Positions 1-64,000 are shown, numbered from the stretch's first letter. The stretch: DNA of 64,000 nucleotides from Bacteroidales bacterium (GCA_017519885.1 JAFWRO010000035.1:31427-95426); one strand, 5' to 3'. Numbers and translations are program-made. Notes: a model not told the origin generated them from the letters alone.

Positions 1-687
1 ACGCTACGGAGCGCCTCTGCACAAGCTACAAGAAAATTTGTCTATTCCGACGTCGGTGGCGGTTACAAGACTACCGAGGTGAAGAAAGCACTGGAGCTGC
101 TTATCAAAGCAGGATTATTGATACCCGTGACGCATACCGCTGCCAATGGATTACCCCTGGGAAGCGATGCCGATCCGTCATTCCGGAAGATGTTGCTTCT
201 TGACACAGGTCTGATGCTTCGTCTGCTGAATATGACGACAGGCGATATCTCCGAACTTACCGAACAGATACTGACAAGTGAAGTGAGTGACCTTGTGAAC
301 AAGGGTCCAATGGCTGAAATGCTTGCAGGCCTTGAACTGTTGCACTATCGAACCCCAAACATACGTCATGAATTGTTCTATTGGCAGCGTCAGGCCAAAA
401 ACGCTCTGGCGGAGGTGGATTACATCACAAGTTATCGTCAGTCGGTATTGCCCATCGAAGTGAAAGCTGGGATACAAGGTGGGATGAAGAGCCTATGGAT
501 ACTGATGCGCGAAAAGAATCTCACCAATGCCGTTCGATGCTCATTGGAGAACTTCGGCGCATTTGACTTCGAGGACAAAGACGCTGGTAGTGCACAGCGC
601 CATGTCGAAGTATGCCCGCTATATGCGATTTCGCAACTCGATGCATTATTGCAGCGCACATTTCGAAGATTCGAAGCTACCCCATGA
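1..687 (+). CDS. AAA-family ATPase, DUF4143-like C-terminal part (5' end outside window)
   Basis: Frame 1 is open from base 1 with no stop before the M at 79. The tail ...YWQRQAKNALAEVDYI...LPIEVKAG... fits the DUF4143 ATPase pattern common in Bacteroidota. Confidence 0.7.
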   Translation, partial: TLRSASAQATRKFVYSDVGGGYKTTEVKKALELLIKAGLLIPVTHTAANGLPLGSDADPSFRKMLLLDTGLMLRLLNMTTGDISELTEQILTSEVSDLVNKGPMAEMLAGLELLHYRTPNIRHELFYWQRQAKNALAEVDYITSYRQSVLPIEVKAGIQGGMKSLWILMREKNLTNAVRCSLENFGAFDFEDKDAGSAQRHVEVCPLYAISQLDALLQRTFRRFEATP

Positions 688-734
688 AAAGAAAAGCCGT
701 TCTATGAGCTGAATCATTGATCTAAAAAGAAGCA

Positions 735-1110
735 AGCACTCTGTCGGCCGTCACGATGCTTTATCCTGTAGCAGATAGCACGCTGACGGCCGTCATGATG
801 CTTGCTCCCGCAGGATAGAGCACGCTGACGCGCGACACGATGCTTTATCACGCAGCAGATAGCACTCTGACGGCTGTCGTGATGCTTCATCCGTCAGCGG
901 AAGTACTCTGTCGGCCGTCACGATGCTTCATCACGCAGCAGATAGCACTCTGTCGCCCGTCATGATGCTCCATCACGCAGCAGACAGCACTCTGTCGGCC
1001 GACACGATGCTTCGTCCGACTGCAGAAGCACTCTGACACCCGTCACGATGCTTCATCGCGGAGCAGATAGCACTCTGTCGGCCGTCATGGTGCTCTATCA
1101 CGCAGCAGAT
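735..1110. repeat. Tandem array 1: about 9 units of 41-42 bp, consensus AGCACTCTGTCGGCCGTCACGATGCTTCATCACGCAGCAGAT
   Basis: Direct reading. GGCC or degenerate cores start at 746, 788, 830, 872, 913, 955, 997, 1038 and 1080. The array lies between convergent gene ends. Confidence 0.9.
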
Positions 1111-1156
1111 ATTTTATTGTGGCTTTTGATGGACTTATCCTTGTGGTTTTATTGTC

Positions 1157-1654
1157 TTAGCGATTCAATTTTGAAGCCACAACCTTGCCCAGATTGTATG
1201 TGATTTCCTCGCGGAAGTATGCTTCGTAGTCCTCGATGACGTTGTTGTTCTCATCCAGCGCCTCGTAGGTGTCCTGGTCGTAGTAACGCGGGAAGACTTC
1301 CTTGCGGGTGTGTTTGTCGATGAAGTAGAAGACGGGTTCGTTGTTGTCATCGACGTAAAGGGCAGTCTCGGCACTCTCGACCTCCAACAATGCAGCTTCG
1401 CGCTCGGGCTTGTAGCCCACATAGAGCAACAGGGCATCGTAACGAATGGGTACGGTGTTGCCGTTCTCGTCCTCGATAGCGTAGCCGTCATCGCCAAACA
1501 CGATATACTTGCGTTCGGTACTCGGCTTGATCTCACGTGTCTCCTGCTTCTTGGTTTCTGCGATAATCTCGTCGAAATACTGCTGCTTGATGATGAGGGT
1601 AAGCACTTTCTTACCGGATGCCACGTAGGCTTCCACTTGTTCCTTGAAGTTCAT
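1157..1654 (-). CDS. ASCH-like (PUA-fold) domain protein, 165 aa
   Basis: The N-terminal KVLTLIIKQQYFDEIIAETKKQETREIKP resembles the first strand-helix-strand of ASCH domains. The rest is acidic and unassigned. Confidence 0.5.
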   Translation of the reverse strand: MNFKEQVEAYVASGKKVLTLIIKQQYFDEIIAETKKQETREIKPSTERKYIVFGDDGYAIEDENGNTVPIRYDALLLYVGYKPEREAALLEVESAETALYVDDNNEPVFYFIDKHTRKEVFPRYYDQDTYEALDENNNVIEDYEAYFREEITYNLGKVVASKLNR

Positions 1655-1703
1655 AGTTTGTGCGTTTTAGTTGTTTTAAGCTTCTATATAACATCCTTGT
1701 TTT

Positions 1704-1819
1704 AGGGGTCGCTTCGCTCAAAATTATAAGAAAATCTAATATAAAAATTATCAAAAGGGCGGGGGCTTCTTATAATTTTAAAATTAATTTTTTTACAATT
1801 TTGAGCGTCAGCGACCCCT
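1704..1819. repeat. Palindromic leader element, copy 1 (MITE-like; terminal inverted repeats GGGGTCGC..GCTCAAAATTATAA)
   Basis: The left arm ggggtcgcttcgctcaaaattataa pairs with the right arm ttacaattttgagcgtcagcgacccc. A second copy lies at 6856-6997. Confidence 0.85.
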
Positions 1820-1863
1820 CATGTTATAATCCATTTTTGTTTTCGTTGTCGAAATGGACGCTG

Positions 1864-1871
1864 CAAAGGTA
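1864..1871 (-). promoter_or_regulatory. Bacteroidota -7 box TACCTTTG (minus strand) upstream of element copy 1 and the ASCH-like gene
   Basis: Plus-strand caaaggta matches TAnnTTTG on the minus strand. The same tgcaaaggta context recurs at 7018-7028. Confidence 0.5.
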
Positions 1872-1966
1872 AAGAGAAGGTGTGAAAAAGGGCTTCCCAC
1901 TTTTAGGTCAAAAAAAGTTGGCTATAAGATAATACCATTTTTGTCATTAATGATTTTCCTAAACCA

Positions 1967-2020
1967 CTACACTTTTGTGTAATTCTCCGATTAGAATGAC
2001 AGAATTACCCAAAAGTGTAG
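1967..2020. promoter_or_regulatory. 54-bp inverted repeat just upstream of the cassette promoter
   Basis: CTACACTTTTG-T-GTAATTCT [14-nt loop] AGAATTAC-C-CAAAAGTGTAG gives 19 paired positions. It ends about 23 bp before the -7 box at 2043. Confidence 0.6.
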
Positions 2021-2042
2021 TGCCATTGTGAAAGATTCCCCT

Positions 2043-2050
2043 TATCTTTG
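2043..2050 (+). promoter_or_regulatory. -7 box TATCTTTG for the membrane/GNAT-like/ThiF-like cassette
   Basis: cttATCTTTGcagcgg is an exact TAnnTTTG match followed by CA, as at many other genes in this window. Confidence 0.55.
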
Positions 2051-2087
2051 CAGCGGAAATAAACCTATATGGGTATTTCCAGGATAA

Positions 2088-2153
2088 ATGGACAATACAC
2101 GAATCTTGCTTAACAGCAAATTATACTGGACAGCTAATAATTTAATCGAATGA
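2088..2153 (+). CDS. Candidate 21-aa mini-ORF MDNTRILLNSKLYWTANNLIE
   Basis: It has an ATG start, and its TGA overlaps the ATG of the next gene (ATGA at 2150-2153). It is too short for the ORF track. An overlapping alternative 14-aa ORF sits at 2069-2113. There is no other support. Confidence 0.2.
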   Translation: MDNTRILLNSKLYWTANNLIE

Positions 2154-2668
2154 ATAAAAGCCTAAAGTGCTTGCTACCTATGGGCATATTGGGAGTTATC
2201 TTGCATACAACCATATATTTTACATTTTGTCAGAGCAACCGCACACAAGGTATAGGAATTGCCGTTATTTCTTTATTGTTGTTTACAACAACTTGCTTAT
2301 CTTATTTGATTAAGGCAAAAGATATCTTGTTGTTCGATAGCATTAAGACTCTTTATGTTATATTATTCAGTATGTTATCCTATACATTCTTATTTAATGC
2401 ATGGTGTATGATAATCTCCGAAGATAGTATATGGACAATTTCTCTATTACAAAGCATCCTATATCCCATCATATTGTCAGGGTTCATTGGGAAAGCTGCA
2501 AGTAAGAAGAGCTTCAAGGATTGTTCTGCCCTGATGTTTATTTTCGCAATCGCGAGTTGTAGCTTTAGATTTGATCCCAATAATCTAAATATACTTGCTA
2601 TTATCTCATATATTATTTGCATCGTCATCCCATCTATATTCGATTGGGGCCATAGTAAATATATTTGA
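2150..2668 (+). CDS. Polytopic membrane protein, 172 aa, no recognisable family
   Basis: There are five to six hydrophobic segments, the sequence is AT-rich, and it is first in an operon-like arrangement. Confidence 0.6.
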   Translation: MNKSLKCLLPMGILGVILHTTIYFTFCQSNRTQGIGIAVISLLLFTTTCLSYLIKAKDILLFDSIKTLYVILFSMLSYTFLFNAWCMIISEDSIWTISLLQSILYPIILSGFIGKAASKKSFKDCSALMFIFAIASCSFRFDPNNLNILAIISYIICIVIPSIFDWGHSKYI

Positions 2669-2835
2669 CTCAAATCAAGCAAGTGCATAATTTGATGGAT
2701 ATTAAAGACAATTATGGAAAGAATGTACCCTATGTCTCCAATCGGGTTAAGACAAAGGTATCGTCCCCGTAGTTCCTTTGATTCATCGACTTTTGCACTT
2801 GCCAAAGTCGATGAAATTATAAGTTTATATCCTAA

Positions 2836-3471
2836 ATGTTTAATAATATCGAATCAAACTATACAATCAGCCGATTGCAGACATCGGAGCTGCATGAACT
2901 TATTCATTTCGTTGTTGAGCAGAATTATTCTCATCATTCGCCCAAAACTGACAAAGGCACTATAGAAGAAGAAACATTGAGTCTGGTTGATGAAGAGCGA
3001 ATGATTTGCAGTGATAATTCACTTACTTACGTGGCACGGAGCCGATTGGGACAGATAATTGGCAGCATCCGCTCATGCCGTTGGGATAGAAAAGCTACGT
3101 TGCCTATGCTGAAAATCTTCAACATTAACCCAGCGGAAATAATTGAACCTTCTGAAGACGTTCAGTTTTGGCATGTCGGGCGATTTGCAGTAGATTCATG
3201 TTGCGGTATTTCCCCAATCATTCTATTCAAGCAATTGATGCATTTCGCCATCATCCCAATCGTAGAGGCAGGTAATGCCATTATGCTTGCCGAAGTGGAC
3301 AACCATCTGATGCGAGTCGTTAACCACCTGGGCATTAAAACTCATCCGTTGGGAAATTCCATCGTATATTTAGGCTCACTCACGACCCCTGTTTATTCAT
3401 TGGCAAGCGACCTGCATGATTATTACGACAGATATAAAACTTCATTTGCTGAACAAAAACTTTCAAAATAA
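2836..3471 (+). CDS. GNAT-superfamily, LuxI / N-acyl-amino-acid-synthase-like protein, 211 aa (tentative)
   Basis: The core ...VQFWHVGRFAVDS... resembles the WELSRFAI/V strand of autoinducer or N-acyl amino acid synthases. A TAA lies immediately upstream in frame. Confidence 0.5.
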   Translation: MFNNIESNYTISRLQTSELHELIHFVVEQNYSHHSPKTDKGTIEEETLSLVDEERMICSDNSLTYVARSRLGQIIGSIRSCRWDRKATLPMLKIFNINPAEIIEPSEDVQFWHVGRFAVDSCCGISPIILFKQLMHFAIIPIVEAGNAIMLAEVDNHLMRVVNHLGIKTHPLGNSIVYLGSLTTPVYSLASDLHDYYDRYKTSFAEQKLSK

Positions 3472-4223
3472 TGAAAGAAAGATACAGTAGAAACAGGCTG
3501 TATGTCCTGCCTGAGGAGCAGGACATCATCAGCCAAAAGCGCATCCTGTTGGGAGGTGCCGGCATAGGGAGCATCATTGCCGAATGTGCCATCCGCTTCG
3601 GCTTTGAGAAAATGACCATTGTCGATGGGGACGTGGTGGAGGAGAGCAATCTCAACCGCCAGAACTACTGCCAGTCTGACATCGGCAAATATAAGGCCGA
3701 AACCTTGGCAAAACGGCTTTTGGCAATCAATCCTCATGCACAAATTGCGTATCTTAACGAGATGATTACCCATGATAATCTGGTCGGCCTCATCGAAGGA
3801 CACGACATTGCCATCAATGCATTGGACTTCAATAGCGACATTCCATTTGCGCTCGACGAGGAATGCAGAAAGAGAGACATTCCAGTGCTGCATCCTTACA
3901 ATTTCGGATGGGCTGGATTTCTCACAATCGTCAGCCCGCATGGCGAACCGATAACAGTTTTGTCGAACAATCCATCAGGATTCGAACTGAAGATGGCAAA
4001 CTACGTCACCCAATATTGCGCATTCTGGCAGAATCCCAAGAATTGGCTTCAGAACATCATCGAACGATATGGAAAAGAAGTCGGGAATATGCCACCTCCA
4101 CAGCTGTCTGTCGGCTCATGGATTGCTGCAGGATATTGCGTGAATGCAATGTATCGGCTTTCGACCTCGAAAGAAGTGCATTTCTTCCCTAACTTCTATC
4201 TGTCAGCATCCGTGAACGAATAG
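3471..4223 (+). CDS. ThiF/MoeB/HesA-family E1-like adenylyltransferase, 250 aa
   Basis: It has the Rossmann loop LLGGAGIGS, the hallmark VDGDVVEESNLNRQ, and INALDF. Its start overlaps the previous stop by 1 nt (TAATG). Confidence 0.85.
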   Translation: MKERYSRNRLYVLPEEQDIISQKRILLGGAGIGSIIAECAIRFGFEKMTIVDGDVVEESNLNRQNYCQSDIGKYKAETLAKRLLAINPHAQIAYLNEMITHDNLVGLIEGHDIAINALDFNSDIPFALDEECRKRDIPVLHPYNFGWAGFLTIVSPHGEPITVLSNNPSGFELKMANYVTQYCAFWQNPKNWLQNIIERYGKEVGNMPPPQLSVGSWIAAGYCVNAMYRLSTSKEVHFFPNFYLSASVNE

Positions 4224-4225
4224 TG

Positions 4226-4984
4226 CTAAATCAGCCTGTAATTCGAGGCGAAAGAGAGCGCTTCGGTGATGTTCTTGACTCCAACTTTTTCGAACAGACG
4301 CCGCTTGTAGAATTTCACCGTATCGACCGACTTGAAGATACGATTGGCTATCTCCTCCATCTTCAGCCCTTGGGCCGAAAGGAGGAGAATGGCCTTTTCC
4401 TCTTCGCTCAGTGACACGCGCTCCCCTTGATGCCATCGGTGATCGTCCAACGAGTAGTGCCAGAAGATGTTCGTATTGTTCTTACTCACCACAATTTGCC
4501 CAGGCTTGCCCTGCGCGGAATACGAAACGACACATACAGCCAACCAGACCCTACCATCCGTGGCGAGCATGAGCGGAGTCAGCTGGTGGTTGATGAGACG
4601 CTTCTGCCTCTCGCTCAGCAGATGGAAGTCGTAGGAGATGCTGTAATCCAGTCGCTCCTCCTTCGGTATCTCATTGAAGAAGCGGAATCCCGCAGTATTG
4701 ATCTCCACCAGCATGTCGAGTTCATCGGCCGGGACATGCTGCATGTAGAAACCATAACCCATCTCCAACACCTCCTCACGGGTATGTCCGCACAGGAAAA
4801 GCGGATTGTCCGAAACGTAGAGGAAACCCTGCTTGAAATAGTCGATGATATATACGCTCTGGTAGATGGTTTGCGCAAGGGCCTCTGCAGTCCTTATCAA
4901 TGGTTCCACCTGGCTATAGTCCAAGCCCTCCGCCTCGCCAACGGCATTCTCCGGAATGAAAAAATGGGATACCTTTACCTCCAT
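4226..4984 (-). CDS. PAS-like sensor + LuxR/GerE-type HTH transcriptional regulator
   Basis: The C-terminus is LSEEEKAILLLSAQGLKMEEIANRIFKSVDTVKFYKRRLFEKVGVKN. I place the start at the ATG (MEVKV...), because the ORF-track TTG start at 5023 falls inside the -7 box. Confidence 0.85.
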   Translation of the reverse strand: MEVKVSHFFIPENAVGEAEGLDYSQVEPLIRTAEALAQTIYQSVYIIDYFKQGFLYVSDNPLFLCGHTREEVLEMGYGFYMQHVPADELDMLVEINTAGFRFFNEIPKEERLDYSISYDFHLLSERQKRLINHQLTPLMLATDGRVWLAVCVVSYSAQGKPGQIVVSKNNTNIFWHYSLDDHRWHQGERVSLSEEEKAILLLSAQGLKMEEIANRIFKSVDTVKFYKRRLFEKVGVKNITEALSFASNYRLI

Positions 4985-5020
4985 AAAATAAAATCCTGAT
5001 GAATTATAAAAAATGTTGTG

Positions 5021-5028
5021 CAAAGATA
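5021..5028 (-). promoter_or_regulatory. -7 box TATCTTTG (minus strand) for the LuxR-type regulator
   Basis: Plus-strand caaagata lies 37 nt upstream of the ATG at 4984. Confidence 0.5.
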
Positions 5029-5163
5029 TGGTTTTCCTCTGTTTTTGACAACTTTTCTTCTATTTATCTGGATATTATTTTTATTTTCTGTATTCTAATG
5101 ACATTCTTAGATGGCATTCCGATGACAAGATTCTATTATCATTTTCGTGGCATAACCAATCTT

Positions 5164-5600
5164 GGCCAAAACTGGTTATTCTTCGACAGAAGTATGGCCT
5201 TTCTTGGCCAAGATTGGTTATTCTTCGTTCGCTGCATACCCTTTCTTGGCCAAGATTAGTTATGCTGCGGTTGGATAGAGCACTCTGTCGGCCGTCGGAG
5301 TGCTTGCTCCGATTGAGGCATGACCTTTTTCGGCCAAGATTGGTTATTCTCCGTTCGCTGCATACTCTTTTTCGGCCAAGATTGGTTATTCTCCGTTCGC
5401 TGCATACCCTTTCTTGGCCAAGATTGGTTATTCTTCGTTCGCAGCATACCCTTTTTCGGCCAAGATTGGTTATTCTTCGTTCGCAGCATACCCTTTCTTG
5501 GCCAGGATTGGTTATTCTTCGTTCGCAGCATACCCTTTCTTGGCCAGGATTGGTCATGCCGCGATCGAATAAAGCACTCTGTCGAACAACAGAGTGCTTT
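5164..5600. repeat. Tandem array 2: exact 42-bp period, unit GGCCAAGATTGGTTATTCTTCGTTCGCWGCATACCCTTTCTT, closed by a perfect hairpin
   Basis: GGCC starts at 5164, 5206, 5248, 5290, 5332, 5374, 5416, 5458, 5500 and 5542. The terminal hairpin AAAGCACTCTGT-CGAACA-ACAGAGTGCTTT is at 5571-5600. Confidence 0.9.
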
Positions 5601-5615
5601 ATATGATGGTGAATA

Positions 5616-5771
5616 TCAATCCGTAGGATTCCACTGCATGAACCAGCGCTTCTGGTCCTCGTAGGGCATGTTGAAATAACGTGCCTCCTTGTCGAGAGCG
5701 CGCATCTGCTGCATCTCTTCGTTGCTCAGCTCGAAATCGAAGACCTCGATGTTCTCCTGGATGTGAGCGGG
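5616..5771 (-). pseudogene. Aldo/keto reductase C-terminal remnant (about 52 codons, no N-terminal body)
   Basis: The minus-strand translation is PAHIQENIEVFDFELSNEEMQQMRALDKEARYFNMPYEDQKRWFMQWNPTD*. ENI-VFDFELS-EEM is the typical AKR C-terminal motif. The remnant abuts the stop of the next gene. Confidence 0.55.
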
Positions 5772-5772
5772 A

Positions 5773-6237
5773 TTACATATCTTCGACAGTTGTGAACATG
5801 AAATTGGACTCGCGGTGCTTGATGAGCCACTTGCCGTCCTGCTTCACATAGGTGTCGTGATAACGTACGCCGCTCTGGTTTCGCTTGCCATTGCCGATGA
5901 GTGTCACGAAGCAGTAGGAGATGCCTGTGGCCGTATCGCCGTCAATCTCCACCGTCTGCTGACCGTTCAGGTGATAGACCACATCGAACTGAGCGAGATA
6001 ACTGGCGAATGCATTACCAATCTGCTCCTTTCCCTTCATCACCGAGACGTACTCGCCTACCTTTGAGTGCACTTCGGCATCGTCGGTGAACAAGTCCATC
6101 TGCGACTTGACATCCTTCACGTCAGCGAGGTTAGAAAACGTATCCACGAGTCTCTTGAGTGCCAGCTGGTCTTCGGTCTGTGCACTTGCCCATGTCGTGG
6201 TCATCAGGGCCAACAAGATAAACAGAATCTTTTTCAT
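5773..6237 (-). CDS. Secreted SnoaL-like / NTF2-fold protein, 154 aa
   Basis: It has a signal peptide (MKKILFILLALMTTTWASAQ). Its length and the pattern ...FTDDAEV...G.E.I...F...H...I.DG..A..... fit the nuclear transport factor 2-like fold. Confidence 0.65.
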   Translation of the reverse strand: MKKILFILLALMTTTWASAQTEDQLALKRLVDTFSNLADVKDVKSQMDLFTDDAEVHSKVGEYVSVMKGKEQIGNAFASYLAQFDVVYHLNGQQTVEIDGDTATGISYCFVTLIGNGKRNQSGVRYHDTYVKQDGKWLIKHRESNFMFTTVEDM

Positions 6238-6275
6238 AATTTTCTTTTTTTATCGTGATGTATTATTAGATGAAT

Positions 6276-6824
6276 TTAGATGTTCTTGATGAATTTGGCG
6301 GGATTGCCACCTACGATGGTGTTTGGAGCAACGTCCTTTGTGACAACGGCACCGGCAGCTACTACGGCATTCTCGCCGATGGTCACACCAGGCAGGATGA
6401 TGGCACCCACGCCGATCCAGGCATTGCGGCAGATGTGGACGGGCTTGCAGCGCAGCACCATGCGGTTCTGGAAGTCGTGGTTGTCGGTGACGATGCGCAC
6501 GTTGGGACCTATCATCACACCATCGTCGATGGTGATGCCGCCTGCGGCCATACAGGTGAGCGAATGGTTGACAAACACGCCTCTGCCGATCTTCATCTGA
6601 CAGGCGAAATCGATCTGCAACGGGGGCATCAGATAGCTGGTCTGGTCGAGGCTGCCATTGAAGAGCGTCTCTTCGAGCGGACGTATCTGCTCGGGCATGG
6701 GTGCCGTCGTGTTGATCTTGAAACAGATGTTTGCGCAGTCGGTCATGTGCTTGATTGCCTCTGCATATTCGGGTGTCGCCATGTTTACATCGGCACCGGA
6801 GCGAAGTTGTTCGAAAATGTTCAT
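6276..6824 (-). CDS. Sugar O-acetyltransferase (maltose/galactoside acetyltransferase-like, hexapeptide-repeat)
   Basis: It shows left-handed beta-helix repeats (IGRGVFVNH..., IDDGVMIGPNV, IGENAVVAAGAVV) and the C-terminal VGGNPAKFIK. Confidence 0.9.
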   Translation of the reverse strand: MNIFEQLRSGADVNMATPEYAEAIKHMTDCANICFKINTTAPMPEQIRPLEETLFNGSLDQTSYLMPPLQIDFACQMKIGRGVFVNHSLTCMAAGGITIDDGVMIGPNVRIVTDNHDFQNRMVLRCKPVHICRNAWIGVGAIILPGVTIGENAVVAAGAVVTKDVAPNTIVGGNPAKFIKNI

Positions 6825-6855
6825 ATTGATATAGTTTTTTATTGGTCTTGTATAT

Positions 6856-6997
6856 GGTCGCTTTGCTCAAAATTATAAGAAAATTAATTTTAAAATTATC
6901 AAAAGAATATGTCAAAAAAGAATGTCGTTATAAATCCCGACCCGTTTTTCTTATAATTTTTTGTTTTATTTTTTTATAATTTTGAGCTTTGCGACCC
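6856..6997. repeat. Palindromic leader element, copy 2
   Basis: ggtcgctttgctcaaaattataagaaaa ... ttttcttataatttt ... tataattttgagctttgcgaccc. About 45 of the first 50 nt are identical to copy 1. Confidence 0.85.
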
Positions 6998-7020
6998 TGT
7001 TCTTCTTTGTTTTGACGGTG

Positions 7021-7028
7021 CAAAGGTA
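7021..7028 (-). promoter_or_regulatory. -7 box TACCTTTG (minus strand) upstream of element copy 2 and the acetyltransferase
   Basis: Plus-strand caaaggta sits in the same gtgcaaaggta context as at 1861-1871. Confidence 0.5.
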
Positions 7029-7031
7029 CGA

Positions 7032-7064
7032 CAAAAAAGGCAATCCGCCGTTATCCGGATTGCC
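7032..7064 (-). terminator. Rho-independent terminator (minus strand)
   Basis: The stem GGCAATCCG/CGGATTGCC is 9 bp with an 8-nt loop, followed on the minus strand by TTTTTT. Confidence 0.75.
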
Positions 7065-7148
7065 TTGATAGTTTCATATTTTGCCGAAAGCGCTAAAAAT
7101 GCCCATTTAGCTGCTGCTTAGTGCAGCTAAAAGCGTGAGTAAGGACAT

Positions 7149-7655
7149 TTATAAAGATTCGATTTCCTCTATTGTCAGACCAGTAATCTCAGCAATATCT
7201 TCAACTGCAAAGCCCTTGGCCTTCATCTTGCGGGCATTTTCAATATTTGTTTTGAGCACAGCATCGGCCGTATCCTCAAAGTCATCGGCCTTGGACACCC
7301 ATTCGTTCCAATCGGTCTTGGCAAGATAAAGCTCCACCTGTTTCTTCAGCACTGGGATGTCGTTGATGGCTGTGTTATAAAGTTCTCTGTCGTCGATGGT
7401 AGCATAATCATGAACCAGAATGTGACGCATACCTTGTACAAATTTCCATGGTATAGCAGGATGTGCATTCTTGAAAGCTTTAGTCAGCATATAGGCCGCC
7501 TCACCCACTACCTCGATATTTTTCATAACAGAGAAATAGGTGCGCTTATCTTTGACGAGAGATTCGAAAGTGTATCCCTCAATAAGCATCATAACATTCG
7601 CGGAATATTCGACGATATCTTCTAACCGCCCTTTATCCCTCGCTCTTTCTCTCAT
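7149..7655 (-). CDS. hepT: HepT-like (DUF86) RNase toxin of a type VII TA pair, with a C-terminal extension
   Basis: The RX4HXY motif is present as RHILVHDY. It overlaps the MNT gene by 23 nt. The extra tail is ...ENARKMKAKGFAVEDIAEITGLTIEEIESL. Confidence 0.85.
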   Translation of the reverse strand: MRERARDKGRLEDIVEYSANVMMLIEGYTFESLVKDKRTYFSVMKNIEVVGEAAYMLTKAFKNAHPAIPWKFVQGMRHILVHDYATIDDRELYNTAINDIPVLKKQVELYLAKTDWNEWVSKADDFEDTADAVLKTNIENARKMKAKGFAVEDIAEITGLTIEEIESL

Positions 7656-7941
7656 AAATCAAAATTTTATCTCGGTTAGCACTTGCTGCTGCGTACGGGC
7701 GAAGCGTTCCTTCGACAACCAAATCTACTTCGCGACCTAACAGCTCCTGCAAGTCCATCAACATGCCTCCATGAGTGAAGAGCGTGAAAGGCTTGCCAGA
7801 ATAATCGGGAACAAAAAGGATATCAACGTCACTCTTCGGTGTCTCCTCGCCACGGGCAAAGGATCCAAACAGCCATGCCTTCAGGACAGGTTGTGTCTTG
7901 AAGTAGTCGGCTATAGTCTGTTGTATCAGTTGGTTGCTCAT
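7633..7941 (-). CDS. mntA: MNT-type nucleotidyltransferase antitoxin
   Basis: It carries the GSxxRGxxxxxSDxD motif as LFGSFARGEETPKSDVDIL, is 102 aa long, and lies upstream of and overlapping hepT. Confidence 0.9.
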   Translation of the reverse strand: MSNQLIQQTIADYFKTQPVLKAWLFGSFARGEETPKSDVDILFVPDYSGKPFTLFTHGGMLMDLQELLGREVDLVVEGTLRPYAAASANRDKILIYERKSEG

Positions 7942-7966
7942 AAGCGAATCCTTTTAGAATGTGGGG

Positions 7967-7974
7967 ACAAAAAT
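7967..7974 (-). promoter_or_regulatory. Candidate -7 box TATTTTTG (minus strand) for the TA operon
   Basis: Plus-strand caaaaata lies about 26 nt upstream of the MNT ATG. Confidence 0.4.
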
Positions 7975-8048
7975 ACGAAATTATTTTGAATAATGGCGCA
8001 TTTTTGGCACAAAAAATGCAAAAATGGGTTCAAATTTTGCCGAAAGCG

Positions 8049-8858
8049 TTATTTCTGCCGGTATTCCGAGGGCGATTTGCCCAAAACCCGCTTCGTGTAA
8101 CGCGAGAAATGCGAGATATTCTCGAAGTTCATGAGGTCCGAGACCTCGCCGAGCGTCTTGGTGGTGTCGTTGAGCAACGACACCAGTTCGAACGCCGCAT
8201 AGAACTGAATCCATTGCGAAGCAGGCAATCCCGTCATCGTGCGGCACACCTGCGAGAGATACTTCGGCGTGATGCAAAGACGGTCGGCATACCACGCCAC
8301 CTCGCGCTCGGTCAGCACGTTTTGCTGCACCAGGGTGAGGAACCGCAGGAAGAGGCTGGCCGTAAAGTCCGACGTCTCCATCTGTGACAGGCCGTGCTGG
8401 CACACCGTCCAGAGGTCGAAGAGGAAGATCTGCATCACACGCCCCAGCACTTCGCGCTTGAACGTCGATTCGGGTTGGGCCAATCGGCTGCGAAAGAGAG
8501 AGAAGTCGGCTTCCATCAGCCTCAATCCCTCGTCATCGAGGTGGATGGAGGGATTGATGCGGATGAAGATGAAGCCCTTCGAAGCCCAGATCATCTCGGG
8601 ATTGTATTGCTGGAGGAACGTGGGCGAAGCCAACAGGACTTCGCCCTCAAAATCGTCGGAATAGGTCACATCCTGAATTGAATTGGACATCTGCCAGATG
8701 GCCAAGTCGCCCTTTCGCGAACAGAAACCGTTCTTGCCATCGGAGAAGGTCATCGTGCCCTGCTTCACCAGGACATGTACATGATAGTCGGCGATGAAGT
8801 CGGAAGGCATCCGTCCATCGGCCGTGCTGATAAGATTGCATCCGTAAAGTAATTCCAT
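8049..8858 (-). CDS. AraC-family transcriptional regulator (cupin-like N-terminus + HTH)
   Basis: The C-terminus is ...LSQVCRTMTGLPASQWI....FENISHFSRYTKRVLGKSPSEYRQK. Confidence 0.9.
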   Translation of the reverse strand: MELLYGCNLISTADGRMPSDFIADYHVHVLVKQGTMTFSDGKNGFCSRKGDLAIWQMSNSIQDVTYSDDFEGEVLLASPTFLQQYNPEMIWASKGFIFIRINPSIHLDDEGLRLMEADFSLFRSRLAQPESTFKREVLGRVMQIFLFDLWTVCQHGLSQMETSDFTASLFLRFLTLVQQNVLTEREVAWYADRLCITPKYLSQVCRTMTGLPASQWIQFYAAFELVSLLNDTTKTLGEVSDLMNFENISHFSRYTKRVLGKSPSEYRQK

Positions 8859-8871
8859 GATCGTTGATGTT

Positions 8872-10134
8872 TTATTTGACCGAAGCGCAACGTGCCTCGT
8901 AGAAGCTGCGGAAGTCGCTCCAGCGGTAATAGGGATAATTTGTGGTGGGCACAGGCAGACTGGCTTCGCAACCGTTGAGCAGGCATTTCACGAGCACATC
9001 GTCCGCCCCACCTTTGCCACGATAGAAGATGAGCTGGATGTTCGAGGCCTTGCAGGTGTTCCAGTTCTGGTAGCAGTTCTTCACCTCGTAGGGATCCTCG
9101 GGATCGCGGTCGGCGCCATTGATGCCCATCAGGACGGTGAGGGGACCGATGCAGGTGTCGTGTCCGAAACGCAGGTCAGCCACGCGCTTCACGCGGCCCG
9201 AGATGACAGCGTCGGCCTTGGCGATGATGTCCTCGAGGATGGGGATCATCTCGTATTGCGGACCGAAGACCCACGAATAGGAGCCGAGGTTGGAAGCCTC
9301 CCATTCGCCGACCAACTCCTCGTCGCTGACGATGCCGTCCATCATACCCTCGTGACCGATGCTGGGCAGCGAGGTGTAGAGGTTGAGGAGTTCGCTGCCG
9401 ATGCGACCAGGATTGCCCTTGAGGCCCTCGGTGCTGGTGAAGACGCGGGCAGTGATGTCCTGACGCAAGGTGCTCTCGTGCTTGAACTGGTCGCGATGCT
9501 GTTCGAAGCGCGGACGCACTCTCGGGAACTCACGTCGGGCAGGATTCTGCCTGTCGGTGGGCACCACGCCATCGAGCGTGAAGCGCGATGACTGTTCGCG
9601 AATCTCGAGCTTCGGGTTGCACTGGACAAGCTCCTGGCAGAAGGCCGACATACTGATCACGCAACGTCCCGACAACGAGGAGATGGCGAGCACGTCACCA
9701 CCTTTTTTGAACACCTCGGGGAAACGGTTGTACATGGTGCGTGCAATGCCCTGGTGCTGCTGCCAGCCCACTTCGGTGAGTTCGCTCACACCCGTCATCA
9801 GTTCGTCCTTGACGGCCATGAAGCTGTCGCAGAACTTCTCGCCGCGAGGCGTGAGCTGATGCTGCTGGCGTGCCGTGGTGAGCAGGGTGTCGAGGTAATG
9901 GTAGAGATGGTCGCTCCAATAGTAGCGCGAGCCATGACGTGCGTAATGGCTGATGTAGAATGCCTTGTAGCCCTTGGGCGCCTTGGTGAGTCGGACGTCC
10001 TCCTGCCTGTAGGGATAGTCGTTGCCATACGCCTTGCGCGGATTGGCCTTGAGCTGGTCGAGGGCGGAAACACCCTGCGCCTCCATCGTGACGGCAAGGA
10101 GACTGAAAAGGAAAAGAATGAAGAACTTTTTCAT
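8872..10134 (-). CDS. Secreted histidine phosphatase family protein, branch 2 (histidine acid phosphatase / MINPP-like)
   Basis: It has a signal peptide, the catalytic motif RHGSRY, and a downstream FGHDT (HD motif). Confidence 0.8.
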   Translation of the reverse strand: MKKFFILFLFSLLAVTMEAQGVSALDQLKANPRKAYGNDYPYRQEDVRLTKAPKGYKAFYISHYARHGSRYYWSDHLYHYLDTLLTTARQQHQLTPRGEKFCDSFMAVKDELMTGVSELTEVGWQQHQGIARTMYNRFPEVFKKGGDVLAISSLSGRCVISMSAFCQELVQCNPKLEIREQSSRFTLDGVVPTDRQNPARREFPRVRPRFEQHRDQFKHESTLRQDITARVFTSTEGLKGNPGRIGSELLNLYTSLPSIGHEGMMDGIVSDEELVGEWEASNLGSYSWVFGPQYEMIPILEDIIAKADAVISGRVKRVADLRFGHDTCIGPLTVLMGINGADRDPEDPYEVKNCYQNWNTCKASNIQLIFYRGKGGADDVLVKCLLNGCEASLPVPTTNYPYYRWSDFRSFYEARCASVK

Positions 10135-10182
10135 GGAGGTAATATTTATAAAAGGAAAAATGACGGGGCGAAGCTCATTGCT

Positions 10183-11277
10183 TCACCCCACGATATACTT
10201 GCTGCCCGGAAGCAGCGAGATGAGCCAGGTTACCAGCGCACTGCATGCGTATGTGAGCATCGCGATGACCGGGATGGCAAGCCATACGGGAAGCGATGGA
10301 TTAGCCACGTCGCCAGCGATGATCCACTCCGAAATCGGGATGAGGAAGAAGATGTGCATCAGGTACATGCCGAAGGTCAGCTTGCTGATGCGCGTGATCC
10401 AGGCGGGAGCCTCCTGGATGCAGGAGAAGAGCAGGAACGCGCCGAACGTGGTGATGAGGACGTTGAGCGTACAGAACTCCCACGACCATTCCGCCATCGG
10501 GGTATCCAGCATCTGTCCGGGAACGCCTTTCCACCAGAAGCTCCATGCCGTGAACGCAGCACCGAAGAGGAAACACAGGCTACCCACCTTGATGCGCTTC
10601 GAGCGTGACCAGTCGAGGTGCACACGGATGTAATGCGCCAACACCAGGTAGCCCAGATAGCCCGAGCAGTACCACAGTGCGGAGAAGTTGTTCCAGAAGC
10701 ATTCGCCCCACAGTTCAGGCGACACGAAGCGATGGAGCCAGGGGATGAGCGTCGAGAAGGCAAAGATGCCGAGGAACGTCAGTTCGTCCTTCGCGCTGGC
10801 CTTTTCGAGCCAGGGCGACACCACGGGGATGATGAGGTAGATGCTGATGAGCGGATACATAAACCACAGATGGCCTGCGATGGGCGGGAAGTTGAAAGGC
10901 ACCATCTTCAGGTCGTGCAAGGCCTGTTCCTGCGTTGTGCCTCCCCAAGCCAAAGGCAGAACGGCATAGAGCAGCAGGAAGCACACAAAGGGTGGCAGGA
11001 TGCGCAGGAAGCGCCGGCGATAGAACTGCCCCATGGTCATACCTTCGCGCATCGGGACGAGCAGGAAGGCTGACACGATCATGAACAGCGGCACGGAGAT
11101 ACGCCCGAAGAAACCATCATAGATGGATACCCACAGGCGGTTGCTCTCGTTGGCCAGCATCGTATAGGCATCGTGGTCAACGTAGAAACATTCACTCGCG
11201 TGGACGACCATCACCAGAAGGCAGGCCACCACGCGAATGTAATCGACAAAGGCAATACGGGGAGAAGGAGTTTTCAA
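10183..11277 (-). CDS. Acyltransferase-3 family membrane O-acyltransferase
   Basis: It shows RIAFVDYIRVVACLLVMVVHASE and about 10 TM segments. The only possible start is a TTG that sits inside the heptamer repeat. Confidence 0.85.
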   Translation of the reverse strand: MKTPSPRIAFVDYIRVVACLLVMVVHASECFYVDHDAYTMLANESNRLWVSIYDGFFGRISVPLFMIVSAFLLVPMREGMTMGQFYRRRFLRILPPFVCFLLLYAVLPLAWGGTTQEQALHDLKMVPFNFPPIAGHLWFMYPLISIYLIIPVVSPWLEKASAKDELTFLGIFAFSTLIPWLHRFVSPELWGECFWNNFSALWYCSGYLGYLVLAHYIRVHLDWSRSKRIKVGSLCFLFGAAFTAWSFWWKGVPGQMLDTPMAEWSWEFCTLNVLITTFGAFLLFSCIQEAPAWITRISKLTFGMYLMHIFFLIPISEWIIAGDVANPSLPVWLAIPVIAMLTYACSALVTWLISLLPGSKYIVG

Positions 11278-11330
11278 TTAACAATTAACAATTAATAATT
11301 AACAATTATCAATTAACAATTAACAATTAA
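11275..11330. repeat. 8 x 7-bp tandem repeat CAATTAA (complement TTAATTG)
   Basis: caattaa caattaa caattaa taattaa caattat caattaa caattaa caattaa. It contains the upstream gene's TAA stop (11320-11322) and the downstream gene's TTG start (11275-11277). Confidence 0.9.
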
Positions 11331-12477
11331 GCAGGGCGTCGGCCAAGGCTTCGAGCTGCGGGATGTCAGCCTCCTTCATCGACGACTTGATGGTCACCAT
11401 AGGCTCAACGATCCTGACGTTCTTCATCGGTTCGAGCAGGGCCTTCATCGCCTTGCCTGCCGAGGGAGCCCAACTGCCGTTCTCCACGATGGCAACGGCG
11501 CGGTTCTGGTAGGCCTTCATCTGCAACTTCCAAAGGAAGAAGTGCATGGGTGGGAAGACGTCGGCATCATAGGACGAAGCACAAACCACCAGTTTGCCCA
11601 TACGGAAGGCATCCTCGATGGCCTCGGCCATATCGTCGCGGCAGAGGTCGGCGACAGCCACCTTGCCTGCACCCTTTGCCTCAAGGATCTCGGCAAGCTT
11701 CTCAGCCACCTTGGCGGTGTTGCCATGGATGCTGGCATGAGCCACCAGCACGCCCTTGGTCTCGACATCGTACTTGCTCCAGATATTGTAGAGACGCAGT
11801 GCCTCGGCCAGCTTCTCACCGGTGAGGATAGGGCCGTGCAATGGGCAGATGGTCTCAATGTCGAACTTGCCCGCCTTCTTGAGTGCGGTGCTGACAGGAG
11901 CACCATACTTGCCGCAGATGTTGAAGTAGTAGCGGCGAGCCTCGCATGCCCAGTCGTCGGGATCGGCATCCTTCACGCCGAACTTGCCGAATGCATCGGC
12001 CGAGAAGAAGACCTTCTCCTCGGGGCACCAGGTCATGATGACCTCGGACCAATGCACCATCGGAGCGGTGATGAACTGCAGGGTGGTCTGACCCAACGAA
12101 AGCACATCGCCTTCCTTCACGGCCTTGGTGCCAGCAGCGTTGAACTTCTCGTCGAACTGTGCAGCAAACTGCAGTGCCTTGGCCGAAGCCACGATGACAG
12201 CCTCGGGATAGCGGGCACGGAAAGCACCCACCGAACCACTGTGGTCGGGCTCGTAATGCTGTGCGATGAGGTAGTCGGGCTTGCGGCCATCGAGGGCCTT
12301 CTCGAGCTTGTCGAGCCACTCGTCGGTCTTGCGCTTATCGACGCTATCCATCACGGCAACCTTCTCGTCGAGGATAACGAAGCTGTTGTAACACATGCCT
12401 TCCGGCAAATCATACTGGCTCTCGAAGAGCTCCAATTCGGGATCGTCACACCCGATGTACTTGATCTTTTCTGTCAT
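11320..12477 (-). CDS. Flavodiiron protein (FprA-like; metallo-beta-lactamase-like + flavodoxin domains)
   Basis: It has the diiron motif HYEPDHSGS and a C-terminal flavodoxin-like half (VLVAHASIHGNTAKVAE...). Confidence 0.8.
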   Translation of the reverse strand: MTEKIKYIGCDDPELELFESQYDLPEGMCYNSFVILDEKVAVMDSVDKRKTDEWLDKLEKALDGRKPDYLIAQHYEPDHSGSVGAFRARYPEAVIVASAKALQFAAQFDEKFNAAGTKAVKEGDVLSLGQTTLQFITAPMVHWSEVIMTWCPEEKVFFSADAFGKFGVKDADPDDWACEARRYYFNICGKYGAPVSTALKKAGKFDIETICPLHGPILTGEKLAEALRLYNIWSKYDVETKGVLVAHASIHGNTAKVAEKLAEILEAKGAGKVAVADLCRDDMAEAIEDAFRMGKLVVCASSYDADVFPPMHFFLWKLQMKAYQNRAVAIVENGSWAPSAGKAMKALLEPMKNVRIVEPMVTIKSSMKEADIPQLEALADALLNC

Positions 12478-12494
12478 ATTTTTTTGGGTTTTTT

Positions 12495-12539
12495 AGTTAT
12501 CTGAGTTATCCGAGTACTCCGATTATTCCGAGTACTCCG
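12495..12539. repeat. 5 x 9-bp tandem repeat (AGTAYTCCG family)
   Basis: agttatctg agttatccg agtactccg attattccg agtactccg. The same family occurs at 46079-46130. Confidence 0.85.
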
Positions 12540-12550
12540 GAACCAATCTC

Positions 12551-13363
12551 TCATAGGCAAGGCAGCGCGCGGAGGTGTGCCTCGATGGTCTTGCCCAGGC
12601 GGATGTGGCCGGCATTGTTGGGGTGCAGGCGGTCGTAGCGCACGGTCTCGGGCTTGGGTTCGGGCTCGGCGAAGTACACGCCGTGCTCAGGCTCCATCGG
12701 GAAGAGGCCCGAGTCGCGATAGAGGTCGATGCAGGGCACAGCCCAATACTGGCAAGCCTGGCGCAGCACGTCCATATACTCCTCGATGTAGTGTCCCTGC
12801 ACGTTGGTGAAGTCCTCATCGGGCTGCACGTTGAACTTGCCCTTGGCGGGGTCGCTGAAGTTGGCATAGGCACGATGGATGGGCGTCATCACGATGATCT
12901 GCTTGGTCGGGTAGTTATGCTTGAGCCAGGAGAGGCACATGTTGATGCGGCCGCAGAAGGTCGTGTCGTTCATGCACCACTCGCGATGACGGGCAGCTAC
13001 CATCTTGCCGTTGCGGTTGCAGATGGTGTCGCGTTCGGTGAAGAAACGGCCGATGGGGATGCCGTGGTTATAGTCGTTGGTGCCAGCCCAGATGAAGATG
13101 GCATCGATGGTGGTGCTGTCGGTCTGCTGCATCAGCTTCGCCTTCTCCAGTATCTGGTGCCACTGGTGGCCGCTTCGGGCATAGACGCGCGGCTCGATGC
13201 CGAGCGAATCGCGCAGGTAGTCATAGTAGTGGTAATTGGCGGCACGATTGTTGGGGTCGGTCATCGAATCGCCCAGGAAGGCGCAACGCTTGCCTTGCCA
13301 CTGTGCCATGCAGGCAAATGCAGTAAAAAGGCAAAAGAGTAGGGTCAAAAGATTCCTTTTCAT
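12551..13363 (-). CDS. Secreted SGNH/GDSL hydrolase (esterase)
   Basis: It has a signal peptide, block I FLGDSMTD, block III WAGTNDY, and a C-terminal DRLHPN. Confidence 0.85.
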   Translation of the reverse strand: MKRNLLTLLFCLFTAFACMAQWQGKRCAFLGDSMTDPNNRAANYHYYDYLRDSLGIEPRVYARSGHQWHQILEKAKLMQQTDSTTIDAIFIWAGTNDYNHGIPIGRFFTERDTICNRNGKMVAARHREWCMNDTTFCGRINMCLSWLKHNYPTKQIIVMTPIHRAYANFSDPAKGKFNVQPDEDFTNVQGHYIEEYMDVLRQACQYWAVPCIDLYRDSGLFPMEPEHGVYFAEPEPKPETVRYDRLHPNNAGHIRLGKTIEAHLRALPCL

Positions 13364-13409
13364 GTCAATATTCTATCTTGTTACAAATGCTATTTGTCAA
13401 TAAGCGGTG

Positions 13410-13417
13410 CAAAGATA
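13410..13417 (-). promoter_or_regulatory. -7 box TATCTTTG (minus strand) upstream of the SGNH gene
   Basis: Plus-strand gtgcaaagataatc lies about 47 nt upstream of the ATG at 13363. Confidence 0.5.
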
Positions 13418-13515
13418 ATCATTTTGTTTGCTTGCTCCAAATTTTTCGGGGGAAAAATGAAAAATGAAAGGCGCGGCATCGTAGGATGTCGCGTCTTCAT
13501 TGAATTTTACTAATA

Positions 13516-15759
13516 TTATAAATGTATCAAAGCGCTTGGAAGGCCGTCACACCTGGCACCCACGACGCAGGGACCTGTAAGGCTGCGAAGACGAATGGTG
13601 GCTCGACCATTGGCAGCCTGGATGCGACGGGAGCCTGTGGTGGTGCCCTGGTTGACGAGCAATTCGCCATCGCCGGCAATCGAGAACTCAATCCAATCGC
13701 TGCTGTCGAGACAGCGGATGCCATTGGCGTCGTAGAGCTGGGCCTCGATCAGGTCGGGGGCAATCCGCGTGAGTCGCAGTTCGGCAGGCTTTCCCCAATG
13801 TTCGGTCTGATATTCGAAGGTAATCTCGTCGGACAAATCCTTGGCGACGGCCTTGATGGTGTTGGTGCCTCGTTGCAGGACGACGTTCCAATGGAAGCCC
13901 TGGGCGGGATAGTCCTCCATGTTACGCTTTCGTTTGCCTACCGACTGGCCATTGACGAAGAGCTCTACCTCGGGCTGATTGGAATAGACGAGGACCTCAC
14001 GGGGTTCGCCTTCCTCGCCCCAACGCACAGGCCAGGAATGTCCGTAGATGTGAAGCATCGGCTGGCTTGCCCAATAACTTTGGAACACGTAATAACTCTC
14101 CTTGGGCGTGCCATCGCGCTGCATGATGCCCTTCTGGTTGACGTAAGGAATAGGATTCGAGGGACGCAGCGGGGTGCAGAAATCCTTGAAGGTCCAGAAT
14201 GCCGATCCCGTCAGGTTGGGCATCCTGGCCTGTTCCTTCAGATGCCAATCGAAGAGACGGACAATGTAGCTCTCCGACCAGTCGCCTTTCTTGTCACCGA
14301 CCTCGATGTCGAAGCCCGACTCGGCATGTCGGCCCGCATGACTGTCGCCTCCCCATTCGGCATGCAGGAAATGGGGGAAGCGTGCGATGGCAGCCTCCTC
14401 CATCTCGCGATAATCGGTGAAGCGTCGGCTGTACCAACCTGCCCAAATCGACGGCGAATAGATATCGACGATGTCGGCACAGAAGTCGCAGCGACGAATG
14501 ACCGTCTTTCGCAGGGGGTCGAGCCGATGGGCGTGATCGTTGAGCGACGTCATCAGAGAACGGATACCCAGCGTATCGATGATGGTAGAGAAATCGCCTG
14601 GCCAGTCATTTTCGTTGCCGAGGCCCCAAAGGATGATGCTCGGATGATGACGATGCTGAGTGATCATGTTTTCGAGCATTCGATGAGCCTGCTGCTGATA
14701 CTCTTCTCCCCCTACTCCACCACGGCACCAGGGAATCTCTTCCCACACGAGGATGCCGAGCGAGTCGCAGAGGTCGAGCACGAGGTCGCGCTGCTGGTAA
14801 TGGCCCAAACGGATGAAGTTGGCACCCATGTCCTTGATCTGCTTCATCTCCTGTCGGATCTGCTCATCGGTCATAGCGGCACCCACTCCGGCATGGTCCT
14901 CATGGCGATGTGTACCCTTCAAGAGCAGACGGCGACCATTGAGGAAGAAGGGCCCATGCTCGCGGAACACATAACTGCGGAAGCCAAAGCGACGCTCGAT
15001 GACCTGTTGGCCAAAAGTGATACGAAGCGTATAGAGCGATGGCGAATCCACATCCCACAACGTAGGTTTCCTGATGCGGATAGGCAGACCGATGCCCCCT
15101 TCATAGACCGTCTTTCCATCGGGAGACACGATGCTGCAACTGACGTCCCCGATATCAGATGGCGAAGTTTTCACACTTACCTTGTCGCCCTCCACATCGA
15201 TGCGGACATCGCTGATGTAGCGCTCGGGCAGATACACCAGATGAACGGGGCGATAGAGTCCTCCATAGAGGCAGAAGTCGCTCATGTCGGAAGGAATCAT
15301 CTCCACATCACGACTGTTGTCGCAACGCACGGCAATGGGATGCCGGCCATTGCCGACTTCGGTGATATCGACCGTCCAACGGTCGTAACCGCCGACGTGC
15401 GAACCCATCAGACGGCCATCGACATAGACCTGCGTCTTCTGGCCTGCACCTTCGAACTCCAGCAAGGTATGTCCCCCAGCATAGGGATTTGCCACCTCGA
15501 TGGTGGTGCGATACCAGGCAGCACCCTGATAGTAGTTCACGTCGGGATCGACACCATCTTCGGCATTATAGCAATGGGGAAGCGTGACGTCCTGCCACAA
15601 CGGGACGCTTTCGGGTTTCCCTTCCTTCACGGGACGCTCCACCTCCCAGACGTTTGCCATGTCGGTGCGAACGAATTGCCATTGGGACAAATTGACCTGT
15701 GCACCAGCTGTCACAGCCAGCACACAGGTCGAAAAACAAAGCACACACAATCGTTTCAA
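13516..15759 (-). CDS. Glycoside hydrolase family 2 (beta-galactosidase/glucuronidase-like)
   Basis: Motifs are NFIRLGHYQQ, WGLGNENDW (acid/base) and HAEWGGDSH (nucleophile region). It has a signal peptide and a TTG start at 15757-15759. Confidence 0.9.
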   Translation of the reverse strand: MKRLCVLCFSTCVLAVTAGAQVNLSQWQFVRTDMANVWEVERPVKEGKPESVPLWQDVTLPHCYNAEDGVDPDVNYYQGAAWYRTTIEVANPYAGGHTLLEFEGAGQKTQVYVDGRLMGSHVGGYDRWTVDITEVGNGRHPIAVRCDNSRDVEMIPSDMSDFCLYGGLYRPVHLVYLPERYISDVRIDVEGDKVSVKTSPSDIGDVSCSIVSPDGKTVYEGGIGLPIRIRKPTLWDVDSPSLYTLRITFGQQVIERRFGFRSYVFREHGPFFLNGRRLLLKGTHRHEDHAGVGAAMTDEQIRQEMKQIKDMGANFIRLGHYQQRDLVLDLCDSLGILVWEEIPWCRGGVGGEEYQQQAHRMLENMITQHRHHPSIILWGLGNENDWPGDFSTIIDTLGIRSLMTSLNDHAHRLDPLRKTVIRRCDFCADIVDIYSPSIWAGWYSRRFTDYREMEEAAIARFPHFLHAEWGGDSHAGRHAESGFDIEVGDKKGDWSESYIVRLFDWHLKEQARMPNLTGSAFWTFKDFCTPLRPSNPIPYVNQKGIMQRDGTPKESYYVFQSYWASQPMLHIYGHSWPVRWGEEGEPREVLVYSNQPEVELFVNGQSVGKRKRNMEDYPAQGFHWNVVLQRGTNTIKAVAKDLSDEITFEYQTEHWGKPAELRLTRIAPDLIEAQLYDANGIRCLDSSDWIEFSIAGDGELLVNQGTTTGSRRIQAANGRATIRLRSLTGPCVVGARCDGLPSALIHL

Positions 15760-15873
15760 GGTTAAGAGGGGTTTGAAGGGTTCGAGGGGTTCGAGGGGTT
15801 CGAGAGGTTTGAGAGGTTAAGAGGGGCTAACAACCTTTCGAACCTTTCTTAACCTTTCGAACTTTTCAGAACC
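15760..15873. repeat. Intercistronic G-arm/C-arm tandem-repeat hairpin (9-bp units GGGTTCGAG / CCTTTCGAA)
   Basis: About 7 G-rich 9-mers (15760-15826) are followed by a short loop and about 4 complementary C-rich 9-mers (15834-15873). It fills the gap from one gene's stop to the next gene's start. Confidence 0.85.
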
Positions 15874-15874
15874 A

Positions 15875-18214
15875 TCATTTATTCAGCTTGTCTCTTCTAT
15901 GCAGCGCCTCGAGGTAATAGTAGTCGGCATAGTTGATGGGGACGTCGATCTCGTCGCCAGCGGGGTAGTTGCCCGTGGCGTGCAACAGGAGGAAGCCCTG
16001 TGCGGTGCCCGGCTCGGGCTGATAGCTGGTCTCCAATGAATGGAGAACGCGGTCGGCATAGCTGCGATAAGCGGCTGCGGTGTCGGCATCGACATAGGTA
16101 GCCAGTTCGTAGAGCGCGGAGGCGATGATGGCTGCTGCCGAAGCATCGCGTGGACATCCACCGTCCTGGGCAGGACCCACGCCGGTCTTGATGGCAGGGT
16201 CGCGCATGTCCCAGTAGGGAACCAGGTCGTCGGGCATATCGGGTTGTGACATCCAGAATGCGGCAATCTTCTGCGCCTGCTCCAAGTAGGCCTTGTCATG
16301 GGTATAACGATAGCACATCGTGAAGCCATAGAGACCCCAGCCCTGACCACGACTCCATACCGACTCGTCGAAGAGACCCTGGTGGGTGATGCGCTTGATG
16401 ACGCTGCCATCCTCGGGATTATAATCCACCACATGATAGGAGGAATAGTCCTCGCGGAAATGATTGCGCATGGTAGTGTTGGCATGCGAAACGGCAATGT
16501 TGTAGTAGCGCTTGTCACCCGTGATGCGTGATGCCTCGAAAAGCAGTTCGAGGTTCATCATATTGTCGATGATGACAGCGAACTTCCATCGGTCGGGTGT
16601 GCCCCAACTCCAACTGCGGATGCAACCCACACGGTCGTCGTAACGAGTGATGAGCGTCTTGGCTGCCTTCACGACAACGTCGCGATAGGACTGCTCGCCT
16701 GTCAGTTCCCACGCCTTGCCGAAGGTGTTATAGACCATGAAGCCCAGGTCGTGGCTTCCTCCATGGTTCTTCACCGGTTCGATGGGCCAGGTGTTGCTGA
16801 CCGCCTGCTGACGCCAGAAGGGATCGTGCGAATACTGGTACATGTGCCACAGTTCGCCACCGAAGAATCCACAGCACCAGTCGGGCTGACGCACCATACG
16901 CAAATCGCCGTTCTTCTCCACGCAACGTGGCATCAACGACCAGTCCTTGCGGTCCTTGCGTATCTTGTTCGCCTGGCTGAGCTGATGGCGCAACTGCACG
17001 TCAGCACGAGCAAAGGCATTGTCGGTGAGGTCGGGCGTATAGTAGAGCAGGAAGAAACGATCGGCAAAACGACGGATAACGTTGTCCTTGGCCAACTGCA
17101 GGTAGTCGGTGCGCTCGGGTTCTAGCAGGTAGAGACGATAGAAGTCCTTGGCCAGTTCGTTCTGCTTGTAGTCCCACTCGCTGATCTGCTGGTAGGGCCA
17201 CTCCTCCACCTTTCTGCCCATATACGGGGCAAGGAAGTCGGCGGCTTTCTCGAGCAGGTCCATGCCCTCGGGCTGATAGCCTGCCTGTCGTGCCAGCTGG
17301 AAGACGTCGATGATGTGCGTCATATTGTACTGCGAGTAACCGAAGGCCAACGTACGGCGCAACTCGTTGGGCTGTTTGCCATCGGGCTCGATCTGCGTCA
17401 GCATGCGCTTCTCGTAGAACTGTGACAGATATTCCTCCATCACCTTCTTGTCGCCCACAAATTTGGCGTAGGCGATGACCTGCACATCGTGGGCAGTGGC
17501 GTGGTTGTTGCGCTGGTTTCCTTCCTCGATGCCCTGTTCGCTGGTCAGGATCCAATGGAGGAACTCGGCGAACCATTTCCGAAGCGCCTTGGCATCCTTG
17601 GCGGTAAAGGCCTTTGAACCTTCGAGCAGTTGCACGGCATCGAGCATCTCGACAAACGAGTAGGCATCGATAACCCCGTAGCAGCGTCCCCTGCCGTTGA
17701 ACTTGCCAGGCACAATCTGGGCATGGTTCAGATTCGGATTCATCCTTGTGTCCTTGTCCAGGAACCATACTCTCAGCAGTTCGGCAGCCTTCCGGGCATA
17801 ACGCTCGTCGCCGCTGAAATACCAAGCCAGCGAGAGGGTGGTGACCCCGTTGGCCATCAGCGCCAGTTTCGGACGGTCGAGGAGTTCCAGTTCGGGATTC
17901 GACACACCGTCGCGAGCGATGTAGGGCAGTCCGTCGGGCTTGGTCGGATCGGGCCAGTAGTAGCGGCTCAGACTCAGGTAGTCGTGCTTGTCGCCACTGG
18001 CCGGCACCTTCTCCTTCATCATCACCGAAAGCGGCTGGCGCTGCAATTCGCTCTCGGCCTCGTCGAGAAGATGACGATAGGCTGTGGCGTAGGCCGGCTG
18101 TTCCAGCGAGGCTTTCACCCGGGCGAGGTGAGCGCCGTCCCAGATGGACTGCGCCCCCGCCGTCGATACGGGCAAAAGAAGGAGGAATAGACCAACTAAC
18201 TTATGAATCCTCAT
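15875..18214 (-). CDS. Fusion protein: alginate-lyase-like (alpha/alpha toroid) N-domain + GH88 unsaturated glucuronyl hydrolase-like C-domain
   Basis: The N-half has ...LSRYYWPDPTKPDGLPYIARDGVSNPE.... The C-half has ...GSHDLGFMVYN..., VIIDNMMNLELLF and WSRGQGWGLYGF, typical of GH88/GH105. Confidence 0.75.
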   Translation of the reverse strand: MRIHKLVGLFLLLLPVSTAGAQSIWDGAHLARVKASLEQPAYATAYRHLLDEAESELQRQPLSVMMKEKVPASGDKHDYLSLSRYYWPDPTKPDGLPYIARDGVSNPELELLDRPKLALMANGVTTLSLAWYFSGDERYARKAAELLRVWFLDKDTRMNPNLNHAQIVPGKFNGRGRCYGVIDAYSFVEMLDAVQLLEGSKAFTAKDAKALRKWFAEFLHWILTSEQGIEEGNQRNNHATAHDVQVIAYAKFVGDKKVMEEYLSQFYEKRMLTQIEPDGKQPNELRRTLAFGYSQYNMTHIIDVFQLARQAGYQPEGMDLLEKAADFLAPYMGRKVEEWPYQQISEWDYKQNELAKDFYRLYLLEPERTDYLQLAKDNVIRRFADRFFLLYYTPDLTDNAFARADVQLRHQLSQANKIRKDRKDWSLMPRCVEKNGDLRMVRQPDWCCGFFGGELWHMYQYSHDPFWRQQAVSNTWPIEPVKNHGGSHDLGFMVYNTFGKAWELTGEQSYRDVVVKAAKTLITRYDDRVGCIRSWSWGTPDRWKFAVIIDNMMNLELLFEASRITGDKRYYNIAVSHANTTMRNHFREDYSSYHVVDYNPEDGSVIKRITHQGLFDESVWSRGQGWGLYGFTMCYRYTHDKAYLEQAQKIAAFWMSQPDMPDDLVPYWDMRDPAIKTGVGPAQDGGCPRDASAAAIIASALYELATYVDADTAAAYRSYADRVLHSLETSYQPEPGTAQGFLLLHATGNYPAGDEIDVPINYADYYYLEALHRRDKLNK

Positions 18215-18225
18215 AAACCCTTAAG

Positions 18226-18837
18226 TTATTTGATGGTTACTTTAACCTTGTAGTTTACTGTGATGCAACGCACCTCGTACTCCGACGTCTTGTTGTTAGG
18301 CACATAGTACTCGGTATCGTCGTCTTTCGTTCCACCGTTCGAAATGCGCAGTTTGCCATCGGCATCCACATCCTTGGGGTCGAAGGTCATCAGCGTCACG
18401 TCGCCGGTGGCACCATTGAGCGCCTTTACGTAGATGTCCTGGACGCGATGGTTGTTGGTGTTATCGGGCGAACGGAGATCCCAGGTCAATACCCAGGCAC
18501 CGTTGCCATCCTGCTGAAGGACGTTGCCGCTGGCATCCGTCACCTGATAGTCGATACCGAGTGTCAGTTTGCTATCGGCATAGACGAAAGCCTGTGCATC
18601 GAAACTGCGCGTGCCTTCGCACCACAACTGTACGGGCACAACCTGCTGGCTGCCCTGGTTGACCGTGTAGGTCTTGTCGTTGTTGCTCTTGGGTCCCCAA
18701 TCGGCAAAGGCTACGATGAACACATTCTGATAGTCGGGATTGTCGTTGCCCCATTCGTCGTCCTCACAAGAGGTGAGCGTCGAAAGGCCCATCACCATGG
18801 CCATTGCCAGCGCGAACTTATTCATATAACGTTTCAT
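18226..18837 (-). CDS. PUL-associated surface lipoprotein, 203 aa, family unknown
   Basis: It has a lipoprotein signal ...GLSTLTSCEDDE and lies immediately downstream of the SusD homologue. Confidence 0.7.
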   Translation of the reverse strand: MKRYMNKFALAMAMVMGLSTLTSCEDDEWGNDNPDYQNVFIVAFADWGPKSNNDKTYTVNQGSQQVVPVQLWCEGTRSFDAQAFVYADSKLTLGIDYQVTDASGNVLQQDGNGAWVLTWDLRSPDNTNNHRVQDIYVKALNGATGDVTLMTFDPKDVDADGKLRISNGGTKDDDTEYYVPNNKTSEYEVRCITVNYKVKVTIK

Positions 18838-18860
18838 ATTTCGAAATATTGTTTTTATTT

Positions 18861-18916
18861 GGAGTAAAAGGGGAGTAAAAAAGGAGTAAAAGGGGAGTAA
18901 AAGGGTAGTAAAAAGG
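18861..18916. repeat. 5 x 10-12-bp tandem repeat GGAGTAAAAG(G)
   Basis: ggagtaaaag gggagtaaaaaa ggagtaaaag gggagtaaaag ggtagtaaaaag, in the SusD-lipoprotein gap. Confidence 0.85.
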
Positions 18917-18958
18917 ACGATACCTTCTACTGTAGGAATTTGTTCTGTTCAAACCAAC

Positions 18959-18986
18959 AATTGTTAATTGTTAATTATTAATTGTT
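18959..18986. repeat. 4 x 7-bp tandem repeat AATTGTT
   Basis: aattgtt aattgtt aattatt aattgtt. This is the same heptamer family as 11275-11330, 27041-27097 and 58670-58697. Confidence 0.8.
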
Positions 18987-18997
18987 ATTTGAACAGA

Positions 18998-20674
18998 TTA
19001 GTTCCATCCCGGGTTCTGCACCACGCTGCCTTCAGATGTGGCAATCTCGTAGGTAGGAATGGGATAATAGTAGTCCTTGGCGGGATTGAAGGTGCGGTTG
19101 GCAGCGTCCTCAATCACGTAGATACCACCCTGATCGGCCACCTTGCGACCATTGAACATACCGTTCTCATCGGTCAGACGGCTCTCGATGTTCTCACGCT
19201 GGGTGCTCAGGTTGTCGGCATCGTTGTACTTCAGTCCGAGCATAGTCTGTGGCAGCACCTTTTCGGCAATCTTCCAACGGATGATGTCGTTGTAGCGCAG
19301 GTTCTCGTCGATGAACTCCACAAGGCGTTCGCGACGGATCTCCTGGAGCATATCCAGGCCGTTGGCAGCACAGAAGGCGTTGGTCAGCAAAGCCTCGAAG
19401 CCTGAACGATGGCGCACCTTGTTGACGGTGGCATTCAGCTGGGCATCGGTGATCTGGCCGTTGTACTCATAGAGCGCCTCGGCGTAGGAGATGAGGATTT
19501 CGGCATAGCGGATGATCATCTTGTCGACGGTCTCCTTGTTGGTGGTGTTCCACTCTTCGAGCATAAATCCCTTCTTCAGTCCGTAGCCATTGCCGTGCTG
19601 GTTGCCGAAGGGGTTGTAGCCGGCCTTGTAGGCTTCCTCGTCCTTCTGGTAGAAGGTCATTGCCATACGTGGGTCGCGGTTGATGAACACATCGTTGTGG
19701 TGGGTTTCCTCAACCTTCAACGTGGTCTTCTCACGGGGCAGACCGTCGGTATAGAGTATCTGGTCGATGGTCTGACGAGTTACGCTGACAGCGTTCTCCA
19801 TACCACGCGAGTTGTTGTGGGTGATGACAGCACCGTCACCGTTGGGGCCATAGATCTTCACGAAGACGTTCTCCTTGTTCTGACGACCTTCGCCATCGAA
19901 GTAGAAGAGTTTCTGGAAGTCGGGATAGAGGTCGTGCTTGCCGCTCTGGATGAGACGCTCGGCAGCATCGATGCTCACCTTGAGGTGCGACTTGTAGTCA
20001 CCGCCCAGATTGTGATACTTCGAGAAGGTACCCTCGTAAAGTCCGATGCGTACCATCAAGCCAAGGGCTGCGCTCTTCGAGACACGTCCCCAGTCGGCAG
20101 CACTGCTCACCTGGTCGATTTCGGGCAGATATTCCTCAGCGAACTTCAGGTCGGCATAGCACTGCTGGATCACCTGTTCGCGGGGCGTGCGTCCCATCTT
20201 GATGTCGGGATCGCTGGTAGAATCGAATGCCTTCAGTATCAGGGGCACATCGCCGTATTTCTTCACAAGGTCGAAGAAATGGAAGGCACGGAAGAAGTAG
20301 GCTTCGGCCAGCCAGCGGTTCTTCTGGGCATCGGTGAGCGGAGCATTGCCGCCCTTCTCGATGATGTTGTTGCACACGAAGATCTTCTGGTAGGCGTTGG
20401 TCCAATCGCCTGAAGTGGCAGGGATGCTCCAGCTGCCGCTTGAGGTAGCATTTGCTGCGGTTCCGATGATGTCGTCGGCACGGGTGTCGTGCGAGAAGCC
20501 CGGAAGGTCGACATACAACTTGTTGCAGGCACCACGCAGGTCGGTCTCACTCTGCCAGAAGGTGTTGTCGGCGAGTGTGGTCTCGGGCAGTCGGTCCAGT
20601 TCGCAACTGGTGAGCGACATCATACCGCATACGATGCCGGCTGCATATATTGATTTGAATATATATCGTTTCAT
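18998..20674 (-). CDS. SusD/RagB-family nutrient-binding outer-membrane lipoprotein
   Basis: It has a lipoprotein signal MKRYIFKSIYAAGIVCGMMSLTSCELD, is about 558 aa, follows the SusC gene, and has the TPR-like SusD pattern. I moved the start to the internal ATG. Confidence 0.9.
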   Translation of the reverse strand: MKRYIFKSIYAAGIVCGMMSLTSCELDRLPETTLADNTFWQSETDLRGACNKLYVDLPGFSHDTRADDIIGTAANATSSGSWSIPATSGDWTNAYQKIFVCNNIIEKGGNAPLTDAQKNRWLAEAYFFRAFHFFDLVKKYGDVPLILKAFDSTSDPDIKMGRTPREQVIQQCYADLKFAEEYLPEIDQVSSAADWGRVSKSAALGLMVRIGLYEGTFSKYHNLGGDYKSHLKVSIDAAERLIQSGKHDLYPDFQKLFYFDGEGRQNKENVFVKIYGPNGDGAVITHNNSRGMENAVSVTRQTIDQILYTDGLPREKTTLKVEETHHNDVFINRDPRMAMTFYQKDEEAYKAGYNPFGNQHGNGYGLKKGFMLEEWNTTNKETVDKMIIRYAEILISYAEALYEYNGQITDAQLNATVNKVRHRSGFEALLTNAFCAANGLDMLQEIRRERLVEFIDENLRYNDIIRWKIAEKVLPQTMLGLKYNDADNLSTQRENIESRLTDENGMFNGRKVADQGGIYVIEDAANRTFNPAKDYYYPIPTYEIATSEGSVVQNPGWN

Positions 20675-20724
20675 AATATTTTCTAAAAAAGCTTGATTAC
20701 AACTCAAAACTTATGGCTCATGGC

Positions 20725-23700
20725 TTATAAAGTTACGTTCACACCGAACGACCAGGTACGGAAGAAGGGATAGTAGTTACGGCCTACATTGTTGCCCGAC
20801 TCGGGGTCGAATACCTTCAGGATATCCGACTTTTCCCATACGTCGTTACCGCTGACATAGATACGCAGCTTGTCGATGTAGCGCTTGGGAACGGGGATGG
20901 TATAGCCGACCGTGATGTTCTTCAGACGGAGATAGGAGGCATCCTGTACCCACTTGTCGGAGGGCTGGAAGTTGAACATATCGCCATTATAGTTGTAGAG
21001 ACGTGGCCAGTAGGCATCGGTGTTTTCGGGAGTCCAGTAGTCGCGATGGATGGTCCAAGGCATCTGGTGAGTACGTCCGAAGGGTGAGATGGCCTCGGTG
21101 TCGATGAGCAGTTTGCGCTTTGCAACACCCTGGAACATCACTGCAACGTCGAAGCCCTTCCACTTGGCAGAAAGGTTGATGCCATAGAGATAGCGTCCGT
21201 TGGTGTCGCCCAGATAAACGAGGTCGCCGTGGTTCTCCTTCGTGCCGTCGCCGGCACCTACCTGGTGGTTGATGGAGCCGTCCTTGTCGGGCAGCGTCAG
21301 GAACTTGACGTCACCAGCGCCGATCTTGCCATCGGAGAACGACTTGTAGCCTGGATGATCCTGCTTATACTGCTCGTACTCTTCCTTGCTCGACCAGTAG
21401 CCGTCGGTGGTGTAACCCCAGATGGTGTTGAGGGGATAGCCCTCGATCAGCTGGCGGGTACCGGCAGTGATCACGTCGGCTCCGTCGTATTCGACGAGTT
21501 CGTTCTTCGAGTCGGAGAGGTTGAATGCCACCTGATAGCTGAAGTCGCCGATGCGGTCGTTCCACTTGATCTCGAACTCCCATCCCCAGGTCTTCAGTTT
21601 GCCGATGTTGACGGCAGGCACACCGATACCGATGGTGTGAGGCAGCTGCAGGTTGGAGAGCATGTCGTTGTTATATTTCCAATAGTAGTCGAACGTAGCG
21701 TTCAGACGGCTGTTGAACAGGCCGAGATCGACACCGAGGTTCGTGGTCTCGATGGTCTCCCACGTCTTGTCCTTCGAAGCGAGCTGGCTCTGATAGTAGC
21801 TCTTTTCGGTGATGTAGGTGGTCGATTGCGAGATGGTAGCGATGTAGTCATACAAGCCGAGCACCGCGCCGTTACCAAGCTGACCCCATGATGCACGCAG
21901 TTTCAGGTTGCTTACCCAATCGAGCTTGAACCAAGGCTCCTGGTTCACACGCCAGGCTGCCGATACCGATGGGAAAGCCTTCCAGCGCTTCTCGGGTGCC
22001 AGACGTGACGAACCGTCGTAACGGATGTTGGCCTCAAGGAGATAACGCTCGGCAAAGTTGTAGTTGATACGTCCGAAATACGACATCATTGACCAAGGCT
22101 GGATCAGGTCACCCAGCGTGGTGTTCGAAGCCTCGGAAGCATCGTAATAGTTGAACGAATAGAAATCGTTGGAGTTCATATTGCGTGCAGTAGCATCGAA
22201 CTGGTCCTTGCGATAGTTCTCATAGCTCGTACCGGCAAGCACCTGGAAATTATGCTGACCTGCCTCCAATGCATAGTTTACGGTAGCCTCGAACTGATCG
22301 TGGTAGTCGTTGTTCTTCTGACGATAGAGCGAGTTGGGGTTGTTGGTCTGCTGACGGATGGTGGTGCCGTTCATGGCGTACCATGCCAGCCAGTGACGCT
22401 CGGAACGCTGGGTATAGTAACCAGCACGGCGGCTTGCACTCAGGTTCACGGTGAGACCCTTCACCAGGTTCTTGATGGTCAGTTCACCCTTGCCCAGGAA
22501 GGCTTCGTAGAGCGACTCGTTGGTGCCACCATTCTTAAGGATGTCGATAGGATTGACCTGAAGGTCGCCACTGTAGGGCTGTGCATCGTAGTTGGGAGTC
22601 TCTTCGGGCTGCCACAGCAACTGACGCGCACGTGCGCCGTACATTGTATTCAAGACACTGCCTGCACCACTCGATGGGGCGTTGTTCTTCTTCGACTGAT
22701 ACTGCACGTTGATGCCCAGGCTGAGATATTTGTTCAACTCGGCATGCAGCTTGGCATGCAGGTTCACGCGGGTATTGTTGTTCTTGGCATATTTCAGCAT
22801 ACCGTCCTTGAAGTAGTAGTTGCCGCTGATGAGGTAGTTGATGTTCTTCGAACCACCGCTCACCGAAATGGAGTGATTGGTCTGTCCGGCCCAGTCCTTG
22901 GTGCCTTCGTCCACCCAGTTGGTTGCGGTGAACTGCTCCCAACGTCCGTTGTTGTTGTTGGGGTAATAGTTGAAGTTGGGGTTTGCCACCCAGGTGGTCT
23001 TCTCCTTGTTCCATTCATAGGCACCGCCTGCATTGTATCGGCCAATATTGATCCACTGCTGCTCCTCCCATGCGGGCAGACGTTCTGGCATGTTGCCTGG
23101 CATATTGACAGCATAGTAGCCATTGTAGGAAACCTTCGGCTTGCCCTCGCTACCACTCTTGGTGGTGACGAGCACAACGCCCGATGCGGCACGTGCACCG
23201 TAGATGGCGCAGGCCGAAGCGTCCTTCAGTACCGAGATGCTCTCGATGTCGTCGGCATTGAGCAGGCCAAGGTCACCTTCAATACCATCGATCAGCACCA
23301 GGGCCGAAGTGGCATTCACCGATGAGAAACCGCGGATACGCATACCGCTGGTCTCGCTGCCTGGCTCACCGCTCGAACGGAGCACAGCCACACCTGGCAT
23401 TTCGCCCTGCATGGCGCTGAGCACATCGCTCGAAGGCTTGGCTGCGAGTTTGTCACCATCGACAGCACTCACGGCACCCGACAGGTTGACTTTCTTCTGA
23501 ACGCCATAACCGATGACTACGACTTCGTTCAAGGTCTTGTCGTCTTCCTCGAGAAGAACAGTATTGCCGATTCGTGTGGCAAGGATCTCCTGAGTAGAAT
23601 AGCCGACGTAGGAGAAAGTGATGGTTGCGCCCGACTTGACATTATGGATCACGAAGTTTCCGTCAACGTCGGTAACCACACCGTTCGTGGTGCCCTTCTC

Positions 23701-23862
23701 AAGCACACTCACTCCTATCAAAGGTTCGCGCGTAGAGGCATCGAGCACCTTGCCTCGGAAGGTCTGGGAACTTTGGGCAAAAAGGCCCACGTCCAGGAGG
23801 AACATGATACAACCGATAAGCATCAGTCGCATGCATTCCAATGATAATGTTTTTTGTTTCAT
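20725..23862 (-). CDS. SusC/RagA-family TonB-dependent outer-membrane transporter
   Basis: It has an N-terminal carboxypeptidase-regulatory-like domain (FRGKVLDASTREPLIGVSVLEKGT), a plug, a 22-strand barrel, and a terminal ...SFGVNVTL. Confidence 0.95.
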   Translation of the reverse strand: MKQKTLSLECMRLMLIGCIMFLLDVGLFAQSSQTFRGKVLDASTREPLIGVSVLEKGTTNGVVTDVDGNFVIHNVKSGATITFSYVGYSTQEILATRIGNTVLLEEDDKTLNEVVVIGYGVQKKVNLSGAVSAVDGDKLAAKPSSDVLSAMQGEMPGVAVLRSSGEPGSETSGMRIRGFSSVNATSALVLIDGIEGDLGLLNADDIESISVLKDASACAIYGARAASGVVLVTTKSGSEGKPKVSYNGYYAVNMPGNMPERLPAWEEQQWINIGRYNAGGAYEWNKEKTTWVANPNFNYYPNNNNGRWEQFTATNWVDEGTKDWAGQTNHSISVSGGSKNINYLISGNYYFKDGMLKYAKNNNTRVNLHAKLHAELNKYLSLGINVQYQSKKNNAPSSGAGSVLNTMYGARARQLLWQPEETPNYDAQPYSGDLQVNPIDILKNGGTNESLYEAFLGKGELTIKNLVKGLTVNLSASRRAGYYTQRSERHWLAWYAMNGTTIRQQTNNPNSLYRQKNNDYHDQFEATVNYALEAGQHNFQVLAGTSYENYRKDQFDATARNMNSNDFYSFNYYDASEASNTTLGDLIQPWSMMSYFGRINYNFAERYLLEANIRYDGSSRLAPEKRWKAFPSVSAAWRVNQEPWFKLDWVSNLKLRASWGQLGNGAVLGLYDYIATISQSTTYITEKSYYQSQLASKDKTWETIETTNLGVDLGLFNSRLNATFDYYWKYNNDMLSNLQLPHTIGIGVPAVNIGKLKTWGWEFEIKWNDRIGDFSYQVAFNLSDSKNELVEYDGADVITAGTRQLIEGYPLNTIWGYTTDGYWSSKEEYEQYKQDHPGYKSFSDGKIGAGDVKFLTLPDKDGSINHQVGAGDGTKENHGDLVYLGDTNGRYLYGINLSAKWKGFDVAVMFQGVAKRKLLIDTEAISPFGRTHQMPWTIHRDYWTPENTDAYWPRLYNYNGDMFNFQPSDKWVQDASYLRLKNITVGYTIPVPKRYIDKLRIYVSGNDVWEKSDILKVFDPESGNNVGRNYYPFFRTWSFGVNVTL

Positions 23863-23902
23863 AAATGTTAGTTATTGTAGATAAACATGAATGTTGATGG
23901 TG

Positions 23903-23910
23903 CAAAAGTA
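23903..23910 (-). promoter_or_regulatory. -7 box TACTTTTG (minus strand) for the susC/susD operon
   Basis: Plus-strand caaaagta lies about 41 nt upstream of the SusC ATG. Confidence 0.5.
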
Positions 23911-24081
23911 GGGGTTTCCGCCAAACTAAGCAAACATTTCACTACATCACAATTACTATACAACACAACATCGACTACATCACGACTTTCTCATCGGTTA
24001 CAAAACATACTGATTTTCAACGAATATTTGCATTTCGCACAAAAAAAACCACATAAATTTGTTTTCATGAAAAAATAGTAG

Positions 24082-24089
24082 TATCTTTG
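24082..24089 (+). promoter_or_regulatory. -7 box TATCTTTG for the sensor-regulator gene
   Basis: gtaTATCTTTGcaccgc. The ORF-track start (TTG at 24087) lies inside this box and is therefore rejected. Confidence 0.55.
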
Positions 24090-24131
24090 CACCGCAAAAC
24101 TTATCGTGTTTTATTAATTGTATTTTTTCAA

Positions 24132-27035
24132 TTGAAAAGGATCTTACTTCTAACGTACCTCCTGGCTCTGGCTTCGATGTCAGGCAGGGCTGAAAATCAC
24201 TGGCAACGCGTGGTGGTGAACTACACCCGTCAGCAATACCATTCAGGCAATCAGAACTGGCAGGCCTCCCAAAGCAAGGAGGGCTGGATGTACTTTGCCA
24301 ACAACAAGGGGCTGCTGGAATACGACGGCAACACCTGGCAGACCTATTCCCTGCCCGGCAATGTGAAGGTGAGAGCCGTCAGGACCAGCGGCGACACCAT
24401 CTATGTAGGTGCATTGGGGCAATTCGGGCTTTTTACGCGAAATCCGAAAGGCCAGCTCATCTACCGGCGACTGTCAGAAAGCGTCGATCGGGCAGGGCAG
24501 CTGAACATCTGGAACATCCACCAGATCGGGCACGACATCTACTACCAGAGCGACAATGCCCTCTACATCAACAATAGCGAAACGAAAATCGACAGCCCGC
24601 TTGGCATCAGTTACTCCACGGTGGTCTATAACCGACTCTATGCAGTCGGTTCGCAGGGAGTCTTTGTGCTAGTGGGCAATGCGTTCCAGCAACTGCAGGG
24701 TATCGACATCAGCCAAACCTCTCGCATCGTCAGCATCCTCCCCTATCCACAGGGGAAGCTGCTGCTCGTGAGCAGCGACCAGGGCCTCTTCCTCTATTCC
24801 GACAATCATATCGAACCGCTCCACACGGCTGCCGACGAACTGATTGCCCATCGCGGGCTGTCTTCGGCGGCTTGTTCTGGCGACATTCTTGCCCTGGGCA
24901 CGATGCAGGACGGCGTGATACTGCTCGACCTCAAACAGAACACGATCGAAAGGATGTCAATCAACCAGGGACTGCAGAACAAAACGGTGCTTTCGACCTT
25001 TTTCGACCGCGACCAGAACCTCTGGCTCGGGCTTGACAATGGCATCGACTGCATCCCCATGCGCTCACCCCTGCGTTTCATCAACAGCCGGCAGTCGCCC
25101 ATCGGAAGCGGCAATTGCAGCGTCGAATACCAGGGGCGCCTCTATCTCGGAACCAACCAGGGACTCTACGAGATGGCGGGTGGCGACATCCGCTTTGTGG
25201 AGGGAACCGACGGACAGGTGCTTTGCCTAGACACCATCGGAGGGCGCCTTTTCTGCGGCGGACGACAGTTCTTCCTCTCCATCGACGGCAATCGAATCAC
25301 ACGCTACAGGAACCGTGGTGTGTGGGGAGTACGACGCATCGGCAATCGCGACGATGTGCTGCTCACAGCCTCCTATTGGGGCCTGCGGCTGATGCGCCTC
25401 CAAGGACGCGACTGGGTGATGGCCGAAGATGTGAAGGGTGCCGACATCTCAGCCAAGACGTTCTACATCGAGGACGGACTGCCCGTCGTTTGGGTGGCCA
25501 ACAAGGAGAAGGGCATCTTCCGACTTACGCTCACCGACGACCTGACGGAAGTCAAGAGCCGGAAATGCTACAATTCCGAACTGCTGCCGAAGGGTGACAA
25601 CGTCTGCATCACACGCTTCGACGGAGAGACCGTCGTAGCCTCGCGCCAGGGATTGCTGCGCTACGATGCAGCGCACGACAGTCTGGTGCTTTTCACCGAA
25701 CTCGAAGACCGGCTGGAGGGGCACGTGCCTTACACCTACCTGCTGCAAAATGCCAGTGGAGACATCTGGTATGCTGCCGATGGCACGCTTCATCTGGTAA
25801 GGGGATCGCGCAATGATGGTTATCTGAACGACTGGCTGATGGAGGACTTCGAGAATGTCAGCCTCAACGGCGACCAGGCCATCATCGGCACCGAAGAGGG
25901 TTTCGCCATGCTGAGCCTTTCAGAACCCTCCTCCCCCTCTGATGAAGGATTTGAAGGAGGCTCTACCAATCCCCTCAAACCTCTAGAACCCCTCACCCCC
26001 TACATTCGCCGAGTCTATATCGGCAATGGTGCCGACACGCTCTATTACGGCTGCCAACCGCCTAGTGACATCCGTTGGCGCGACAACTCACTGCGCATTG
26101 AGTACAGCGTCAGCAATTATGACCCTGCCCAGTCGGTGCTCTACAGTTATTGGCTCGAAAAGCAGCGGAACGGCTTACTCTATGCTGGCAGGAGGTCAGC
26201 CGAAAGCGAATGGAGCCCTTATTCAAGGCGAAGCATCAAGGAATACACCAACCTCACTGAAGGCACTTACACGTTCCATCTGCGTGTCATATCAAACTAT
26301 AGCGAGAATCCCGTTCAAACCACGTTCCATTTCACGATTCTGCCACCCTGGTATCGCTCATGGTGGGCTTATCTGCTCTACACATTGCTGCTGGCTGCCC
26401 TCGGCTTCGAAGCATATCGGCGTCAGAAGCGGAAGCGCCAAAAGCTGATTGCCCAGAAGGACGAGCAGATTCACGAACGCGAGGAACAGATTCACGAGCA
26501 GGAAGAGCAGATCCTCGAACAGGAGGAGAAGATTGCCATTCTGCGAGAAGAGAAACTGGAAATCGAACTGCGCTCGAAGCAGGACGAACTGGTGCGTTCG
26601 AGGATGAACATCGTGCGCAAGAACGAGATGCTGCAGGAGATCAAGAAGACGGCGGTCAGCCTGAACAAGTCGCTCAGCGAAGAAAACCTGCCCGCTTCCA
26701 AACGTCGCATCATCCGTCTGATCGGGCAGATCGACACCAACATCAGCCATGATGATGACCTCGATGCCTTCCACGACTCGTTCGATGCCGTGCATCACAA
26801 GTTTCTGCAGACACTGAGCAAACGCTATCCTGACCTTTCGCACAAGGAAATGATGCTGTGTGCCTATATCCGCATGGGACTGCAGTCGAAAGAGATTGCC
26901 CCTCTCCAGAACATTTCGACGCGAGGCATCGAAATCAGCCGCTATCGAATCCGTCAGAAACTTGGGCTCGACAAGAGTGCTAGCCTCACTGAATTTCTGA
27001 TGCACCTCGATGTGCCCGACACAGACCAGCAATGA
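24132..27035 (+). CDS. Kinase-less sensor regulator: beta-propeller repeats + Y_Y_Y domain + TM + coiled coil + LuxR/GerE HTH
   Basis: The propeller-type repeats resemble hybrid two-component sensors. It has a TM segment WWAYLLYTLLLAALGF and a C-terminal HKEMMLCAYIRMGLQSKEIAPLQNISTRGIEISRYRIRQKLG. The start is uncertain (TTG 24132 or ATG 24177). Confidence 0.85.
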   Translation: MKRILLLTYLLALASMSGRAENHWQRVVVNYTRQQYHSGNQNWQASQSKEGWMYFANNKGLLEYDGNTWQTYSLPGNVKVRAVRTSGDTIYVGALGQFGLFTRNPKGQLIYRRLSESVDRAGQLNIWNIHQIGHDIYYQSDNALYINNSETKIDSPLGISYSTVVYNRLYAVGSQGVFVLVGNAFQQLQGIDISQTSRIVSILPYPQGKLLLVSSDQGLFLYSDNHIEPLHTAADELIAHRGLSSAACSGDILALGTMQDGVILLDLKQNTIERMSINQGLQNKTVLSTFFDRDQNLWLGLDNGIDCIPMRSPLRFINSRQSPIGSGNCSVEYQGRLYLGTNQGLYEMAGGDIRFVEGTDGQVLCLDTIGGRLFCGGRQFFLSIDGNRITRYRNRGVWGVRRIGNRDDVLLTASYWGLRLMRLQGRDWVMAEDVKGADISAKTFYIEDGLPVVWVANKEKGIFRLTLTDDLTEVKSRKCYNSELLPKGDNVCITRFDGETVVASRQGLLRYDAAHDSLVLFTELEDRLEGHVPYTYLLQNASGDIWYAADGTLHLVRGSRNDGYLNDWLMEDFENVSLNGDQAIIGTEEGFAMLSLSEPSSPSDEGFEGGSTNPLKPLEPLTPYIRRVYIGNGADTLYYGCQPPSDIRWRDNSLRIEYSVSNYDPAQSVLYSYWLEKQRNGLLYAGRRSAESEWSPYSRRSIKEYTNLTEGTYTFHLRVISNYSENPVQTTFHFTILPPWYRSWWAYLLYTLLLAALGFEAYRRQKRKRQKLIAQKDEQIHEREEQIHEQEEQILEQEEKIAILREEKLEIELRSKQDELVRSRMNIVRKNEMLQEIKKTAVSLNKSLSEENLPASKRRIIRLIGQIDTNISHDDDLDAFHDSFDAVHHKFLQTLSKRYPDLSHKEMMLCAYIRMGLQSKEIAPLQNISTRGIEISRYRIRQKLGLDKSASLTEFLMHLDVPDTDQQ

Positions 27036-27040
27036 CGCAA

Positions 27041-27097
27041 AATTGACAATTGTAATTTGTTAATCGTACCAAAATTGTTAATTATTATTTGTTAATT
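27041..27097. repeat. Degenerate 7-bp tandem repeat (AATTGTT family)
   Basis: aattgac aattgta atttgtt aatcgta .. aattgtt aattatt atttgtt aattttt, directly after the regulator stop. Confidence 0.6.
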
Positions 27098-27131
27098 TTT
27101 TATTCTTATACCATTATATTTAAATAATGTG

Positions 27132-27139
27132 TATCTTTG
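27132..27139 (+). promoter_or_regulatory. -7 box TATCTTTG only 4 nt before the helicase ATG
   Basis: The sequence gtgTATCTTTGcgccATG predicts a leaderless or near-leaderless transcript. Confidence 0.45.
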
Positions 27140-27143
27140 CGCC

Positions 27144-28457
27144 ATGAATTTTAGTGAATTAGGATTAGATCAGGGCGTGATGGATGCCCTGGAATATATG
27201 AAATATGGCCAATGTACTCCTGTGCAGGAGAAGGCCATCCCTCCCGTGCTCAATGGCGATGATGTGATTGCCGTGGCACAAACGGGCACCGGCAAGACCG
27301 CCGCCTACCTGCTGCCCATTCTTTCGAACCTGAACCGCTACCGCTACCCTTCCGACGCCATCAACTGCGTCATCATGGCCCCCACCCGCGAGCTGGCCCA
27401 ACAGATCGACCAGCAGATGCAGGGTTTCTCCTACTTCGTCGATGCCTCTTCTGTGGCTGTCTACGGCGGTGGCGAGGGTACTGATTTTGCCGCCCAGGAA
27501 CGCGGCCTTCGCCAAGGTGCCGATGTGGTGATAGCCACCCCGGGACGTCTGCTTTCGCACATCAATCTGGGATACGTCGATCTGTCACAAGTGTCATTCT
27601 TCGTACTCGATGAGGCCGATCGTATGCTCGATATGGGCTTCTACGACGACATTATGGCCATCAACAAGCTGCTGCCCGACGACTGCCAGAAGATTCTCTA
27701 CAGCGCCACGATGCCGCCCAAGATCCAGCAATTGGCCGAAAAGATACTTTGGAACCCCGTGATGGTGAAGATCGCCATCTCGAAGCCTGCCGAAAAGATT
27801 CACCAGCAATGCTGCATCTGCCACCAGGCCCAGAAGACGCCTATGCTCATCCGCTTCCTGAAGAAGTTCTTCGGCGGCAGGGAGGACGGCTACGTGAAGG
27901 ACGAACTGCTCCAAAACCCCGAGAAGCGCGTGGTGGTCTTCGTGAGCCGAAAGGCCGACGTGCGCGACGTGGTGCTGGGTCTGCGCAAGAAAGGTTTCCA
28001 GGTGGCTGCCATGCACTCCGACCTGGAGCAGAGGGACCGCGACGAGGTGATGAACGCCTTCCGTTCGGGCCGCACCAACGTGATTGTCGCCACCGACATC
28101 GTCTCGCGCGGCATCGACATCAGCGGCATCGCCCTGGTGATCAACTATGACATGCCGCACGATCTGGAAGACTACGTACACCGCATCGGACGTACTGCTC
28201 GTGCCGACCACGATGGCGAAAGCCTCACCCTGGTGAACTGCGATGACCGACGCGACATGCGTAAACTGACTGCCCTCGAAAAGTTCATCGACAAGAAAAT
28301 GGAACGAATCGCCGTGCCCGACGAACTGGGCGGCTGCGACTACAAGGAAACAAGCCCGCAGGAGGACAGGCCGAAAAGACAACGTGGCAACAGGTCGTCG
28401 AAGCGACCGGGCGACAAGCCGACAAGAAACCAAGGCAAGAAAAGAAACAATCAATAA
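27144..28457 (+). CDS. DEAD-box ATP-dependent RNA helicase with basic C-terminal tail
   Basis: Motifs are the Q motif, AQTGTGKT, PTRELA, VLDEADRMLDMGF, SAT and HRIGRTARA. I place the start at MNFSELGL. Confidence 0.95.
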   Translation: MNFSELGLDQGVMDALEYMKYGQCTPVQEKAIPPVLNGDDVIAVAQTGTGKTAAYLLPILSNLNRYRYPSDAINCVIMAPTRELAQQIDQQMQGFSYFVDASSVAVYGGGEGTDFAAQERGLRQGADVVIATPGRLLSHINLGYVDLSQVSFFVLDEADRMLDMGFYDDIMAINKLLPDDCQKILYSATMPPKIQQLAEKILWNPVMVKIAISKPAEKIHQQCCICHQAQKTPMLIRFLKKFFGGREDGYVKDELLQNPEKRVVVFVSRKADVRDVVLGLRKKGFQVAAMHSDLEQRDRDEVMNAFRSGRTNVIVATDIVSRGIDISGIALVINYDMPHDLEDYVHRIGRTARADHDGESLTLVNCDDRRDMRKLTALEKFIDKKMERIAVPDELGGCDYKETSPQEDRPKRQRGNRSSKRPGDKPTRNQGKKRNNQ

Positions 28458-28470
28458 ATCACATAACATC

Positions 28471-30357
28471 ATGACCTCAAAACCCAGAATACTCCTATCC
28501 GTCATCGCAGCCATGATCCTGCTGAGCACGATGCCGACACAGGCTGTGCCTGCCCGTCGCGGCCCCATCACCATGCTGCAGCCCGACGGCAAGACCATCA
28601 CCGTGCTCCTGCATGGCGACGAATGGTGCCACTGGACCACCGACCTCGACGGCAACCTGCTCGTCACCGACGAACGGGGCTTCCTCCACATCGCCAATGC
28701 CACCGAGCTTGCCGCTTGGGAAACCGAGAAGACCCAGCTGCTGCAGCATCGAGCCCAGGTGAATGCCGCACGCCATGAACGCCTACGCTACAACCGACGT
28801 GCCCAGGCCATGCGAGCCAGACTTGCCGATGGCAAGGATTATGACAGTATCCCCAATGACAGCATTCCTGCCGACAGCATCGCCAACGACTCGATCCCCG
28901 GCGACTCGATAGTCTATGATCCCGACTCACTGGTTTGCGACAGCACACTCGCCCCTCACTTCGGCTTCCCGACAAGAGGCAAGGTGCGCGGCCTCGTTGT
29001 GCTGGTGGAGTTCCAGGACGTGAGATTCACCATAGACAACCCTCATCAGGCATACGTCGATATGATGACAAAGGATGGCTACGACCGTCCACGCTACGAG
29101 GGCAGCAGATTCAAGCACATCGGTTCGGCCCACGACTTCTTCTATCAGAACTCGTGCGGCGAGTTTGACCCGCAGTTCGACGTCTTCGGCCCCATCCTGC
29201 TGAAGGACAGCCTCAAATACTACGGCAGGAACAACGACGCGAAAGCCTGGGAAATGATCACGGAGGCCTGCGACTACCTGAACGACAGCCTCGACGTCGA
29301 CTTCTCGGCCTATGACACCGACAGCAACGGCATCATCGACTTCGTCTTTGCCTTCTATGCCGGCAAGGGCGAAAACTACACCGGAATGAAGAGCGACATC
29401 TGGCCCCATGCATGGGACGTTTGGTCTGCCTCGGGCAAAATATACAGCTACGACGACCTCGCCCTGCACGACTACGCCTGCTCTAACGAACTGTATGGCG
29501 ACTACATGGACGGCGTTGGCACCTTCTGCCACGAGTTCACCCACGTCCTCGGCCTGCCCGACCTCTACAACACCGCCAGCGGTGCGCCAGCCACCTGCAC
29601 TCCCTGCGGCTTTGACCTGCTCGACGAGGGATGCTACAACTTCAACAGCTTTATTCCCGCCGGCATGAGTGCCTACGAGCGCTACGAACTGGGCTGGCTC
29701 ACACCCGTGGTCCTGTCGGAACAGAAGACCGACACGCTGATGGAGCTGAGCACCAGCAACCAGGCTTTCATCGTGCCCATCACCGAGGGTCTCGACGATC
29801 CACGCGAGGGCGAATACTACCTCTTCGAGAACCGTCAGCTCAACGGGTGGGACGCCTACATCCCCGGACACGGTATGCTGGCCTGGCACATCGACTACAA
29901 GTCAAGCCTCTGGACCTACAATACGCCCAACAACTGGCCTAACCACCAGTGCATCGACCTCGTAGAGGCTGGTGGAAAGAAAAAGTCGGGCGGCTACTAC
30001 GTGCAGGACGCTAGTGCTCCGTTCCCCGGCACGACGGGTGCCACCGCCTTCACCGATGACACCAAGCCAGCCTTCAGCGGATGGGCCAGACCAGGCTCCA
30101 ACAACTCCTCGCTGACCGTCAGGCTTGAGAAGCCAATCTCGAACATCCAGGAACTGGAATATGTTGATGAGACGGGCGCACAGTTAGGTCCCGACATCAT
30201 CACCTTCGACTTCCGCACGGCTCCACCAGCTGCCATCGAGACCATCGAAATGGACGTTGTGCCAACGGCTCCACGCACTGCCAAGACATACGTGAACGGC
30301 CAACTGCTCATCCAGACCGAGCACGGCACATTCGACGCGATGGGGCGACGCAAATAA
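28471..30357 (+). CDS. M6-family (immune inhibitor A-like) secreted metalloprotease with T9SS-type C-terminal tail
   Basis: It has HEFTHVLGLPDLY (HExxH), the N-terminal RRGPITMLQPDGKTITVLLHGDEWCHW typical of M6, and the tail ...YVNGQLLIQTEHGTFDAMGRRK. I moved the start to MTSKP. Confidence 0.85.
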   Translation: MTSKPRILLSVIAAMILLSTMPTQAVPARRGPITMLQPDGKTITVLLHGDEWCHWTTDLDGNLLVTDERGFLHIANATELAAWETEKTQLLQHRAQVNAARHERLRYNRRAQAMRARLADGKDYDSIPNDSIPADSIANDSIPGDSIVYDPDSLVCDSTLAPHFGFPTRGKVRGLVVLVEFQDVRFTIDNPHQAYVDMMTKDGYDRPRYEGSRFKHIGSAHDFFYQNSCGEFDPQFDVFGPILLKDSLKYYGRNNDAKAWEMITEACDYLNDSLDVDFSAYDTDSNGIIDFVFAFYAGKGENYTGMKSDIWPHAWDVWSASGKIYSYDDLALHDYACSNELYGDYMDGVGTFCHEFTHVLGLPDLYNTASGAPATCTPCGFDLLDEGCYNFNSFIPAGMSAYERYELGWLTPVVLSEQKTDTLMELSTSNQAFIVPITEGLDDPREGEYYLFENRQLNGWDAYIPGHGMLAWHIDYKSSLWTYNTPNNWPNHQCIDLVEAGGKKKSGGYYVQDASAPFPGTTGATAFTDDTKPAFSGWARPGSNNSSLTVRLEKPISNIQELEYVDETGAQLGPDIITFDFRTAPPAAIETIEMDVVPTAPRTAKTYVNGQLLIQTEHGTFDAMGRRK

Positions 30358-30378
30358 TCCACGCCTAACAACCAAATG

Positions 30379-30422
30379 AAAGTGGCTCAACAAGGTTTTT
30401 ATACCTGCTGAGCCACTTTTTG
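30379..30422 (+). terminator. Rho-independent terminator after the M6 protease gene
   Basis: The stem AAAGTGGCTCA/TGAGCCACTTT is followed by TTTT. Confidence 0.75.
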
Positions 30423-30438
30423 TCATTTGACAACCACA

Positions 30439-30600
30439 TCATTGTGGGACTGTCCCCTGCTCCAAAAGCGTGCTATCGGCGACACCCGGACCGTTGGGAA
30501 TATAGATGCAAGGATGGCAGGTCTGAAGGCAGAACGCTGTCACAAGCAATGCCACCAGCACACATAGGGCGACCACGAGTCGAGCTGCTTTCCTTTTCAT
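30439..30600 (-). CDS. Candidate 53-aa Cys-rich small membrane protein (not in ORF track)
   Basis: Translation is MKRKAARLVVALCVLVALLVTAFCLQTCHPCIYIPNGPGVADSTLLEQGTVPQ. Its ATG overlaps the PspC-like gene's TGA (ATGA). Confidence 0.35.
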   Translation of the reverse strand: MKRKAARLVVALCVLVALLVTAFCLQTCHPCIYIPNGPGVADSTLLEQGTVPQ

Positions 30601-30800
30601 CGGTTATATCCCCCCTTTTCGGGCATCACAAGTGCCATACAGAAGTAAAGTACCAACCCTGGAATGAGACCCGTGAAGATGGTCAAGGCCAAAATGCCAA
30701 CGCGAACCAAAGTGGGATCTACGTCAAAATACTCGGCTACGCCGCCGCATACGCCAAACAGTTTCTTGTCGTTGGCCGATCTTGTCAATTTCTTTTCCAT
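30597..30800 (-). CDS. PspC-domain protein, 67 aa
   Basis: It shows KLTRSANDKKLFGVCGGVAEYFDVDPTLVRVGILAL..., the canonical PspC N-terminal domain plus a TM segment. Confidence 0.85.
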   Translation of the reverse strand: MEKKLTRSANDKKLFGVCGGVAEYFDVDPTLVRVGILALTIFTGLIPGLVLYFCMALVMPEKGGYNR

Positions 30801-30836
30801 AATAATATAGTTTTAATTGTTCTTATTTTTCGATGC

Positions 30837-30844
30837 AAAGATAA
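30837..30844 (-). promoter_or_regulatory. -7 box TATCTTTG (minus strand) for the PspC-like gene
   Basis: Plus-strand gatgcaaagataatg lies about 37 nt upstream of the ATG at 30800. Confidence 0.5.
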
Positions 30845-30882
30845 TGCTTTTGTTCCAAACAACGTATTTTTTGACAACGTTG

Positions 30883-33012
30883 TCAATCGCGTCGCAGATG
30901 AATATCGAGCGGGATGTTCACCTTCAGGCAGATATTGCGGCCCATACCCGAGACACCCATTCGGCCTGTCACGGCATTGATGTCGGCATATTTCAGTCGG
31001 CTCAAATGCGACTGATAGACCTTGTCGAGCAGGTTCTGGCAGGTGAGCGACAACTCGATGCAGTTATGCCCCTTCAAGTGCAAATCCACACTGGCCGAAA
31101 GGCTCAGCAACGCATAGTCGGGCGTGGCAGTCTCAGTATCATCCACGCCATAGAAATGATCCTGCCGGAAATTATATTCCATACCGAAAGCGAGATAGGA
31201 ACGACGGAAGTGGCTGCGTCCGAAGTCCTTGAAATTGTAGCGCAAATCCATATTCCATCGTGGAGCCGGAATCATGGGCAGATACTTGCCCTCGTCGTGA
31301 CGATGCAGCTGACGTGCCTCGACAATGCTCAGCGAGTTCTCGAAGTGGAAGGCATTGACCGGATGCAGGTCGATGCTGACTTCGCCACCCACAAGCTGGG
31401 CATCACCCTGGCGATACTGATAGGTCTGATATCCTTCGGTCAGGACTCCCGCCAACTTCGAGAGGTAGATGTAGTTCTCGATGCGATTGGCGAAAAGGGC
31501 TGCCTGCAGGCTGACCCAATGCGTGGTGTAATCCATGCCAAGGTCGAGCTGCTGACTGACCTCTGCCTTGAGTCGGTCGTTACCAAGTTCATATTGGATA
31601 CTTCCCTCGTGCACACCATTTGCCGACAGTTCGCTGACTGTCGGTGCACGGAAGCCACGTGCCCAGTTAAGCCTGAGGTTGAGCGCGTCGTTGACATTCC
31701 ACACAGCGCCAAGGCTGCCGGTGACACCCGTGAAGCTCTTGTCGAGGGCCTCGAAAACCTGTTCGTCGTCTTCGCGAAGAGCTTCGGTCTTGAGCGAACG
31801 CCGATCCATACGCAAGCCGCCCGAAAGATGCCAATGTCCGAGCTGGCGATTGGCAGTCACAAAAGCGCCGATGTCGAACAGATGGTAATCGGGAATCAGG
31901 AACTCCTCCCCCTCGTTGACGTTTTTCTGCCACATGCCACCTACGCCTGTGGCCATCCTCCAGTCATGGGGGAGTTGAAGCTGGTATTTCACGTCGTAGT
32001 TCACAGTGAGGAGCTTCATGGCGAGTTCAGCCTCATCGAGCGACTCCTCGAACTCGCGACGAAAGTTGCGCTGATACCCCACGATGGCCTTCAGCTGGCC
32101 AGTCCCCAATTGCCAGGCATTATCGCTGACCACCTTTGTATGAAGTACGCGCTGTGAAGGCAGTTGCACGCCATAACCTTTAGCTGTATTGCCTTCTTCC
32201 CAGACCAGTTCACCAGTCTGCTCGTCACGCTCACCTTCGACGATGCCGGGGCGGAAGTCAACGTGAGTAAGACGGAGCCAACTGTGACCCCATTCCTTGC
32301 TGATGCCCAACATACCCTGAAGGTCGCGCTCCTTGAACCACGAACCGGGCACATAGCCATCGCAATCATTATGATAGGTATGGGCTGCCTTGTCGGTGTA
32401 ATGCCAGTTCCAAACAAAACCACGTACATTGCCTGCAAAGCCGATAACGTTTTCCCACAATCCCGGGTTCGACTGATACTCGCTGCCCACATGTACTTGC
32501 ATCACACCTTCGTCGAGCACGGGTTCGGGATGCAGTATCATCACTCCTGCGATGGCATCACTCCCATACATCAGCGAAGCGGGACCTTTGAGAATTTCGA
32601 CCGAATGGACCGCAGCGGAGGCTACTTCGAGACCATGCTCATCGCCCCACTGCTGTCCCTCCTGGCGTATTCCCTGGTCAACTACCACCACGCGATTGTA
32701 GCCCAAGCCACGAATTACGGGTTTTGAGATACCCGTGCCAGTGCTGATCTGCGAAAGACCCGGTTGGCGGCTGATGGCATCAATCAGGTTGCTACCCGTA
32801 CTGCGAAGCAGATCTTCGGGCGACACCACCATAAAGGGTGCTGAAGCATCACGCAGACGCTGAGTGCCCGTGATGCCTGTCACTACGATTTCGTTCAGTA
32901 TCGCCTCTTTCATTGGGTCGATACTGTCGTTCACGAACGCACTGTGTTCGTGTATATCTTGCGCTGCCGCCGTTATCGACAGCAGTAGCATCGGTATAAA
33001 TAAATGTTTCAT
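30883..33012 (-). CDS. TonB-dependent receptor (plug + barrel), non-SusC type
   Basis: It has a signal MKHLFIPMLLLSITAAAQD, a plug (IVVTGITGTQRLRDASAPFMVV; ILKGPASLMYGSDAIAGVM) and barrel repeats. I moved the start to the internal ATG. Confidence 0.9.
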   Translation of the reverse strand: MKHLFIPMLLLSITAAAQDIHEHSAFVNDSIDPMKEAILNEIVVTGITGTQRLRDASAPFMVVSPEDLLRSTGSNLIDAISRQPGLSQISTGTGISKPVIRGLGYNRVVVVDQGIRQEGQQWGDEHGLEVASAAVHSVEILKGPASLMYGSDAIAGVMILHPEPVLDEGVMQVHVGSEYQSNPGLWENVIGFAGNVRGFVWNWHYTDKAAHTYHNDCDGYVPGSWFKERDLQGMLGISKEWGHSWLRLTHVDFRPGIVEGERDEQTGELVWEEGNTAKGYGVQLPSQRVLHTKVVSDNAWQLGTGQLKAIVGYQRNFRREFEESLDEAELAMKLLTVNYDVKYQLQLPHDWRMATGVGGMWQKNVNEGEEFLIPDYHLFDIGAFVTANRQLGHWHLSGGLRMDRRSLKTEALREDDEQVFEALDKSFTGVTGSLGAVWNVNDALNLRLNWARGFRAPTVSELSANGVHEGSIQYELGNDRLKAEVSQQLDLGMDYTTHWVSLQAALFANRIENYIYLSKLAGVLTEGYQTYQYRQGDAQLVGGEVSIDLHPVNAFHFENSLSIVEARQLHRHDEGKYLPMIPAPRWNMDLRYNFKDFGRSHFRRSYLAFGMEYNFRQDHFYGVDDTETATPDYALLSLSASVDLHLKGHNCIELSLTCQNLLDKVYQSHLSRLKYADINAVTGRMGVSGMGRNICLKVNIPLDIHLRRD

Positions 33013-33090
33013 GCTTACTTTTCGGTGATTAATGAATGACCCAAGTTTCACAATTGTCAAACCTGGAGAATAAGATAAGAAAGAAATTAA

Positions 33091-33441
33091 TTACCGAAAA
33101 GCAGGTGGAGCTCGCAAGGAAATATACAGCACGACGCATGGATACCCTTCGGAAAGGGAGATACAGAATCGTACAATGTCGGAAGAAAAATAAGTTTTGT
33201 ATCCTGCTGTGTCTTCTCCCAGATATGGTACGGTAAGCCATTGGCACAGCATACACTCGCCACTGTTATCGTCGGCAGCGAGGAAATGCCCGCTATGAAA
33301 AACGTGGTGCTGGCAATCGGCACACTCGACAGTCGTCGGCACGATATAATGATGCACGTGGAGGACCTTCGTCCCCAACGACATCATCATGACGAGCAGC
33401 AAAACTACTGCGCTGAAAATCTGCCGGTGCCTGAGTTGCAT
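33091..33441 (-). CDS. Small membrane-anchored His/Cys-rich protein, about 116 aa
   Basis: Translation begins MQLRHRQIFSAVVLLLVMMMSLG.. followed by HVHHY, CADCQHHVFHSGH and CMLCQ. It has its own -7 box and lies directly upstream of the TonB-dependent receptor. Confidence 0.5.
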   Translation of the reverse strand: MQLRHRQIFSAVVLLLVMMMSLGTKVLHVHHYIVPTTVECADCQHHVFHSGHFLAADDNSGECMLCQWLTVPYLGEDTAGYKTYFSSDIVRFCISLSEGYPCVVLYISLRAPPAFR

Positions 33442-33462
33442 TCTTTGGGTTAATTTCGGGGC

Positions 33463-33470
33463 CAAAGATA
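33463..33470 (-). promoter_or_regulatory. -7 box TATCTTTG (minus strand) for the His/Cys-protein/TonB-receptor pair
   Basis: Plus-strand gccaaagatagac lies 22 nt upstream of the ATG at 33441. Confidence 0.5.
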
Positions 33471-33526
33471 GACATTTCCTGTCAATCATCCAAATATTTC
33501 AAGCAAAAAATGCAAATAGTCACCTT

Positions 33527-34765
33527 TCATCGCCAATCAATCCAACGGTTGACATCCACGCTGTCCTTGTAGAGCGGGGCTATGCTGATGTCACGCGTGT
33601 CGATGCTATCGTTGCCGAGCAGAAACTTCTCGATGAAGGCCTCCACTTCGGGGAACTGCGATTCGGGCAACTGGCAATGACCATGTCCATCAATGATAGA
33701 ATAGCCGATGCGGTCGGCGATGCCGAACTGCTCCCACACCTTACGTGCCGCATTGACCGAGACGTAGGCCGAAAGATCGGCGAGCCACTTGAAGTCGGGA
33801 TTGCCCAACATCAGGAAAGCACGCGGACAGATGAGGGCGCAGAGTTCGTGGTGATCGTAGGGCAGGTGATAGACACTGTCGCCATGGAAGTTCTCTCGAA
33901 GGCTTTCGAGGAACCAATGGTAGTCGGTGCGGTCGAGGTCCTCCACGCCCTCCATCTCATGCGAGACGCGCCAGGCGGCAGCACCCCCTCCACCGGGCTC
34001 CTGAGCGATGGTCAGCGCCACTCGCTCGTCGAAAGCGCCGCAGAAGAGCGCCATCTTGCCGGCATATGAGCAACCTGTCACGCCGATGTGCTGCGTGTCG
34101 ATCTTCGTTACTTCGGGCCCCAGCTGCTGCAGGCCATCGATCAGTCGGCTCAGGCCCCATGCCCATTCGCTATAGGCGCCATTATCGATCAATTCGGGAT
34201 AGAGGCGCGTGAAGCCGTACTTCGTGCGGTCCAGCTCGCCCCTGAACTGCGAGTAGCCGCACACCTGCCGCTCGTGGTAAGTCATCAGCGCAATAGGACG
34301 CTCGGCAAAGATGGAGCCGGGCAGCGAGATATGGCTTGTGCCGATCATGAGCGGATAGGGCGGCTGCCCCGACGTGGGATAGGTGATGAGCGAGCTCAAA
34401 GTGAGCGTCTCGTCGCCGACAGTGACATCGACGAAGAGCGTATCGCCCGCCATGCGCGCCTTGACCTGACCCGCCTCGACGCTGGGCTTGGTGCCGATCT
34501 CATAATGCTGTATCTCCTGGGCAATCTCGGCGCGGCGACGCGACCACGAGGCGAAGTCCTCAGCGCGTCCCGACCCGTCGCTCCATGCCAAAGGGTCGGT
34601 CAAACCCATGACGCGAGGCAATGCATCGCGTGCAGGCATCGTCGGTGCAGCAAATGCTGCTCCTGTGTTCTCAACGTCATAGACAAGGGGCACCTCCGTC
34701 TCTTTCGGAGCCGTACAGGCTGCAAGCGCCATCAGCGCAACAGCGACAAGAAAAGAATTTTTCAT
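33527..34765 (-). CDS. CE15-like glucuronoyl esterase (lipoprotein)
   Basis: It has the nucleophile motif GVTGCSYAGKMAL (family GCSRxGK), QEPGGGGAAAWR, and a catalytic His in DGHGHCQLP. Confidence 0.65.
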   Translation of the reverse strand: MKNSFLVAVALMALAACTAPKETEVPLVYDVENTGAAFAAPTMPARDALPRVMGLTDPLAWSDGSGRAEDFASWSRRRAEIAQEIQHYEIGTKPSVEAGQVKARMAGDTLFVDVTVGDETLTLSSLITYPTSGQPPYPLMIGTSHISLPGSIFAERPIALMTYHERQVCGYSQFRGELDRTKYGFTRLYPELIDNGAYSEWAWGLSRLIDGLQQLGPEVTKIDTQHIGVTGCSYAGKMALFCGAFDERVALTIAQEPGGGGAAAWRVSHEMEGVEDLDRTDYHWFLESLRENFHGDSVYHLPYDHHELCALICPRAFLMLGNPDFKWLADLSAYVSVNAARKVWEQFGIADRIGYSIIDGHGHCQLPESQFPEVEAFIEKFLLGNDSIDTRDISIAPLYKDSVDVNRWIDWR

Positions 34766-34812
34766 GCTGAAAAGACTTTATATTTATAAATATAGAAACG
34801 GTCAAATACGGA

Positions 34813-36093
34813 TTATTTTGACTCGGCATTGTTCAGGCTGGCAGCTTCCTTGCCGATTTTCAAGTACCGTCCGTACGTCAGCATACGCCACACCCACTCC
34901 AACAGGCCGTATTGGAACCAGCTTAACCACAGGCGGGCTACAATGGCTTCGAAGATATAGATGCCGAGGGCGATGAGCAGGACGTGGCCCAGACCGATGT
35001 AGGCGCCGAGGCCGAAGCCGATGCCATAGAACAGCAGCATACCGAGCAGGGTCTGGCCGATGTAGCACGAGAGGGCCATCCGTCCGGGAGCGGCGAAGAA
35101 GCGGGTGAGGCTCGTCTCGCCCCAACGGAGATAGGCAAGGGCGATGGCAGCGACATAGCCGAAAGCAAGCGGAAAGACGCTGAGCGTGTAGAGCAGCGTG
35201 TGGATGGTGAGTCCCCAGGGATGATGCTCCATGCAGCTGTGCGCATAGATGAAGCTAAGGGGCAGGCCCCACACGAGGCCCACCGTCAGCACGCGATGCA
35301 GCATGGGGCGGATCTCCTCAAGCCGCGCATACAGACGGTTTCGGCCCACATAGAAACCGAGCACAAACAGCCCCAGCACCTTGAAGTAGTGGTTGCCGTC
35401 GATAAACTCCGTCATCCGCTCGAAGGCTCCCTGCACGAGGAACTGCAGCACGCCCACGTACGACGTCTGTTCCTGCAGCCAGTAGGCATAGCGCTCCTCG
35501 CTGATGCCGAACACGCCACAATAATGCCACATCCGCTCGCCGAACCACGCCGAAGGATGCAGCCCAAAGCCTTCCACTACGTCATCGACCCCTACGGGCG
35601 CCAACAGCAACACCGCTGCCCACGCGAGCAGCGCTCGATTGGAGCAGCGACGGAACAGCGGCAGCAGCATCCCCATCAGGGCGTAGAGCGCCAGGATGTC
35701 GCCGCTCCACAGGAAAAGCAAGTGCACAAGGCCAATGAGCAGCAGCACCGTCATGCGGCGATAGAAGATGCGGAAGCCATCGGCACCACGCAGCGCGGCA
35801 TTGGCAATGATGATCGAAAAGCCCATGCCGAACAGGAGCGAGAACAGCGTGTAGAACTTGCCATCGACCAGCAGATAGAGCAGCCAGTGGCACCCTCGGT
35901 CGAGCGCGGCTGTCGGCAGGGCGGCCTGCGCCTCGTCGCTGAGGAACGTCCACAGCGAGAACTCGGGGAAGTTGGCAAGCACAATGCCCAACAGCGCAAA
36001 GCCTCGCAATGCATCGAGGATGATGTAGCGCTGCCTGACTGCGACAGGGGCACCCTGCAACGATGTGCCGTTAGTATGTTGTCCGTTGTCCAT
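34813..36093 (-). CDS. DUF418/YeiB-like polytopic membrane protein
   Basis: It shows RYIILDALRGFALLGIVLANF and about 10 TM segments. Confidence 0.8.
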   Translation of the reverse strand: MDNGQHTNGTSLQGAPVAVRQRYIILDALRGFALLGIVLANFPEFSLWTFLSDEAQAALPTAALDRGCHWLLYLLVDGKFYTLFSLLFGMGFSIIIANAALRGADGFRIFYRRMTVLLLIGLVHLLFLWSGDILALYALMGMLLPLFRRCSNRALLAWAAVLLLAPVGVDDVVEGFGLHPSAWFGERMWHYCGVFGISEERYAYWLQEQTSYVGVLQFLVQGAFERMTEFIDGNHYFKVLGLFVLGFYVGRNRLYARLEEIRPMLHRVLTVGLVWGLPLSFIYAHSCMEHHPWGLTIHTLLYTLSVFPLAFGYVAAIALAYLRWGETSLTRFFAAPGRMALSCYIGQTLLGMLLFYGIGFGLGAYIGLGHVLLIALGIYIFEAIVARLWLSWFQYGLLEWVWRMLTYGRYLKIGKEAASLNNAESK

Positions 36094-36139
36094 TTGCCTA
36101 CTTAAACATATTTAATATATGAATACTATAAATCGGGCA

Positions 36140-36147
36140 CAAAGATA
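36140..36147 (-). promoter_or_regulatory. -7 box TATCTTTG (minus strand) for the DUF418-like gene
   Basis: Plus-strand gcacaaagatagta. Confidence 0.45.
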
Positions 36148-36242
36148 GTACATTATTTGTCAAATACCAACTTTTTGGGGAGAAAACGAGCCATCTTCTC
36201 ATTTTTCGACCCTGATAATGACCGACATCTTGAAAAAAAGCG

Positions 36243-36250
36243 TATATTTG
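36243..36250 (+). promoter_or_regulatory. -7 box TATATTTG for ftsH
   Basis: gcgTATATTTGccgtg lies about 49 nt upstream of the ATG at 36299. Confidence 0.45.
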
Positions 36251-36298
36251 CCGTGCTTTTTTTGAAAGAATTGCTTCATCACCTTAAAACGTAAAACA

Positions 36299-38155
36299 AT
36301 GAAAAAGAATCAGAACGGAACCCCGCAGCAGAATCCGCCTTCATGGTTCAACTGGAAGACCATAGGCTGGATGATGCTTACGCTGACGCTATTCAACTGG
36401 CTGCTCTACCCCATCATCGGGCGCAACCAGATCACGAACACCGACTACACCTCGTTCGTCGCTAGTGTCGATAGTGCGCAAGTCAAGAGTGTGACCATCA
36501 AGGACGGCATCATCTACTACACCAAGCCCGACGCACAAGGCAAGGACCGATACTTCACGACGACCGAAGTCAACGACCCCGGTCTGGTCGATCGGCTGCT
36601 GCAGGCCAAGAGCCCCAGCGAAAGCGGCAAAGTCGAATTTTCACAGACACCACCCGAGAAAAATTCTCCGCTGCTCGATTTCTTCCTGTGGTGGATACTG
36701 CCGGGCTTCCTGTTCTACTGGATATGGCAAGGTGCCTCGCGACGCATGATGAAGGGCGGCGCTGGAGGCAACTTCCTGTCATTCGGGCAGAGCGGTGCCA
36801 AGCTCTATGCCGAGGATGACGTCAAGACGACGTTTGCCGACGTAGCCGGACAGGACGAGGCCAAGGCCACGCTGAAGGAGATTGTCGATTTCCTCCACAA
36901 TCCCGCCAAATACACCGAACTGGGTGCCAAGCTGCCCAAGGGAGCCCTGCTCGTAGGCCCTCCAGGCACAGGCAAGACCTTGATAGCACGTGCCGTGGCC
37001 GGCGAGGCCAAGGTGCCCTTCTTCTCCATCTCGGGTTCCGAGTTTGTGCAGATGTTTGTGGGCATGGGTGCCGCCAAGGTGCGCGACCTCTTCAAGCAGG
37101 CCGGCGAGAAGGCCCCGTGCATCATCTTCATCGACGAGATTGACGCCATCGGCAAGAGCCGCGACTCGAGCATGGGCAACGACGAGCGCGAACAGACGCT
37201 CAACCAGCTGCTCACCGAGATGGGCGGCTTCGACGGCAACAAGGGCCTGGTCATCCTCGCTGCCACTAACCGTCCCGAGACGCTCGACAAGGCGCTGCTC
37301 CGACCCGGCCGATTCGACCGCCGCGTCATCATGGAGCTGCCCGACCTCGAGGGACGCAAGGCCATCCTGGCCGTCCACCTCAAGAAGGTGAAGCATAGCG
37401 AAATCGACATGGATGTGGTAGGACGTGCCACAGCCGGCTCCAGTGGTGCCGACATCGCCAACATCGTCAACGAGGCTGCCCTGCATGCCGTGCGTCTGGG
37501 CAAGTCGCAGGTCGAGACGGCCGACCTTGAGGAGAGCGTCGAGACCGTCATCGCCGGCGAACAGAAGAAGGGTGCCGTCATCTCGCCCGACGAGAAACGC
37601 ATCATCGCCTATCACGAGATAGGCCACGCCATGGTGGCCGCCTGCCAGAGTCATTCGGCTCCCGTGCAGAAGATCACCATCATCCCGCGCACCAGCGGTG
37701 CCCTGGGCTACACCATGCAGGTCGATGAGGGCGAGAAGCACCTGATGAGCCGCGACGAACTGCTGAACCGCATCGCCACGCTCACGGGCGGACGTGTGGC
37801 CGAAGAGGTACTGTGTCACACCTGCACCACCGGCGCCAGCAACGACATCGAGAAGGCCACCCAGCTGGCCCGCGCCATGATCACCACCTACGGCATGAGC
37901 GACAAGTTCGGCATGATGCAGCTCGAACAGCAGACCAATCGCTACCTGGGCGGCAACTCGACGCTCACCTGCTCGCCCGAGACCGGCCGCGAGATCGACA
38001 ACGAGGTGCGCGACATCATCAGCCAAGCCTATCAGAAGGCCGTGCAGCTCATCACCGAGCATGAAGCCGAGATGCACGCTGCCGCCGAGATTCTGCTCCG
38101 CAAGGAGACCATCACCGGCGAGGAGTTCATGAAGGTACTTGACAAAAAGAACTAA
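36299..38155 (+). CDS. ftsH: ATP-dependent zinc metalloprotease FtsH
   Basis: It has two N-terminal TM segments, Walker [18 protein letters not shown], the [24 protein letters not shown], and the zinc site HEIGHAM. Confidence 0.95.
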
Positions 38156-38173
38156 TCATCGGCATTCATACAG

Positions 38174-38207
38174 CAATCCCCTGCCTTTCGAAACAGGCAG
38201 GGGATTG
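38174..38207. terminator. Bidirectional hairpin terminator between convergent ftsH and the dipeptidase gene
   Basis: The stem CAATCCCCTGCCT/AGGCAGGGGATTG is 13 bp with an 8-nt loop. Confidence 0.7.
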
Positions 38208-38227
38208 TGTCGTATATATAGCTTGGC

Positions 38228-39709
38228 TTATGCTCCGTGGAACAGATACTCGGTCTCGATGTCGGCCGTGAGGCGAGACATCAGTTCGATCTCCAGCCCG
38301 TCAGCCACGTCGAGGGCCCGTTTGAGCAGGCGGTCGGAGAAACGCTGCAGCATGTCGCGTGCCTCCATGGGGCGCTCCTTATAAATGCTAAGGTATTCGG
38401 CCTCCATCTCGCGCTGCCGCTGGTCGTTCTCGGTTTCGAGGCGGGCGTAGGCGGCCTTGACGATGGGCGCATAGGCATTGTAGTTCGTCATGGCGAGTGT
38501 CATCACACGGCGGAATCTCCAGTAGGCCGAACGAGTGTCGGCGCGTCCCACACTGCCCATCATATAGGGCTTCGGATAGCTCCTGACGCCCTGATAGAGG
38601 GGCAGAAATACGCTGAGGTCGGCCATGCCGAAGGCCACAAATGAGATGCAGCCGATGGCCTTGGGCAACCACGGACGATATTGCATAATATGGGTCTGCT
38701 GGGTGCGGAAGATGCTGACGGGACGATAAGGTTCCTTTCCGTTCGAATGGAGGTAGGGATCGTGCTCCGTGCCGTCGTAGTGGAAACGGAAAGCAGTGCG
38801 CATATCCTGCAGCGTAATCTTGCGCTTGGCCTCAGCAAAGACGGGGAAGGTATTCTTCGTCACATCCTGCACCATATCGGGAGTGAACAGCTGCTGCAAT
38901 CCCCAGACACGCGGATAGTTGTAGGTGGTGTCGAGTTTTTCATCGCGCTGATATACCTCGTGGAAATCAAACTTGCCCTTGCCGTCCCATAATCCGTTCT
39001 CCTTGGCAAACTCCATCAGACGAGGAGCAGCCATAAAGTTATCCTTGTCGTTGGGATCATAGTCGCGGTAACGACTTTGGTTGCCTGTCACAAAATACTT
39101 GTCCTTGGGGATACGGGTAGCGAGCCAGAGGTGACCGCAGCAGTTCTCGAGATACCAAGTCTCGTTCTCGTCAATGAAGCCGATGCCGAAGCCTTCAGCC
39201 GAACCGTAATATTCGATGAGCGAACCCAGTCGGGCCACACCTTCACGTGCAGTGTGAATATAAGGCAAAACGATGTTGAACGTGCAGTTTTCGGCAAGTC
39301 CGTCAGCCACATAGGGGTCTTTTGCCAAAGCCTTGTCGCTACTGAATATGGTCTCGGTGGAACTCATACCGACACCTGCCGAATTGAAACCACAGCTGCC
39401 CCATTCGCCTGGGAACTGGGTGTCGGGCATCGCCGTATAACCCAATGCCTTCTTCGGCAACGGGCAACGGAAAGCACTGTCCTTGGCCTCGAATTCCTCG
39501 GGACCGAAATCGGTATCTTCATGCACCTCGAAGTTGATTGAAGTCATCGATGTGAAGTCACTCGAACGGCCCATCAATCGGCTGCCGTCTGCACTCTGCT
39601 CTTCACCTACAATGATAGTCGTACACTCGGAAGTAAGTTTGTTCTCGCGCTTTGTTTCGTCTTTTTTCATATCGGTATTGTTTGGTTTATTATAACTATA
39701 ATAACGCAT
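38228..39709 (-). CDS. C69-family dipeptidase
   Basis: It has the N-terminal nucleophile context ...SECTTIIVGEEQSADGSRLMGRSSD, and its length and C-terminal helical region are typical. The start is ambiguous (39709 or 39670). Confidence 0.85.
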   Translation of the reverse strand: MRYYSYNKPNNTDMKKDETKRENKLTSECTTIIVGEEQSADGSRLMGRSSDFTSMTSINFEVHEDTDFGPEEFEAKDSAFRCPLPKKALGYTAMPDTQFPGEWGSCGFNSAGVGMSSTETIFSSDKALAKDPYVADGLAENCTFNIVLPYIHTAREGVARLGSLIEYYGSAEGFGIGFIDENETWYLENCCGHLWLATRIPKDKYFVTGNQSRYRDYDPNDKDNFMAAPRLMEFAKENGLWDGKGKFDFHEVYQRDEKLDTTYNYPRVWGLQQLFTPDMVQDVTKNTFPVFAEAKRKITLQDMRTAFRFHYDGTEHDPYLHSNGKEPYRPVSIFRTQQTHIMQYRPWLPKAIGCISFVAFGMADLSVFLPLYQGVRSYPKPYMMGSVGRADTRSAYWRFRRVMTLAMTNYNAYAPIVKAAYARLETENDQRQREMEAEYLSIYKERPMEARDMLQRFSDRLLKRALDVADGLEIELMSRLTADIETEYLFHGA

Positions 39710-39789
39710 TCTCGCGAAGATTATTGTCCAATTTAGCTATAAAGCGTAATTTTTTAGGAAAAACATACTGAATTCTAAAAAAAAATCAT

Positions 39790-39797
39790 TATCTTTG
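39790..39797 (+). promoter_or_regulatory. -7 box TATCTTTG
   Basis: catTATCTTTGcagcgc lies 14 nt upstream of the ATG at 39811. Confidence 0.5.
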
Positions 39798-39810
39798 CAG
39801 CGCACTCCAA

Positions 39811-40278
39811 ATGGCAAACAATATGAGAACCCGCACACTCCTCGTCATCCTACTGATGGCAATTTGTTTCATCGTCAAAGCCGCCGACGGCACAACGACC
39901 TACAACGGCACATTATCGAACATCCAAATGAATGACAAGACGTTTCCTGCCCTGCCCGACAAGACGTTCACCCTCACTTTGTCATCTGCCGACAAGGGAG
40001 TCATTGACGGCGAAGTGGGAAGAATCGGCAAGATGCCGGGCACACTGCATTTCACCATTCCCGTGACCCTGGCTCCCGACGGCACGCTGAAGGCGGCTAA
40101 AGGTATCGAAGCCGGCAAGATGACAATGAACATCGGCCTCACCCGCAAACTCGTGACCGAAGACTTCACGGGAAGTGTGCGCGACGGACAACTGCATTTC
40201 GTCCTCCATATCACCAGTTCGATGCTTGGCATCACTATGGCAGATGCCACGCTGACGTTCGATGGCGAATCGAAATGA
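39811..40278 (+). CDS. Secreted beta-rich protein, 155 aa, family unknown (lipocalin/calycin-like guess)
   Basis: It has a signal peptide and alternating beta-strand pattern, and sits at the head of the TonB-receptor locus. Confidence 0.55.
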   Translation: MANNMRTRTLLVILLMAICFIVKAADGTTTYNGTLSNIQMNDKTFPALPDKTFTLTLSSADKGVIDGEVGRIGKMPGTLHFTIPVTLAPDGTLKAAKGIEAGKMTMNIGLTRKLVTEDFTGSVRDGQLHFVLHITSSMLGITMADATLTFDGESK

Positions 40279-40356
40279 GTACCTAAAAACAGGTATTTTC
40301 ATCCGCCCGTTGCTCTTTTTTGCACCTTCGGAATGCGACTGTAAAGAAAAATCGAT

Positions 40357-40364
40357 TAACTTTG
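40357..40364 (+). promoter_or_regulatory. -7 box TAACTTTG
   Basis: gatTAACTTTGcagccc lies 44 nt upstream of the ATG at 40408. Confidence 0.45.
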
Positions 40365-40407
40365 CAGCCCATATCGCACAATAGTATTCATACAAATTGC
40401 ATACAGA

Positions 40408-43203
40408 ATGAAGAACAGATTCCGCTCTTCGGCCAAATACCTCTTGCCCGTCTTCACCTTGTTACTGTCTGTTGCCATTGCGCCACTTGCAAATGCACAG
40501 GATCACCACGAGCGTCGTGAAGTGAAACGCATTGCTGCCCGCAAGGGTGGCAAGACAATTACTCTGACCCTTATTGACAACAACGACCGTGGGCCCCTCA
40601 TCATGGCCAATTGCCAGTTGAAGCCCTTGGGCGCTTACGCTGCCACCAACCTTGATGGCGTGGCCATTTTCGAGAACATACCCAAAGGCGAATGGACCCT
40701 CGAAGTGACCTACGTAGGCTATGAGACGCTGACCCACAACATCGTCATGGCTGGTGACGACGTGCGTCTCACCCTCGGCATGAAACCACAGACGCTGTCA
40801 CTCCACGACGTGGAAGTTGTGGCGAAGCAGAGTGCGGCAGGCGAAGCAACAGCCTCGGTCATCGGTCGTCAGGCCATCGACCACCTGCAGGCTTTCAGTC
40901 TCGATGACATCATGCAACTCGTACCGGGTGCCGACATGAAGGTCACCAACCTCACCTCTCAGTCGAACGTGCAGATCCGCTCGCTTGTCAATGACAACAC
41001 CAATGCCTTCGGTGCAAGCATCGTCATGGACGGTGTGCCCATGTCAAACAATGGTGCGATGACGCAGGGCGGTTTCAGTAGCACGGCTTTTGTGGGCACC
41101 GACACCCGACAGATCAGTGCCGATGACATCGAATCGGTCGAAGTGGTGCGTGGCATTCCTTCCGCCGAATACGGCGACCTCACCAGCGGTCTCGTTGTGG
41201 TTCACTCCAAGGTGGGTGTCACTCCCTGGCAGGTCAAGGCGAAGATCAATCCTTCGGGACAGAACTATTCGGTGGGCAAAGGCTTCCACACGGGCCGATG
41301 GGGAACCGTCAACTTCAACCTCGACTACGCACAGGCTTGGGGTGACCCGCGACAGAAGACCAAGTCGTTCGACCGCTATTCAGGCTCTGTAGGATGGAGC
41401 ATCGACCCTACACGTCGCTTCAACATGACCACAAAGGTACGCTTCAACCTTGGCAAGGACTGGAACGGCAACGACCCCGATGCCATAGATGACGGCACCT
41501 TCAGCAGCGCCAAGAACCAGACAATTTCGCTGACTCATAACGGCAAGTGGTCGCTCAACAAGCCCTTCTCGCGCTCACTGTTCTACACTATCGGCTTGAG
41601 CCTTAACCGCATGAAGTCGCGTCAAAGCGCCATCGTGCCCAATCCTTCGGGACTTCTTCCCATCCTCACCGCTCGCGAAACGGGATACTTTGCAATACCC
41701 TGGATGACTTCGTCGTATGCAGCCAGCGGCGGTACCACAAGCACTCCAGGCAACATCTTCCTGAAGGTGGGCAACGACTTCTTCATCAAGGCAGGACCTA
41801 CAAGACAACGCTTCAAGTTGGGCGTCGATTACCATTTCGACTGGAACAACGGCATCGGCTATTACAACGACGACGAGCGCCAACCTCTTCGTCCCAACAG
41901 CAGCGGACGTCCACGTTCGTTCAAGGAAATCCCGGGTGTTCATCAGTTCAATGCATTTGCCGAAGACAACTTCACGTGGCAGATTAACAAGGTGAACAAA
42001 CTGAAGGTGCAGGCAGGTTTGCGCTTCACCAGTTTCCAGATGTTCAAGGATGAAGCCACCTACGCGCTTTCACCCCGTTTCAACACGTCGTTCACCGTCG
42101 CCCGATGGCTCGATATCCGTGCTGGCTTTGGTCTCAACTCCAAAACGCCAGGCATGGACTACCTCTATCCCGACAAGAAGTACACCGATCGCGTGGCTGC
42201 CAACTATCTACCCCAGGACAATCCTGCCGGCCAACTCCTCGTCTATCACACCAACGTTTATGAAGTGGCACGCACCGAAGGACTCAAGAACGCCACCAAC
42301 TACAAGACTGAGGTCGGCATCGACATCAAATTGCCCGGCGACCGTCGGATGAGCATCCTCGCCTACTACGACAAGACGCCCACCGGCTTCAGCGCTGCCA
42401 CCGAATACACCACCTACACGGCCAATTTCTACGATCTTTCTGCCGGATTGACCCCAGTCAGTGGAGCTGCCACCATCATCGACTATGGTAATCCCGCACG
42501 CATCGACACCGTTTTCGCCACCACAGGCAAGGTGGGTAACTTCAACGTCTCGGTCAACAAGGGCATCGAACTCGACTGGGACCTCGGCAAGATCAAGCCC
42601 CTCCAGACCAGCGTCTATCTGACAGGCGCCTACATGGAGTCAAAACGCTGGTCGAAAGACATGAATTCGTCCAACCCCACCAGTTATCCTGCCTACTATT
42701 CACAAGCCAACACCGTGCCTTTCAAAGTCGTCTATCCTTCGGAGATGAACACTTCCACCTATCGCAAGTTCAGCACCATGCTTCGTCTGGTGACCCATAT
42801 CCCTGCGCTCAAGATGGTGGCATCACTCTCCGGACAGGCTATCTTCTACAACTATTCCCACAGCGAAGTGCCTGCCATGGATCCCATCGGCTGGATTGAC
42901 ACCGATCTCTCCTATCACGAGATTACCCCAGCCATGCTCGCTGACGATAATTATACCATCCGTGGCGTTTCGCTCCAGAAGCAACGCCGCAACGGCACCG
43001 AAAACGAGCCCACCAAGTCGCCCGTCACCTGGCTTGTGTCGGGTCGTCTCACCAAAGAACTTGGTCGAATAGGCGGCTTCTCGTTCTATGCCAACAACCT
43101 TCTCTACCACGAGCCCTGGAAATCCACGTCCCGTTCCAACACCCTCACCCAGCAGAACGCAGGGTCTTTCAGTTTCGGCGTCGAGCTCTACTTTAATTTA
43201 TAA
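40408..43203 (+). CDS. TonB-dependent receptor with N-terminal carboxypeptidase-regulatory-like domain
   Basis: It shows ...NLDGVAIFENIPKGEWTLEVTYVGYETL..., a plug (VEVVRGIPSAEYGDLTSGLVVV), and a terminal ...FGVELYFNL. Confidence 0.9.
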   Translation: MKNRFRSSAKYLLPVFTLLLSVAIAPLANAQDHHERREVKRIAARKGGKTITLTLIDNNDRGPLIMANCQLKPLGAYAATNLDGVAIFENIPKGEWTLEVTYVGYETLTHNIVMAGDDVRLTLGMKPQTLSLHDVEVVAKQSAAGEATASVIGRQAIDHLQAFSLDDIMQLVPGADMKVTNLTSQSNVQIRSLVNDNTNAFGASIVMDGVPMSNNGAMTQGGFSSTAFVGTDTRQISADDIESVEVVRGIPSAEYGDLTSGLVVVHSKVGVTPWQVKAKINPSGQNYSVGKGFHTGRWGTVNFNLDYAQAWGDPRQKTKSFDRYSGSVGWSIDPTRRFNMTTKVRFNLGKDWNGNDPDAIDDGTFSSAKNQTISLTHNGKWSLNKPFSRSLFYTIGLSLNRMKSRQSAIVPNPSGLLPILTARETGYFAIPWMTSSYAASGGTTSTPGNIFLKVGNDFFIKAGPTRQRFKLGVDYHFDWNNGIGYYNDDERQPLRPNSSGRPRSFKEIPGVHQFNAFAEDNFTWQINKVNKLKVQAGLRFTSFQMFKDEATYALSPRFNTSFTVARWLDIRAGFGLNSKTPGMDYLYPDKKYTDRVAANYLPQDNPAGQLLVYHTNVYEVARTEGLKNATNYKTEVGIDIKLPGDRRMSILAYYDKTPTGFSAATEYTTYTANFYDLSAGLTPVSGAATIIDYGNPARIDTVFATTGKVGNFNVSVNKGIELDWDLGKIKPLQTSVYLTGAYMESKRWSKDMNSSNPTSYPAYYSQANTVPFKVVYPSEMNTSTYRKFSTMLRLVTHIPALKMVASLSGQAIFYNYSHSEVPAMDPIGWIDTDLSYHEITPAMLADDNYTIRGVSLQKQRRNGTENEPTKSPVTWLVSGRLTKELGRIGGFSFYANNLLYHEPWKSTSRSNTLTQQNAGSFSFGVELYFNL

Positions 43204-43208
43204 CAACT

Positions 43209-44414
43209 ATGAGATCATTCCTGACCACCTCACTGGCCTTCATATCCGCCATTGGCCTCTCCAGTTGCCTGTCGAGCGATGACCAGACACAGCCCATTAC
43301 CATCTATGTCAACGTCGAGAACCCATCGGGGCTCTCAGGTTTGACAGGATGGCAAACTGTTTCCCTGATCAGCAGCACAGGTTACAACTATATGGCCCAA
43401 ACCGATGCCGACGGCACGGCCACTTTCACCAATGTCATTCCCGACATCTACAACGTCAGCGCCTCCTGGAGCATCACCTCCGACCAATATATGGACGCAA
43501 CAGGCGAAACGGTGCAGCACGGCACCTACGTCCTCTCGGGCGCTTTGGCCAACCAAGTACTCATCGACGATGCCACACGTCTTACCCTCAGTACCAACTG
43601 CGCACGCAAGCAGTCAGTACTCATCAGCAAGGTATATTATGCTGGGTGCAAGGACAACAACAACAAGAACTACCTTGCTGGACGTTTCGTAGAACTTTAC
43701 AACAACAGTGACGAAGCCGTCGATGTAGCAGGCATGTACCTCTGCCTGATGGAGAGCGGTTCGACACCCGCCTATATAATTTCGACACAGACCGACTATA
43801 TCTACATAAAGCAAGTATTTCAATTTCCCGATGAAGGACATCATATTCTTCAACCTGGCGAACACATTCTTGTCACCAATAGTGCTGTGGATCACACCGA
43901 AAATGCTGCAGCCGACTACGACGAAAGCAATGCCGATTTCGAATGCAAATCGAATGTGAACAATGCTCCTGCCAACAACCCAGCCACACCTGCCATGAAG
44001 CTCATTTGGACTGCCTTTGCCACCATCCCTAATATGAATCTCGTGCAAGGTGGCCCTTGCGGCATAGCGCTCATCGAGACAGAAGAGGATCCTGCCCAAT
44101 GGGAACCTGTATATGCAGACGGCAAGTCTTCAGGCATCCAGCAACTCAAGGCTCCTGCCAAATACGTGGTCGATGGAGTGGACATCCTGAAATACCGATC
44201 AGATGGCACGGTTGATGTCAGTACCAAGCGATTCTACGACTATATCGATGCAGGCTATACCAATATCAATGCCGTCAATGGCTATAACGGCGAAGTGGTC
44301 TATCGTGTCGTCGAATCCTGGACCGATGACGGACGTGCCCTGCTCAAGGACACCAATTACAGCCTCGATGACTGGGCTTGCTCCACTGGCATCAACATTG
44401 GCGAATACAAATAA
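43209..44414 (+). CDS. Lipoprotein, DUF4876-like with a lamin-tail-domain-like segment (family name from memory, unverified)
   Basis: It has a lipobox ...GLSSCLSS and the segment VLISKVYYAGCKDNNNKNYLAGRFVELYNNSDEAVDVAGMYL. It is about 400 aa and lies directly after a TonB-dependent receptor. Confidence 0.6.
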   Translation: MRSFLTTSLAFISAIGLSSCLSSDDQTQPITIYVNVENPSGLSGLTGWQTVSLISSTGYNYMAQTDADGTATFTNVIPDIYNVSASWSITSDQYMDATGETVQHGTYVLSGALANQVLIDDATRLTLSTNCARKQSVLISKVYYAGCKDNNNKNYLAGRFVELYNNSDEAVDVAGMYLCLMESGSTPAYIISTQTDYIYIKQVFQFPDEGHHILQPGEHILVTNSAVDHTENAAADYDESNADFECKSNVNNAPANNPATPAMKLIWTAFATIPNMNLVQGGPCGIALIETEEDPAQWEPVYADGKSSGIQQLKAPAKYVVDGVDILKYRSDGTVDVSTKRFYDYIDAGYTNINAVNGYNGEVVYRVVESWTDDGRALLKDTNYSLDDWACSTGINIGEYK

Positions 44415-44479
44415 CCCCTATCCCCAAAATAGTCCCTTATGTTGCTTTCCCATAGCAACTCCCATCACCTCATAACCTC

Positions 44480-46072
44480 ATGACCTCAATATTCATAACC
44501 AGCCCATCCCACTCCTTACGCAAGGCAATCAGAGGGAGTCTTCTCCTTTTGCTTGTCACAGTATGTGCTCCAACACAGGCGCAGGGAGACAATACTTCCA
44601 AAGGCACTTATCTTTACCAGGATGCCCAAGAGGTGTGGCGTAATACCAGCAATGCAGCAGGCCTGGGCCTTGACTCGCTCACCAGTCGCGGCGTCACCTT
44701 CTTCGAACTGTCGCAGCTCAATACCGATCACTACCTCGTGCAGAAAGGCAATAAGCAGAACACCATTCACTTCTTGTCGGAGCGCTACCAGCGCATTGGC
44801 AAGTACCTCGTAGGTTTCGGACGCTTTGAGTTCAACACGGGGCGCGACTTTGGCCGCTCCTGGTGTGACATGCTTCGCAACGAGCACAGCAATCCTTACA
44901 TTTCGGGCAGCGACAAACCCGGCAAGTACGAGCGACAACTCATCGACCTCACAGCCCAACTCTCCACCGTGCAGATGGGCGCTTTCACCTACGGCTTCCG
45001 CCTCGACTACAAGGTGGGCGACTACTCCCGCCTAAAGGATCCTCGTTCACGCGTAATGATGGCTCAGTATCGCGTGGTTCCCTCCATCACCTACTCCATG
45101 GGGCATCACGCCTTGGGACTGGCTGCCCACTACCAGCGCTACAAGGAAAAACTGACCGGCCTCACCACCGTACAGACCGACGCCACACTGATGTATTATC
45201 AGGCCACAGGTCTAGAACACGTCATTGGCACAGTGGGCGGTTACAATGCTTTCAGTCGCGAATTTGCCAACCATGAATTCGGCATCGAATTCGACTACAA
45301 CTTCCAGGCAGAAGCCTTCCAAAGCCTCAACTCCTTCGGCTTCGAGCATGCCCGCGAATATATGTACGAACAATACAAGGCTGAGCCTGGAGCCTGGCGA
45401 AATCAGGAGTGGCGTTTCGTGTCGCAGAATCGTATCTATCACGAAACCAAACTGCATCAACTGGATTTGACCTTGAAATATCTGCCAGCCTTGGGTGACG
45501 AGTATCGTCAGCAGAAAGTCATCGAACTCAACTCCGAGACAGGTTCTTCGACCACCTATTACCAGACACTCATCACCTATAAGAATCGCTATGAGGTGTA
45601 CGAATATCAGGCCGACCTCCACTATCGTCTATCGTGGCTCGAAGGCATAAAGACAAAGGCATACGCTAGTGCACGTGCCACTTATCAGTATGACAAGGAG
45701 CAGTACAACCTGCCTGTCTCATTTAGAAAAGTAGGTTATCTCGATGCTGTACTTGAAGGTGGCAGTGCCCTCTTCGATCGAAGCGAGCGTTCGTTCTGGG
45801 TTGAAGCCAAGGCAGGCTATCATGTCTCCACGACCTCTGAGCTCAGCCTTAACGACGCTTCCGGCATCTATGCAACCAGCGTGCTCCTCCCCGATATGGA
45901 CTATTATGGAGCAAACTTCTTCCATGGCCAGCTCGAACTGACTTATCTGATGCCCGTCACGTTCAAGAAGTACCGCAACATCTGGTTTGCCAAAATCGGC
46001 GGCTCCTACCTCAAGACTGACAACCACACGGATGGATATTATGCAGCCGCCTCGATAGGCATATATTATTAA
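44480..46072 (+). CDS. Outer-membrane beta-barrel protein (DUF6850-like, unverified)
   Basis: It has a signal peptide, alternating amphipathic strands, and an aromatic C-terminus ...ASIGIYY. Confidence 0.6.
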   Translation: MTSIFITSPSHSLRKAIRGSLLLLLVTVCAPTQAQGDNTSKGTYLYQDAQEVWRNTSNAAGLGLDSLTSRGVTFFELSQLNTDHYLVQKGNKQNTIHFLSERYQRIGKYLVGFGRFEFNTGRDFGRSWCDMLRNEHSNPYISGSDKPGKYERQLIDLTAQLSTVQMGAFTYGFRLDYKVGDYSRLKDPRSRVMMAQYRVVPSITYSMGHHALGLAAHYQRYKEKLTGLTTVQTDATLMYYQATGLEHVIGTVGGYNAFSREFANHEFGIEFDYNFQAEAFQSLNSFGFEHAREYMYEQYKAEPGAWRNQEWRFVSQNRIYHETKLHQLDLTLKYLPALGDEYRQQKVIELNSETGSSTTYYQTLITYKNRYEVYEYQADLHYRLSWLEGIKTKAYASARATYQYDKEQYNLPVSFRKVGYLDAVLEGGSALFDRSERSFWVEAKAGYHVSTTSELSLNDASGIYATSVLLPDMDYYGANFFHGQLELTYLMPVTFKKYRNIWFAKIGGSYLKTDNHTDGYYAAASIGIYY

Positions 46073-46078
46073 TTTCCG

Positions 46079-46130
46079 AGTATTCCGAGTGCTCCGAGTA
46101 TTCTGAGTATTCCGATTACTCCGATAATCC
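46079..46130. repeat. About 6 x 9-bp tandem repeat AGTAYTCCG
   Basis: agtattccg agtgctccg agtattctg agtattccg attactccg ataatcc. It fills the stop-to-start gap. Confidence 0.85.
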
Positions 46131-46136
46131 CTCCCC

Positions 46137-47891
46137 ATGCGCCCAGTCACCACCCTGCTCATACTCCTGTTGCAATTCCTGGCTCTCCACGCCCAACAGT
46201 TGACCGAAGTGCCCGAAGACCTTTTGGGCCGAGACTTCGCTGTGGCAGCCCGAGTCGAGAAGGTAAGTCGCGACTGGTGGATGGGCAAGAAACACATCTG
46301 TCCTGGGGTGCGAATGTATGATCCACAACTCGTCCGTTTCTCAGTGCGTAACGACAGTCTGGTCATTACCACCTTCGACAAAGTATTCAAACCCGAACCT
46401 ATTACCCTTCCTATTGCCTCGAAGCAAGGAGATAGTTATCTTGTTGACCTTGCACCTTTCTTCCTGCAAATCCAAAAGGGGCTCGACATCCTTTCAGGCA
46501 AAAGCCAGCCCGGCACCCTCACCGAAAGCAAAATCGACATGATGCGCGGCGACATCCGCCACCTTGAAGTTCGCATTAACCAAACCTACTCAGAACCCAG
46601 ACCCACTCAGAACCCAGACTCGACAAGCAGTCCTTCCCCTAAGCAATGGGACCAAGAGGGTCTCTTCTCCAACCCCTACTTCCTCTCCCTCCGCAAATCC
46701 CTGCTCCTCCTTCCCGAGCCTCCGATGCAGCGTCGTCCCGCCGACCCGCGTATAAATTACAAGGATAACGAGCACACTTACATCAACCGCTTCCGACTCG
46801 ACAAGGACACCGACATCCTTTTCCACATTGACGATGCCTTCCCCAAACTCTGGCAAGATGCCATCCGACAAGGCATCGAGGACTGGAACATTGCCTTCCA
46901 AACCATCGGTCACCCCAACCTCCTCAAGGCCATTACCTTCAGCGAGAGCGATAGCGACTTTGACCCCTTTGACATTACCAGCAACACCTTTTTCCGCGTT
47001 GAGAGTCAGCAGGCAAATGCCGAAGGTCGTCATTGGATTGATCCGCGCTCAGGCGAAATACTTCAAGCCGATGTGCTCTTCTACTCCAATGTCATCACGA
47101 AACTCAAGTCTTGGCTCTTCCTTCAGACAGCTGCCTACAATCCCGTGGTGCGCAACGAGATTTCCGACACACTCGTGTTCCACCTCATCCGCTATGCCGC
47201 AGCCCACGAGATAGGACATTGCCTAGGCCTCGAACACAACTTCCGCGCCTCGCATGCTTATCGTACCGAAGACTTGCGCGACCCCGCATTCTGCGAAGCC
47301 TTCGGCACTACGGCCAGCATCATGGACTACGCCCGCTTCAACTATGTGGCTCAGCCGGGTGATGGAGTGACCTATGACTTTCCTCCCATCCTCGGTCCCT
47401 ACGACATCTATGCCATCCAGGCAGGTTACTCCGACTTTCCCGACGATGCGGCTTATCGTGCGTTCATCGATCAACACCAGTCCAATCCATGTTATCTCTA
47501 TCGCAAGGCCAGTCGCAGTGTCCTGCCTAACGATCCCGAAGTACAGGCATCCGACCTCGGTGATGATGCGCTGGCCTCCACACGCTATGGCATCGCCAAC
47601 CTGCAGTACATTGTCGCACATATCCACGAATGGTGTCAGCCTGATGATTCCCAAGAGAGTCTTCTTGGCAAGGCCGACCCCTTCGAGGACAAGCCAGCCT
47701 CCCGCCTCGACCTCCAACATTACTATTTCGACCTGTTGGAGCACCTCTTACCCCTCCGACACGACCCCGAAGTGCGTTCCTTCCTCGACCTCCAGCTCAG
47801 CCAAGGCTATCTCTTCCTCAAACATCCCGACACCGATGCCGAGCTCGAAAAAATGAGGGACAACTTCATTGCTCGTCTTAATCATAAATAG
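46137..47891 (+). CDS. Secreted zinc metalloprotease (metzincin-type HExxHxxGxxH)
   Basis: It has a signal peptide and the motif AAHEIGHCLGLEHNF. Confidence 0.8.
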   Translation: MRPVTTLLILLLQFLALHAQQLTEVPEDLLGRDFAVAARVEKVSRDWWMGKKHICPGVRMYDPQLVRFSVRNDSLVITTFDKVFKPEPITLPIASKQGDSYLVDLAPFFLQIQKGLDILSGKSQPGTLTESKIDMMRGDIRHLEVRINQTYSEPRPTQNPDSTSSPSPKQWDQEGLFSNPYFLSLRKSLLLLPEPPMQRRPADPRINYKDNEHTYINRFRLDKDTDILFHIDDAFPKLWQDAIRQGIEDWNIAFQTIGHPNLLKAITFSESDSDFDPFDITSNTFFRVESQQANAEGRHWIDPRSGEILQADVLFYSNVITKLKSWLFLQTAAYNPVVRNEISDTLVFHLIRYAAAHEIGHCLGLEHNFRASHAYRTEDLRDPAFCEAFGTTASIMDYARFNYVAQPGDGVTYDFPPILGPYDIYAIQAGYSDFPDDAAYRAFIDQHQSNPCYLYRKASRSVLPNDPEVQASDLGDDALASTRYGIANLQYIVAHIHEWCQPDDSQESLLGKADPFEDKPASRLDLQHYYFDLLEHLLPLRHDPEVRSFLDLQLSQGYLFLKHPDTDAELEKMRDNFIARLNHK

Positions 47892-47892
47892 C

Positions 47893-47937
47893 CTATAGTC
47901 ACTATAGCTAATATAGTCACTATAATTACTATAGTCA
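47893..47937. repeat. 5 x 9-bp tandem repeat CTATAGTCA
   Basis: ctatagtca ctatagcta atatagtca ctataatta ctatagtca. It fills the stop-to-start gap. Confidence 0.85.
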
Positions 47938-47951
47938 ACCACCCCAAAATT

Positions 47952-49976
47952 ATGAAAGCCTCATCATTCACACTTCTATTCCTTCTCCTCGCCTCCACCC
48001 TCTCGGCGCAAGTCTCCTCAGGCATGTGGTTCCCCCATCAGGCTGTGTCAGACGAGGTCTATCAACTTCTGCGCAAAGACGGCATCAAGCTGAACCGTGA
48101 ACAGATCTATACTCCCGATGGTACCTGCCTCTCCACCGCCATCCTTTCGCTGAGCCAGGACGGTGGACTCGCCTCACCCTTTGCCACCGCATCGTTCATC
48201 TCTGATGAAGGCCTCATCATCACCAACTACCACTGCGTGAGTCGTTACATCAAGGATATCTCCACCGAAGAAAATGACTACGTCAAGTATGGGTGTTGGG
48301 CAGAAAACCGTGAACAGGAAGCGCCCCTTCGCAACCTGCAGGTCAATCAGTTGCTTTCTTGCGACGACATCACTGACCAACTCTCCGAAGGCCTCGATGG
48401 TCTGTCTGCCAAGGTTAGAGCCGACTCGTTGGCCGAAAGAGCTTCCCGCCTCGCCAAGGCAGCCAAAAACACAGGGAACGAAGGTACACGCGTCTATGCC
48501 ATGATGGGCGGTCAGCAATATGTCATGGCTCACTACAAGATTTTCCACGACGTACGCATCGTAGCCAGTCCCCCTGCCTCACTCGCCCTGGAAAGCGATG
48601 ACAGCAACTGGCAATGGCCTCGCTATGCCTGCGACTTCGCCATACTCCGCATCTATGCTAACAAGGCCGGTCTTTCGACATCTTACAAAAAGACCAACAT
48701 CCCCTACCGCCCTATCTCCTATCTCAAGATTGCCAAGAAAGTGCCACGAAAAGGCGACTTCATTATGGTAGCAGGCTTCCCCTCACAGACACGCAAGCAC
48801 ATACCCTGGTTTGCCATCGACAAGATTGTCAACAACGACACCCGCTTCCGCATGGAGGTCACTAAGGCCAAGATGGACTACCTGAAAGCGTGTCAGGCAA
48901 AAGCAACAGGAGAAAAACGTTCGGCCTATGGCGTGCGCATCAGTAGCATCAACAACACCTACACCCGTGCACGCGGTGAAATCAACGGCACACGTGAAGA
49001 CAACGTTGTTCAATTGCGCAAACAGGATGACGATGCCCTTCAAGCCTGGATCAATGCCTCTCCCGTGCGCCAACAGGAATATGGTGCTACCCTCATCGAG
49101 GATATGCACGAAAACTACAAGCAGTTGACTCGCTACAACCATGCCGAAGAAGTCTTCAGCCAAGTGGTCAGCAGTGGCGCCACCATTCTGCCCTTCGCAG
49201 GCAAATTCGAGAAACTTCTCAACATCGACCGTGCCCATCGTCAGAATCGCAACAAGGCCATGCAGAACGAAATGAAGGAGATTCGTCGCATCGCTGACGA
49301 CTTCTTCCGCCAGTTCGACCGCGATGAAGATTGCGGTATGATGAAGACCCTCCTTCCATATTATATTAAGGAGATGGACCCCGAATATCTCGAAGACATC
49401 TTCCGTCAGCCCTACGACATGGACCGTCTCTATGCCCAATCCCTACTCACCGATTCTGCCAAAGTCAGCACCTTCCTCGACAACGCCATAGAACAAGGCA
49501 CCGAAGCCCTGCAGCGCGACACACTCTACAACCTCTGTCTTGCCTTCTATCGCAACCGTGTGGCACGCATCAGCAAAGACAAGACTCCTTATGCCCGCCG
49601 CCAAACTGAACTCTACAGCACCTATATGCGCGCTTACAGTGATATGCTTCGCGACAAGGTCAAGGAGTACGATGCCAACAAGACTATGCGCCTTGCGCCC
49701 GGCAAGGTCAAGGACTTCAGCAGCAAGAAGGGCATCCCCGTGCATTGCTGTCTGTTGGCCAATGCCGAAACCGTCTCCGGCAACTCGGGTAGCCCCGTTG
49801 TCAATGCCAAGGGCGAACTCATCGGCCTCAACTTCGACCGACAGGAAGCGGGTCTCTCTTCTATCTACCGCAAGAATCCTGCCGCTATGCGCAACATTAT
49901 GGTTGATATCCAATATGTGCTCTGGGTTCTTCGCAACAAATCTCACTCGCAATATGTGCTCGAAGAATTGAAATAA
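47952..49976 (+). CDS. S46-family dipeptidyl-peptidase (DPP7/DPP11-like)
   Basis: The catalytic His is in GLIITNYHC and the catalytic Ser in SGNSGSPVVNAKGELIGLNFD. It has a signal peptide. Confidence 0.9.
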   Translation: MKASSFTLLFLLLASTLSAQVSSGMWFPHQAVSDEVYQLLRKDGIKLNREQIYTPDGTCLSTAILSLSQDGGLASPFATASFISDEGLIITNYHCVSRYIKDISTEENDYVKYGCWAENREQEAPLRNLQVNQLLSCDDITDQLSEGLDGLSAKVRADSLAERASRLAKAAKNTGNEGTRVYAMMGGQQYVMAHYKIFHDVRIVASPPASLALESDDSNWQWPRYACDFAILRIYANKAGLSTSYKKTNIPYRPISYLKIAKKVPRKGDFIMVAGFPSQTRKHIPWFAIDKIVNNDTRFRMEVTKAKMDYLKACQAKATGEKRSAYGVRISSINNTYTRARGEINGTREDNVVQLRKQDDDALQAWINASPVRQQEYGATLIEDMHENYKQLTRYNHAEEVFSQVVSSGATILPFAGKFEKLLNIDRAHRQNRNKAMQNEMKEIRRIADDFFRQFDRDEDCGMMKTLLPYYIKEMDPEYLEDIFRQPYDMDRLYAQSLLTDSAKVSTFLDNAIEQGTEALQRDTLYNLCLAFYRNRVARISKDKTPYARRQTELYSTYMRAYSDMLRDKVKEYDANKTMRLAPGKVKDFSSKKGIPVHCCLLANAETVSGNSGSPVVNAKGELIGLNFDRQEAGLSSIYRKNPAAMRNIMVDIQYVLWVLRNKSHSQYVLEELK

Positions 49977-49995
49977 AAACTAAAACCAAAACAAT

Positions 49996-51543
49996 ATGAA
50001 AATCTCTACCCCAATATTCCTTGCAGCAGCTTTCTTGGCAAGCGTTTGCCAAATTTCGTTTGCTGAAACCCTCACAGTGACCACCACCGAGGCCGGTACG
50101 CTCGCCAACCTTATCGACGCCACAGCCAAAGCCACGACCACTTCATTGAAGGTCAATGGTCCGCTCAACGGCGCCGACATCCTCTTCCTGCGCCAGATGA
50201 TGACAGCAGGTCTCAAGTCGAACGAGACATACGAAGGAGTCCTCGCCGAACTCGACCTCTCCGACGCCACTATTGTAGCCAGCGATGACCACTACTACGA
50301 AACCAGCAAGGAAGGCTACAATACGACCGACAACGAAGTGGGCGACTACATGTTCAACAAGTGTGTCACCCTCACCAGCATCAAGTTGCCTCGCACAGCC
50401 ACCCGCATCGGACAAAATGCTTTCCTCCGACTCGAAAACCTCACCTCCATCGTGCTGCCTGAGGCACTCGTAACCATCGACAAGAGTGCATTCGCTTACA
50501 GCAATGCATTCACCGAACTGGCCTTCCCTGCCACCCTCGACAGTATCATGACCTACGCCTTCCAAAGTGCCACAGCATTGAAGACAATCAGTTTTGCCGA
50601 AGGTGCCTCCCTGCGATATGTGAGCGAAAGTGCATTCAACTACTGCACCGCGCTCGAAAGCGCCGAACTGCCCGCTACGGTGGAATACATCGGAGCCAGC
50701 GCATTTAGCGGTGATACAACGCTCACCAGTTTCACCTTCCCTGCCTCATTGAAGGAAGTGGGCAACAACGCCTTCCAAGGATGCTCCCATCTCTCACAGG
50801 TTTCTGAGATACCTGCAGGCGTGACCAGCTTCGGCTATGGTGTGTTCCAAAGTGCTCCACTGTCCGAAATCAAGGTGAACTCAGCCAATACCAACTATGT
50901 GGTCGAAAACAACGTGCTCTTCAATGCTGGCAAGACCGCTCTGATATACATGCCAATGAATTGTGGCAAGACCTCATACCACGTGCCTTCCACTGTGACC
51001 GAGATCCTTAATTTCGCTTTCTATAAAGTCTCCACCCTCAAGGAACTCATTCTCAACGACGGCCTTACCACCATCCAAAACACCGCATTCTCGCAGACAG
51101 GACTCGAGACTATTGTCATCCCCAGCAGCGTCACTACCATCAGCTCTTATATGCTCGAAGGTTGCCCGTCGCTCACTGGTGTGACCATCCTTGGCACCAT
51201 CAGCGACGTTCCAGCCAATGCCTTCCGCGAATCGGCCAACATGACAAGCATCGCCTTTGCCCAAGCCACTCCACCCACCTTCGTCCGCAACTCATTCTAT
51301 GGCAATCCCGAGACCATCTACGTCTATGTTCCCGCGGAATCCATCCCAGCCTACGAGACAGCAATGGCCCCGGCCAACCGCTCATCCTACATCTTCTGCG
51401 ACATCAACACTAGCGACATCCAATTGCCAAAAGCAGAAAGCCAAATGCCGAAAGCCGACCTCTACGACCTCCTCGGACGTCCCATCCAAAGCCGCGCCAA
51501 AGGTATCATCATCGATGCTGGTCGTCCCGTAATCAATAAATAA
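49996..51543 (+). CDS. BspA-like leucine-rich-repeat surface protein with T9SS C-terminal sorting domain
   Basis: It has repeated ...I.LP..V..IG..AF..C..L.. units and the tail ADLYDLLGRPIQSRAKGIIIDAGRPVINK. Confidence 0.85.
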   Translation: MKISTPIFLAAAFLASVCQISFAETLTVTTTEAGTLANLIDATAKATTTSLKVNGPLNGADILFLRQMMTAGLKSNETYEGVLAELDLSDATIVASDDHYYETSKEGYNTTDNEVGDYMFNKCVTLTSIKLPRTATRIGQNAFLRLENLTSIVLPEALVTIDKSAFAYSNAFTELAFPATLDSIMTYAFQSATALKTISFAEGASLRYVSESAFNYCTALESAELPATVEYIGASAFSGDTTLTSFTFPASLKEVGNNAFQGCSHLSQVSEIPAGVTSFGYGVFQSAPLSEIKVNSANTNYVVENNVLFNAGKTALIYMPMNCGKTSYHVPSTVTEILNFAFYKVSTLKELILNDGLTTIQNTAFSQTGLETIVIPSSVTTISSYMLEGCPSLTGVTILGTISDVPANAFRESANMTSIAFAQATPPTFVRNSFYGNPETIYVYVPAESIPAYETAMAPANRSSYIFCDINTSDIQLPKAESQMPKADLYDLLGRPIQSRAKGIIIDAGRPVINK

Positions 51544-51587
51544 CAGCAAAAGGCTAATTCCAAGACATAATACGCTACTAATAATAG

Positions 51588-51998
51588 AGCAAGCATTCTG
51601 ACGGCCGACAGGATGCTTGCTTCTATATGATAAGGTACTCTGTCGGCCGTCTGAGTGTTTCCGCAAAAGGAGGAAGCATTTTGTCGGCCGTCAGGATACT
51701 ATTTCCCGCAAGAGAATGTACTCTGTCGGCCGTCAGAGTGTTATTTCCCGTAGGAGCAAGTACTCTGTCGGCCGTCTGAGTGTTATTTCTCGTAGGAGCA
51801 AGTACTCTGTCGGCCGTCACGATGCTATTTCTCGCAGGAACAAGTACTCTGTCGGCCGTCACGATGCTATTTCCCATAGATGCAAGTACTCTGTCGGCCG
51901 TCAGAGTGTTATTTCTCGCAGGAGCAAGTACTCTGTCGGCCGTCAGAGTACTGTCGCAAAAAGAGGAAGCATCCTGTCGGCCGTCAGAATGCTTCCTC
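51588..51998. repeat. Tandem array 3: about 10 units of 41-42 bp, consensus GTACTCTGTCGGCCGTCAGAGTGTTATTTCTCGTAGGAGCAA
   Basis: GGCC starts at 51603, 51645, 51686, 51728, 51770, 51812, 51854, 51896, 51938 and 51979. The first and last units are strong hairpins. It is the same family as array 1. Confidence 0.9.
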
Positions 51999-52020
51999 TA
52001 AAACATAATTAGTTTTTTCG

Positions 52021-55000
52021 CTATTTTGCCATTAAATTGGTAATTTCGAAGCAAGGCTGCTGGCCACGAGCATCCTGTGTTTTCCAGGAAACGTGAATAG
52101 TCTTGGACTCGCCAGGCATCAGGGTGATGTAGTTGTCGCTATAGACGACAGGAAGTATCTGCTCTCCATCGGCACCCTTCAGGTTCAGACGCAAGAAGAC
52201 AGCAGGCGAACGGCCCTTGTTGCGAAGTATGACATCAGCCTGTTGTGTTTCGCCAGTTTGAGTAAGGTTGACACGTTGTTCAACCTCGGGCTGGGGCAAG
52301 GTGGCCAAGGCCTGATAGTTACCCTCTTCGCTGCCCAAGATATAAAGGTTCTCGGAGATTACTTTGCCCTTTTCGACCAGTTCGAGGCGGAGGAAAGAGA
52401 CAGGAGCAAGAGGTTGTGAAGCTTGAGCAATAGGCAAGGTGCTGTCCTCGGTGCTGCTGACACGCACCTTCTGCTGACTGACTTTTCGACCATTGAGGTT
52501 GAAGACGGTGACGATGGCGGTTAATGCTGAATGTGCTCCTGCCGAATGGTTGACAACTTCTATGCTGTCGGTGAGGGCATTGTACTGGATATGCAGAGGT
52601 TCGCATGCCTTCTTGCAACCAAAGTATGCAGCCGTGGGATCGAAGTAATAGTCGTAGGTCTGCCAAACCATCGATGGCCAGCAGGGATGGCTCATCCAAA
52701 GGAGCAAGCCGGCACGGGCACGACTTGTGGACTCAAACATGCCTCGATAACCATTGTAGTTGATGAGTTGTGCCCAACGGGTGAACTCCTCGACATCGCG
52801 AGCCTCGCCGAACCCTTTACCAACAAACTGATTGAAGATGGCAGCACGCTGTGCACCCTGCAAAGTAAAGTCGTGCTGCCCCCACTGGGTATTCTGTGGC
52901 CAAAGGTCAACGGGACTGAACGTGCAACGCATGCTTTCGATATTCATTACGTTGGGCATACCACGTTCGGAATGTATCTTGCCGCTCTGACGAGTGAAAT
53001 AGTCACGCATAGTCAACGTCCAATAAGGGCCTCCTCCACTGACTCCTTCGGCTGAGGAGTGAGAGATATATTCCATGCCTGGAACGAGAGTGTGGACATA
53101 CAGGCGCAGACCGCGGTCGATGGCTTCGGGTGGGAAACCTTCGTTGCGTCCACAATAGAGGCCGATGCTGGCATGACTACGCATGCGGCGCAGGTAGTCG
53201 CGGGCATTGTTGAGGAACATCACATCGTCGTAGGGGTCAGGACCATCAGCTGGGTTTGCAAGCCAGAAGTCCTGCCAGATCATGATACCATGACGATCAC
53301 ACGCCTCGTAGAACGATTCGTCGCCTACTTGTCCCACCCAGTTGCGTATCATCGTAAAATTCATGTCGCGATGATAGCCGACAGCAATGTCATATTCACG
53401 TGAGCGATAAAGCAGGTTGTGTTCGTCAAAGCCCCAATTGCCACCCAACGGGATGAAGCGACGGCCATTGATAAAAATCTGCAAACTGTCACGAAGACCC
53501 GTGTATCGCATTTCGCGCAGACCTGCCTTATAGTTGATAGAAGACGATGCACCAGTCTCAGGAGTAAACGTGAAGCCTGCCTCGTAGAGATAGGGCTCAC
53601 CATAGCCATTAGGCCACCAAAGTTTGAAGTCGTTGCCTGTGAGCTGTGCGAATTGCGAGGGTTTGAAACAGATTTCCTGCTCGGCTTGTGCCGGCAAGGT
53701 AAGGGTCTGCTCGAAGCGCACATCACCAATAAAACCACTCAGCACACCAGTGACGGGACGAGGGTCATTATTTTGGACAAATACCGAAGGAGTAATGCTG
53801 ACAGACGGACCATCGGCCGAAAGTTCGGTTTGAACATAGGGATCACTTACTGATACCATACCCGAGGTTGAGAGATAAACCTCGTTCCAGATGCCAGCCT
53901 CACGGCCACGGACAGTGGTAATCCAGTCCCAGCCGACCGAAGCGTGGAAAGTGGGATTGTCGGCACCGACAATGCCGCCATTGAACTGTGTGGAGTTGGC
54001 ATCCTTCTCCTTGATAGCTGCGAAATGATCATTGCAAATGATTTCGACGGCCAAATGATTGTCTTTTTCGCGAAGCAAACCAGTGACATTGAACCTCCCA
54101 CGCTGGAAAGCGCCCTCAATGCTGCCTAAGCGCTGACCATTGAGGAAGACATTAGCTTTCCAGTTAATGCCATCGAAATTGAGCCACTGTTGGGTCCCCA
54201 GCATCTCCTGAGGCACATCGAATACATCCCTGTACCAGAAGTTGGAGCGGAAGAACGACTCAGAGATCTGATCGACATTGTCCGCATAGTTGGGATCAGG
54301 CACTGCACCTATATTTATATAGGAAGCGAGCACTGTACCCGGCACGGTAGCAGGAATCCAATCCGCACCATCGAACCCAGCCGCAGCAATCGCCTCGCCA
54401 CTTACATTCACCTCCGAGGCTCGCTGCAACGACCAATTGCCACCACTCAGATAATAACGTCCCTCACGCAGTCCGGCCTCTCTATGGGGCATATATTCCT
54501 GAGCGAAATCAGAGAGGACCTCCATCTCCCTTAGTGCATAGTAGCCTGCCTGACCCGCCTTGGTCATCGAGACGCGCACATAACGGGCCTTCAGATTTGG
54601 GTCGTCGATGGAGACAGCTGAACGGCCAGGAGAAGCATTCTCAGGCAAGTCGGCAACTGGTCTCCAAGATATGGCATCGTCGGAGACCTCGATTCTTCCT
54701 TGCCTCGGTGCTTGATACCAATCGAAATTCACTTGACAGATGTGCAAGGATTCGCCCAAATCGGTGTAGAGCCACTGTTCTCCACCCCCTTCGCTGATCC
54801 ACATACTGCTAAAACACGTGGAAGGCAGGACATCGACGGGATATAGGTTGGTGTCGAGGAACTGCACCTCACGGATATCCCAATGAGCAGCGCCTTCCAT
54901 CTCGAGCTGCAAGCGAACGTGCTGCGTTTGAACGGGCACCTGGAGGGAAATCCTTTCGTCGAGAATGCGAGCGGGCAGATAGTTCTGCGCCTCCTGTTTG

Positions 55001-55617
55001 TTGGGGTCGGAATGGAGCTTGTAGTGAAGCAGCGTACCAGGGAAGCCGGTTCCCGTCCTCTCACCTACCGTCTGCCATTGCTCGCCATCATCGGAGGTCT
55101 GTACGCGGAGAGCATAACCACGAGTCGCAACCTTATCGTCATAGGCCACCATACCCTGCAGGCGGACATTGGCCGCCATAACCTGCAAGGCACCACTCCA
55201 ATCGTACTGCAACCATATGGAACTGCCCATTATGACGTTACGTGAGAAGGGACCACCATCGATAGTCCATTCAGCTTCGCGACGCGGCAAGGTGCCTACA
55301 GGGGTAGATACGGTGAGTAATGCCGGTTCTTCATCGCCAATACATCCATCGGTCACCAAATGCGCTGTGTGGTTATAGTCGCGTGTCGATGATGCCCAAG
55401 CCGCACGATGAAGGGCAATATTTCTAAAAATACGAGAATCGGAATAATGTAACCAATTAAGCGAAGGAGCAAAATACTCGTCTTGAGAGCCAGGATATTG
55501 ACCGATTCCCCTTGTTTCGGTTACAGTCTGAGCCAATACCTGAGATACTGTGAGAGATATGACAATACACACCATCGCATGAACGCTATGGCGAAGGTTT
55601 GCTTTGAGGGTTTTCAT
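52021..55617 (-). CDS. Large GH2-family glycosidase (beta-mannosidase / exo-glucosaminidase-like) with N-terminal discoidin-like domains
   Basis: It shows NFTMIRNWVGQ, HGIMIWQDFWLAN and LYCGRNEG, has a signal peptide, and is 1198 aa. Confidence 0.8.
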   Translation of the reverse strand: MKTLKANLRHSVHAMVCIVISLTVSQVLAQTVTETRGIGQYPGSQDEYFAPSLNWLHYSDSRIFRNIALHRAAWASSTRDYNHTAHLVTDGCIGDEEPALLTVSTPVGTLPRREAEWTIDGGPFSRNVIMGSSIWLQYDWSGALQVMAANVRLQGMVAYDDKVATRGYALRVQTSDDGEQWQTVGERTGTGFPGTLLHYKLHSDPNKQEAQNYLPARILDERISLQVPVQTQHVRLQLEMEGAAHWDIREVQFLDTNLYPVDVLPSTCFSSMWISEGGGEQWLYTDLGESLHICQVNFDWYQAPRQGRIEVSDDAISWRPVADLPENASPGRSAVSIDDPNLKARYVRVSMTKAGQAGYYALREMEVLSDFAQEYMPHREAGLREGRYYLSGGNWSLQRASEVNVSGEAIAAAGFDGADWIPATVPGTVLASYINIGAVPDPNYADNVDQISESFFRSNFWYRDVFDVPQEMLGTQQWLNFDGINWKANVFLNGQRLGSIEGAFQRGRFNVTGLLREKDNHLAVEIICNDHFAAIKEKDANSTQFNGGIVGADNPTFHASVGWDWITTVRGREAGIWNEVYLSTSGMVSVSDPYVQTELSADGPSVSITPSVFVQNNDPRPVTGVLSGFIGDVRFEQTLTLPAQAEQEICFKPSQFAQLTGNDFKLWWPNGYGEPYLYEAGFTFTPETGASSSINYKAGLREMRYTGLRDSLQIFINGRRFIPLGGNWGFDEHNLLYRSREYDIAVGYHRDMNFTMIRNWVGQVGDESFYEACDRHGIMIWQDFWLANPADGPDPYDDVMFLNNARDYLRRMRSHASIGLYCGRNEGFPPEAIDRGLRLYVHTLVPGMEYISHSSAEGVSGGGPYWTLTMRDYFTRQSGKIHSERGMPNVMNIESMRCTFSPVDLWPQNTQWGQHDFTLQGAQRAAIFNQFVGKGFGEARDVEEFTRWAQLINYNGYRGMFESTSRARAGLLLWMSHPCWPSMVWQTYDYYFDPTAAYFGCKKACEPLHIQYNALTDSIEVVNHSAGAHSALTAIVTVFNLNGRKVSQQKVRVSSTEDSTLPIAQASQPLAPVSFLRLELVEKGKVISENLYILGSEEGNYQALATLPQPEVEQRVNLTQTGETQQADVILRNKGRSPAVFLRLNLKGADGEQILPVVYSDNYITLMPGESKTIHVSWKTQDARGQQPCFEITNLMAK

Positions 55618-55665
55618 GATTGCTAAAGAGATTAGAAGTAAAGATACATCCGATGACGAGTGTAA

Positions 55666-55851
55666 TCACTGGTATTTCGTGAAATGGTACTTTTCACGCA
55701 GTTCGGCCTTCTCCTCATCGGAGCGCGAGGTGAAATAGGCTTTCCAACCCGGACAGAAGTTGATATGCCAACGCCAGAAGCGGCCAAGCAAAGAATTGGG
55801 TTTTGCGTCGTAGTGGGCGCGGAATTTGCAGTGTTCGCAGTTATGTGCCAT
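55666..55851 (-). CDS. Small Cys/His-containing protein, 61 aa
   Basis: Translation is MAHNCEHCKFRAHYDAKPNSLLGRFWRWHINFCPGWKAYFTSRSDEEKAELREKYHFTKYQ. The longer 181-aa ORF-track version overlaps the PPIase gene and is rejected. Confidence 0.5.
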   Translation of the reverse strand: MAHNCEHCKFRAHYDAKPNSLLGRFWRWHINFCPGWKAYFTSRSDEEKAELREKYHFTKYQ

Positions 55852-55856
55852 AATTT

Positions 55857-55891
55857 TGGGGTTAAGAGGGGTTAAGAAAAGTTCGAAGGGT
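55857..55891. repeat. About 10-bp tandem repeat GGGGTTAAGA / GGGTTCAAAG (same family as 15760-15826)
   Basis: ggggttaaga ggggttaaga aaagttcgaa gggtt.... The stretch ggttaagaggggtt is identical to 15760-15773. Confidence 0.8.
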
Positions 55892-56590
55892 TCAAAGGGT
55901 AACGAAAGCCTTGAGAATACGGATGTCGTCGAGGGGACGATCGTTCTCGTCGGTAGGACTGCACTGAATGGAATCGACCACATCGAGTCCCGAGATGACC
56001 TGACCGAAGATGGTGTAACTGCCGTCGAGATGCGGGGAGCCGGGATGTTCGCGATAGTAGGCACGTGCCACGGAATCCATATGATGACGACCATGGGTCC
56101 ATTCGAACATTGTGGAATCAATCTTATTGAGCAACGAGTCATTGTATGTCTTGCCCCACACGATGTAGAACTGTGCAGCCGAACTGGACTGATCGGGATT
56201 GACATCATCACTCGTTCGGGCAGCTGCTAGCATACCTCGCTTGTGGAAGATGTCGGGATAGCGGAATTCAGCAGGCACCATGGCGACGTCGGACTCGTCG
56301 GCGATGAGTTCATCGGGTGCAGCATGACGGCTAGTGCTGTCGCCCGACTGAATCATAAAGTCGGCAATGACACGATGGAAGAGCAGCGAGTCGTAATAAC
56401 CCGACTGGACATGCTGGAGGAAATTGTCACGATGAAGGGGCGTTTCGTTGAAGAGTTGTACGACGATATCGCCTTTGGTGGTCTGCAAGGTGACTTCGCG
56501 CCGCACATCCTCTGTCTTATTGGTTCCACACGAAATGACAAGTATCGCTAAGACGACTGGAAGAAGCAATCGGAGTCGGGAGTTTTTCAT
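55892..56590 (-). CDS. Cyclophilin-type peptidyl-prolyl cis-trans isomerase (lipoprotein)
   Basis: It shows TTKGDIVVQLFNETPLHRDNFLQHVQSGYYDSLLFHRVIADFMIQSGD. I moved the start to MKNSRL at 56590. Confidence 0.9.
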   Translation of the reverse strand: MKNSRLRLLLPVVLAILVISCGTNKTEDVRREVTLQTTKGDIVVQLFNETPLHRDNFLQHVQSGYYDSLLFHRVIADFMIQSGDSTSRHAAPDELIADESDVAMVPAEFRYPDIFHKRGMLAAARTSDDVNPDQSSSAAQFYIVWGKTYNDSLLNKIDSTMFEWTHGRHHMDSVARAYYREHPGSPHLDGSYTIFGQVISGLDVVDSIQCSPTDENDRPLDDIRILKAFVTL

Positions 56591-56622
56591 TCTTCTATAT
56601 ATTAACATTGAAAAGTTCGCTG

Positions 56623-56630
56623 CAAAGATA
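56623..56630 (-). promoter_or_regulatory. -7 box TATCTTTG (minus strand) for the PPIase gene
   Basis: Plus-strand gctgcaaagatatg lies about 33 nt upstream of the ATG at 56590. Confidence 0.5.
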
Positions 56631-56715
56631 TGTATTATTTTTGAAATAACCTTGCAATATCCATAATTTTCGCATTTTTTTGGGCAATGATAGAACAATA
56701 TATAAAAAAAAATTA

Positions 56716-56723
56716 TATCTTTG
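56716..56723 (+). promoter_or_regulatory. -7 box TATCTTTG for the partner-switching operon
   Basis: ttaTATCTTTGcacccg lies about 41 nt upstream of the ATG at 56764. Confidence 0.5.
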
Positions 56724-56763
56724 CACCCGTAAACGGCATGAAATGGGTACCTCGTAAGATTCC

Positions 56764-58671
56764 ATGGAAATGAAGACCACAAAACTAACAACCAGGCTGA
56801 GCAGTATAGCGGTGCTGATAGTGGCGGCCTTGCTGCTGGAACTGACTACCGCCATGCAATACTTCTCGACACGAACAGGCATCACTCGCCAAATGGTCGA
56901 GATGGCTCATCGCGACCTGAGCGAATCAGATCGCACGGCTGAACTGAAACGCGAGGTGGAGCTCACCGTTGCGCAGATGCTGCCTACCTTGGGGCGACTC
57001 ACTTCACAGCTTGCCTCCGACTCTTTGCACCTCTACATCGACGAGATTCTGGGGCAACAAGATGAGATTGTAGGCTTTGACTTTTGCCTCGTGAAGGGTA
57101 AGAATGGCAAGCCCGACGGCATCTACATCTACAAGGATGACAAGACAGGGGCGCCTACCGAACACCACATTGACTTCGACTTCACGAAACGCTCATGGTA
57201 CCAAGAAGGCATCAAATGTGATGGTTTCTGGAGCGAACCCTATATGAGCAACTATAAGGTGATACTGATGTGCACCTATTCACGGCCTGTGCGCGATGCA
57301 GAGGGACAGATTGTGGCCATACTTGGTGCTGACGTCCCTATGCGTGACGTATCGGCCCTTGCTTCACAACTTTTCGAAGACCAACAACGCTCCCTCTTGC
57401 CCATCGTATTATTGCACGGCCTCGGGCTTCTGCTTCTTGCCTTCATCATCGTTCGCAGTGTCAGAAGCATCAGGCGTCTGCAAGTGGTCGGTGCCGAGAA
57501 GGAACGAATCGCCAACGAACTGTCTATTGCAAGTCGCATCCAACAGGCGATGTTGCCCAAGGCCGCCCCCCTGCCTGAGCATGGTAACGTGGAACTCTCC
57601 GCAGCACTCACCCCGGCGCGCGAAGTTGGCGGCGACTTCTACGACTTTGTCGTGCGAGACGAAAAACTATTCTTCTGCATAGGTGATGTCTCGGGCAAGG
57701 GAGTCCCTGCGGCGCTTGTGATGGCTATGGCGATTTCGGCCTTCCGTATGATGTCGGAACATGAATCGGCTCCAGAGCGCATCATTGCCCAGATAAACAA
57801 CTCGATGGCTCGCGACAACGACTACAACATGTTCATCACCCTCTTCATTGGCGTGCTTGACCTCAAGACAGGGAAGTTACTCTATTCGAATGCCGGACAC
57901 AAGCCTCCGATGATTGACAAACAGCCACTCCCAGTGACACCTAATCTTCCCGTCGGCATACTCCCGGAATTCGACTTCGCCCTGCAAGAGACAACAATAA
58001 AGAAGGGTTCCACCCTCTTCCTCTACACCGACGGACTGACAGAGGCTGAGAACGAAACCCATGAGCAGTTTGGCCTAGAACGGATGCAAGCAATCATCGA
58101 CAGTGCCGTGCAAGAAGAAGTTTCGCCAGAGGTATTCATTGATCGAATGACCGAGGCAGTACACGACTTCGTGGGCGAAACCGAACAAAGCGACGACCTG
58201 ACGATGCTAGCCTTACGCTATCAATCAAAGCAGGACTGCACAGCAGACATCGAACTTCAGCATCACCTCACCCTGCCCTGTGACGTAGCCCAAACGACAC
58301 GCCTGGGAGAATGGATAGAAGGGATTTGCGAGACTGCCAGTCTGAGCGCATCGGCTACTATGCAAATCAATCTCGCCATTGAAGAGGCAGTGGTTAATGT
58401 GATGAAATATGCCTATCCTGACAATTCGAACGGCGAGGTGCAGATTGATGCGTCGATTGACCACGAGTGGTTGAAGTTCATCATTACCGATGCTGGTCGG
58501 CCCTTTGACCCCACAACTTCGGATGACGTAGACACCTCACTTTCGGCTGAAGAACGCAACATCGGCGGACTGGGAATCCACCTTATGCGCAAAATGATGG
58601 ACAGCATCAACTATGAACGTATTGATGGACACAATGTACTTACGATGGGGAAAAAGATTGTAAAAGGATAA
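56764..58671 (+). CDS. Membrane sensor fused to a SpoIIE/PP2C-type phosphatase and an RsbW/SpoIIAB-like GHKL kinase domain
   Basis: Two TM segments flank an extracytoplasmic domain. The PP2C part has GGDFYDF, GDVSGKGVPAALVMA and YTDGLTEA. The GHKL part has NLAIEEAVVNVMKYAY and GGLGIHLMRKMMD. Confidence 0.85.
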   Translation: MEMKTTKLTTRLSSIAVLIVAALLLELTTAMQYFSTRTGITRQMVEMAHRDLSESDRTAELKREVELTVAQMLPTLGRLTSQLASDSLHLYIDEILGQQDEIVGFDFCLVKGKNGKPDGIYIYKDDKTGAPTEHHIDFDFTKRSWYQEGIKCDGFWSEPYMSNYKVILMCTYSRPVRDAEGQIVAILGADVPMRDVSALASQLFEDQQRSLLPIVLLHGLGLLLLAFIIVRSVRSIRRLQVVGAEKERIANELSIASRIQQAMLPKAAPLPEHGNVELSAALTPAREVGGDFYDFVVRDEKLFFCIGDVSGKGVPAALVMAMAISAFRMMSEHESAPERIIAQINNSMARDNDYNMFITLFIGVLDLKTGKLLYSNAGHKPPMIDKQPLPVTPNLPVGILPEFDFALQETTIKKGSTLFLYTDGLTEAENETHEQFGLERMQAIIDSAVQEEVSPEVFIDRMTEAVHDFVGETEQSDDLTMLALRYQSKQDCTADIELQHHLTLPCDVAQTTRLGEWIEGICETASLSASATMQINLAIEEAVVNVMKYAYPDNSNGEVQIDASIDHEWLKFIITDAGRPFDPTTSDDVDTSLSAEERNIGGLGIHLMRKMMDSINYERIDGHNVLTMGKKIVKG

Positions 58672-58697
58672 TTGTTAATTATTAATTGTAATTTTAA
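58670..58697. repeat. 4 x 7-bp tandem repeat AATTGTT family
   Basis: aattgtt aattatt aattgta attttaa. It begins inside the TAA stop of the preceding gene. Confidence 0.75.
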
Positions 58698-58703
58698 AAT
58701 ATT

Positions 58704-59009
58704 ATGATGAAAACCACATTCAAAGAAGAGAAAGAACATCTGGTAATGGCCTTCGATGGCCGACTAGACACCGCCGCCTCATCGCAGACCGAGGAGGATA
58801 TGCGCGTACTTTATGACTGCGAGGGTCGTGACATCATCCTTGACTGCACAAACCTGCAATACATCTCGAGTAGCGGATTGCGCCTCTTCCTGGGCCTGAT
58901 CAAGAAAGCTCGTCCCAAAGGAAGCCACGTCTATCTCACAGGCGTAAGCGATGACCTGCGCCAAGTATTCGACGAAACTGGATTCACCGCCCTTTTTGAA
59001 ATGCTATGA
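58704..59009 (+). CDS. STAS-domain anti-sigma-factor-antagonist-like protein (RsbV/SpoIIAA family)
   Basis: It is 101 aa, and DCTNLQYISSSGLRLFL holds the conserved phosphorylatable Ser context. Confidence 0.85.
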   Translation: MMKTTFKEEKEHLVMAFDGRLDTAASSQTEEDMRVLYDCEGRDIILDCTNLQYISSSGLRLFLGLIKKARPKGSHVYLTGVSDDLRQVFDETGFTALFEML

Positions 59010-59566
59010 CAAACGAAGAAATCGAACGTCTGAAGGCAGAGAACGCATCGCTGCGTCAAGAACTCGAACGGTTGAAAAATGAAATCATCCGTCTGGTGAG
59101 TCGTAACCTCGATATCTCTGAACGACTGGAGGAGGATGTGGAACTTCGCCGTCGCGCCGAGGTAGCACGAGAACTATTCGAAGGCAACCTTGAGCGCCAA
59201 CGCAATGCCGACCTGCAGGACGACGCCCAACTTATGGGCCTCATTGAGCTGCGCGTCGAAGCTGAACGTCCGCACCTGAAAGCAGACTTCAGTTCCGCCG
59301 ACCTTGCCCATCTGCTCGGCGTGAGCCAGGAACGTCTCAATCGTCTTTTCCGCCACCAGTCTATCCACCGCACGCCCGAAGCCTACATCGACAACCTGCG
59401 CGTGCTGGCAGCTCTGCGTATGCTTCGCGAAAAGCCTCAGTGGACCATAGCTGCAATCGCAGAGGAGTGCGGACTTGGGAATATACGTACGTTGCAACGC
59501 CGCGTCCAGGAGGTGATTGGCATGACTCCTGCACAATATAGGCAGATGTTTGTCCCTGAAGAGTAA
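59006..59566 (+). CDS. Coiled-coil + AraC-type HTH domain protein
   Basis: The N-terminal heptads run EIERLKAENASLRQELERLKNEIIRL. The C-terminus is LAHLLGVSQERLNRLF...IAAIAEECGLGNIRTLQRRVQEVIGMTPAQYRQ. Its ATG overlaps the STAS stop (ATGA). Confidence 0.75.
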   Translation: MTNEEIERLKAENASLRQELERLKNEIIRLVSRNLDISERLEEDVELRRRAEVARELFEGNLERQRNADLQDDAQLMGLIELRVEAERPHLKADFSSADLAHLLGVSQERLNRLFRHQSIHRTPEAYIDNLRVLAALRMLREKPQWTIAAIAEECGLGNIRTLQRRVQEVIGMTPAQYRQMFVPEE

Positions 59567-59590
59567 CTTTTCACACACTTTTTACATAAT

Positions 59591-59655
59591 ACACGCCCCC
59601 AAAGCGACAGATTCAGAAGCTTGTCCATCTGGTTGTCGCTATATTGGGGGCGTGT
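59591..59655. other. Long interrupted hairpin after the HTH gene
   Basis: ACACGCCCCCAA-AGCGACA [24-nt loop] TGTCGCT-ata-TTGGGGGCGTGT gives 19 paired bases. Confidence 0.6.
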
Positions 59656-59711
59656 CGTCATATACGAAGCAAAATACAAGATAAATATTTGGAGAATGAA
59701 GAAATAGACCC

Positions 59712-59719
59712 TACCTTTG
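59712..59719 (+). promoter_or_regulatory. -7 box TACCTTTG
   Basis: cccTACCTTTGcaccag lies 50 nt upstream of the ATG at 59769. Confidence 0.45.
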
Positions 59720-59768
59720 CACCAGAGAAAACAAAAATCCTATTATTAACAAATAACAAAACAACAAT

Positions 59769-60197
59769 ATGAAAAAGTCTATTTTCTTCCTCTTCGCCCT
59801 CGTACTGACAAGTTGCCTTCCTCTTCAGGCCGACAACGACCAAGTAATCACCTTCGACCGTCTGCCCGCTACCGCCCAGGCAATGTTGAATCAAAACTTT
59901 GCCGACAAAGTTCCCCTGATAATCACTGCTGACTGGGACGACTACAAGGTGATGTACGCAAATGGCGAAAAAGTAGAGTTCGACAAAAGAGGCAACTGGA
60001 GGGATATCGAATGCAAGGCAAGCCAAGTGCCCACTGATCTGATTCCCGCACAGATTACAGCCAATGTGAACGCCACATTTCCTGGCTCGTCAATCACCGA
60101 AATTGATCGTGACCACTCAGGCTACAGCGTACAACTCAGCAACGGCTTGGAACTGGAATACAACAGACGTTTCCAAGTGATTGAGGTCGATGACTAA
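59769..60197 (+). CDS. PepSY-like (beta-lactamase-inhibitor-like fold) secreted protein
   Basis: It has a lipoprotein-like signal and a duplicated pattern: LPATAQAMLNQNF...VEFDKRGNWRDIEC / IPAQITANVNATFPG...LELEYN. Confidence 0.7.
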   Translation: MKKSIFFLFALVLTSCLPLQADNDQVITFDRLPATAQAMLNQNFADKVPLIITADWDDYKVMYANGEKVEFDKRGNWRDIECKASQVPTDLIPAQITANVNATFPGSSITEIDRDHSGYSVQLSNGLELEYNRRFQVIEVDD

Positions 60198-60240
60198 GCA
60201 TCATTGATACCAACTCCACTATAACCATAATACAGACAAT

Positions 60241-60270
60241 CCCCCCTTCGGCACAAATCCGGAGGGGGAA
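60241..60270 (+). terminator. Hairpin terminator after the PepSY-like gene
   Basis: The stem CCCCCTTCGG/CCGGAGGGGG has a 7-nt loop and is followed by a T-rich run. Confidence 0.6.
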
Positions 60271-60283
60271 TTGATTTTAAACA

Positions 60284-60314
60284 ACAAAAAAACACCCAGC
60301 AGAAAGCCGGGTGT
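60284..60314 (-). terminator. Rho-independent terminator of rplS (minus strand)
   Basis: On the minus strand, ACACCCGGC-tttct-GCTGGGTGT is followed by TTTTTTTG. Confidence 0.75.
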
Positions 60315-60343
60315 CACGTTGTGTTGTCTGTTCAGCGGTTTGT

Positions 60344-60706
60344 TTATTTTGCCACAGGAGCCTTGCGATCGCGAATGCGAGCAGCCTTACCCTGAAGGTT
60401 GCGGAGATAATAAAGCTTGGCGCGACGAACACGACCATACTTGTTGATCTCAACCTTCTCAATGAAAGGTGACTCCATTGGGAAAATACGCTCTACACCT
60501 ACGCCGTCAGAAATCTTGCGTACGGTAAAACGCTTCTTGGTACCATGACCCGAAATGCGGATCACAACGCCTCGGTACTGCTGGATACGCTCCTTGTTAC
60601 CCTCACGGATCTTGTAGGATACAGTAATCGTATCACCGCTCTGGAATGCTGGAAGCTCGTTGCCAGTGGCAAATGCCTCTTCAGCAATCTTCATCAAATC
60701 TGCCAT
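60344..60706 (-). CDS. rplS: 50S ribosomal protein L19
   Basis: The full-length match includes ...[29 protein letters not shown]...[18 protein letters not shown]...RRAKLYYLR. Confidence 0.97.
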
Positions 60707-60849
60707 AATGACTGAATTTAATTTAGTGGTTTATAATAAGAATTAATGGACCATCAGGCATAACTGGTAGCGTTCCCAGACATAGGCCTTGCATCCTGCC
60801 TCGCCCGGCATTCGTCGAAGAAGCCGCTAAAACTGGCCGAAAGCGGGTG

Positions 60850-60857
60850 CAAAGATA
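60850..60857 (-). promoter_or_regulatory. -7 box TATCTTTG (minus strand) about 145 nt upstream of rplS
   Basis: Plus-strand ggtgcaaagataca implies a long 5' leader. Confidence 0.4.
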
Positions 60858-60910
60858 CATCTTTTATCTCAAACAACGAAAATAATTGATGAAAAACTTT
60901 TGCACGGATT

Positions 60911-60949
60911 AAAAAATAATGTCGAAGCAGCAGATTTTGCCACTTCGAC
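60911..60949 (-). terminator. Rho-independent terminator of ackA (minus strand)
   Basis: The stem GTCGAAG/CTTCGAC is followed on the minus strand by ATTATTTTTT. Confidence 0.65.
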
Positions 60950-60999
60950 ATTGTTTTTATTTAAGTTATTCAGCCGCTGTAAGCTAGCGACAGACGCGT

Positions 61000-62196
61000 T
61001 TAGAGCGCGCTTACGATCTCCTCAGTATCGGTAGCAATCATCAGTTCCTCGTCAGTAGGAACGACAGCCACAGTGACCTTGGAGTCGGGGGTAGAGATGA
61101 TAGCCTCTTCGCCACGTACCTTGTTGTTCTTCTCGGCATCAAGCTTGATGCCCAGGAACTCCATATCCTCAAGCACACCAGCACGGAACAACTTATCGTT
61201 CTCGCCTACACCACCGGTGAAAGCAATAGCATCGACACCACCCATGGCAGCAGCGTATGCGCCGACGTACTTCTTTACACGATAGTAGTAAACCTGGAGG
61301 GCGCGCTTTGCATCCTCATCGCCATCGAGAGCCTTGAGGGTAGCATCACGCATGTCGCTTGAACCACAGAGGCCAAGCATACCCGACTTCTTGTTGAGGA
61401 AGGTGTCCATCTGAGCAGGAGAAAGTCCCTCCTTGTCCATGATGAAGGTAACAGCAGCAGCGTCGATATCGCCCGAGCGGGTGCCCATCACGAGTCCCTC
61501 AAGAGGGGTGAGACCCATCGAGGTATCAACACACTTGCCATTAACAACAGCCGACATAGAAGCACCGTTACCAATGTGGGCAACAATAATCTTCGAGTTG
61601 TTGGGGTCGAGACCCAGGTACTCGATGGTACGCTTGCTTACGAAGCGGTGTGAAGTGCCGTGGAAACCGTAACGACGTACGCTCCACTTCTTGTAGATGC
61701 TGAGCGGAATGGCATACATGAAAGCCTTCTCGGGCATAGTCTGATGGAATGCAGTATCGAAGACGGCTACTTGTGGAACTGTTGGAAGAAGTTCCTTCAC
61801 AGCCATGATGCCCTTGAGGTTAGCGGGATTGTGGAGAGGACCGAGGACTGCACATTCCTTGATGACATCGACAACCTCATCGGTAATCAAGCAGGACTTG
61901 GTGACCTTCATGCCGCCATGCAGCACACGGTGACCCACAGCCTGAATCTCTTCAGCCGACTTCAACACGCCATACTTCGGGTTAAGCAGATGCTCCTTGA
62001 AGACGAATTCAACGGCAGCAGTATGCTCGAGCATGAAGTTCTCAACGATGACCTTCGATCCATCGGGAGCCGTAAGCTTGAGGAACGAATCGGGCAGACC
62101 AATCTTTTCAACGCCACCTTGGGCAATGACGTTCTTGTTGTCGAATACCTTATACTTGAGGGAAGAGGAACCGCAGTTCAGTACGAGAATTTTCAT
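61000..62196 (-). CDS. ackA: Acetate kinase
   Basis: It shows MKILVLNCGSSSLKYKVF, GHRVLHGG, FDTAFHQTMP, RRYGFHGTSH and the rest of the family pattern. Confidence 0.97.
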   Translation of the reverse strand: MKILVLNCGSSSLKYKVFDNKNVIAQGGVEKIGLPDSFLKLTAPDGSKVIVENFMLEHTAAVEFVFKEHLLNPKYGVLKSAEEIQAVGHRVLHGGMKVTKSCLITDEVVDVIKECAVLGPLHNPANLKGIMAVKELLPTVPQVAVFDTAFHQTMPEKAFMYAIPLSIYKKWSVRRYGFHGTSHRFVSKRTIEYLGLDPNNSKIIVAHIGNGASMSAVVNGKCVDTSMGLTPLEGLVMGTRSGDIDAAAVTFIMDKEGLSPAQMDTFLNKKSGMLGLCGSSDMRDATLKALDGDEDAKRALQVYYYRVKKYVGAYAAAMGGVDAIAFTGGVGENDKLFRAGVLEDMEFLGIKLDAEKNNKVRGEEAIISTPDSKVTVAVVPTDEELMIATDTEEIVSAL

Positions 62197-62242
62197 TAAT
62201 TTACCTAGTTAATTTTTAATAGTTATTGTTTAAAAGTTAATG

Positions 62243-63277
62243 TTATTTGGCAGCAGCACGCTCCTTTGCGCCGATAGCCTGGTTGCAGGTAACGACGATG
62301 GTCTGATAAACCTCATCGACATTGCAGCCGCGAGAAAGATCGTTGACAGGAGCAGCAATACCCTGGAGGATTGGACCTACAGCGGTGCCGCCGGTGAAAC
62401 GCTGAACAAGCTTGTAGCAGATATTGCCTGCCTCAAGGCTTGGGAATACGAGGGTGTTGCAATGGCCAGCGATGGTGCTGCCCTTGGCCTTGCTGGCGCC
62501 AACACTAGGAACGATAGCGGCATCGGCCTGGAGTTCGCCATCAATCTGGAGATTGGGATCGAGTTCCTTAGCTACAGCGGTAGCTTCGACTACCTTATCC
62601 ACCATCTCGTGCTTGGCAGAACCCTTGGTCGAGAACGAAAGCATACCGACAACGGGAGTCTCGATGCCTGCGATGTCGTGAGCGGTCTGAGCCGAGCAAA
62701 CGGCGATCTGACCCAGCTGCTTGGCATCAGGACAGGGTGTAACAGCACAGTCGGCGAAGACGAGGATACCCTCCTTGCCGTAAGCCTTGGCAGCCTCATT
62801 CTCCATAATCATGATGAATGCGCCCGATACGCAAGAGATGCCAGGAGCTGTCTTGATGATCTGGAGTGCAGGACGAAGGACATCGCCAGTAGTGTTGCGT
62901 GCACCAGCCACCTGTCCGTCAGCTTCACCCGACTTGATAATCAGGGTGCCGAGATAGAGAGGATCCTTCACGAGTTCGGCAGCCTTCTCAGGGGTCATAC
63001 CCTTCTTCTCGCGGAGCTTGAAGAGGAGATCAGCATACTGCTGTGCCTTGGGATTATTAAGAGGCTCAACGATGGTAGCCTTATCGATGTTCTTGAGGCC
63101 ATACTCCTTAACAAGGGCTTCAATCTCAGCCTTTGCACCAATAAGGATGATGTCTGCAACGCCGTCACCAAGAATACGGTCAGCGGCCTGGATAGTACGT
63201 GGTTCGGTGCCCTCTGCGAGGACGATTCGCTGCTTATTGCCCTGGGCTTTGGCAACGAGTTGATCCATTAATGCCAT
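62243..63277 (-). CDS. pta: Phosphate acetyltransferase (short form)
   Basis: It shows ...KQRIVLAEGTEPRTIQAA..., ...SGADGQVAGA... and ...RGCNVDEVY.... It is adjacent to and co-oriented with ackA. The start is 63277 or 63268. Confidence 0.95.
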   Translation of the reverse strand: MALMDQLVAKAQGNKQRIVLAEGTEPRTIQAADRILGDGVADIILIGAKAEIEALVKEYGLKNIDKATIVEPLNNPKAQQYADLLFKLREKKGMTPEKAAELVKDPLYLGTLIIKSGEADGQVAGARNTTGDVLRPALQIIKTAPGISCVSGAFIMIMENEAAKAYGKEGILVFADCAVTPCPDAKQLGQIAVCSAQTAHDIAGIETPVVGMLSFSTKGSAKHEMVDKVVEATAVAKELDPNLQIDGELQADAAIVPSVGASKAKGSTIAGHCNTLVFPSLEAGNICYKLVQRFTGGTAVGPILQGIAAPVNDLSRGCNVDEVYQTIVVTCNQAIGAKERAAAK

Positions 63278-63362
63278 AGTGAAAATTTGTTAGATTTATT
63301 AGTTAGTGAAAAATGTTATAAGTTAATTGGCTATTCGAAAATAATAAGTCTGCATTCATGTG

Positions 63363-63370
63363 CAAAGATA
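63363..63370 (-). promoter_or_regulatory. -7 box TATCTTTG (minus strand) for pta-ackA
   Basis: Plus-strand gtgcaaagataata. Confidence 0.45.
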
Positions 63371-63486
63371 ATAATCTTTGAGCACATAACCAAGAGTTGG
63401 GACAACTTTTTAAAAAATTTGTCCGTTTTTATGAACAAAATCGGTTTTTCGGGGGAAAAACGGAATATAAATAAATCAAAATAAGG

Positions 63487-63527
63487 CAAAAAAGAATATC
63501 CCCTCCGAAAATAATCTGGAGAGGATA
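63487..63527 (-). terminator. Rho-independent terminator of the pseudouridine synthase gene (minus strand)
   Basis: On the minus strand, TATCCTCTCC-loop-GGAGGGGATA is followed by TTCTTTTTT. Confidence 0.7.
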
Positions 63528-63533
63528 AGTGTC

Positions 63534-64000
63534 TTAAGCCAACTGTGCGGCAAGCGCCTTCCATAGCGTGTCGTCGGGGACAGGAGCCACGATGACAACC
63601 TCCTGCTTGGAAACGGGATGGACGAACTGTGCCTGACGCGAATGCAAGGAGATGCCACCATCGGGATTAGACCGCGGAGCGCCATACTTCAGGTCTCCCT
63701 TGATGGGAAGACCAATGTTGGCGAGCTGACAACGTATCTGATGATGACGGCCCGTAAATAGTTGAACCTCAAGCAGCACATAACGCTCGGTGGAGGCTAT
63801 CACACGGTAATGCAGACGCGCCTCCTTGGCCCCCTGACGAGGTTCGCTGTAAGCGTAGGAACGGTTCTGCTTCTCGTTGCGGACCAAATAGTCGGTCAGG
63901 TCTTGTTCCTTGGGAGGCAAATCTGCGGTCGCTTCGGCAGCATTTTCACCAGCGCCCCATACATTTTCAACGATGCACCAATAGGTCTTGTGAACCTCGC
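63534..64000 (-). CDS. RluA-family RNA pseudouridine synthase, C-terminal part (5' end outside window)
   Basis: It shows ...LFTGRHHQIRCQLANIGLPIKGDLKYG.... The reading frame is open to the window edge. Confidence 0.85.
   Translation of the reverse strand, partial: EVHKTYWCIVENVWGAGENAAEATADLPPKEQDLTDYLVRNEKQNRSYAYSEPRQGAKEARLHYRVIASTERYVLLEVQLFTGRHHQIRCQLANIGLPIKGDLKYGAPRSNPDGGISLHSRQAQFVHPVSKQEVVIVAPVPDDTLWKALAAQLA

Follow-up and report, generated by a model that had tools for sequence, protein, structure and literature searches.

Partner switching is the textbook mechanism of sigma-factor control, and its classical forms are the RsbU/RsbW/RsbV-sigmaB and SpoIIE/SpoIIAB/SpoIIAA-sigmaF switches of Bacillus, which combine a PPM/SpoIIE phosphatase, a HATPase_c_2 serine kinase and a single-domain STAS protein with the conserved serine. 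In rsbV-rsbW-sigB and spoIIAA-spoIIAB-sigF, the gene of the direct binder sits just 5' of that of its target, and the last gene of the operon is that of the regulated factor. Recent work has shown that kinase and STAS form a portable module, whose other known outputs are a diguanylate cyclase, a glycosyltransferase, a toxin and a STAS-wHTH repressor.

A kinase fused to PP2C and accompanied by a STAS partner occurs in HsbR/HsbA of Pseudomonas, CrsR/CrsA of Shewanella and SypE/SypA of Vibrio fischeri, and HsbA binds FlgM and HsbD (PMC6482189, PMC5085249, PMC8256260). These systems can do without a kinase-bound sigma factor as their output. CapK/CapS needs no sigma factor to control transcription, its RsbW-like GHKL kinase acting by phosphorylation of the conserved serine of STAS (Chambers et al., bioRxiv 10.64898/2026.02.02.703251), CapS being a STAS-wHTH fusion repressor. 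The same work describes VapKSC, an operon of kinase, STAS and effector in which the unphosphorylated STAS protein binds the product of the third gene, a PIN nuclease, through the face that carries the conserved serine; CapK and VapK are HTH-STAS-GHKL or STAS-GHKL proteins, are activated by ssDNA, have no phosphatase and flank immune operons (bioRxiv 10.64898/2026.02.02.703251).

The locus studied here lies in a 64-kb window, by which we mean the whole stretch of DNA that was analysed, from a rumen bacterium of the Prevotella family. Three genes on the + strand form one operon from 56716 to 59566, encoding a sensor of 635 aa (56764-58671), a STAS protein of 101 aa (58704-59009) and an HTH protein of 186 aa (59006-59566). 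The operon begins with its own -7 promoter box of the Bacteroidota type (TATCTTTG, 56716-56723, + strand), identified by reading the sequence and by a regex scan; the same scan found no internal box on the + strand of the operon, the next one lying only at 59712. Ahead of 49 orthologous sensor genes the motif conserved above all others is TAtcTTTGCA, and a k-mer search of these 49 upstream regions for a common autoregulatory motif returned the -7 box and A/T tracts alone. A sigma-70 promoter and terminator scan was set aside as not applicable to Bacteroidota promoters. The STAS and HTH genes overlap by ATGA (within gctATGAcaa), the HTH start ATG occupying 59006-59008 and the STAS stop TGA 59007-59009. 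All that the initial annotation had described for this three-protein operon is present and correctly placed, including the ATGA overlap of STAS stop and HTH start, which the sequence at 59006-59009 bears out.

The absence of a sigma factor gene from the neighbourhood, which had also been proposed, was borne out within the 64-kb window. No sigma factor occurs among the 20 window ORFs run through Pfam, a survey that took in the PepSY-like gene behind the operon and the ten genes ahead of it, from 40.4 kb on, and none of the other downstream genes to the window end, read from their ORF translations (L19, acetate kinase, phosphotransacetylase and pseudouridine synthase), resembles one. With no sigma gene in the operon, the kinase does not act here as anti-sigma factor for an operon-encoded sigma factor, though an unlinked one may be its target. 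Among the related loci collected, an ECF sigma gene lies near the module in one only (L057), and to our knowledge Bacteroidota have no described group-3 sigma factor resembling sigma-B or sigma-F. The genes flanking the operon in the window are housekeeping or secreted-protein genes.

The sensor (56764-58671, + strand), as delineated by ORF, Pfam, NCBIfam and hydrophobicity analysis, consists of a transmembrane segment, a periplasmic PDC/Cache domain, a second transmembrane segment, a PP2C phosphatase and a GHKL serine kinase. The Cache domain is of the MCP-like PDC/dCache kind (aa 92-195, Pfam 5.9e-15) and is flanked by hydrophobic segments at about aa 7-30 and 209-235, which makes the sensor a two-TM protein; Pfam gave no Response_reg (REC) match in it, the N-terminus being the TM, PDC/Cache and TM. 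The SpoIIE/PPM phosphatase domain occupies aa 299-486 (57658-58221, + strand; PF07228, 2.2e-50) and the RsbW/SpoIIAB-type kinase domain (HATPase_c_2) aa 505-630 (58276-58653, + strand; PF13581, 4.1e-26), so that Pfam confirms the previously suggested fusion of both enzymes to a membrane sensor in one 635-aa chain; partial NCBIfam matches are to RsbW, SiaA and SpoIIE. Since all catalytic residues are invariant in the 55 orthologues compared, that is, the metal-binding aspartates D291, D308, D423, D477 and D478 of the phosphatase and the N-box (E540/E541/N545), G1 (D576/G578) and G2 (G601/G602/G604) of the kinase, both enzymes are under selection. The fusion of kinase and phosphatase in cis, from which the initial annotation had argued, is not unusual, SypE, HsbR and CrsR being already characterised regulators of this build (PMC8256260, PMC6482189). 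The arrangement of these regulators, with PP2C and HATPase_c_2 on one chain and the STAS gene adjacent, is found here and is kept in 58 loci; they differ in being cytoplasmic with receiver-domain input via phosphorelays, whereas the present protein is a two-TM periplasmic Cache sensor, and none of them is paired with a gene for a DNA-binding transcription factor, unlike the trio here.

The second protein (58704-59009, + strand) is a single-domain STAS protein of the anti-sigma-antagonist type (PF01740, 1.4e-18; TIGR00377, 63.4 bits, cutoff 53.45), whose best solved relatives are SpoIIAA and RsbV. The YISSSGLR motif, which had been singled out as the conserved serine context, is confirmed at aa 53-60, and alignment to 1th8_B makes Ser56 (codon 58869-58871, + strand) the equivalent of SpoIIAA Ser58 and thus the predicted phospho-acceptor. 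The 66 STAS copies examined all carry S56-S57-G58-L59-R60 unchanged.

The third protein (59006-59566, + strand), described from Pfam, AF2 and Foldseek results, has a leucine zipper in a long helix (aa 3-69), a further helix (73-87) and an AraC/MarA-type DNA-binding domain (aa 97-180). HTH_18 matches aa 100-180 (1.7e-16, 60.7 bits, cutoff 33.6) and HTH_AraC also scores well above its threshold (51.4 bits, cutoff 26.6), the N-terminus gives weak bZIP/HALZ leucine-zipper matches, and the heptad leucines L9/L16/L23/L30 vary little or not at all; the earlier description of an N-terminal coiled coil followed by a C-terminal AraC-type HTH thus agrees with Pfam, with these leucines and with the AF2 model (pLDDT 84.5), in which the DNA-binding domain has seven helices. 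Foldseek matches to the model fall on the DNA-binding domain alone (3mn2; MarA 1bl0; SoxS 7w5w; Rob 1d5y) and also include the DNA-binding domains of AraC and AdpA. With MarA, SoxS and Rob the protein shares a complete bipartite AraC DNA-binding domain without a cupin or ligand domain (TM to target about 0.65-0.78), and such a small, ligand-domain-less AraC protein is probably controlled by its availability rather than by a ligand. It differs from them in a 90-residue N-terminal extension with a four-heptad leucine zipper and a highly conserved helix (aa 31-69), and in being encoded within a STAS/kinase operon. With this complete DNA-binding domain, and with the promoter element described below, it is a plausible activator with local targets. 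Distant helix-plus-AraC paralogues, at 33-36% identity, stand alone.

Conservation of the gene order, a check suggested with the initial annotation, was followed in 79 species-representative Prevotellaceae loci carrying the HTH gene. The order sensor/kinase, STAS, HTH is found in 58 of them, and in two more it is cut by contig ends, giving about 60 species-level genomes, a recurrence that takes the arrangement far beyond chance. In these loci the three genes are adjacent and co-directional while the flanks differ, the PepSY-like gene being the only additional neighbour that recurs (immediately 3' of HTH in 12 of 56 trio loci), and the order holds even where sensor and STAS fall to 36-43% identity. 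The gene directly 5' of HTH in the trio is always STAS and never the kinase; of 67 STAS-HTH pairs, 22 have a negative stop-to-start distance and 53 one of at most 30 nt, and overlapping stop and start codons are kept across two deeply diverged STAS classes, with fused as well as unfused kinases. A more distant lineage (56% identical) has a stand-alone 130-aa kinase, STAS and HTH 2 nt apart, so the conserved core is kinase, STAS and HTH; in L049 an RsbW-like kinase, STAS and a REC-PP2C head the same co-directional cluster as the HTH gene. HTH clades correspond to STAS classes, with no nearest-neighbour class mismatch and no swap seen. In a mirror-tree test STAS and kinase co-diverge (rho 0.75), and HTH divergence tracks the two weakly (rho 0.35-0.42); as a test of HTH coupling this was discarded, HTH (identity 61-93%, against 36-100% for STAS or kinase) being too conserved to inform.

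The link between module and HTH is not exclusive or obligate. No module lies within 10 kb of 16 of the 79 HTH genes, which occupy at least 7 unrelated contexts and, being spread over at least 8 clades, are not one paralogous subfamily; in L056 sensor and STAS have been cleanly deleted and HTH kept. These module-less copies show no regional difference in constraint, the N-terminal region included, so the conservation of that region is independent of an adjacent module. The suggestion that HTH is the output of the module is upheld in part: conserved order, tight STAS-HTH spacing and a candidate operator speak for it, and the 16 loci without a module limit it.

Around the STAS gene more widely, the third position is variable. 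Next to the closest STAS relatives a RelA/SpoT gene is found about nine times more often than HTH, and 35 of 80 metagenome loci have a kinase (fused or unfused) and STAS followed by a RelA/SpoT-domain protein, whose gene start overlaps or nearly overlaps the preceding STAS gene. Some sensor-STAS pairs have no co-directional third gene, and many of the "other" genes 3' of STAS run in the reverse direction. The position after STAS thus behaves as an output slot for alternative regulatory effectors, and the kinase-STAS-RelA/SpoT sister cassettes suggest that nucleotide-messenger or toxin-like enzymes may be gated in the same way.

Downstream of the operon we found a 55-bp tripartite element newly described here, GCGACA-N24-TGTCGC-N13-TGTCGT (59604-59658, + strand; regex and PWM), which is the sole copy in the window and follows the consensus GCGACA-N24-TGTCGC-N13-TGTCGY. 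With a PWM that leaves out the -7 box there are 51 matches, 49 together with the window and the trio locus L087, all in HTH-carrying loci. At most 500 nt 3' of the HTH gene the element is present in 22 non-redundant sources (20 genome loci, L087 and the window), with L173 added by eye, and it lies within 10 kb in 35 of the 79 HTH genome loci. In the window, a -7 box (TACCTTTG, 59712-59719, + strand; regex scan) lies 53 nt past the element and precedes the gene of a 142-aa PepSY-like secreted protein (59769-60197, + strand; PF11396, 2.4e-25), the probable target; element-driven PepSY-like genes number 13 non-redundant sources (11 genome loci, L087 and the window). Elsewhere the element stands before C11 peptidase, lipoprotein and Hcp genes and sometimes before the operon itself, preceding the sensor gene in three species, where it points to autoregulation of the operon, as with the sigma-B-dependent rsbV-rsbW-sigB promoter; in some species here, then, the output appears to autoregulate the operon as in the Bacillus switches. 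The site of MarA/SoxS/Rob is the marbox, whereas the candidate here consists of three TGTCGC hexamers at a fixed promoter distance. The element is likely the HTH operator, to judge from its distribution and geometry, and with candidate operator and target promoters in hand the HTH protein is credible as the pathway output.

Taken as a whole, we consider it about evenly balanced whether the trio is one partner-switching signalling unit with a transcription activator, and not a sigma factor, as its output. In such a unit the periplasmic Cache domain would sense a ligand and shift the balance between PP2C phosphatase and RsbW-type kinase on one chain, whose opposing activities would set the phosphorylation of Ser56, while translational coupling would supply STAS and HTH proteins in a fixed ratio. 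Unphosphorylated STAS would bind the leucine-zipper/AraC protein and lock it in one activity state, and phosphorylation of STAS would free it, as VapS frees VapC; the free HTH dimer could then bind the tripartite TGTCGC element, which spans some 53-108 bp 5' of the -7 box, and activate dedicated promoters, here that of the downstream PepSY-like gene and in other species those of C11 peptidases, lipoproteins, Hcp and sometimes the operon. Phosphorylation of STAS, its contact (or that of the kinase) with HTH, recognition of the element by HTH and the sign of regulation are what we infer from this arrangement. The fuller proposal, that in Prevotellaceae a phospho-STAS switch works by direct capture and release of a leucine-zipper AraC activator by STAS (or the kinase), that this activator alone reads a three-TGTCGC promoter class controlling secreted proteins, C11 peptidases and Hcp, and that it is one case of a general kinase-STAS-third-gene slot design, is put forward tentatively, at somewhat less than even confidence.

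The trio draws on the three protein families of the Bacillus switches. Compared with these, an AraC-type DNA-binding protein takes the last place instead of the sigma factor, kinase and phosphatase form one membrane protein with Cache input, and the order is kinase, STAS, output instead of STAS, kinase, output. The wiring could nevertheless be that of Bacillus, as the initial annotation preferred, with the kinase domain sequestering HTH at the membrane and dephosphorylated STAS displacing it, HTH standing in the place of sigma-B or sigma-F. Holding a transcription factor at the membrane would be a simple mechanism, partial NCBIfam matches liken the kinase domain to RsbW/SpoIIAB, and the conserved core is indeed kinase, STAS and HTH; however, the direct binder adjoins its target 5' in rsbV-rsbW-sigB, spoIIAA-spoIIAB-sigF and vapKSC, and here that neighbour is STAS, while the lowest correlation of HTH divergence is that with the kinase (rho 0.35) and HTH remains about 70% identical where the kinase falls to about 36%, so that we hold this wiring to be improbable. 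Somewhat more weight, though still on the unlikely side, is due to co-transcription without physical coupling, by which HTH would be a local activator of adjacent secreted-protein genes, and sometimes of the operon, while the STAS switch acts on an unlinked target (an enzyme, an ECF or primary sigma factor, or a transporter), the genes travelling together since HTH controls module expression or shares its regulon. The module-less HTH genes, including that left by a clean deletion, with no region-specific relaxation, the solitary distant paralogues, and the sensor-STAS pairs without a co-directional third gene or with one on the opposite strand would all fit, and because the element lies 5' of the operon in some lineages, transcriptional linkage alone could explain the co-inheritance. 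Against this, stop/start overlaps persist across both STAS classes and both kinase forms, alternative regulatory effectors fill the slot after STAS, a linked sigma gene is absent save for the one ECF gene, and the VapKSC precedent favours direct binding.

The element itself might be no HTH operator but belong to the upstream gene, as its terminator or an RNA structure, or serve a different Prevotellaceae regulator as binding site. Pairing is possible between GCGACA and TGTCGC, and among 29 copies checked an internal hairpin has z below -2 in 8 and a T-rich tail follows in 12; yet in most copies no hairpin extends past the hexamers (mean z -1.2), the third TGTCGC stands at a fixed distance outside any stem, Rfam gave no match, and the box lies 53 nt away in 33 of 33 regex matches and at +52 to +55 in 47 of 51 PWM matches. 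Support for a hairpin or terminator was thus inconsistent, and this candidate was dropped. Every HTH locus was fetched around the HTH gene, a sampling bias for which the element-HTH association rests on the control sets, in which no copy occurs (about 0.55 Mb of STAS loci without HTH, the paralogue loci L167-172 and the other 60 kb of the window). A non-operator role therefore seems rather unlikely, and the operator reading is retained.

Set beside the most recently described systems, the trio has the VapKSC-like order of kinase, STAS and third gene, with an HTH protein rather than a PIN nuclease as its candidate effector. In CapK/CapS the wHTH is fused to STAS, whereas here a separate, non-winged AraC-type chain is found; CapK and VapK have no phosphatase, whereas the window kinase is fused to Cache and PP2C; and while those systems flank immune operons, PADLOC returned zero matches for the trio proteins of the window. 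The initial annotation could match the module to no characterised system, which is only partly right, as non-sigma outputs are known, among them the direct control of a DNA-binding protein in CapK/CapS (bioRxiv 10.64898/2026.02.02.703251).

Prevotellaceae dominate the rumen and many human guts, and their regulation is almost unstudied; our literature search found no paper on partner switching in Bacteroidota. If the proposed unit is true, ordinary transcription factors would join the exchanged partners, in the first switch to exchange a separate DNA-binding transcription factor, and a signalling route would be described in Prevotellaceae. The circuit is also a testable one, with one sensor, one phospho-site (Ser56), a 186-aa regulator, a 55-bp candidate operator, and PepSY-like and C11 peptidase reporter genes.

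Fusions of the partners were also sought. Ten longer relatives from a Rosetta-stone search carry HTH domains only, and a concatenated STAS+HTH query found one STAS-HTH fusion, P0322, which was set aside as evidence, being a singleton on a 2.4-kb contig with a truncated STAS lacking the invariant C-terminal GF..LF; it probably arose by in-frame deletion.

The three-gene operon described in the initial annotation is confirmed in full, since its open reading frames, its domains and the search for sigma factors all agree. The genes lie co-directionally on the plus strand and encode a sensor of 635 aa (56764-58671), a single-domain STAS protein of 101 aa (58704-59009) and the 186-aa leucine-zipper AraC-type protein, here called HTH (59006-59566), whose start falls within the STAS stop codon (overlap ATGA). 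A -7 box of the Bacteroidota type, TATCTTTG, stands at 56716 on the plus strand, the start coordinate given in the initial annotation, and the next one on that strand is not met before 59712, so the three genes, as judged from promoter motifs, probably form one transcription unit. In the sensor, an MCP-like PDC/dCache domain lies between two hydrophobic stretches (roughly aa 7-30 and 209-235). C-terminal to these come a PP2C domain of the SpoIIE type (aa 299-486, 2.2e-50) and a HATPase_c_2 kinase domain of the RsbW/SpoIIAB type (aa 505-630, 4.1e-26), and every catalytic residue in the phosphatase and kinase domains is invariant in 55 of 55 sensors. The STAS protein exceeds the curated score threshold of the superfamily model for anti-sigma antagonists, has SpoIIAA and RsbV as its best solved relatives, and aligns its Ser56 with the phospho-acceptor of SpoIIAA; the motif Y-I-x-S-S-G-L-R is invariant in 66 STAS copies. 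For HTH, the AlphaFold2 model (pLDDT 84.5) gives one helix at aa 3-69, another at aa 73-87 and then a seven-helix DNA-binding domain, which is a complete AraC-type domain (aa 97-180) and to which the Foldseek matches (MarA, SoxS, Rob, AraC, AdpA) are confined. Leucines 9, 16, 23 and 30, invariant or nearly so, make up a four-heptad zipper.

No sigma factor gene was found in the neighbourhood, as had been stated, either in the Pfam-tested genes or in those read from ORF translations. The ten genes from 40.4 kb to the operon, all covered by Pfam, include those for a TonB-dependent receptor, DUF4876, DUF6850, a Met-zincin, an S46 peptidase, a BspA-type LRR protein, a GH2-like hydrolase and a cyclophilin, as well as a small ORF of 61 aa with no Pfam match. 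The gene 3' of the operon is PepSY-like by Pfam, beyond which L19, acetate kinase, phosphotransacetylase and pseudouridine synthase were identified from ORF translations, and ten more small ORFs elsewhere in the window encode no sigma factor either. The locus is 99-100% identical in three GTDB species-representative contigs from uncultured rumen Prevotellaceae/Bacteroidales MAGs (RUG465, RUG11585), and all relatives found belong to Prevotellaceae of the rumen or gut, a little-studied family that is ecologically dominant.

Scanning one genome per species with the HTH alignment gave 79 loci. PP2C, kinase, STAS and HTH are adjacent in this order and on the same strand in 58 of them; the trio is cut by a contig end in two and is partial or degenerate in three, and HTH has no module within 10 kb in the remaining 16. 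The proposal that HTH is conserved with the module is borne out by the order kept at 58 loci, but the linkage is not obligate. The order is kept although flanking genes vary, and it persists at identities of 35-40% for the sensor and 36-43% for STAS, HTH meanwhile staying at 61-93%. HTH starts at most 30 nt beyond the STAS stop in 53 of 67 pairs, the distance being negative in 22. In a distant lineage (HTH 56% identical), with PP2C absent nearby, a stand-alone RsbW-like kinase of 130 aa is followed by STAS and, after 2 nt, by HTH, and at the comparison locus L049 an RsbW-like kinase, STAS and REC-PP2C head a co-directional cluster that also includes HTH. Because of this unfused-kinase lineage and L049, kinase, STAS and HTH are the widest conserved core; its gene families match rsbW, rsbV and sigB, with HTH here in the sigma position. 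The trio is very likely a conserved functional unit.

The L049 cluster (L049:282-13002) encodes, in order, the RsbW-like kinase, STAS, REC-PP2C, a WD40 protein, a Y_Y_Y histidine kinase, a second histidine kinase, a TonB-dependent receptor, HTH and another TonB-dependent receptor; it joins parts of a partner switch and of two-component systems, and HTH sits amid outer-membrane receptors. At L057 the trio is present twice (2041-5628 and 10281-13739), at a distance of 8.1 kb, and the STAS and HTH proteins of the two copies are identical; either a recent duplication or an error of assembly could account for this. Between the copies, on the minus strand, lies an ECF sigma factor gene (L057:8198-8683); no sigma gene was seen close to any other trio.

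The 16 module-less HTH genes occupy at least seven unrelated contexts, among them a starch-utilisation cluster, sites that follow an M23 peptidase gene or a GH16 gene, and one flanked by TonB-dependent receptors, and they fall into at least eight clades of the HTH tree. One of them, L056, has upstream a C11 peptidase gene and downstream a POR gene, the flanks that also enclose the trio at L005, and lacks exactly sensor and STAS, and a STAS remnant is retained at L055 and L034. No region-specific relaxation was detected in the module-less copies, residues 31-69 being the most conserved part of HTH with and without the module. The family itself is narrow, with 10 representatives at E <=1e-30 in an exhaustive search of 1.84 billion representatives, and more distant helix-plus-AraC paralogues (33-36% identity) stand alone. 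In several Prevotella species (L001-L004, L028, L029, L048) an HTH of about 72% identity lies in a starch-utilisation cluster with short intergenic gaps, in the order GH77, GH97, HTH, pullulanase, cyclomaltodextrinase, and neither the module nor the TGTCGC element treated below is found near these copies. A lone 279-aa STAS-HTH fusion, P0322 (L176:266-1105), on a 2.4-kb metagenome contig has a STAS part without the invariant C-terminal GF..LF segment, and is probably an in-frame deletion or assembly artefact.

Downstream of the HTH gene, in the intergenic region at 59604-59658 (+), lies an element of the form GCGACA-N24-TGTCGC-N13-TGTCGY, which was absent from the initial annotation and is new in this analysis. 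By regular expression, 36 copies were found in 2.04 Mb of fetched sequence and none after shuffling. Of these copies, 32 have a length of exactly 55 nt, and a -7 box TAnnTTTG begins 53 or 54 nt past the element in all 33 unique copies. A PWM built without the -7 box gave 51 copies, namely 49 in HTH-carrying loci (among them L005:2083, L050:7085 and L056:8456), the window copy, which is the only match in 64 kb, and one at the trio locus L087, and the box lies at +52 to +55 in 47 of the 51. The same PWM found none in about 0.55 Mb of HTH-less STAS loci and none in paralogue loci. Retrieval of all these element-bearing loci was centred on the HTH gene, and the element occurs within 10 kb at only 35 of the 79 genome loci. 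It lies at most 500 nt downstream of HTH in 22 non-redundant sources (20 genome loci, L087 and the window), and the distant L173 lineage has it downstream of HTH too (L173:6675), with a single mismatch in the hexamers and the 53-nt spacing unchanged. The element-driven genes encode PepSY-like proteins (13), lipoproteins of 520-800 aa (9), C11 peptidases (6), Hcp/TssD (2) and small secreted proteins; the element drives the sensor, STAS and HTH operon itself in three species. Hairpin potential beyond the hexamers is inconsistent, and no Rfam match to the element was obtained. The operator of a transcription factor typically shows itself in this way, as an upstream element of fixed geometry that clusters around the factor's own gene. 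The element is thus a candidate HTH operator, and we infer that an HTH dimer rather likely binds it and activates these promoters.

Seen from STAS, the picture is broader. A metagenome scan seeded with the STAS alignment gave 80 loci (STAS 47-87% identical to the window copy), in which the next gene encodes a RelA/SpoT-domain protein of about 350 aa at 35, HTH at 4 and something else, often on the opposite strand, at 27, being undeterminable at 14. The preceding gene is a fused PP2C-kinase sensor at 24 and a stand-alone kinase at 18; nine have a kinase match with too short an upstream sequence to tell fused from stand-alone, 21 have no kinase and eight are undeterminable. At L092 a fused dCache-HAMP-PP2C-kinase and STAS precede RelA/SpoT, and a single genome, RUG12181, holds a trio, an HTH paralogue without module, and a kinase-STAS-RelA/SpoT cassette with overlap between the STAS stop and the start that follows. 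Since RelA/SpoT or other genes also follow STAS, the module is not dedicated to HTH, and the gene position downstream of STAS acts like a slot that different effectors can fill.

Sister cassettes of this kind (L065:3997-5791; L088, L090-L094, L100 and about 30 other metagenome loci) begin with an RsbW-like kinase, either free-standing or joined to Cache-HAMP-PP2C, and continue with STAS and the RelA/SpoT-domain protein, which starts at the STAS stop or within a few nt of it. That protein matches the PADLOC candidate defence family PDC-S33 (8.4e-15), and by analogy the cassette may be a VapKSC-like effector cassette; no literature on kinase-STAS-RelA/SpoT cassettes was found. In 13 of the 21 no-kinase loci (L107, L109, L112, L113 and nine others, e.g. 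L109:4190-5989) the gene directly upstream of the stand-alone STAS encodes a CitMHS/SLC13-type anion transporter of about 599 aa with TrkA_C domains, a pair similar to SulP-STAS fusions but made of two separate genes.

The observation is real and strongly non-random, and its interpretation as a partner switch with HTH as output is partly supported: the conserved core and the candidate operator speak for it, and the link between HTH and the module is not exclusive. That HTH acts as transcriptional output on the TGTCGC promoters seems fairly probable. In the mechanism with the best support, the Cache domain would set the balance of the kinase and phosphatase domains and thereby the phosphorylation state of STAS Ser56, which would in turn set the availability of HTH and, through it, transcription at promoters that carry the element. 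We favour binding of HTH by STAS as the coupling step, because the STAS gene lies directly upstream of its partner and is coupled to it. In rsbW-sigB and spoIIAB-sigF the direct binder is encoded immediately upstream of its target, and in every variant seen here it is STAS that adjoins the third gene on its upstream side, translationally coupled. The same holds for the direct binder in the vapKSC operon, and in VapKSC the conserved Ser lies within the STAS-effector interface (bioRxiv 10.64898/2026.02.02.703251).

Sequestration of HTH by the kinase domain, which would follow RsbW and SpoIIAB, is improbable given that STAS occupies the adjoining position. Direct, phosphorylation-controlled capture of HTH, with the STAS and kinase versions taken jointly, has about an even chance. 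Co-transcription of genes whose proteins have no physical coupling would agree with the HTH copies that occur without the module and sits poorly with the STAS-HTH codon overlap kept across two strongly diverged STAS classes; we consider it unlikely, though less so than sequestration by the kinase. Binding by STAS remains the preferred coupling.

The architecture had been thought unmatched by characterised systems, and is less novel than that. Fused kinase and PP2C regulators with STAS partners are established in SypE/SypA (PMC8256260) and in HsbR/HsbA and CrsR/CrsA (PMC6482189, PMC5085249); non-sigma outputs include an Anabaena glycosyltransferase (PMC13555669), the diguanylate cyclase HsbD and the VapC toxin, and in CapK/CapS an RsbW-like kinase controls a DNA-binding STAS-wHTH repressor (bioRxiv 10.64898/2026.02.02.703251). 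The present system has the enzymatic and STAS components of partner switching and lacks a linked sigma factor gene, and belongs to neither the CapKS nor the HsbR subtype. The literature search found no combination of STAS or partner switching with AraC regulators and no such system described in Bacteroidota. A triad of kinase, STAS and transcription factor with a candidate operator and an interchangeable third-gene slot makes a well-defined, testable case.

Elsewhere in the window, a 42-nt tandem repeat (7.5 copies, 81% matches) at 51635-51949, between the BspA-type LRR and GH2-like genes, explains the odd repetitive ORFs listed there. Positions 1-8000, with G+C of 0.40-0.48 versus 0.52-0.60 from 8 kb on, carry genes for a HepT-like toxin, DUF4143, a ThiF-family protein and a SnoaL-like protein, and may be a mobile or defence islet.
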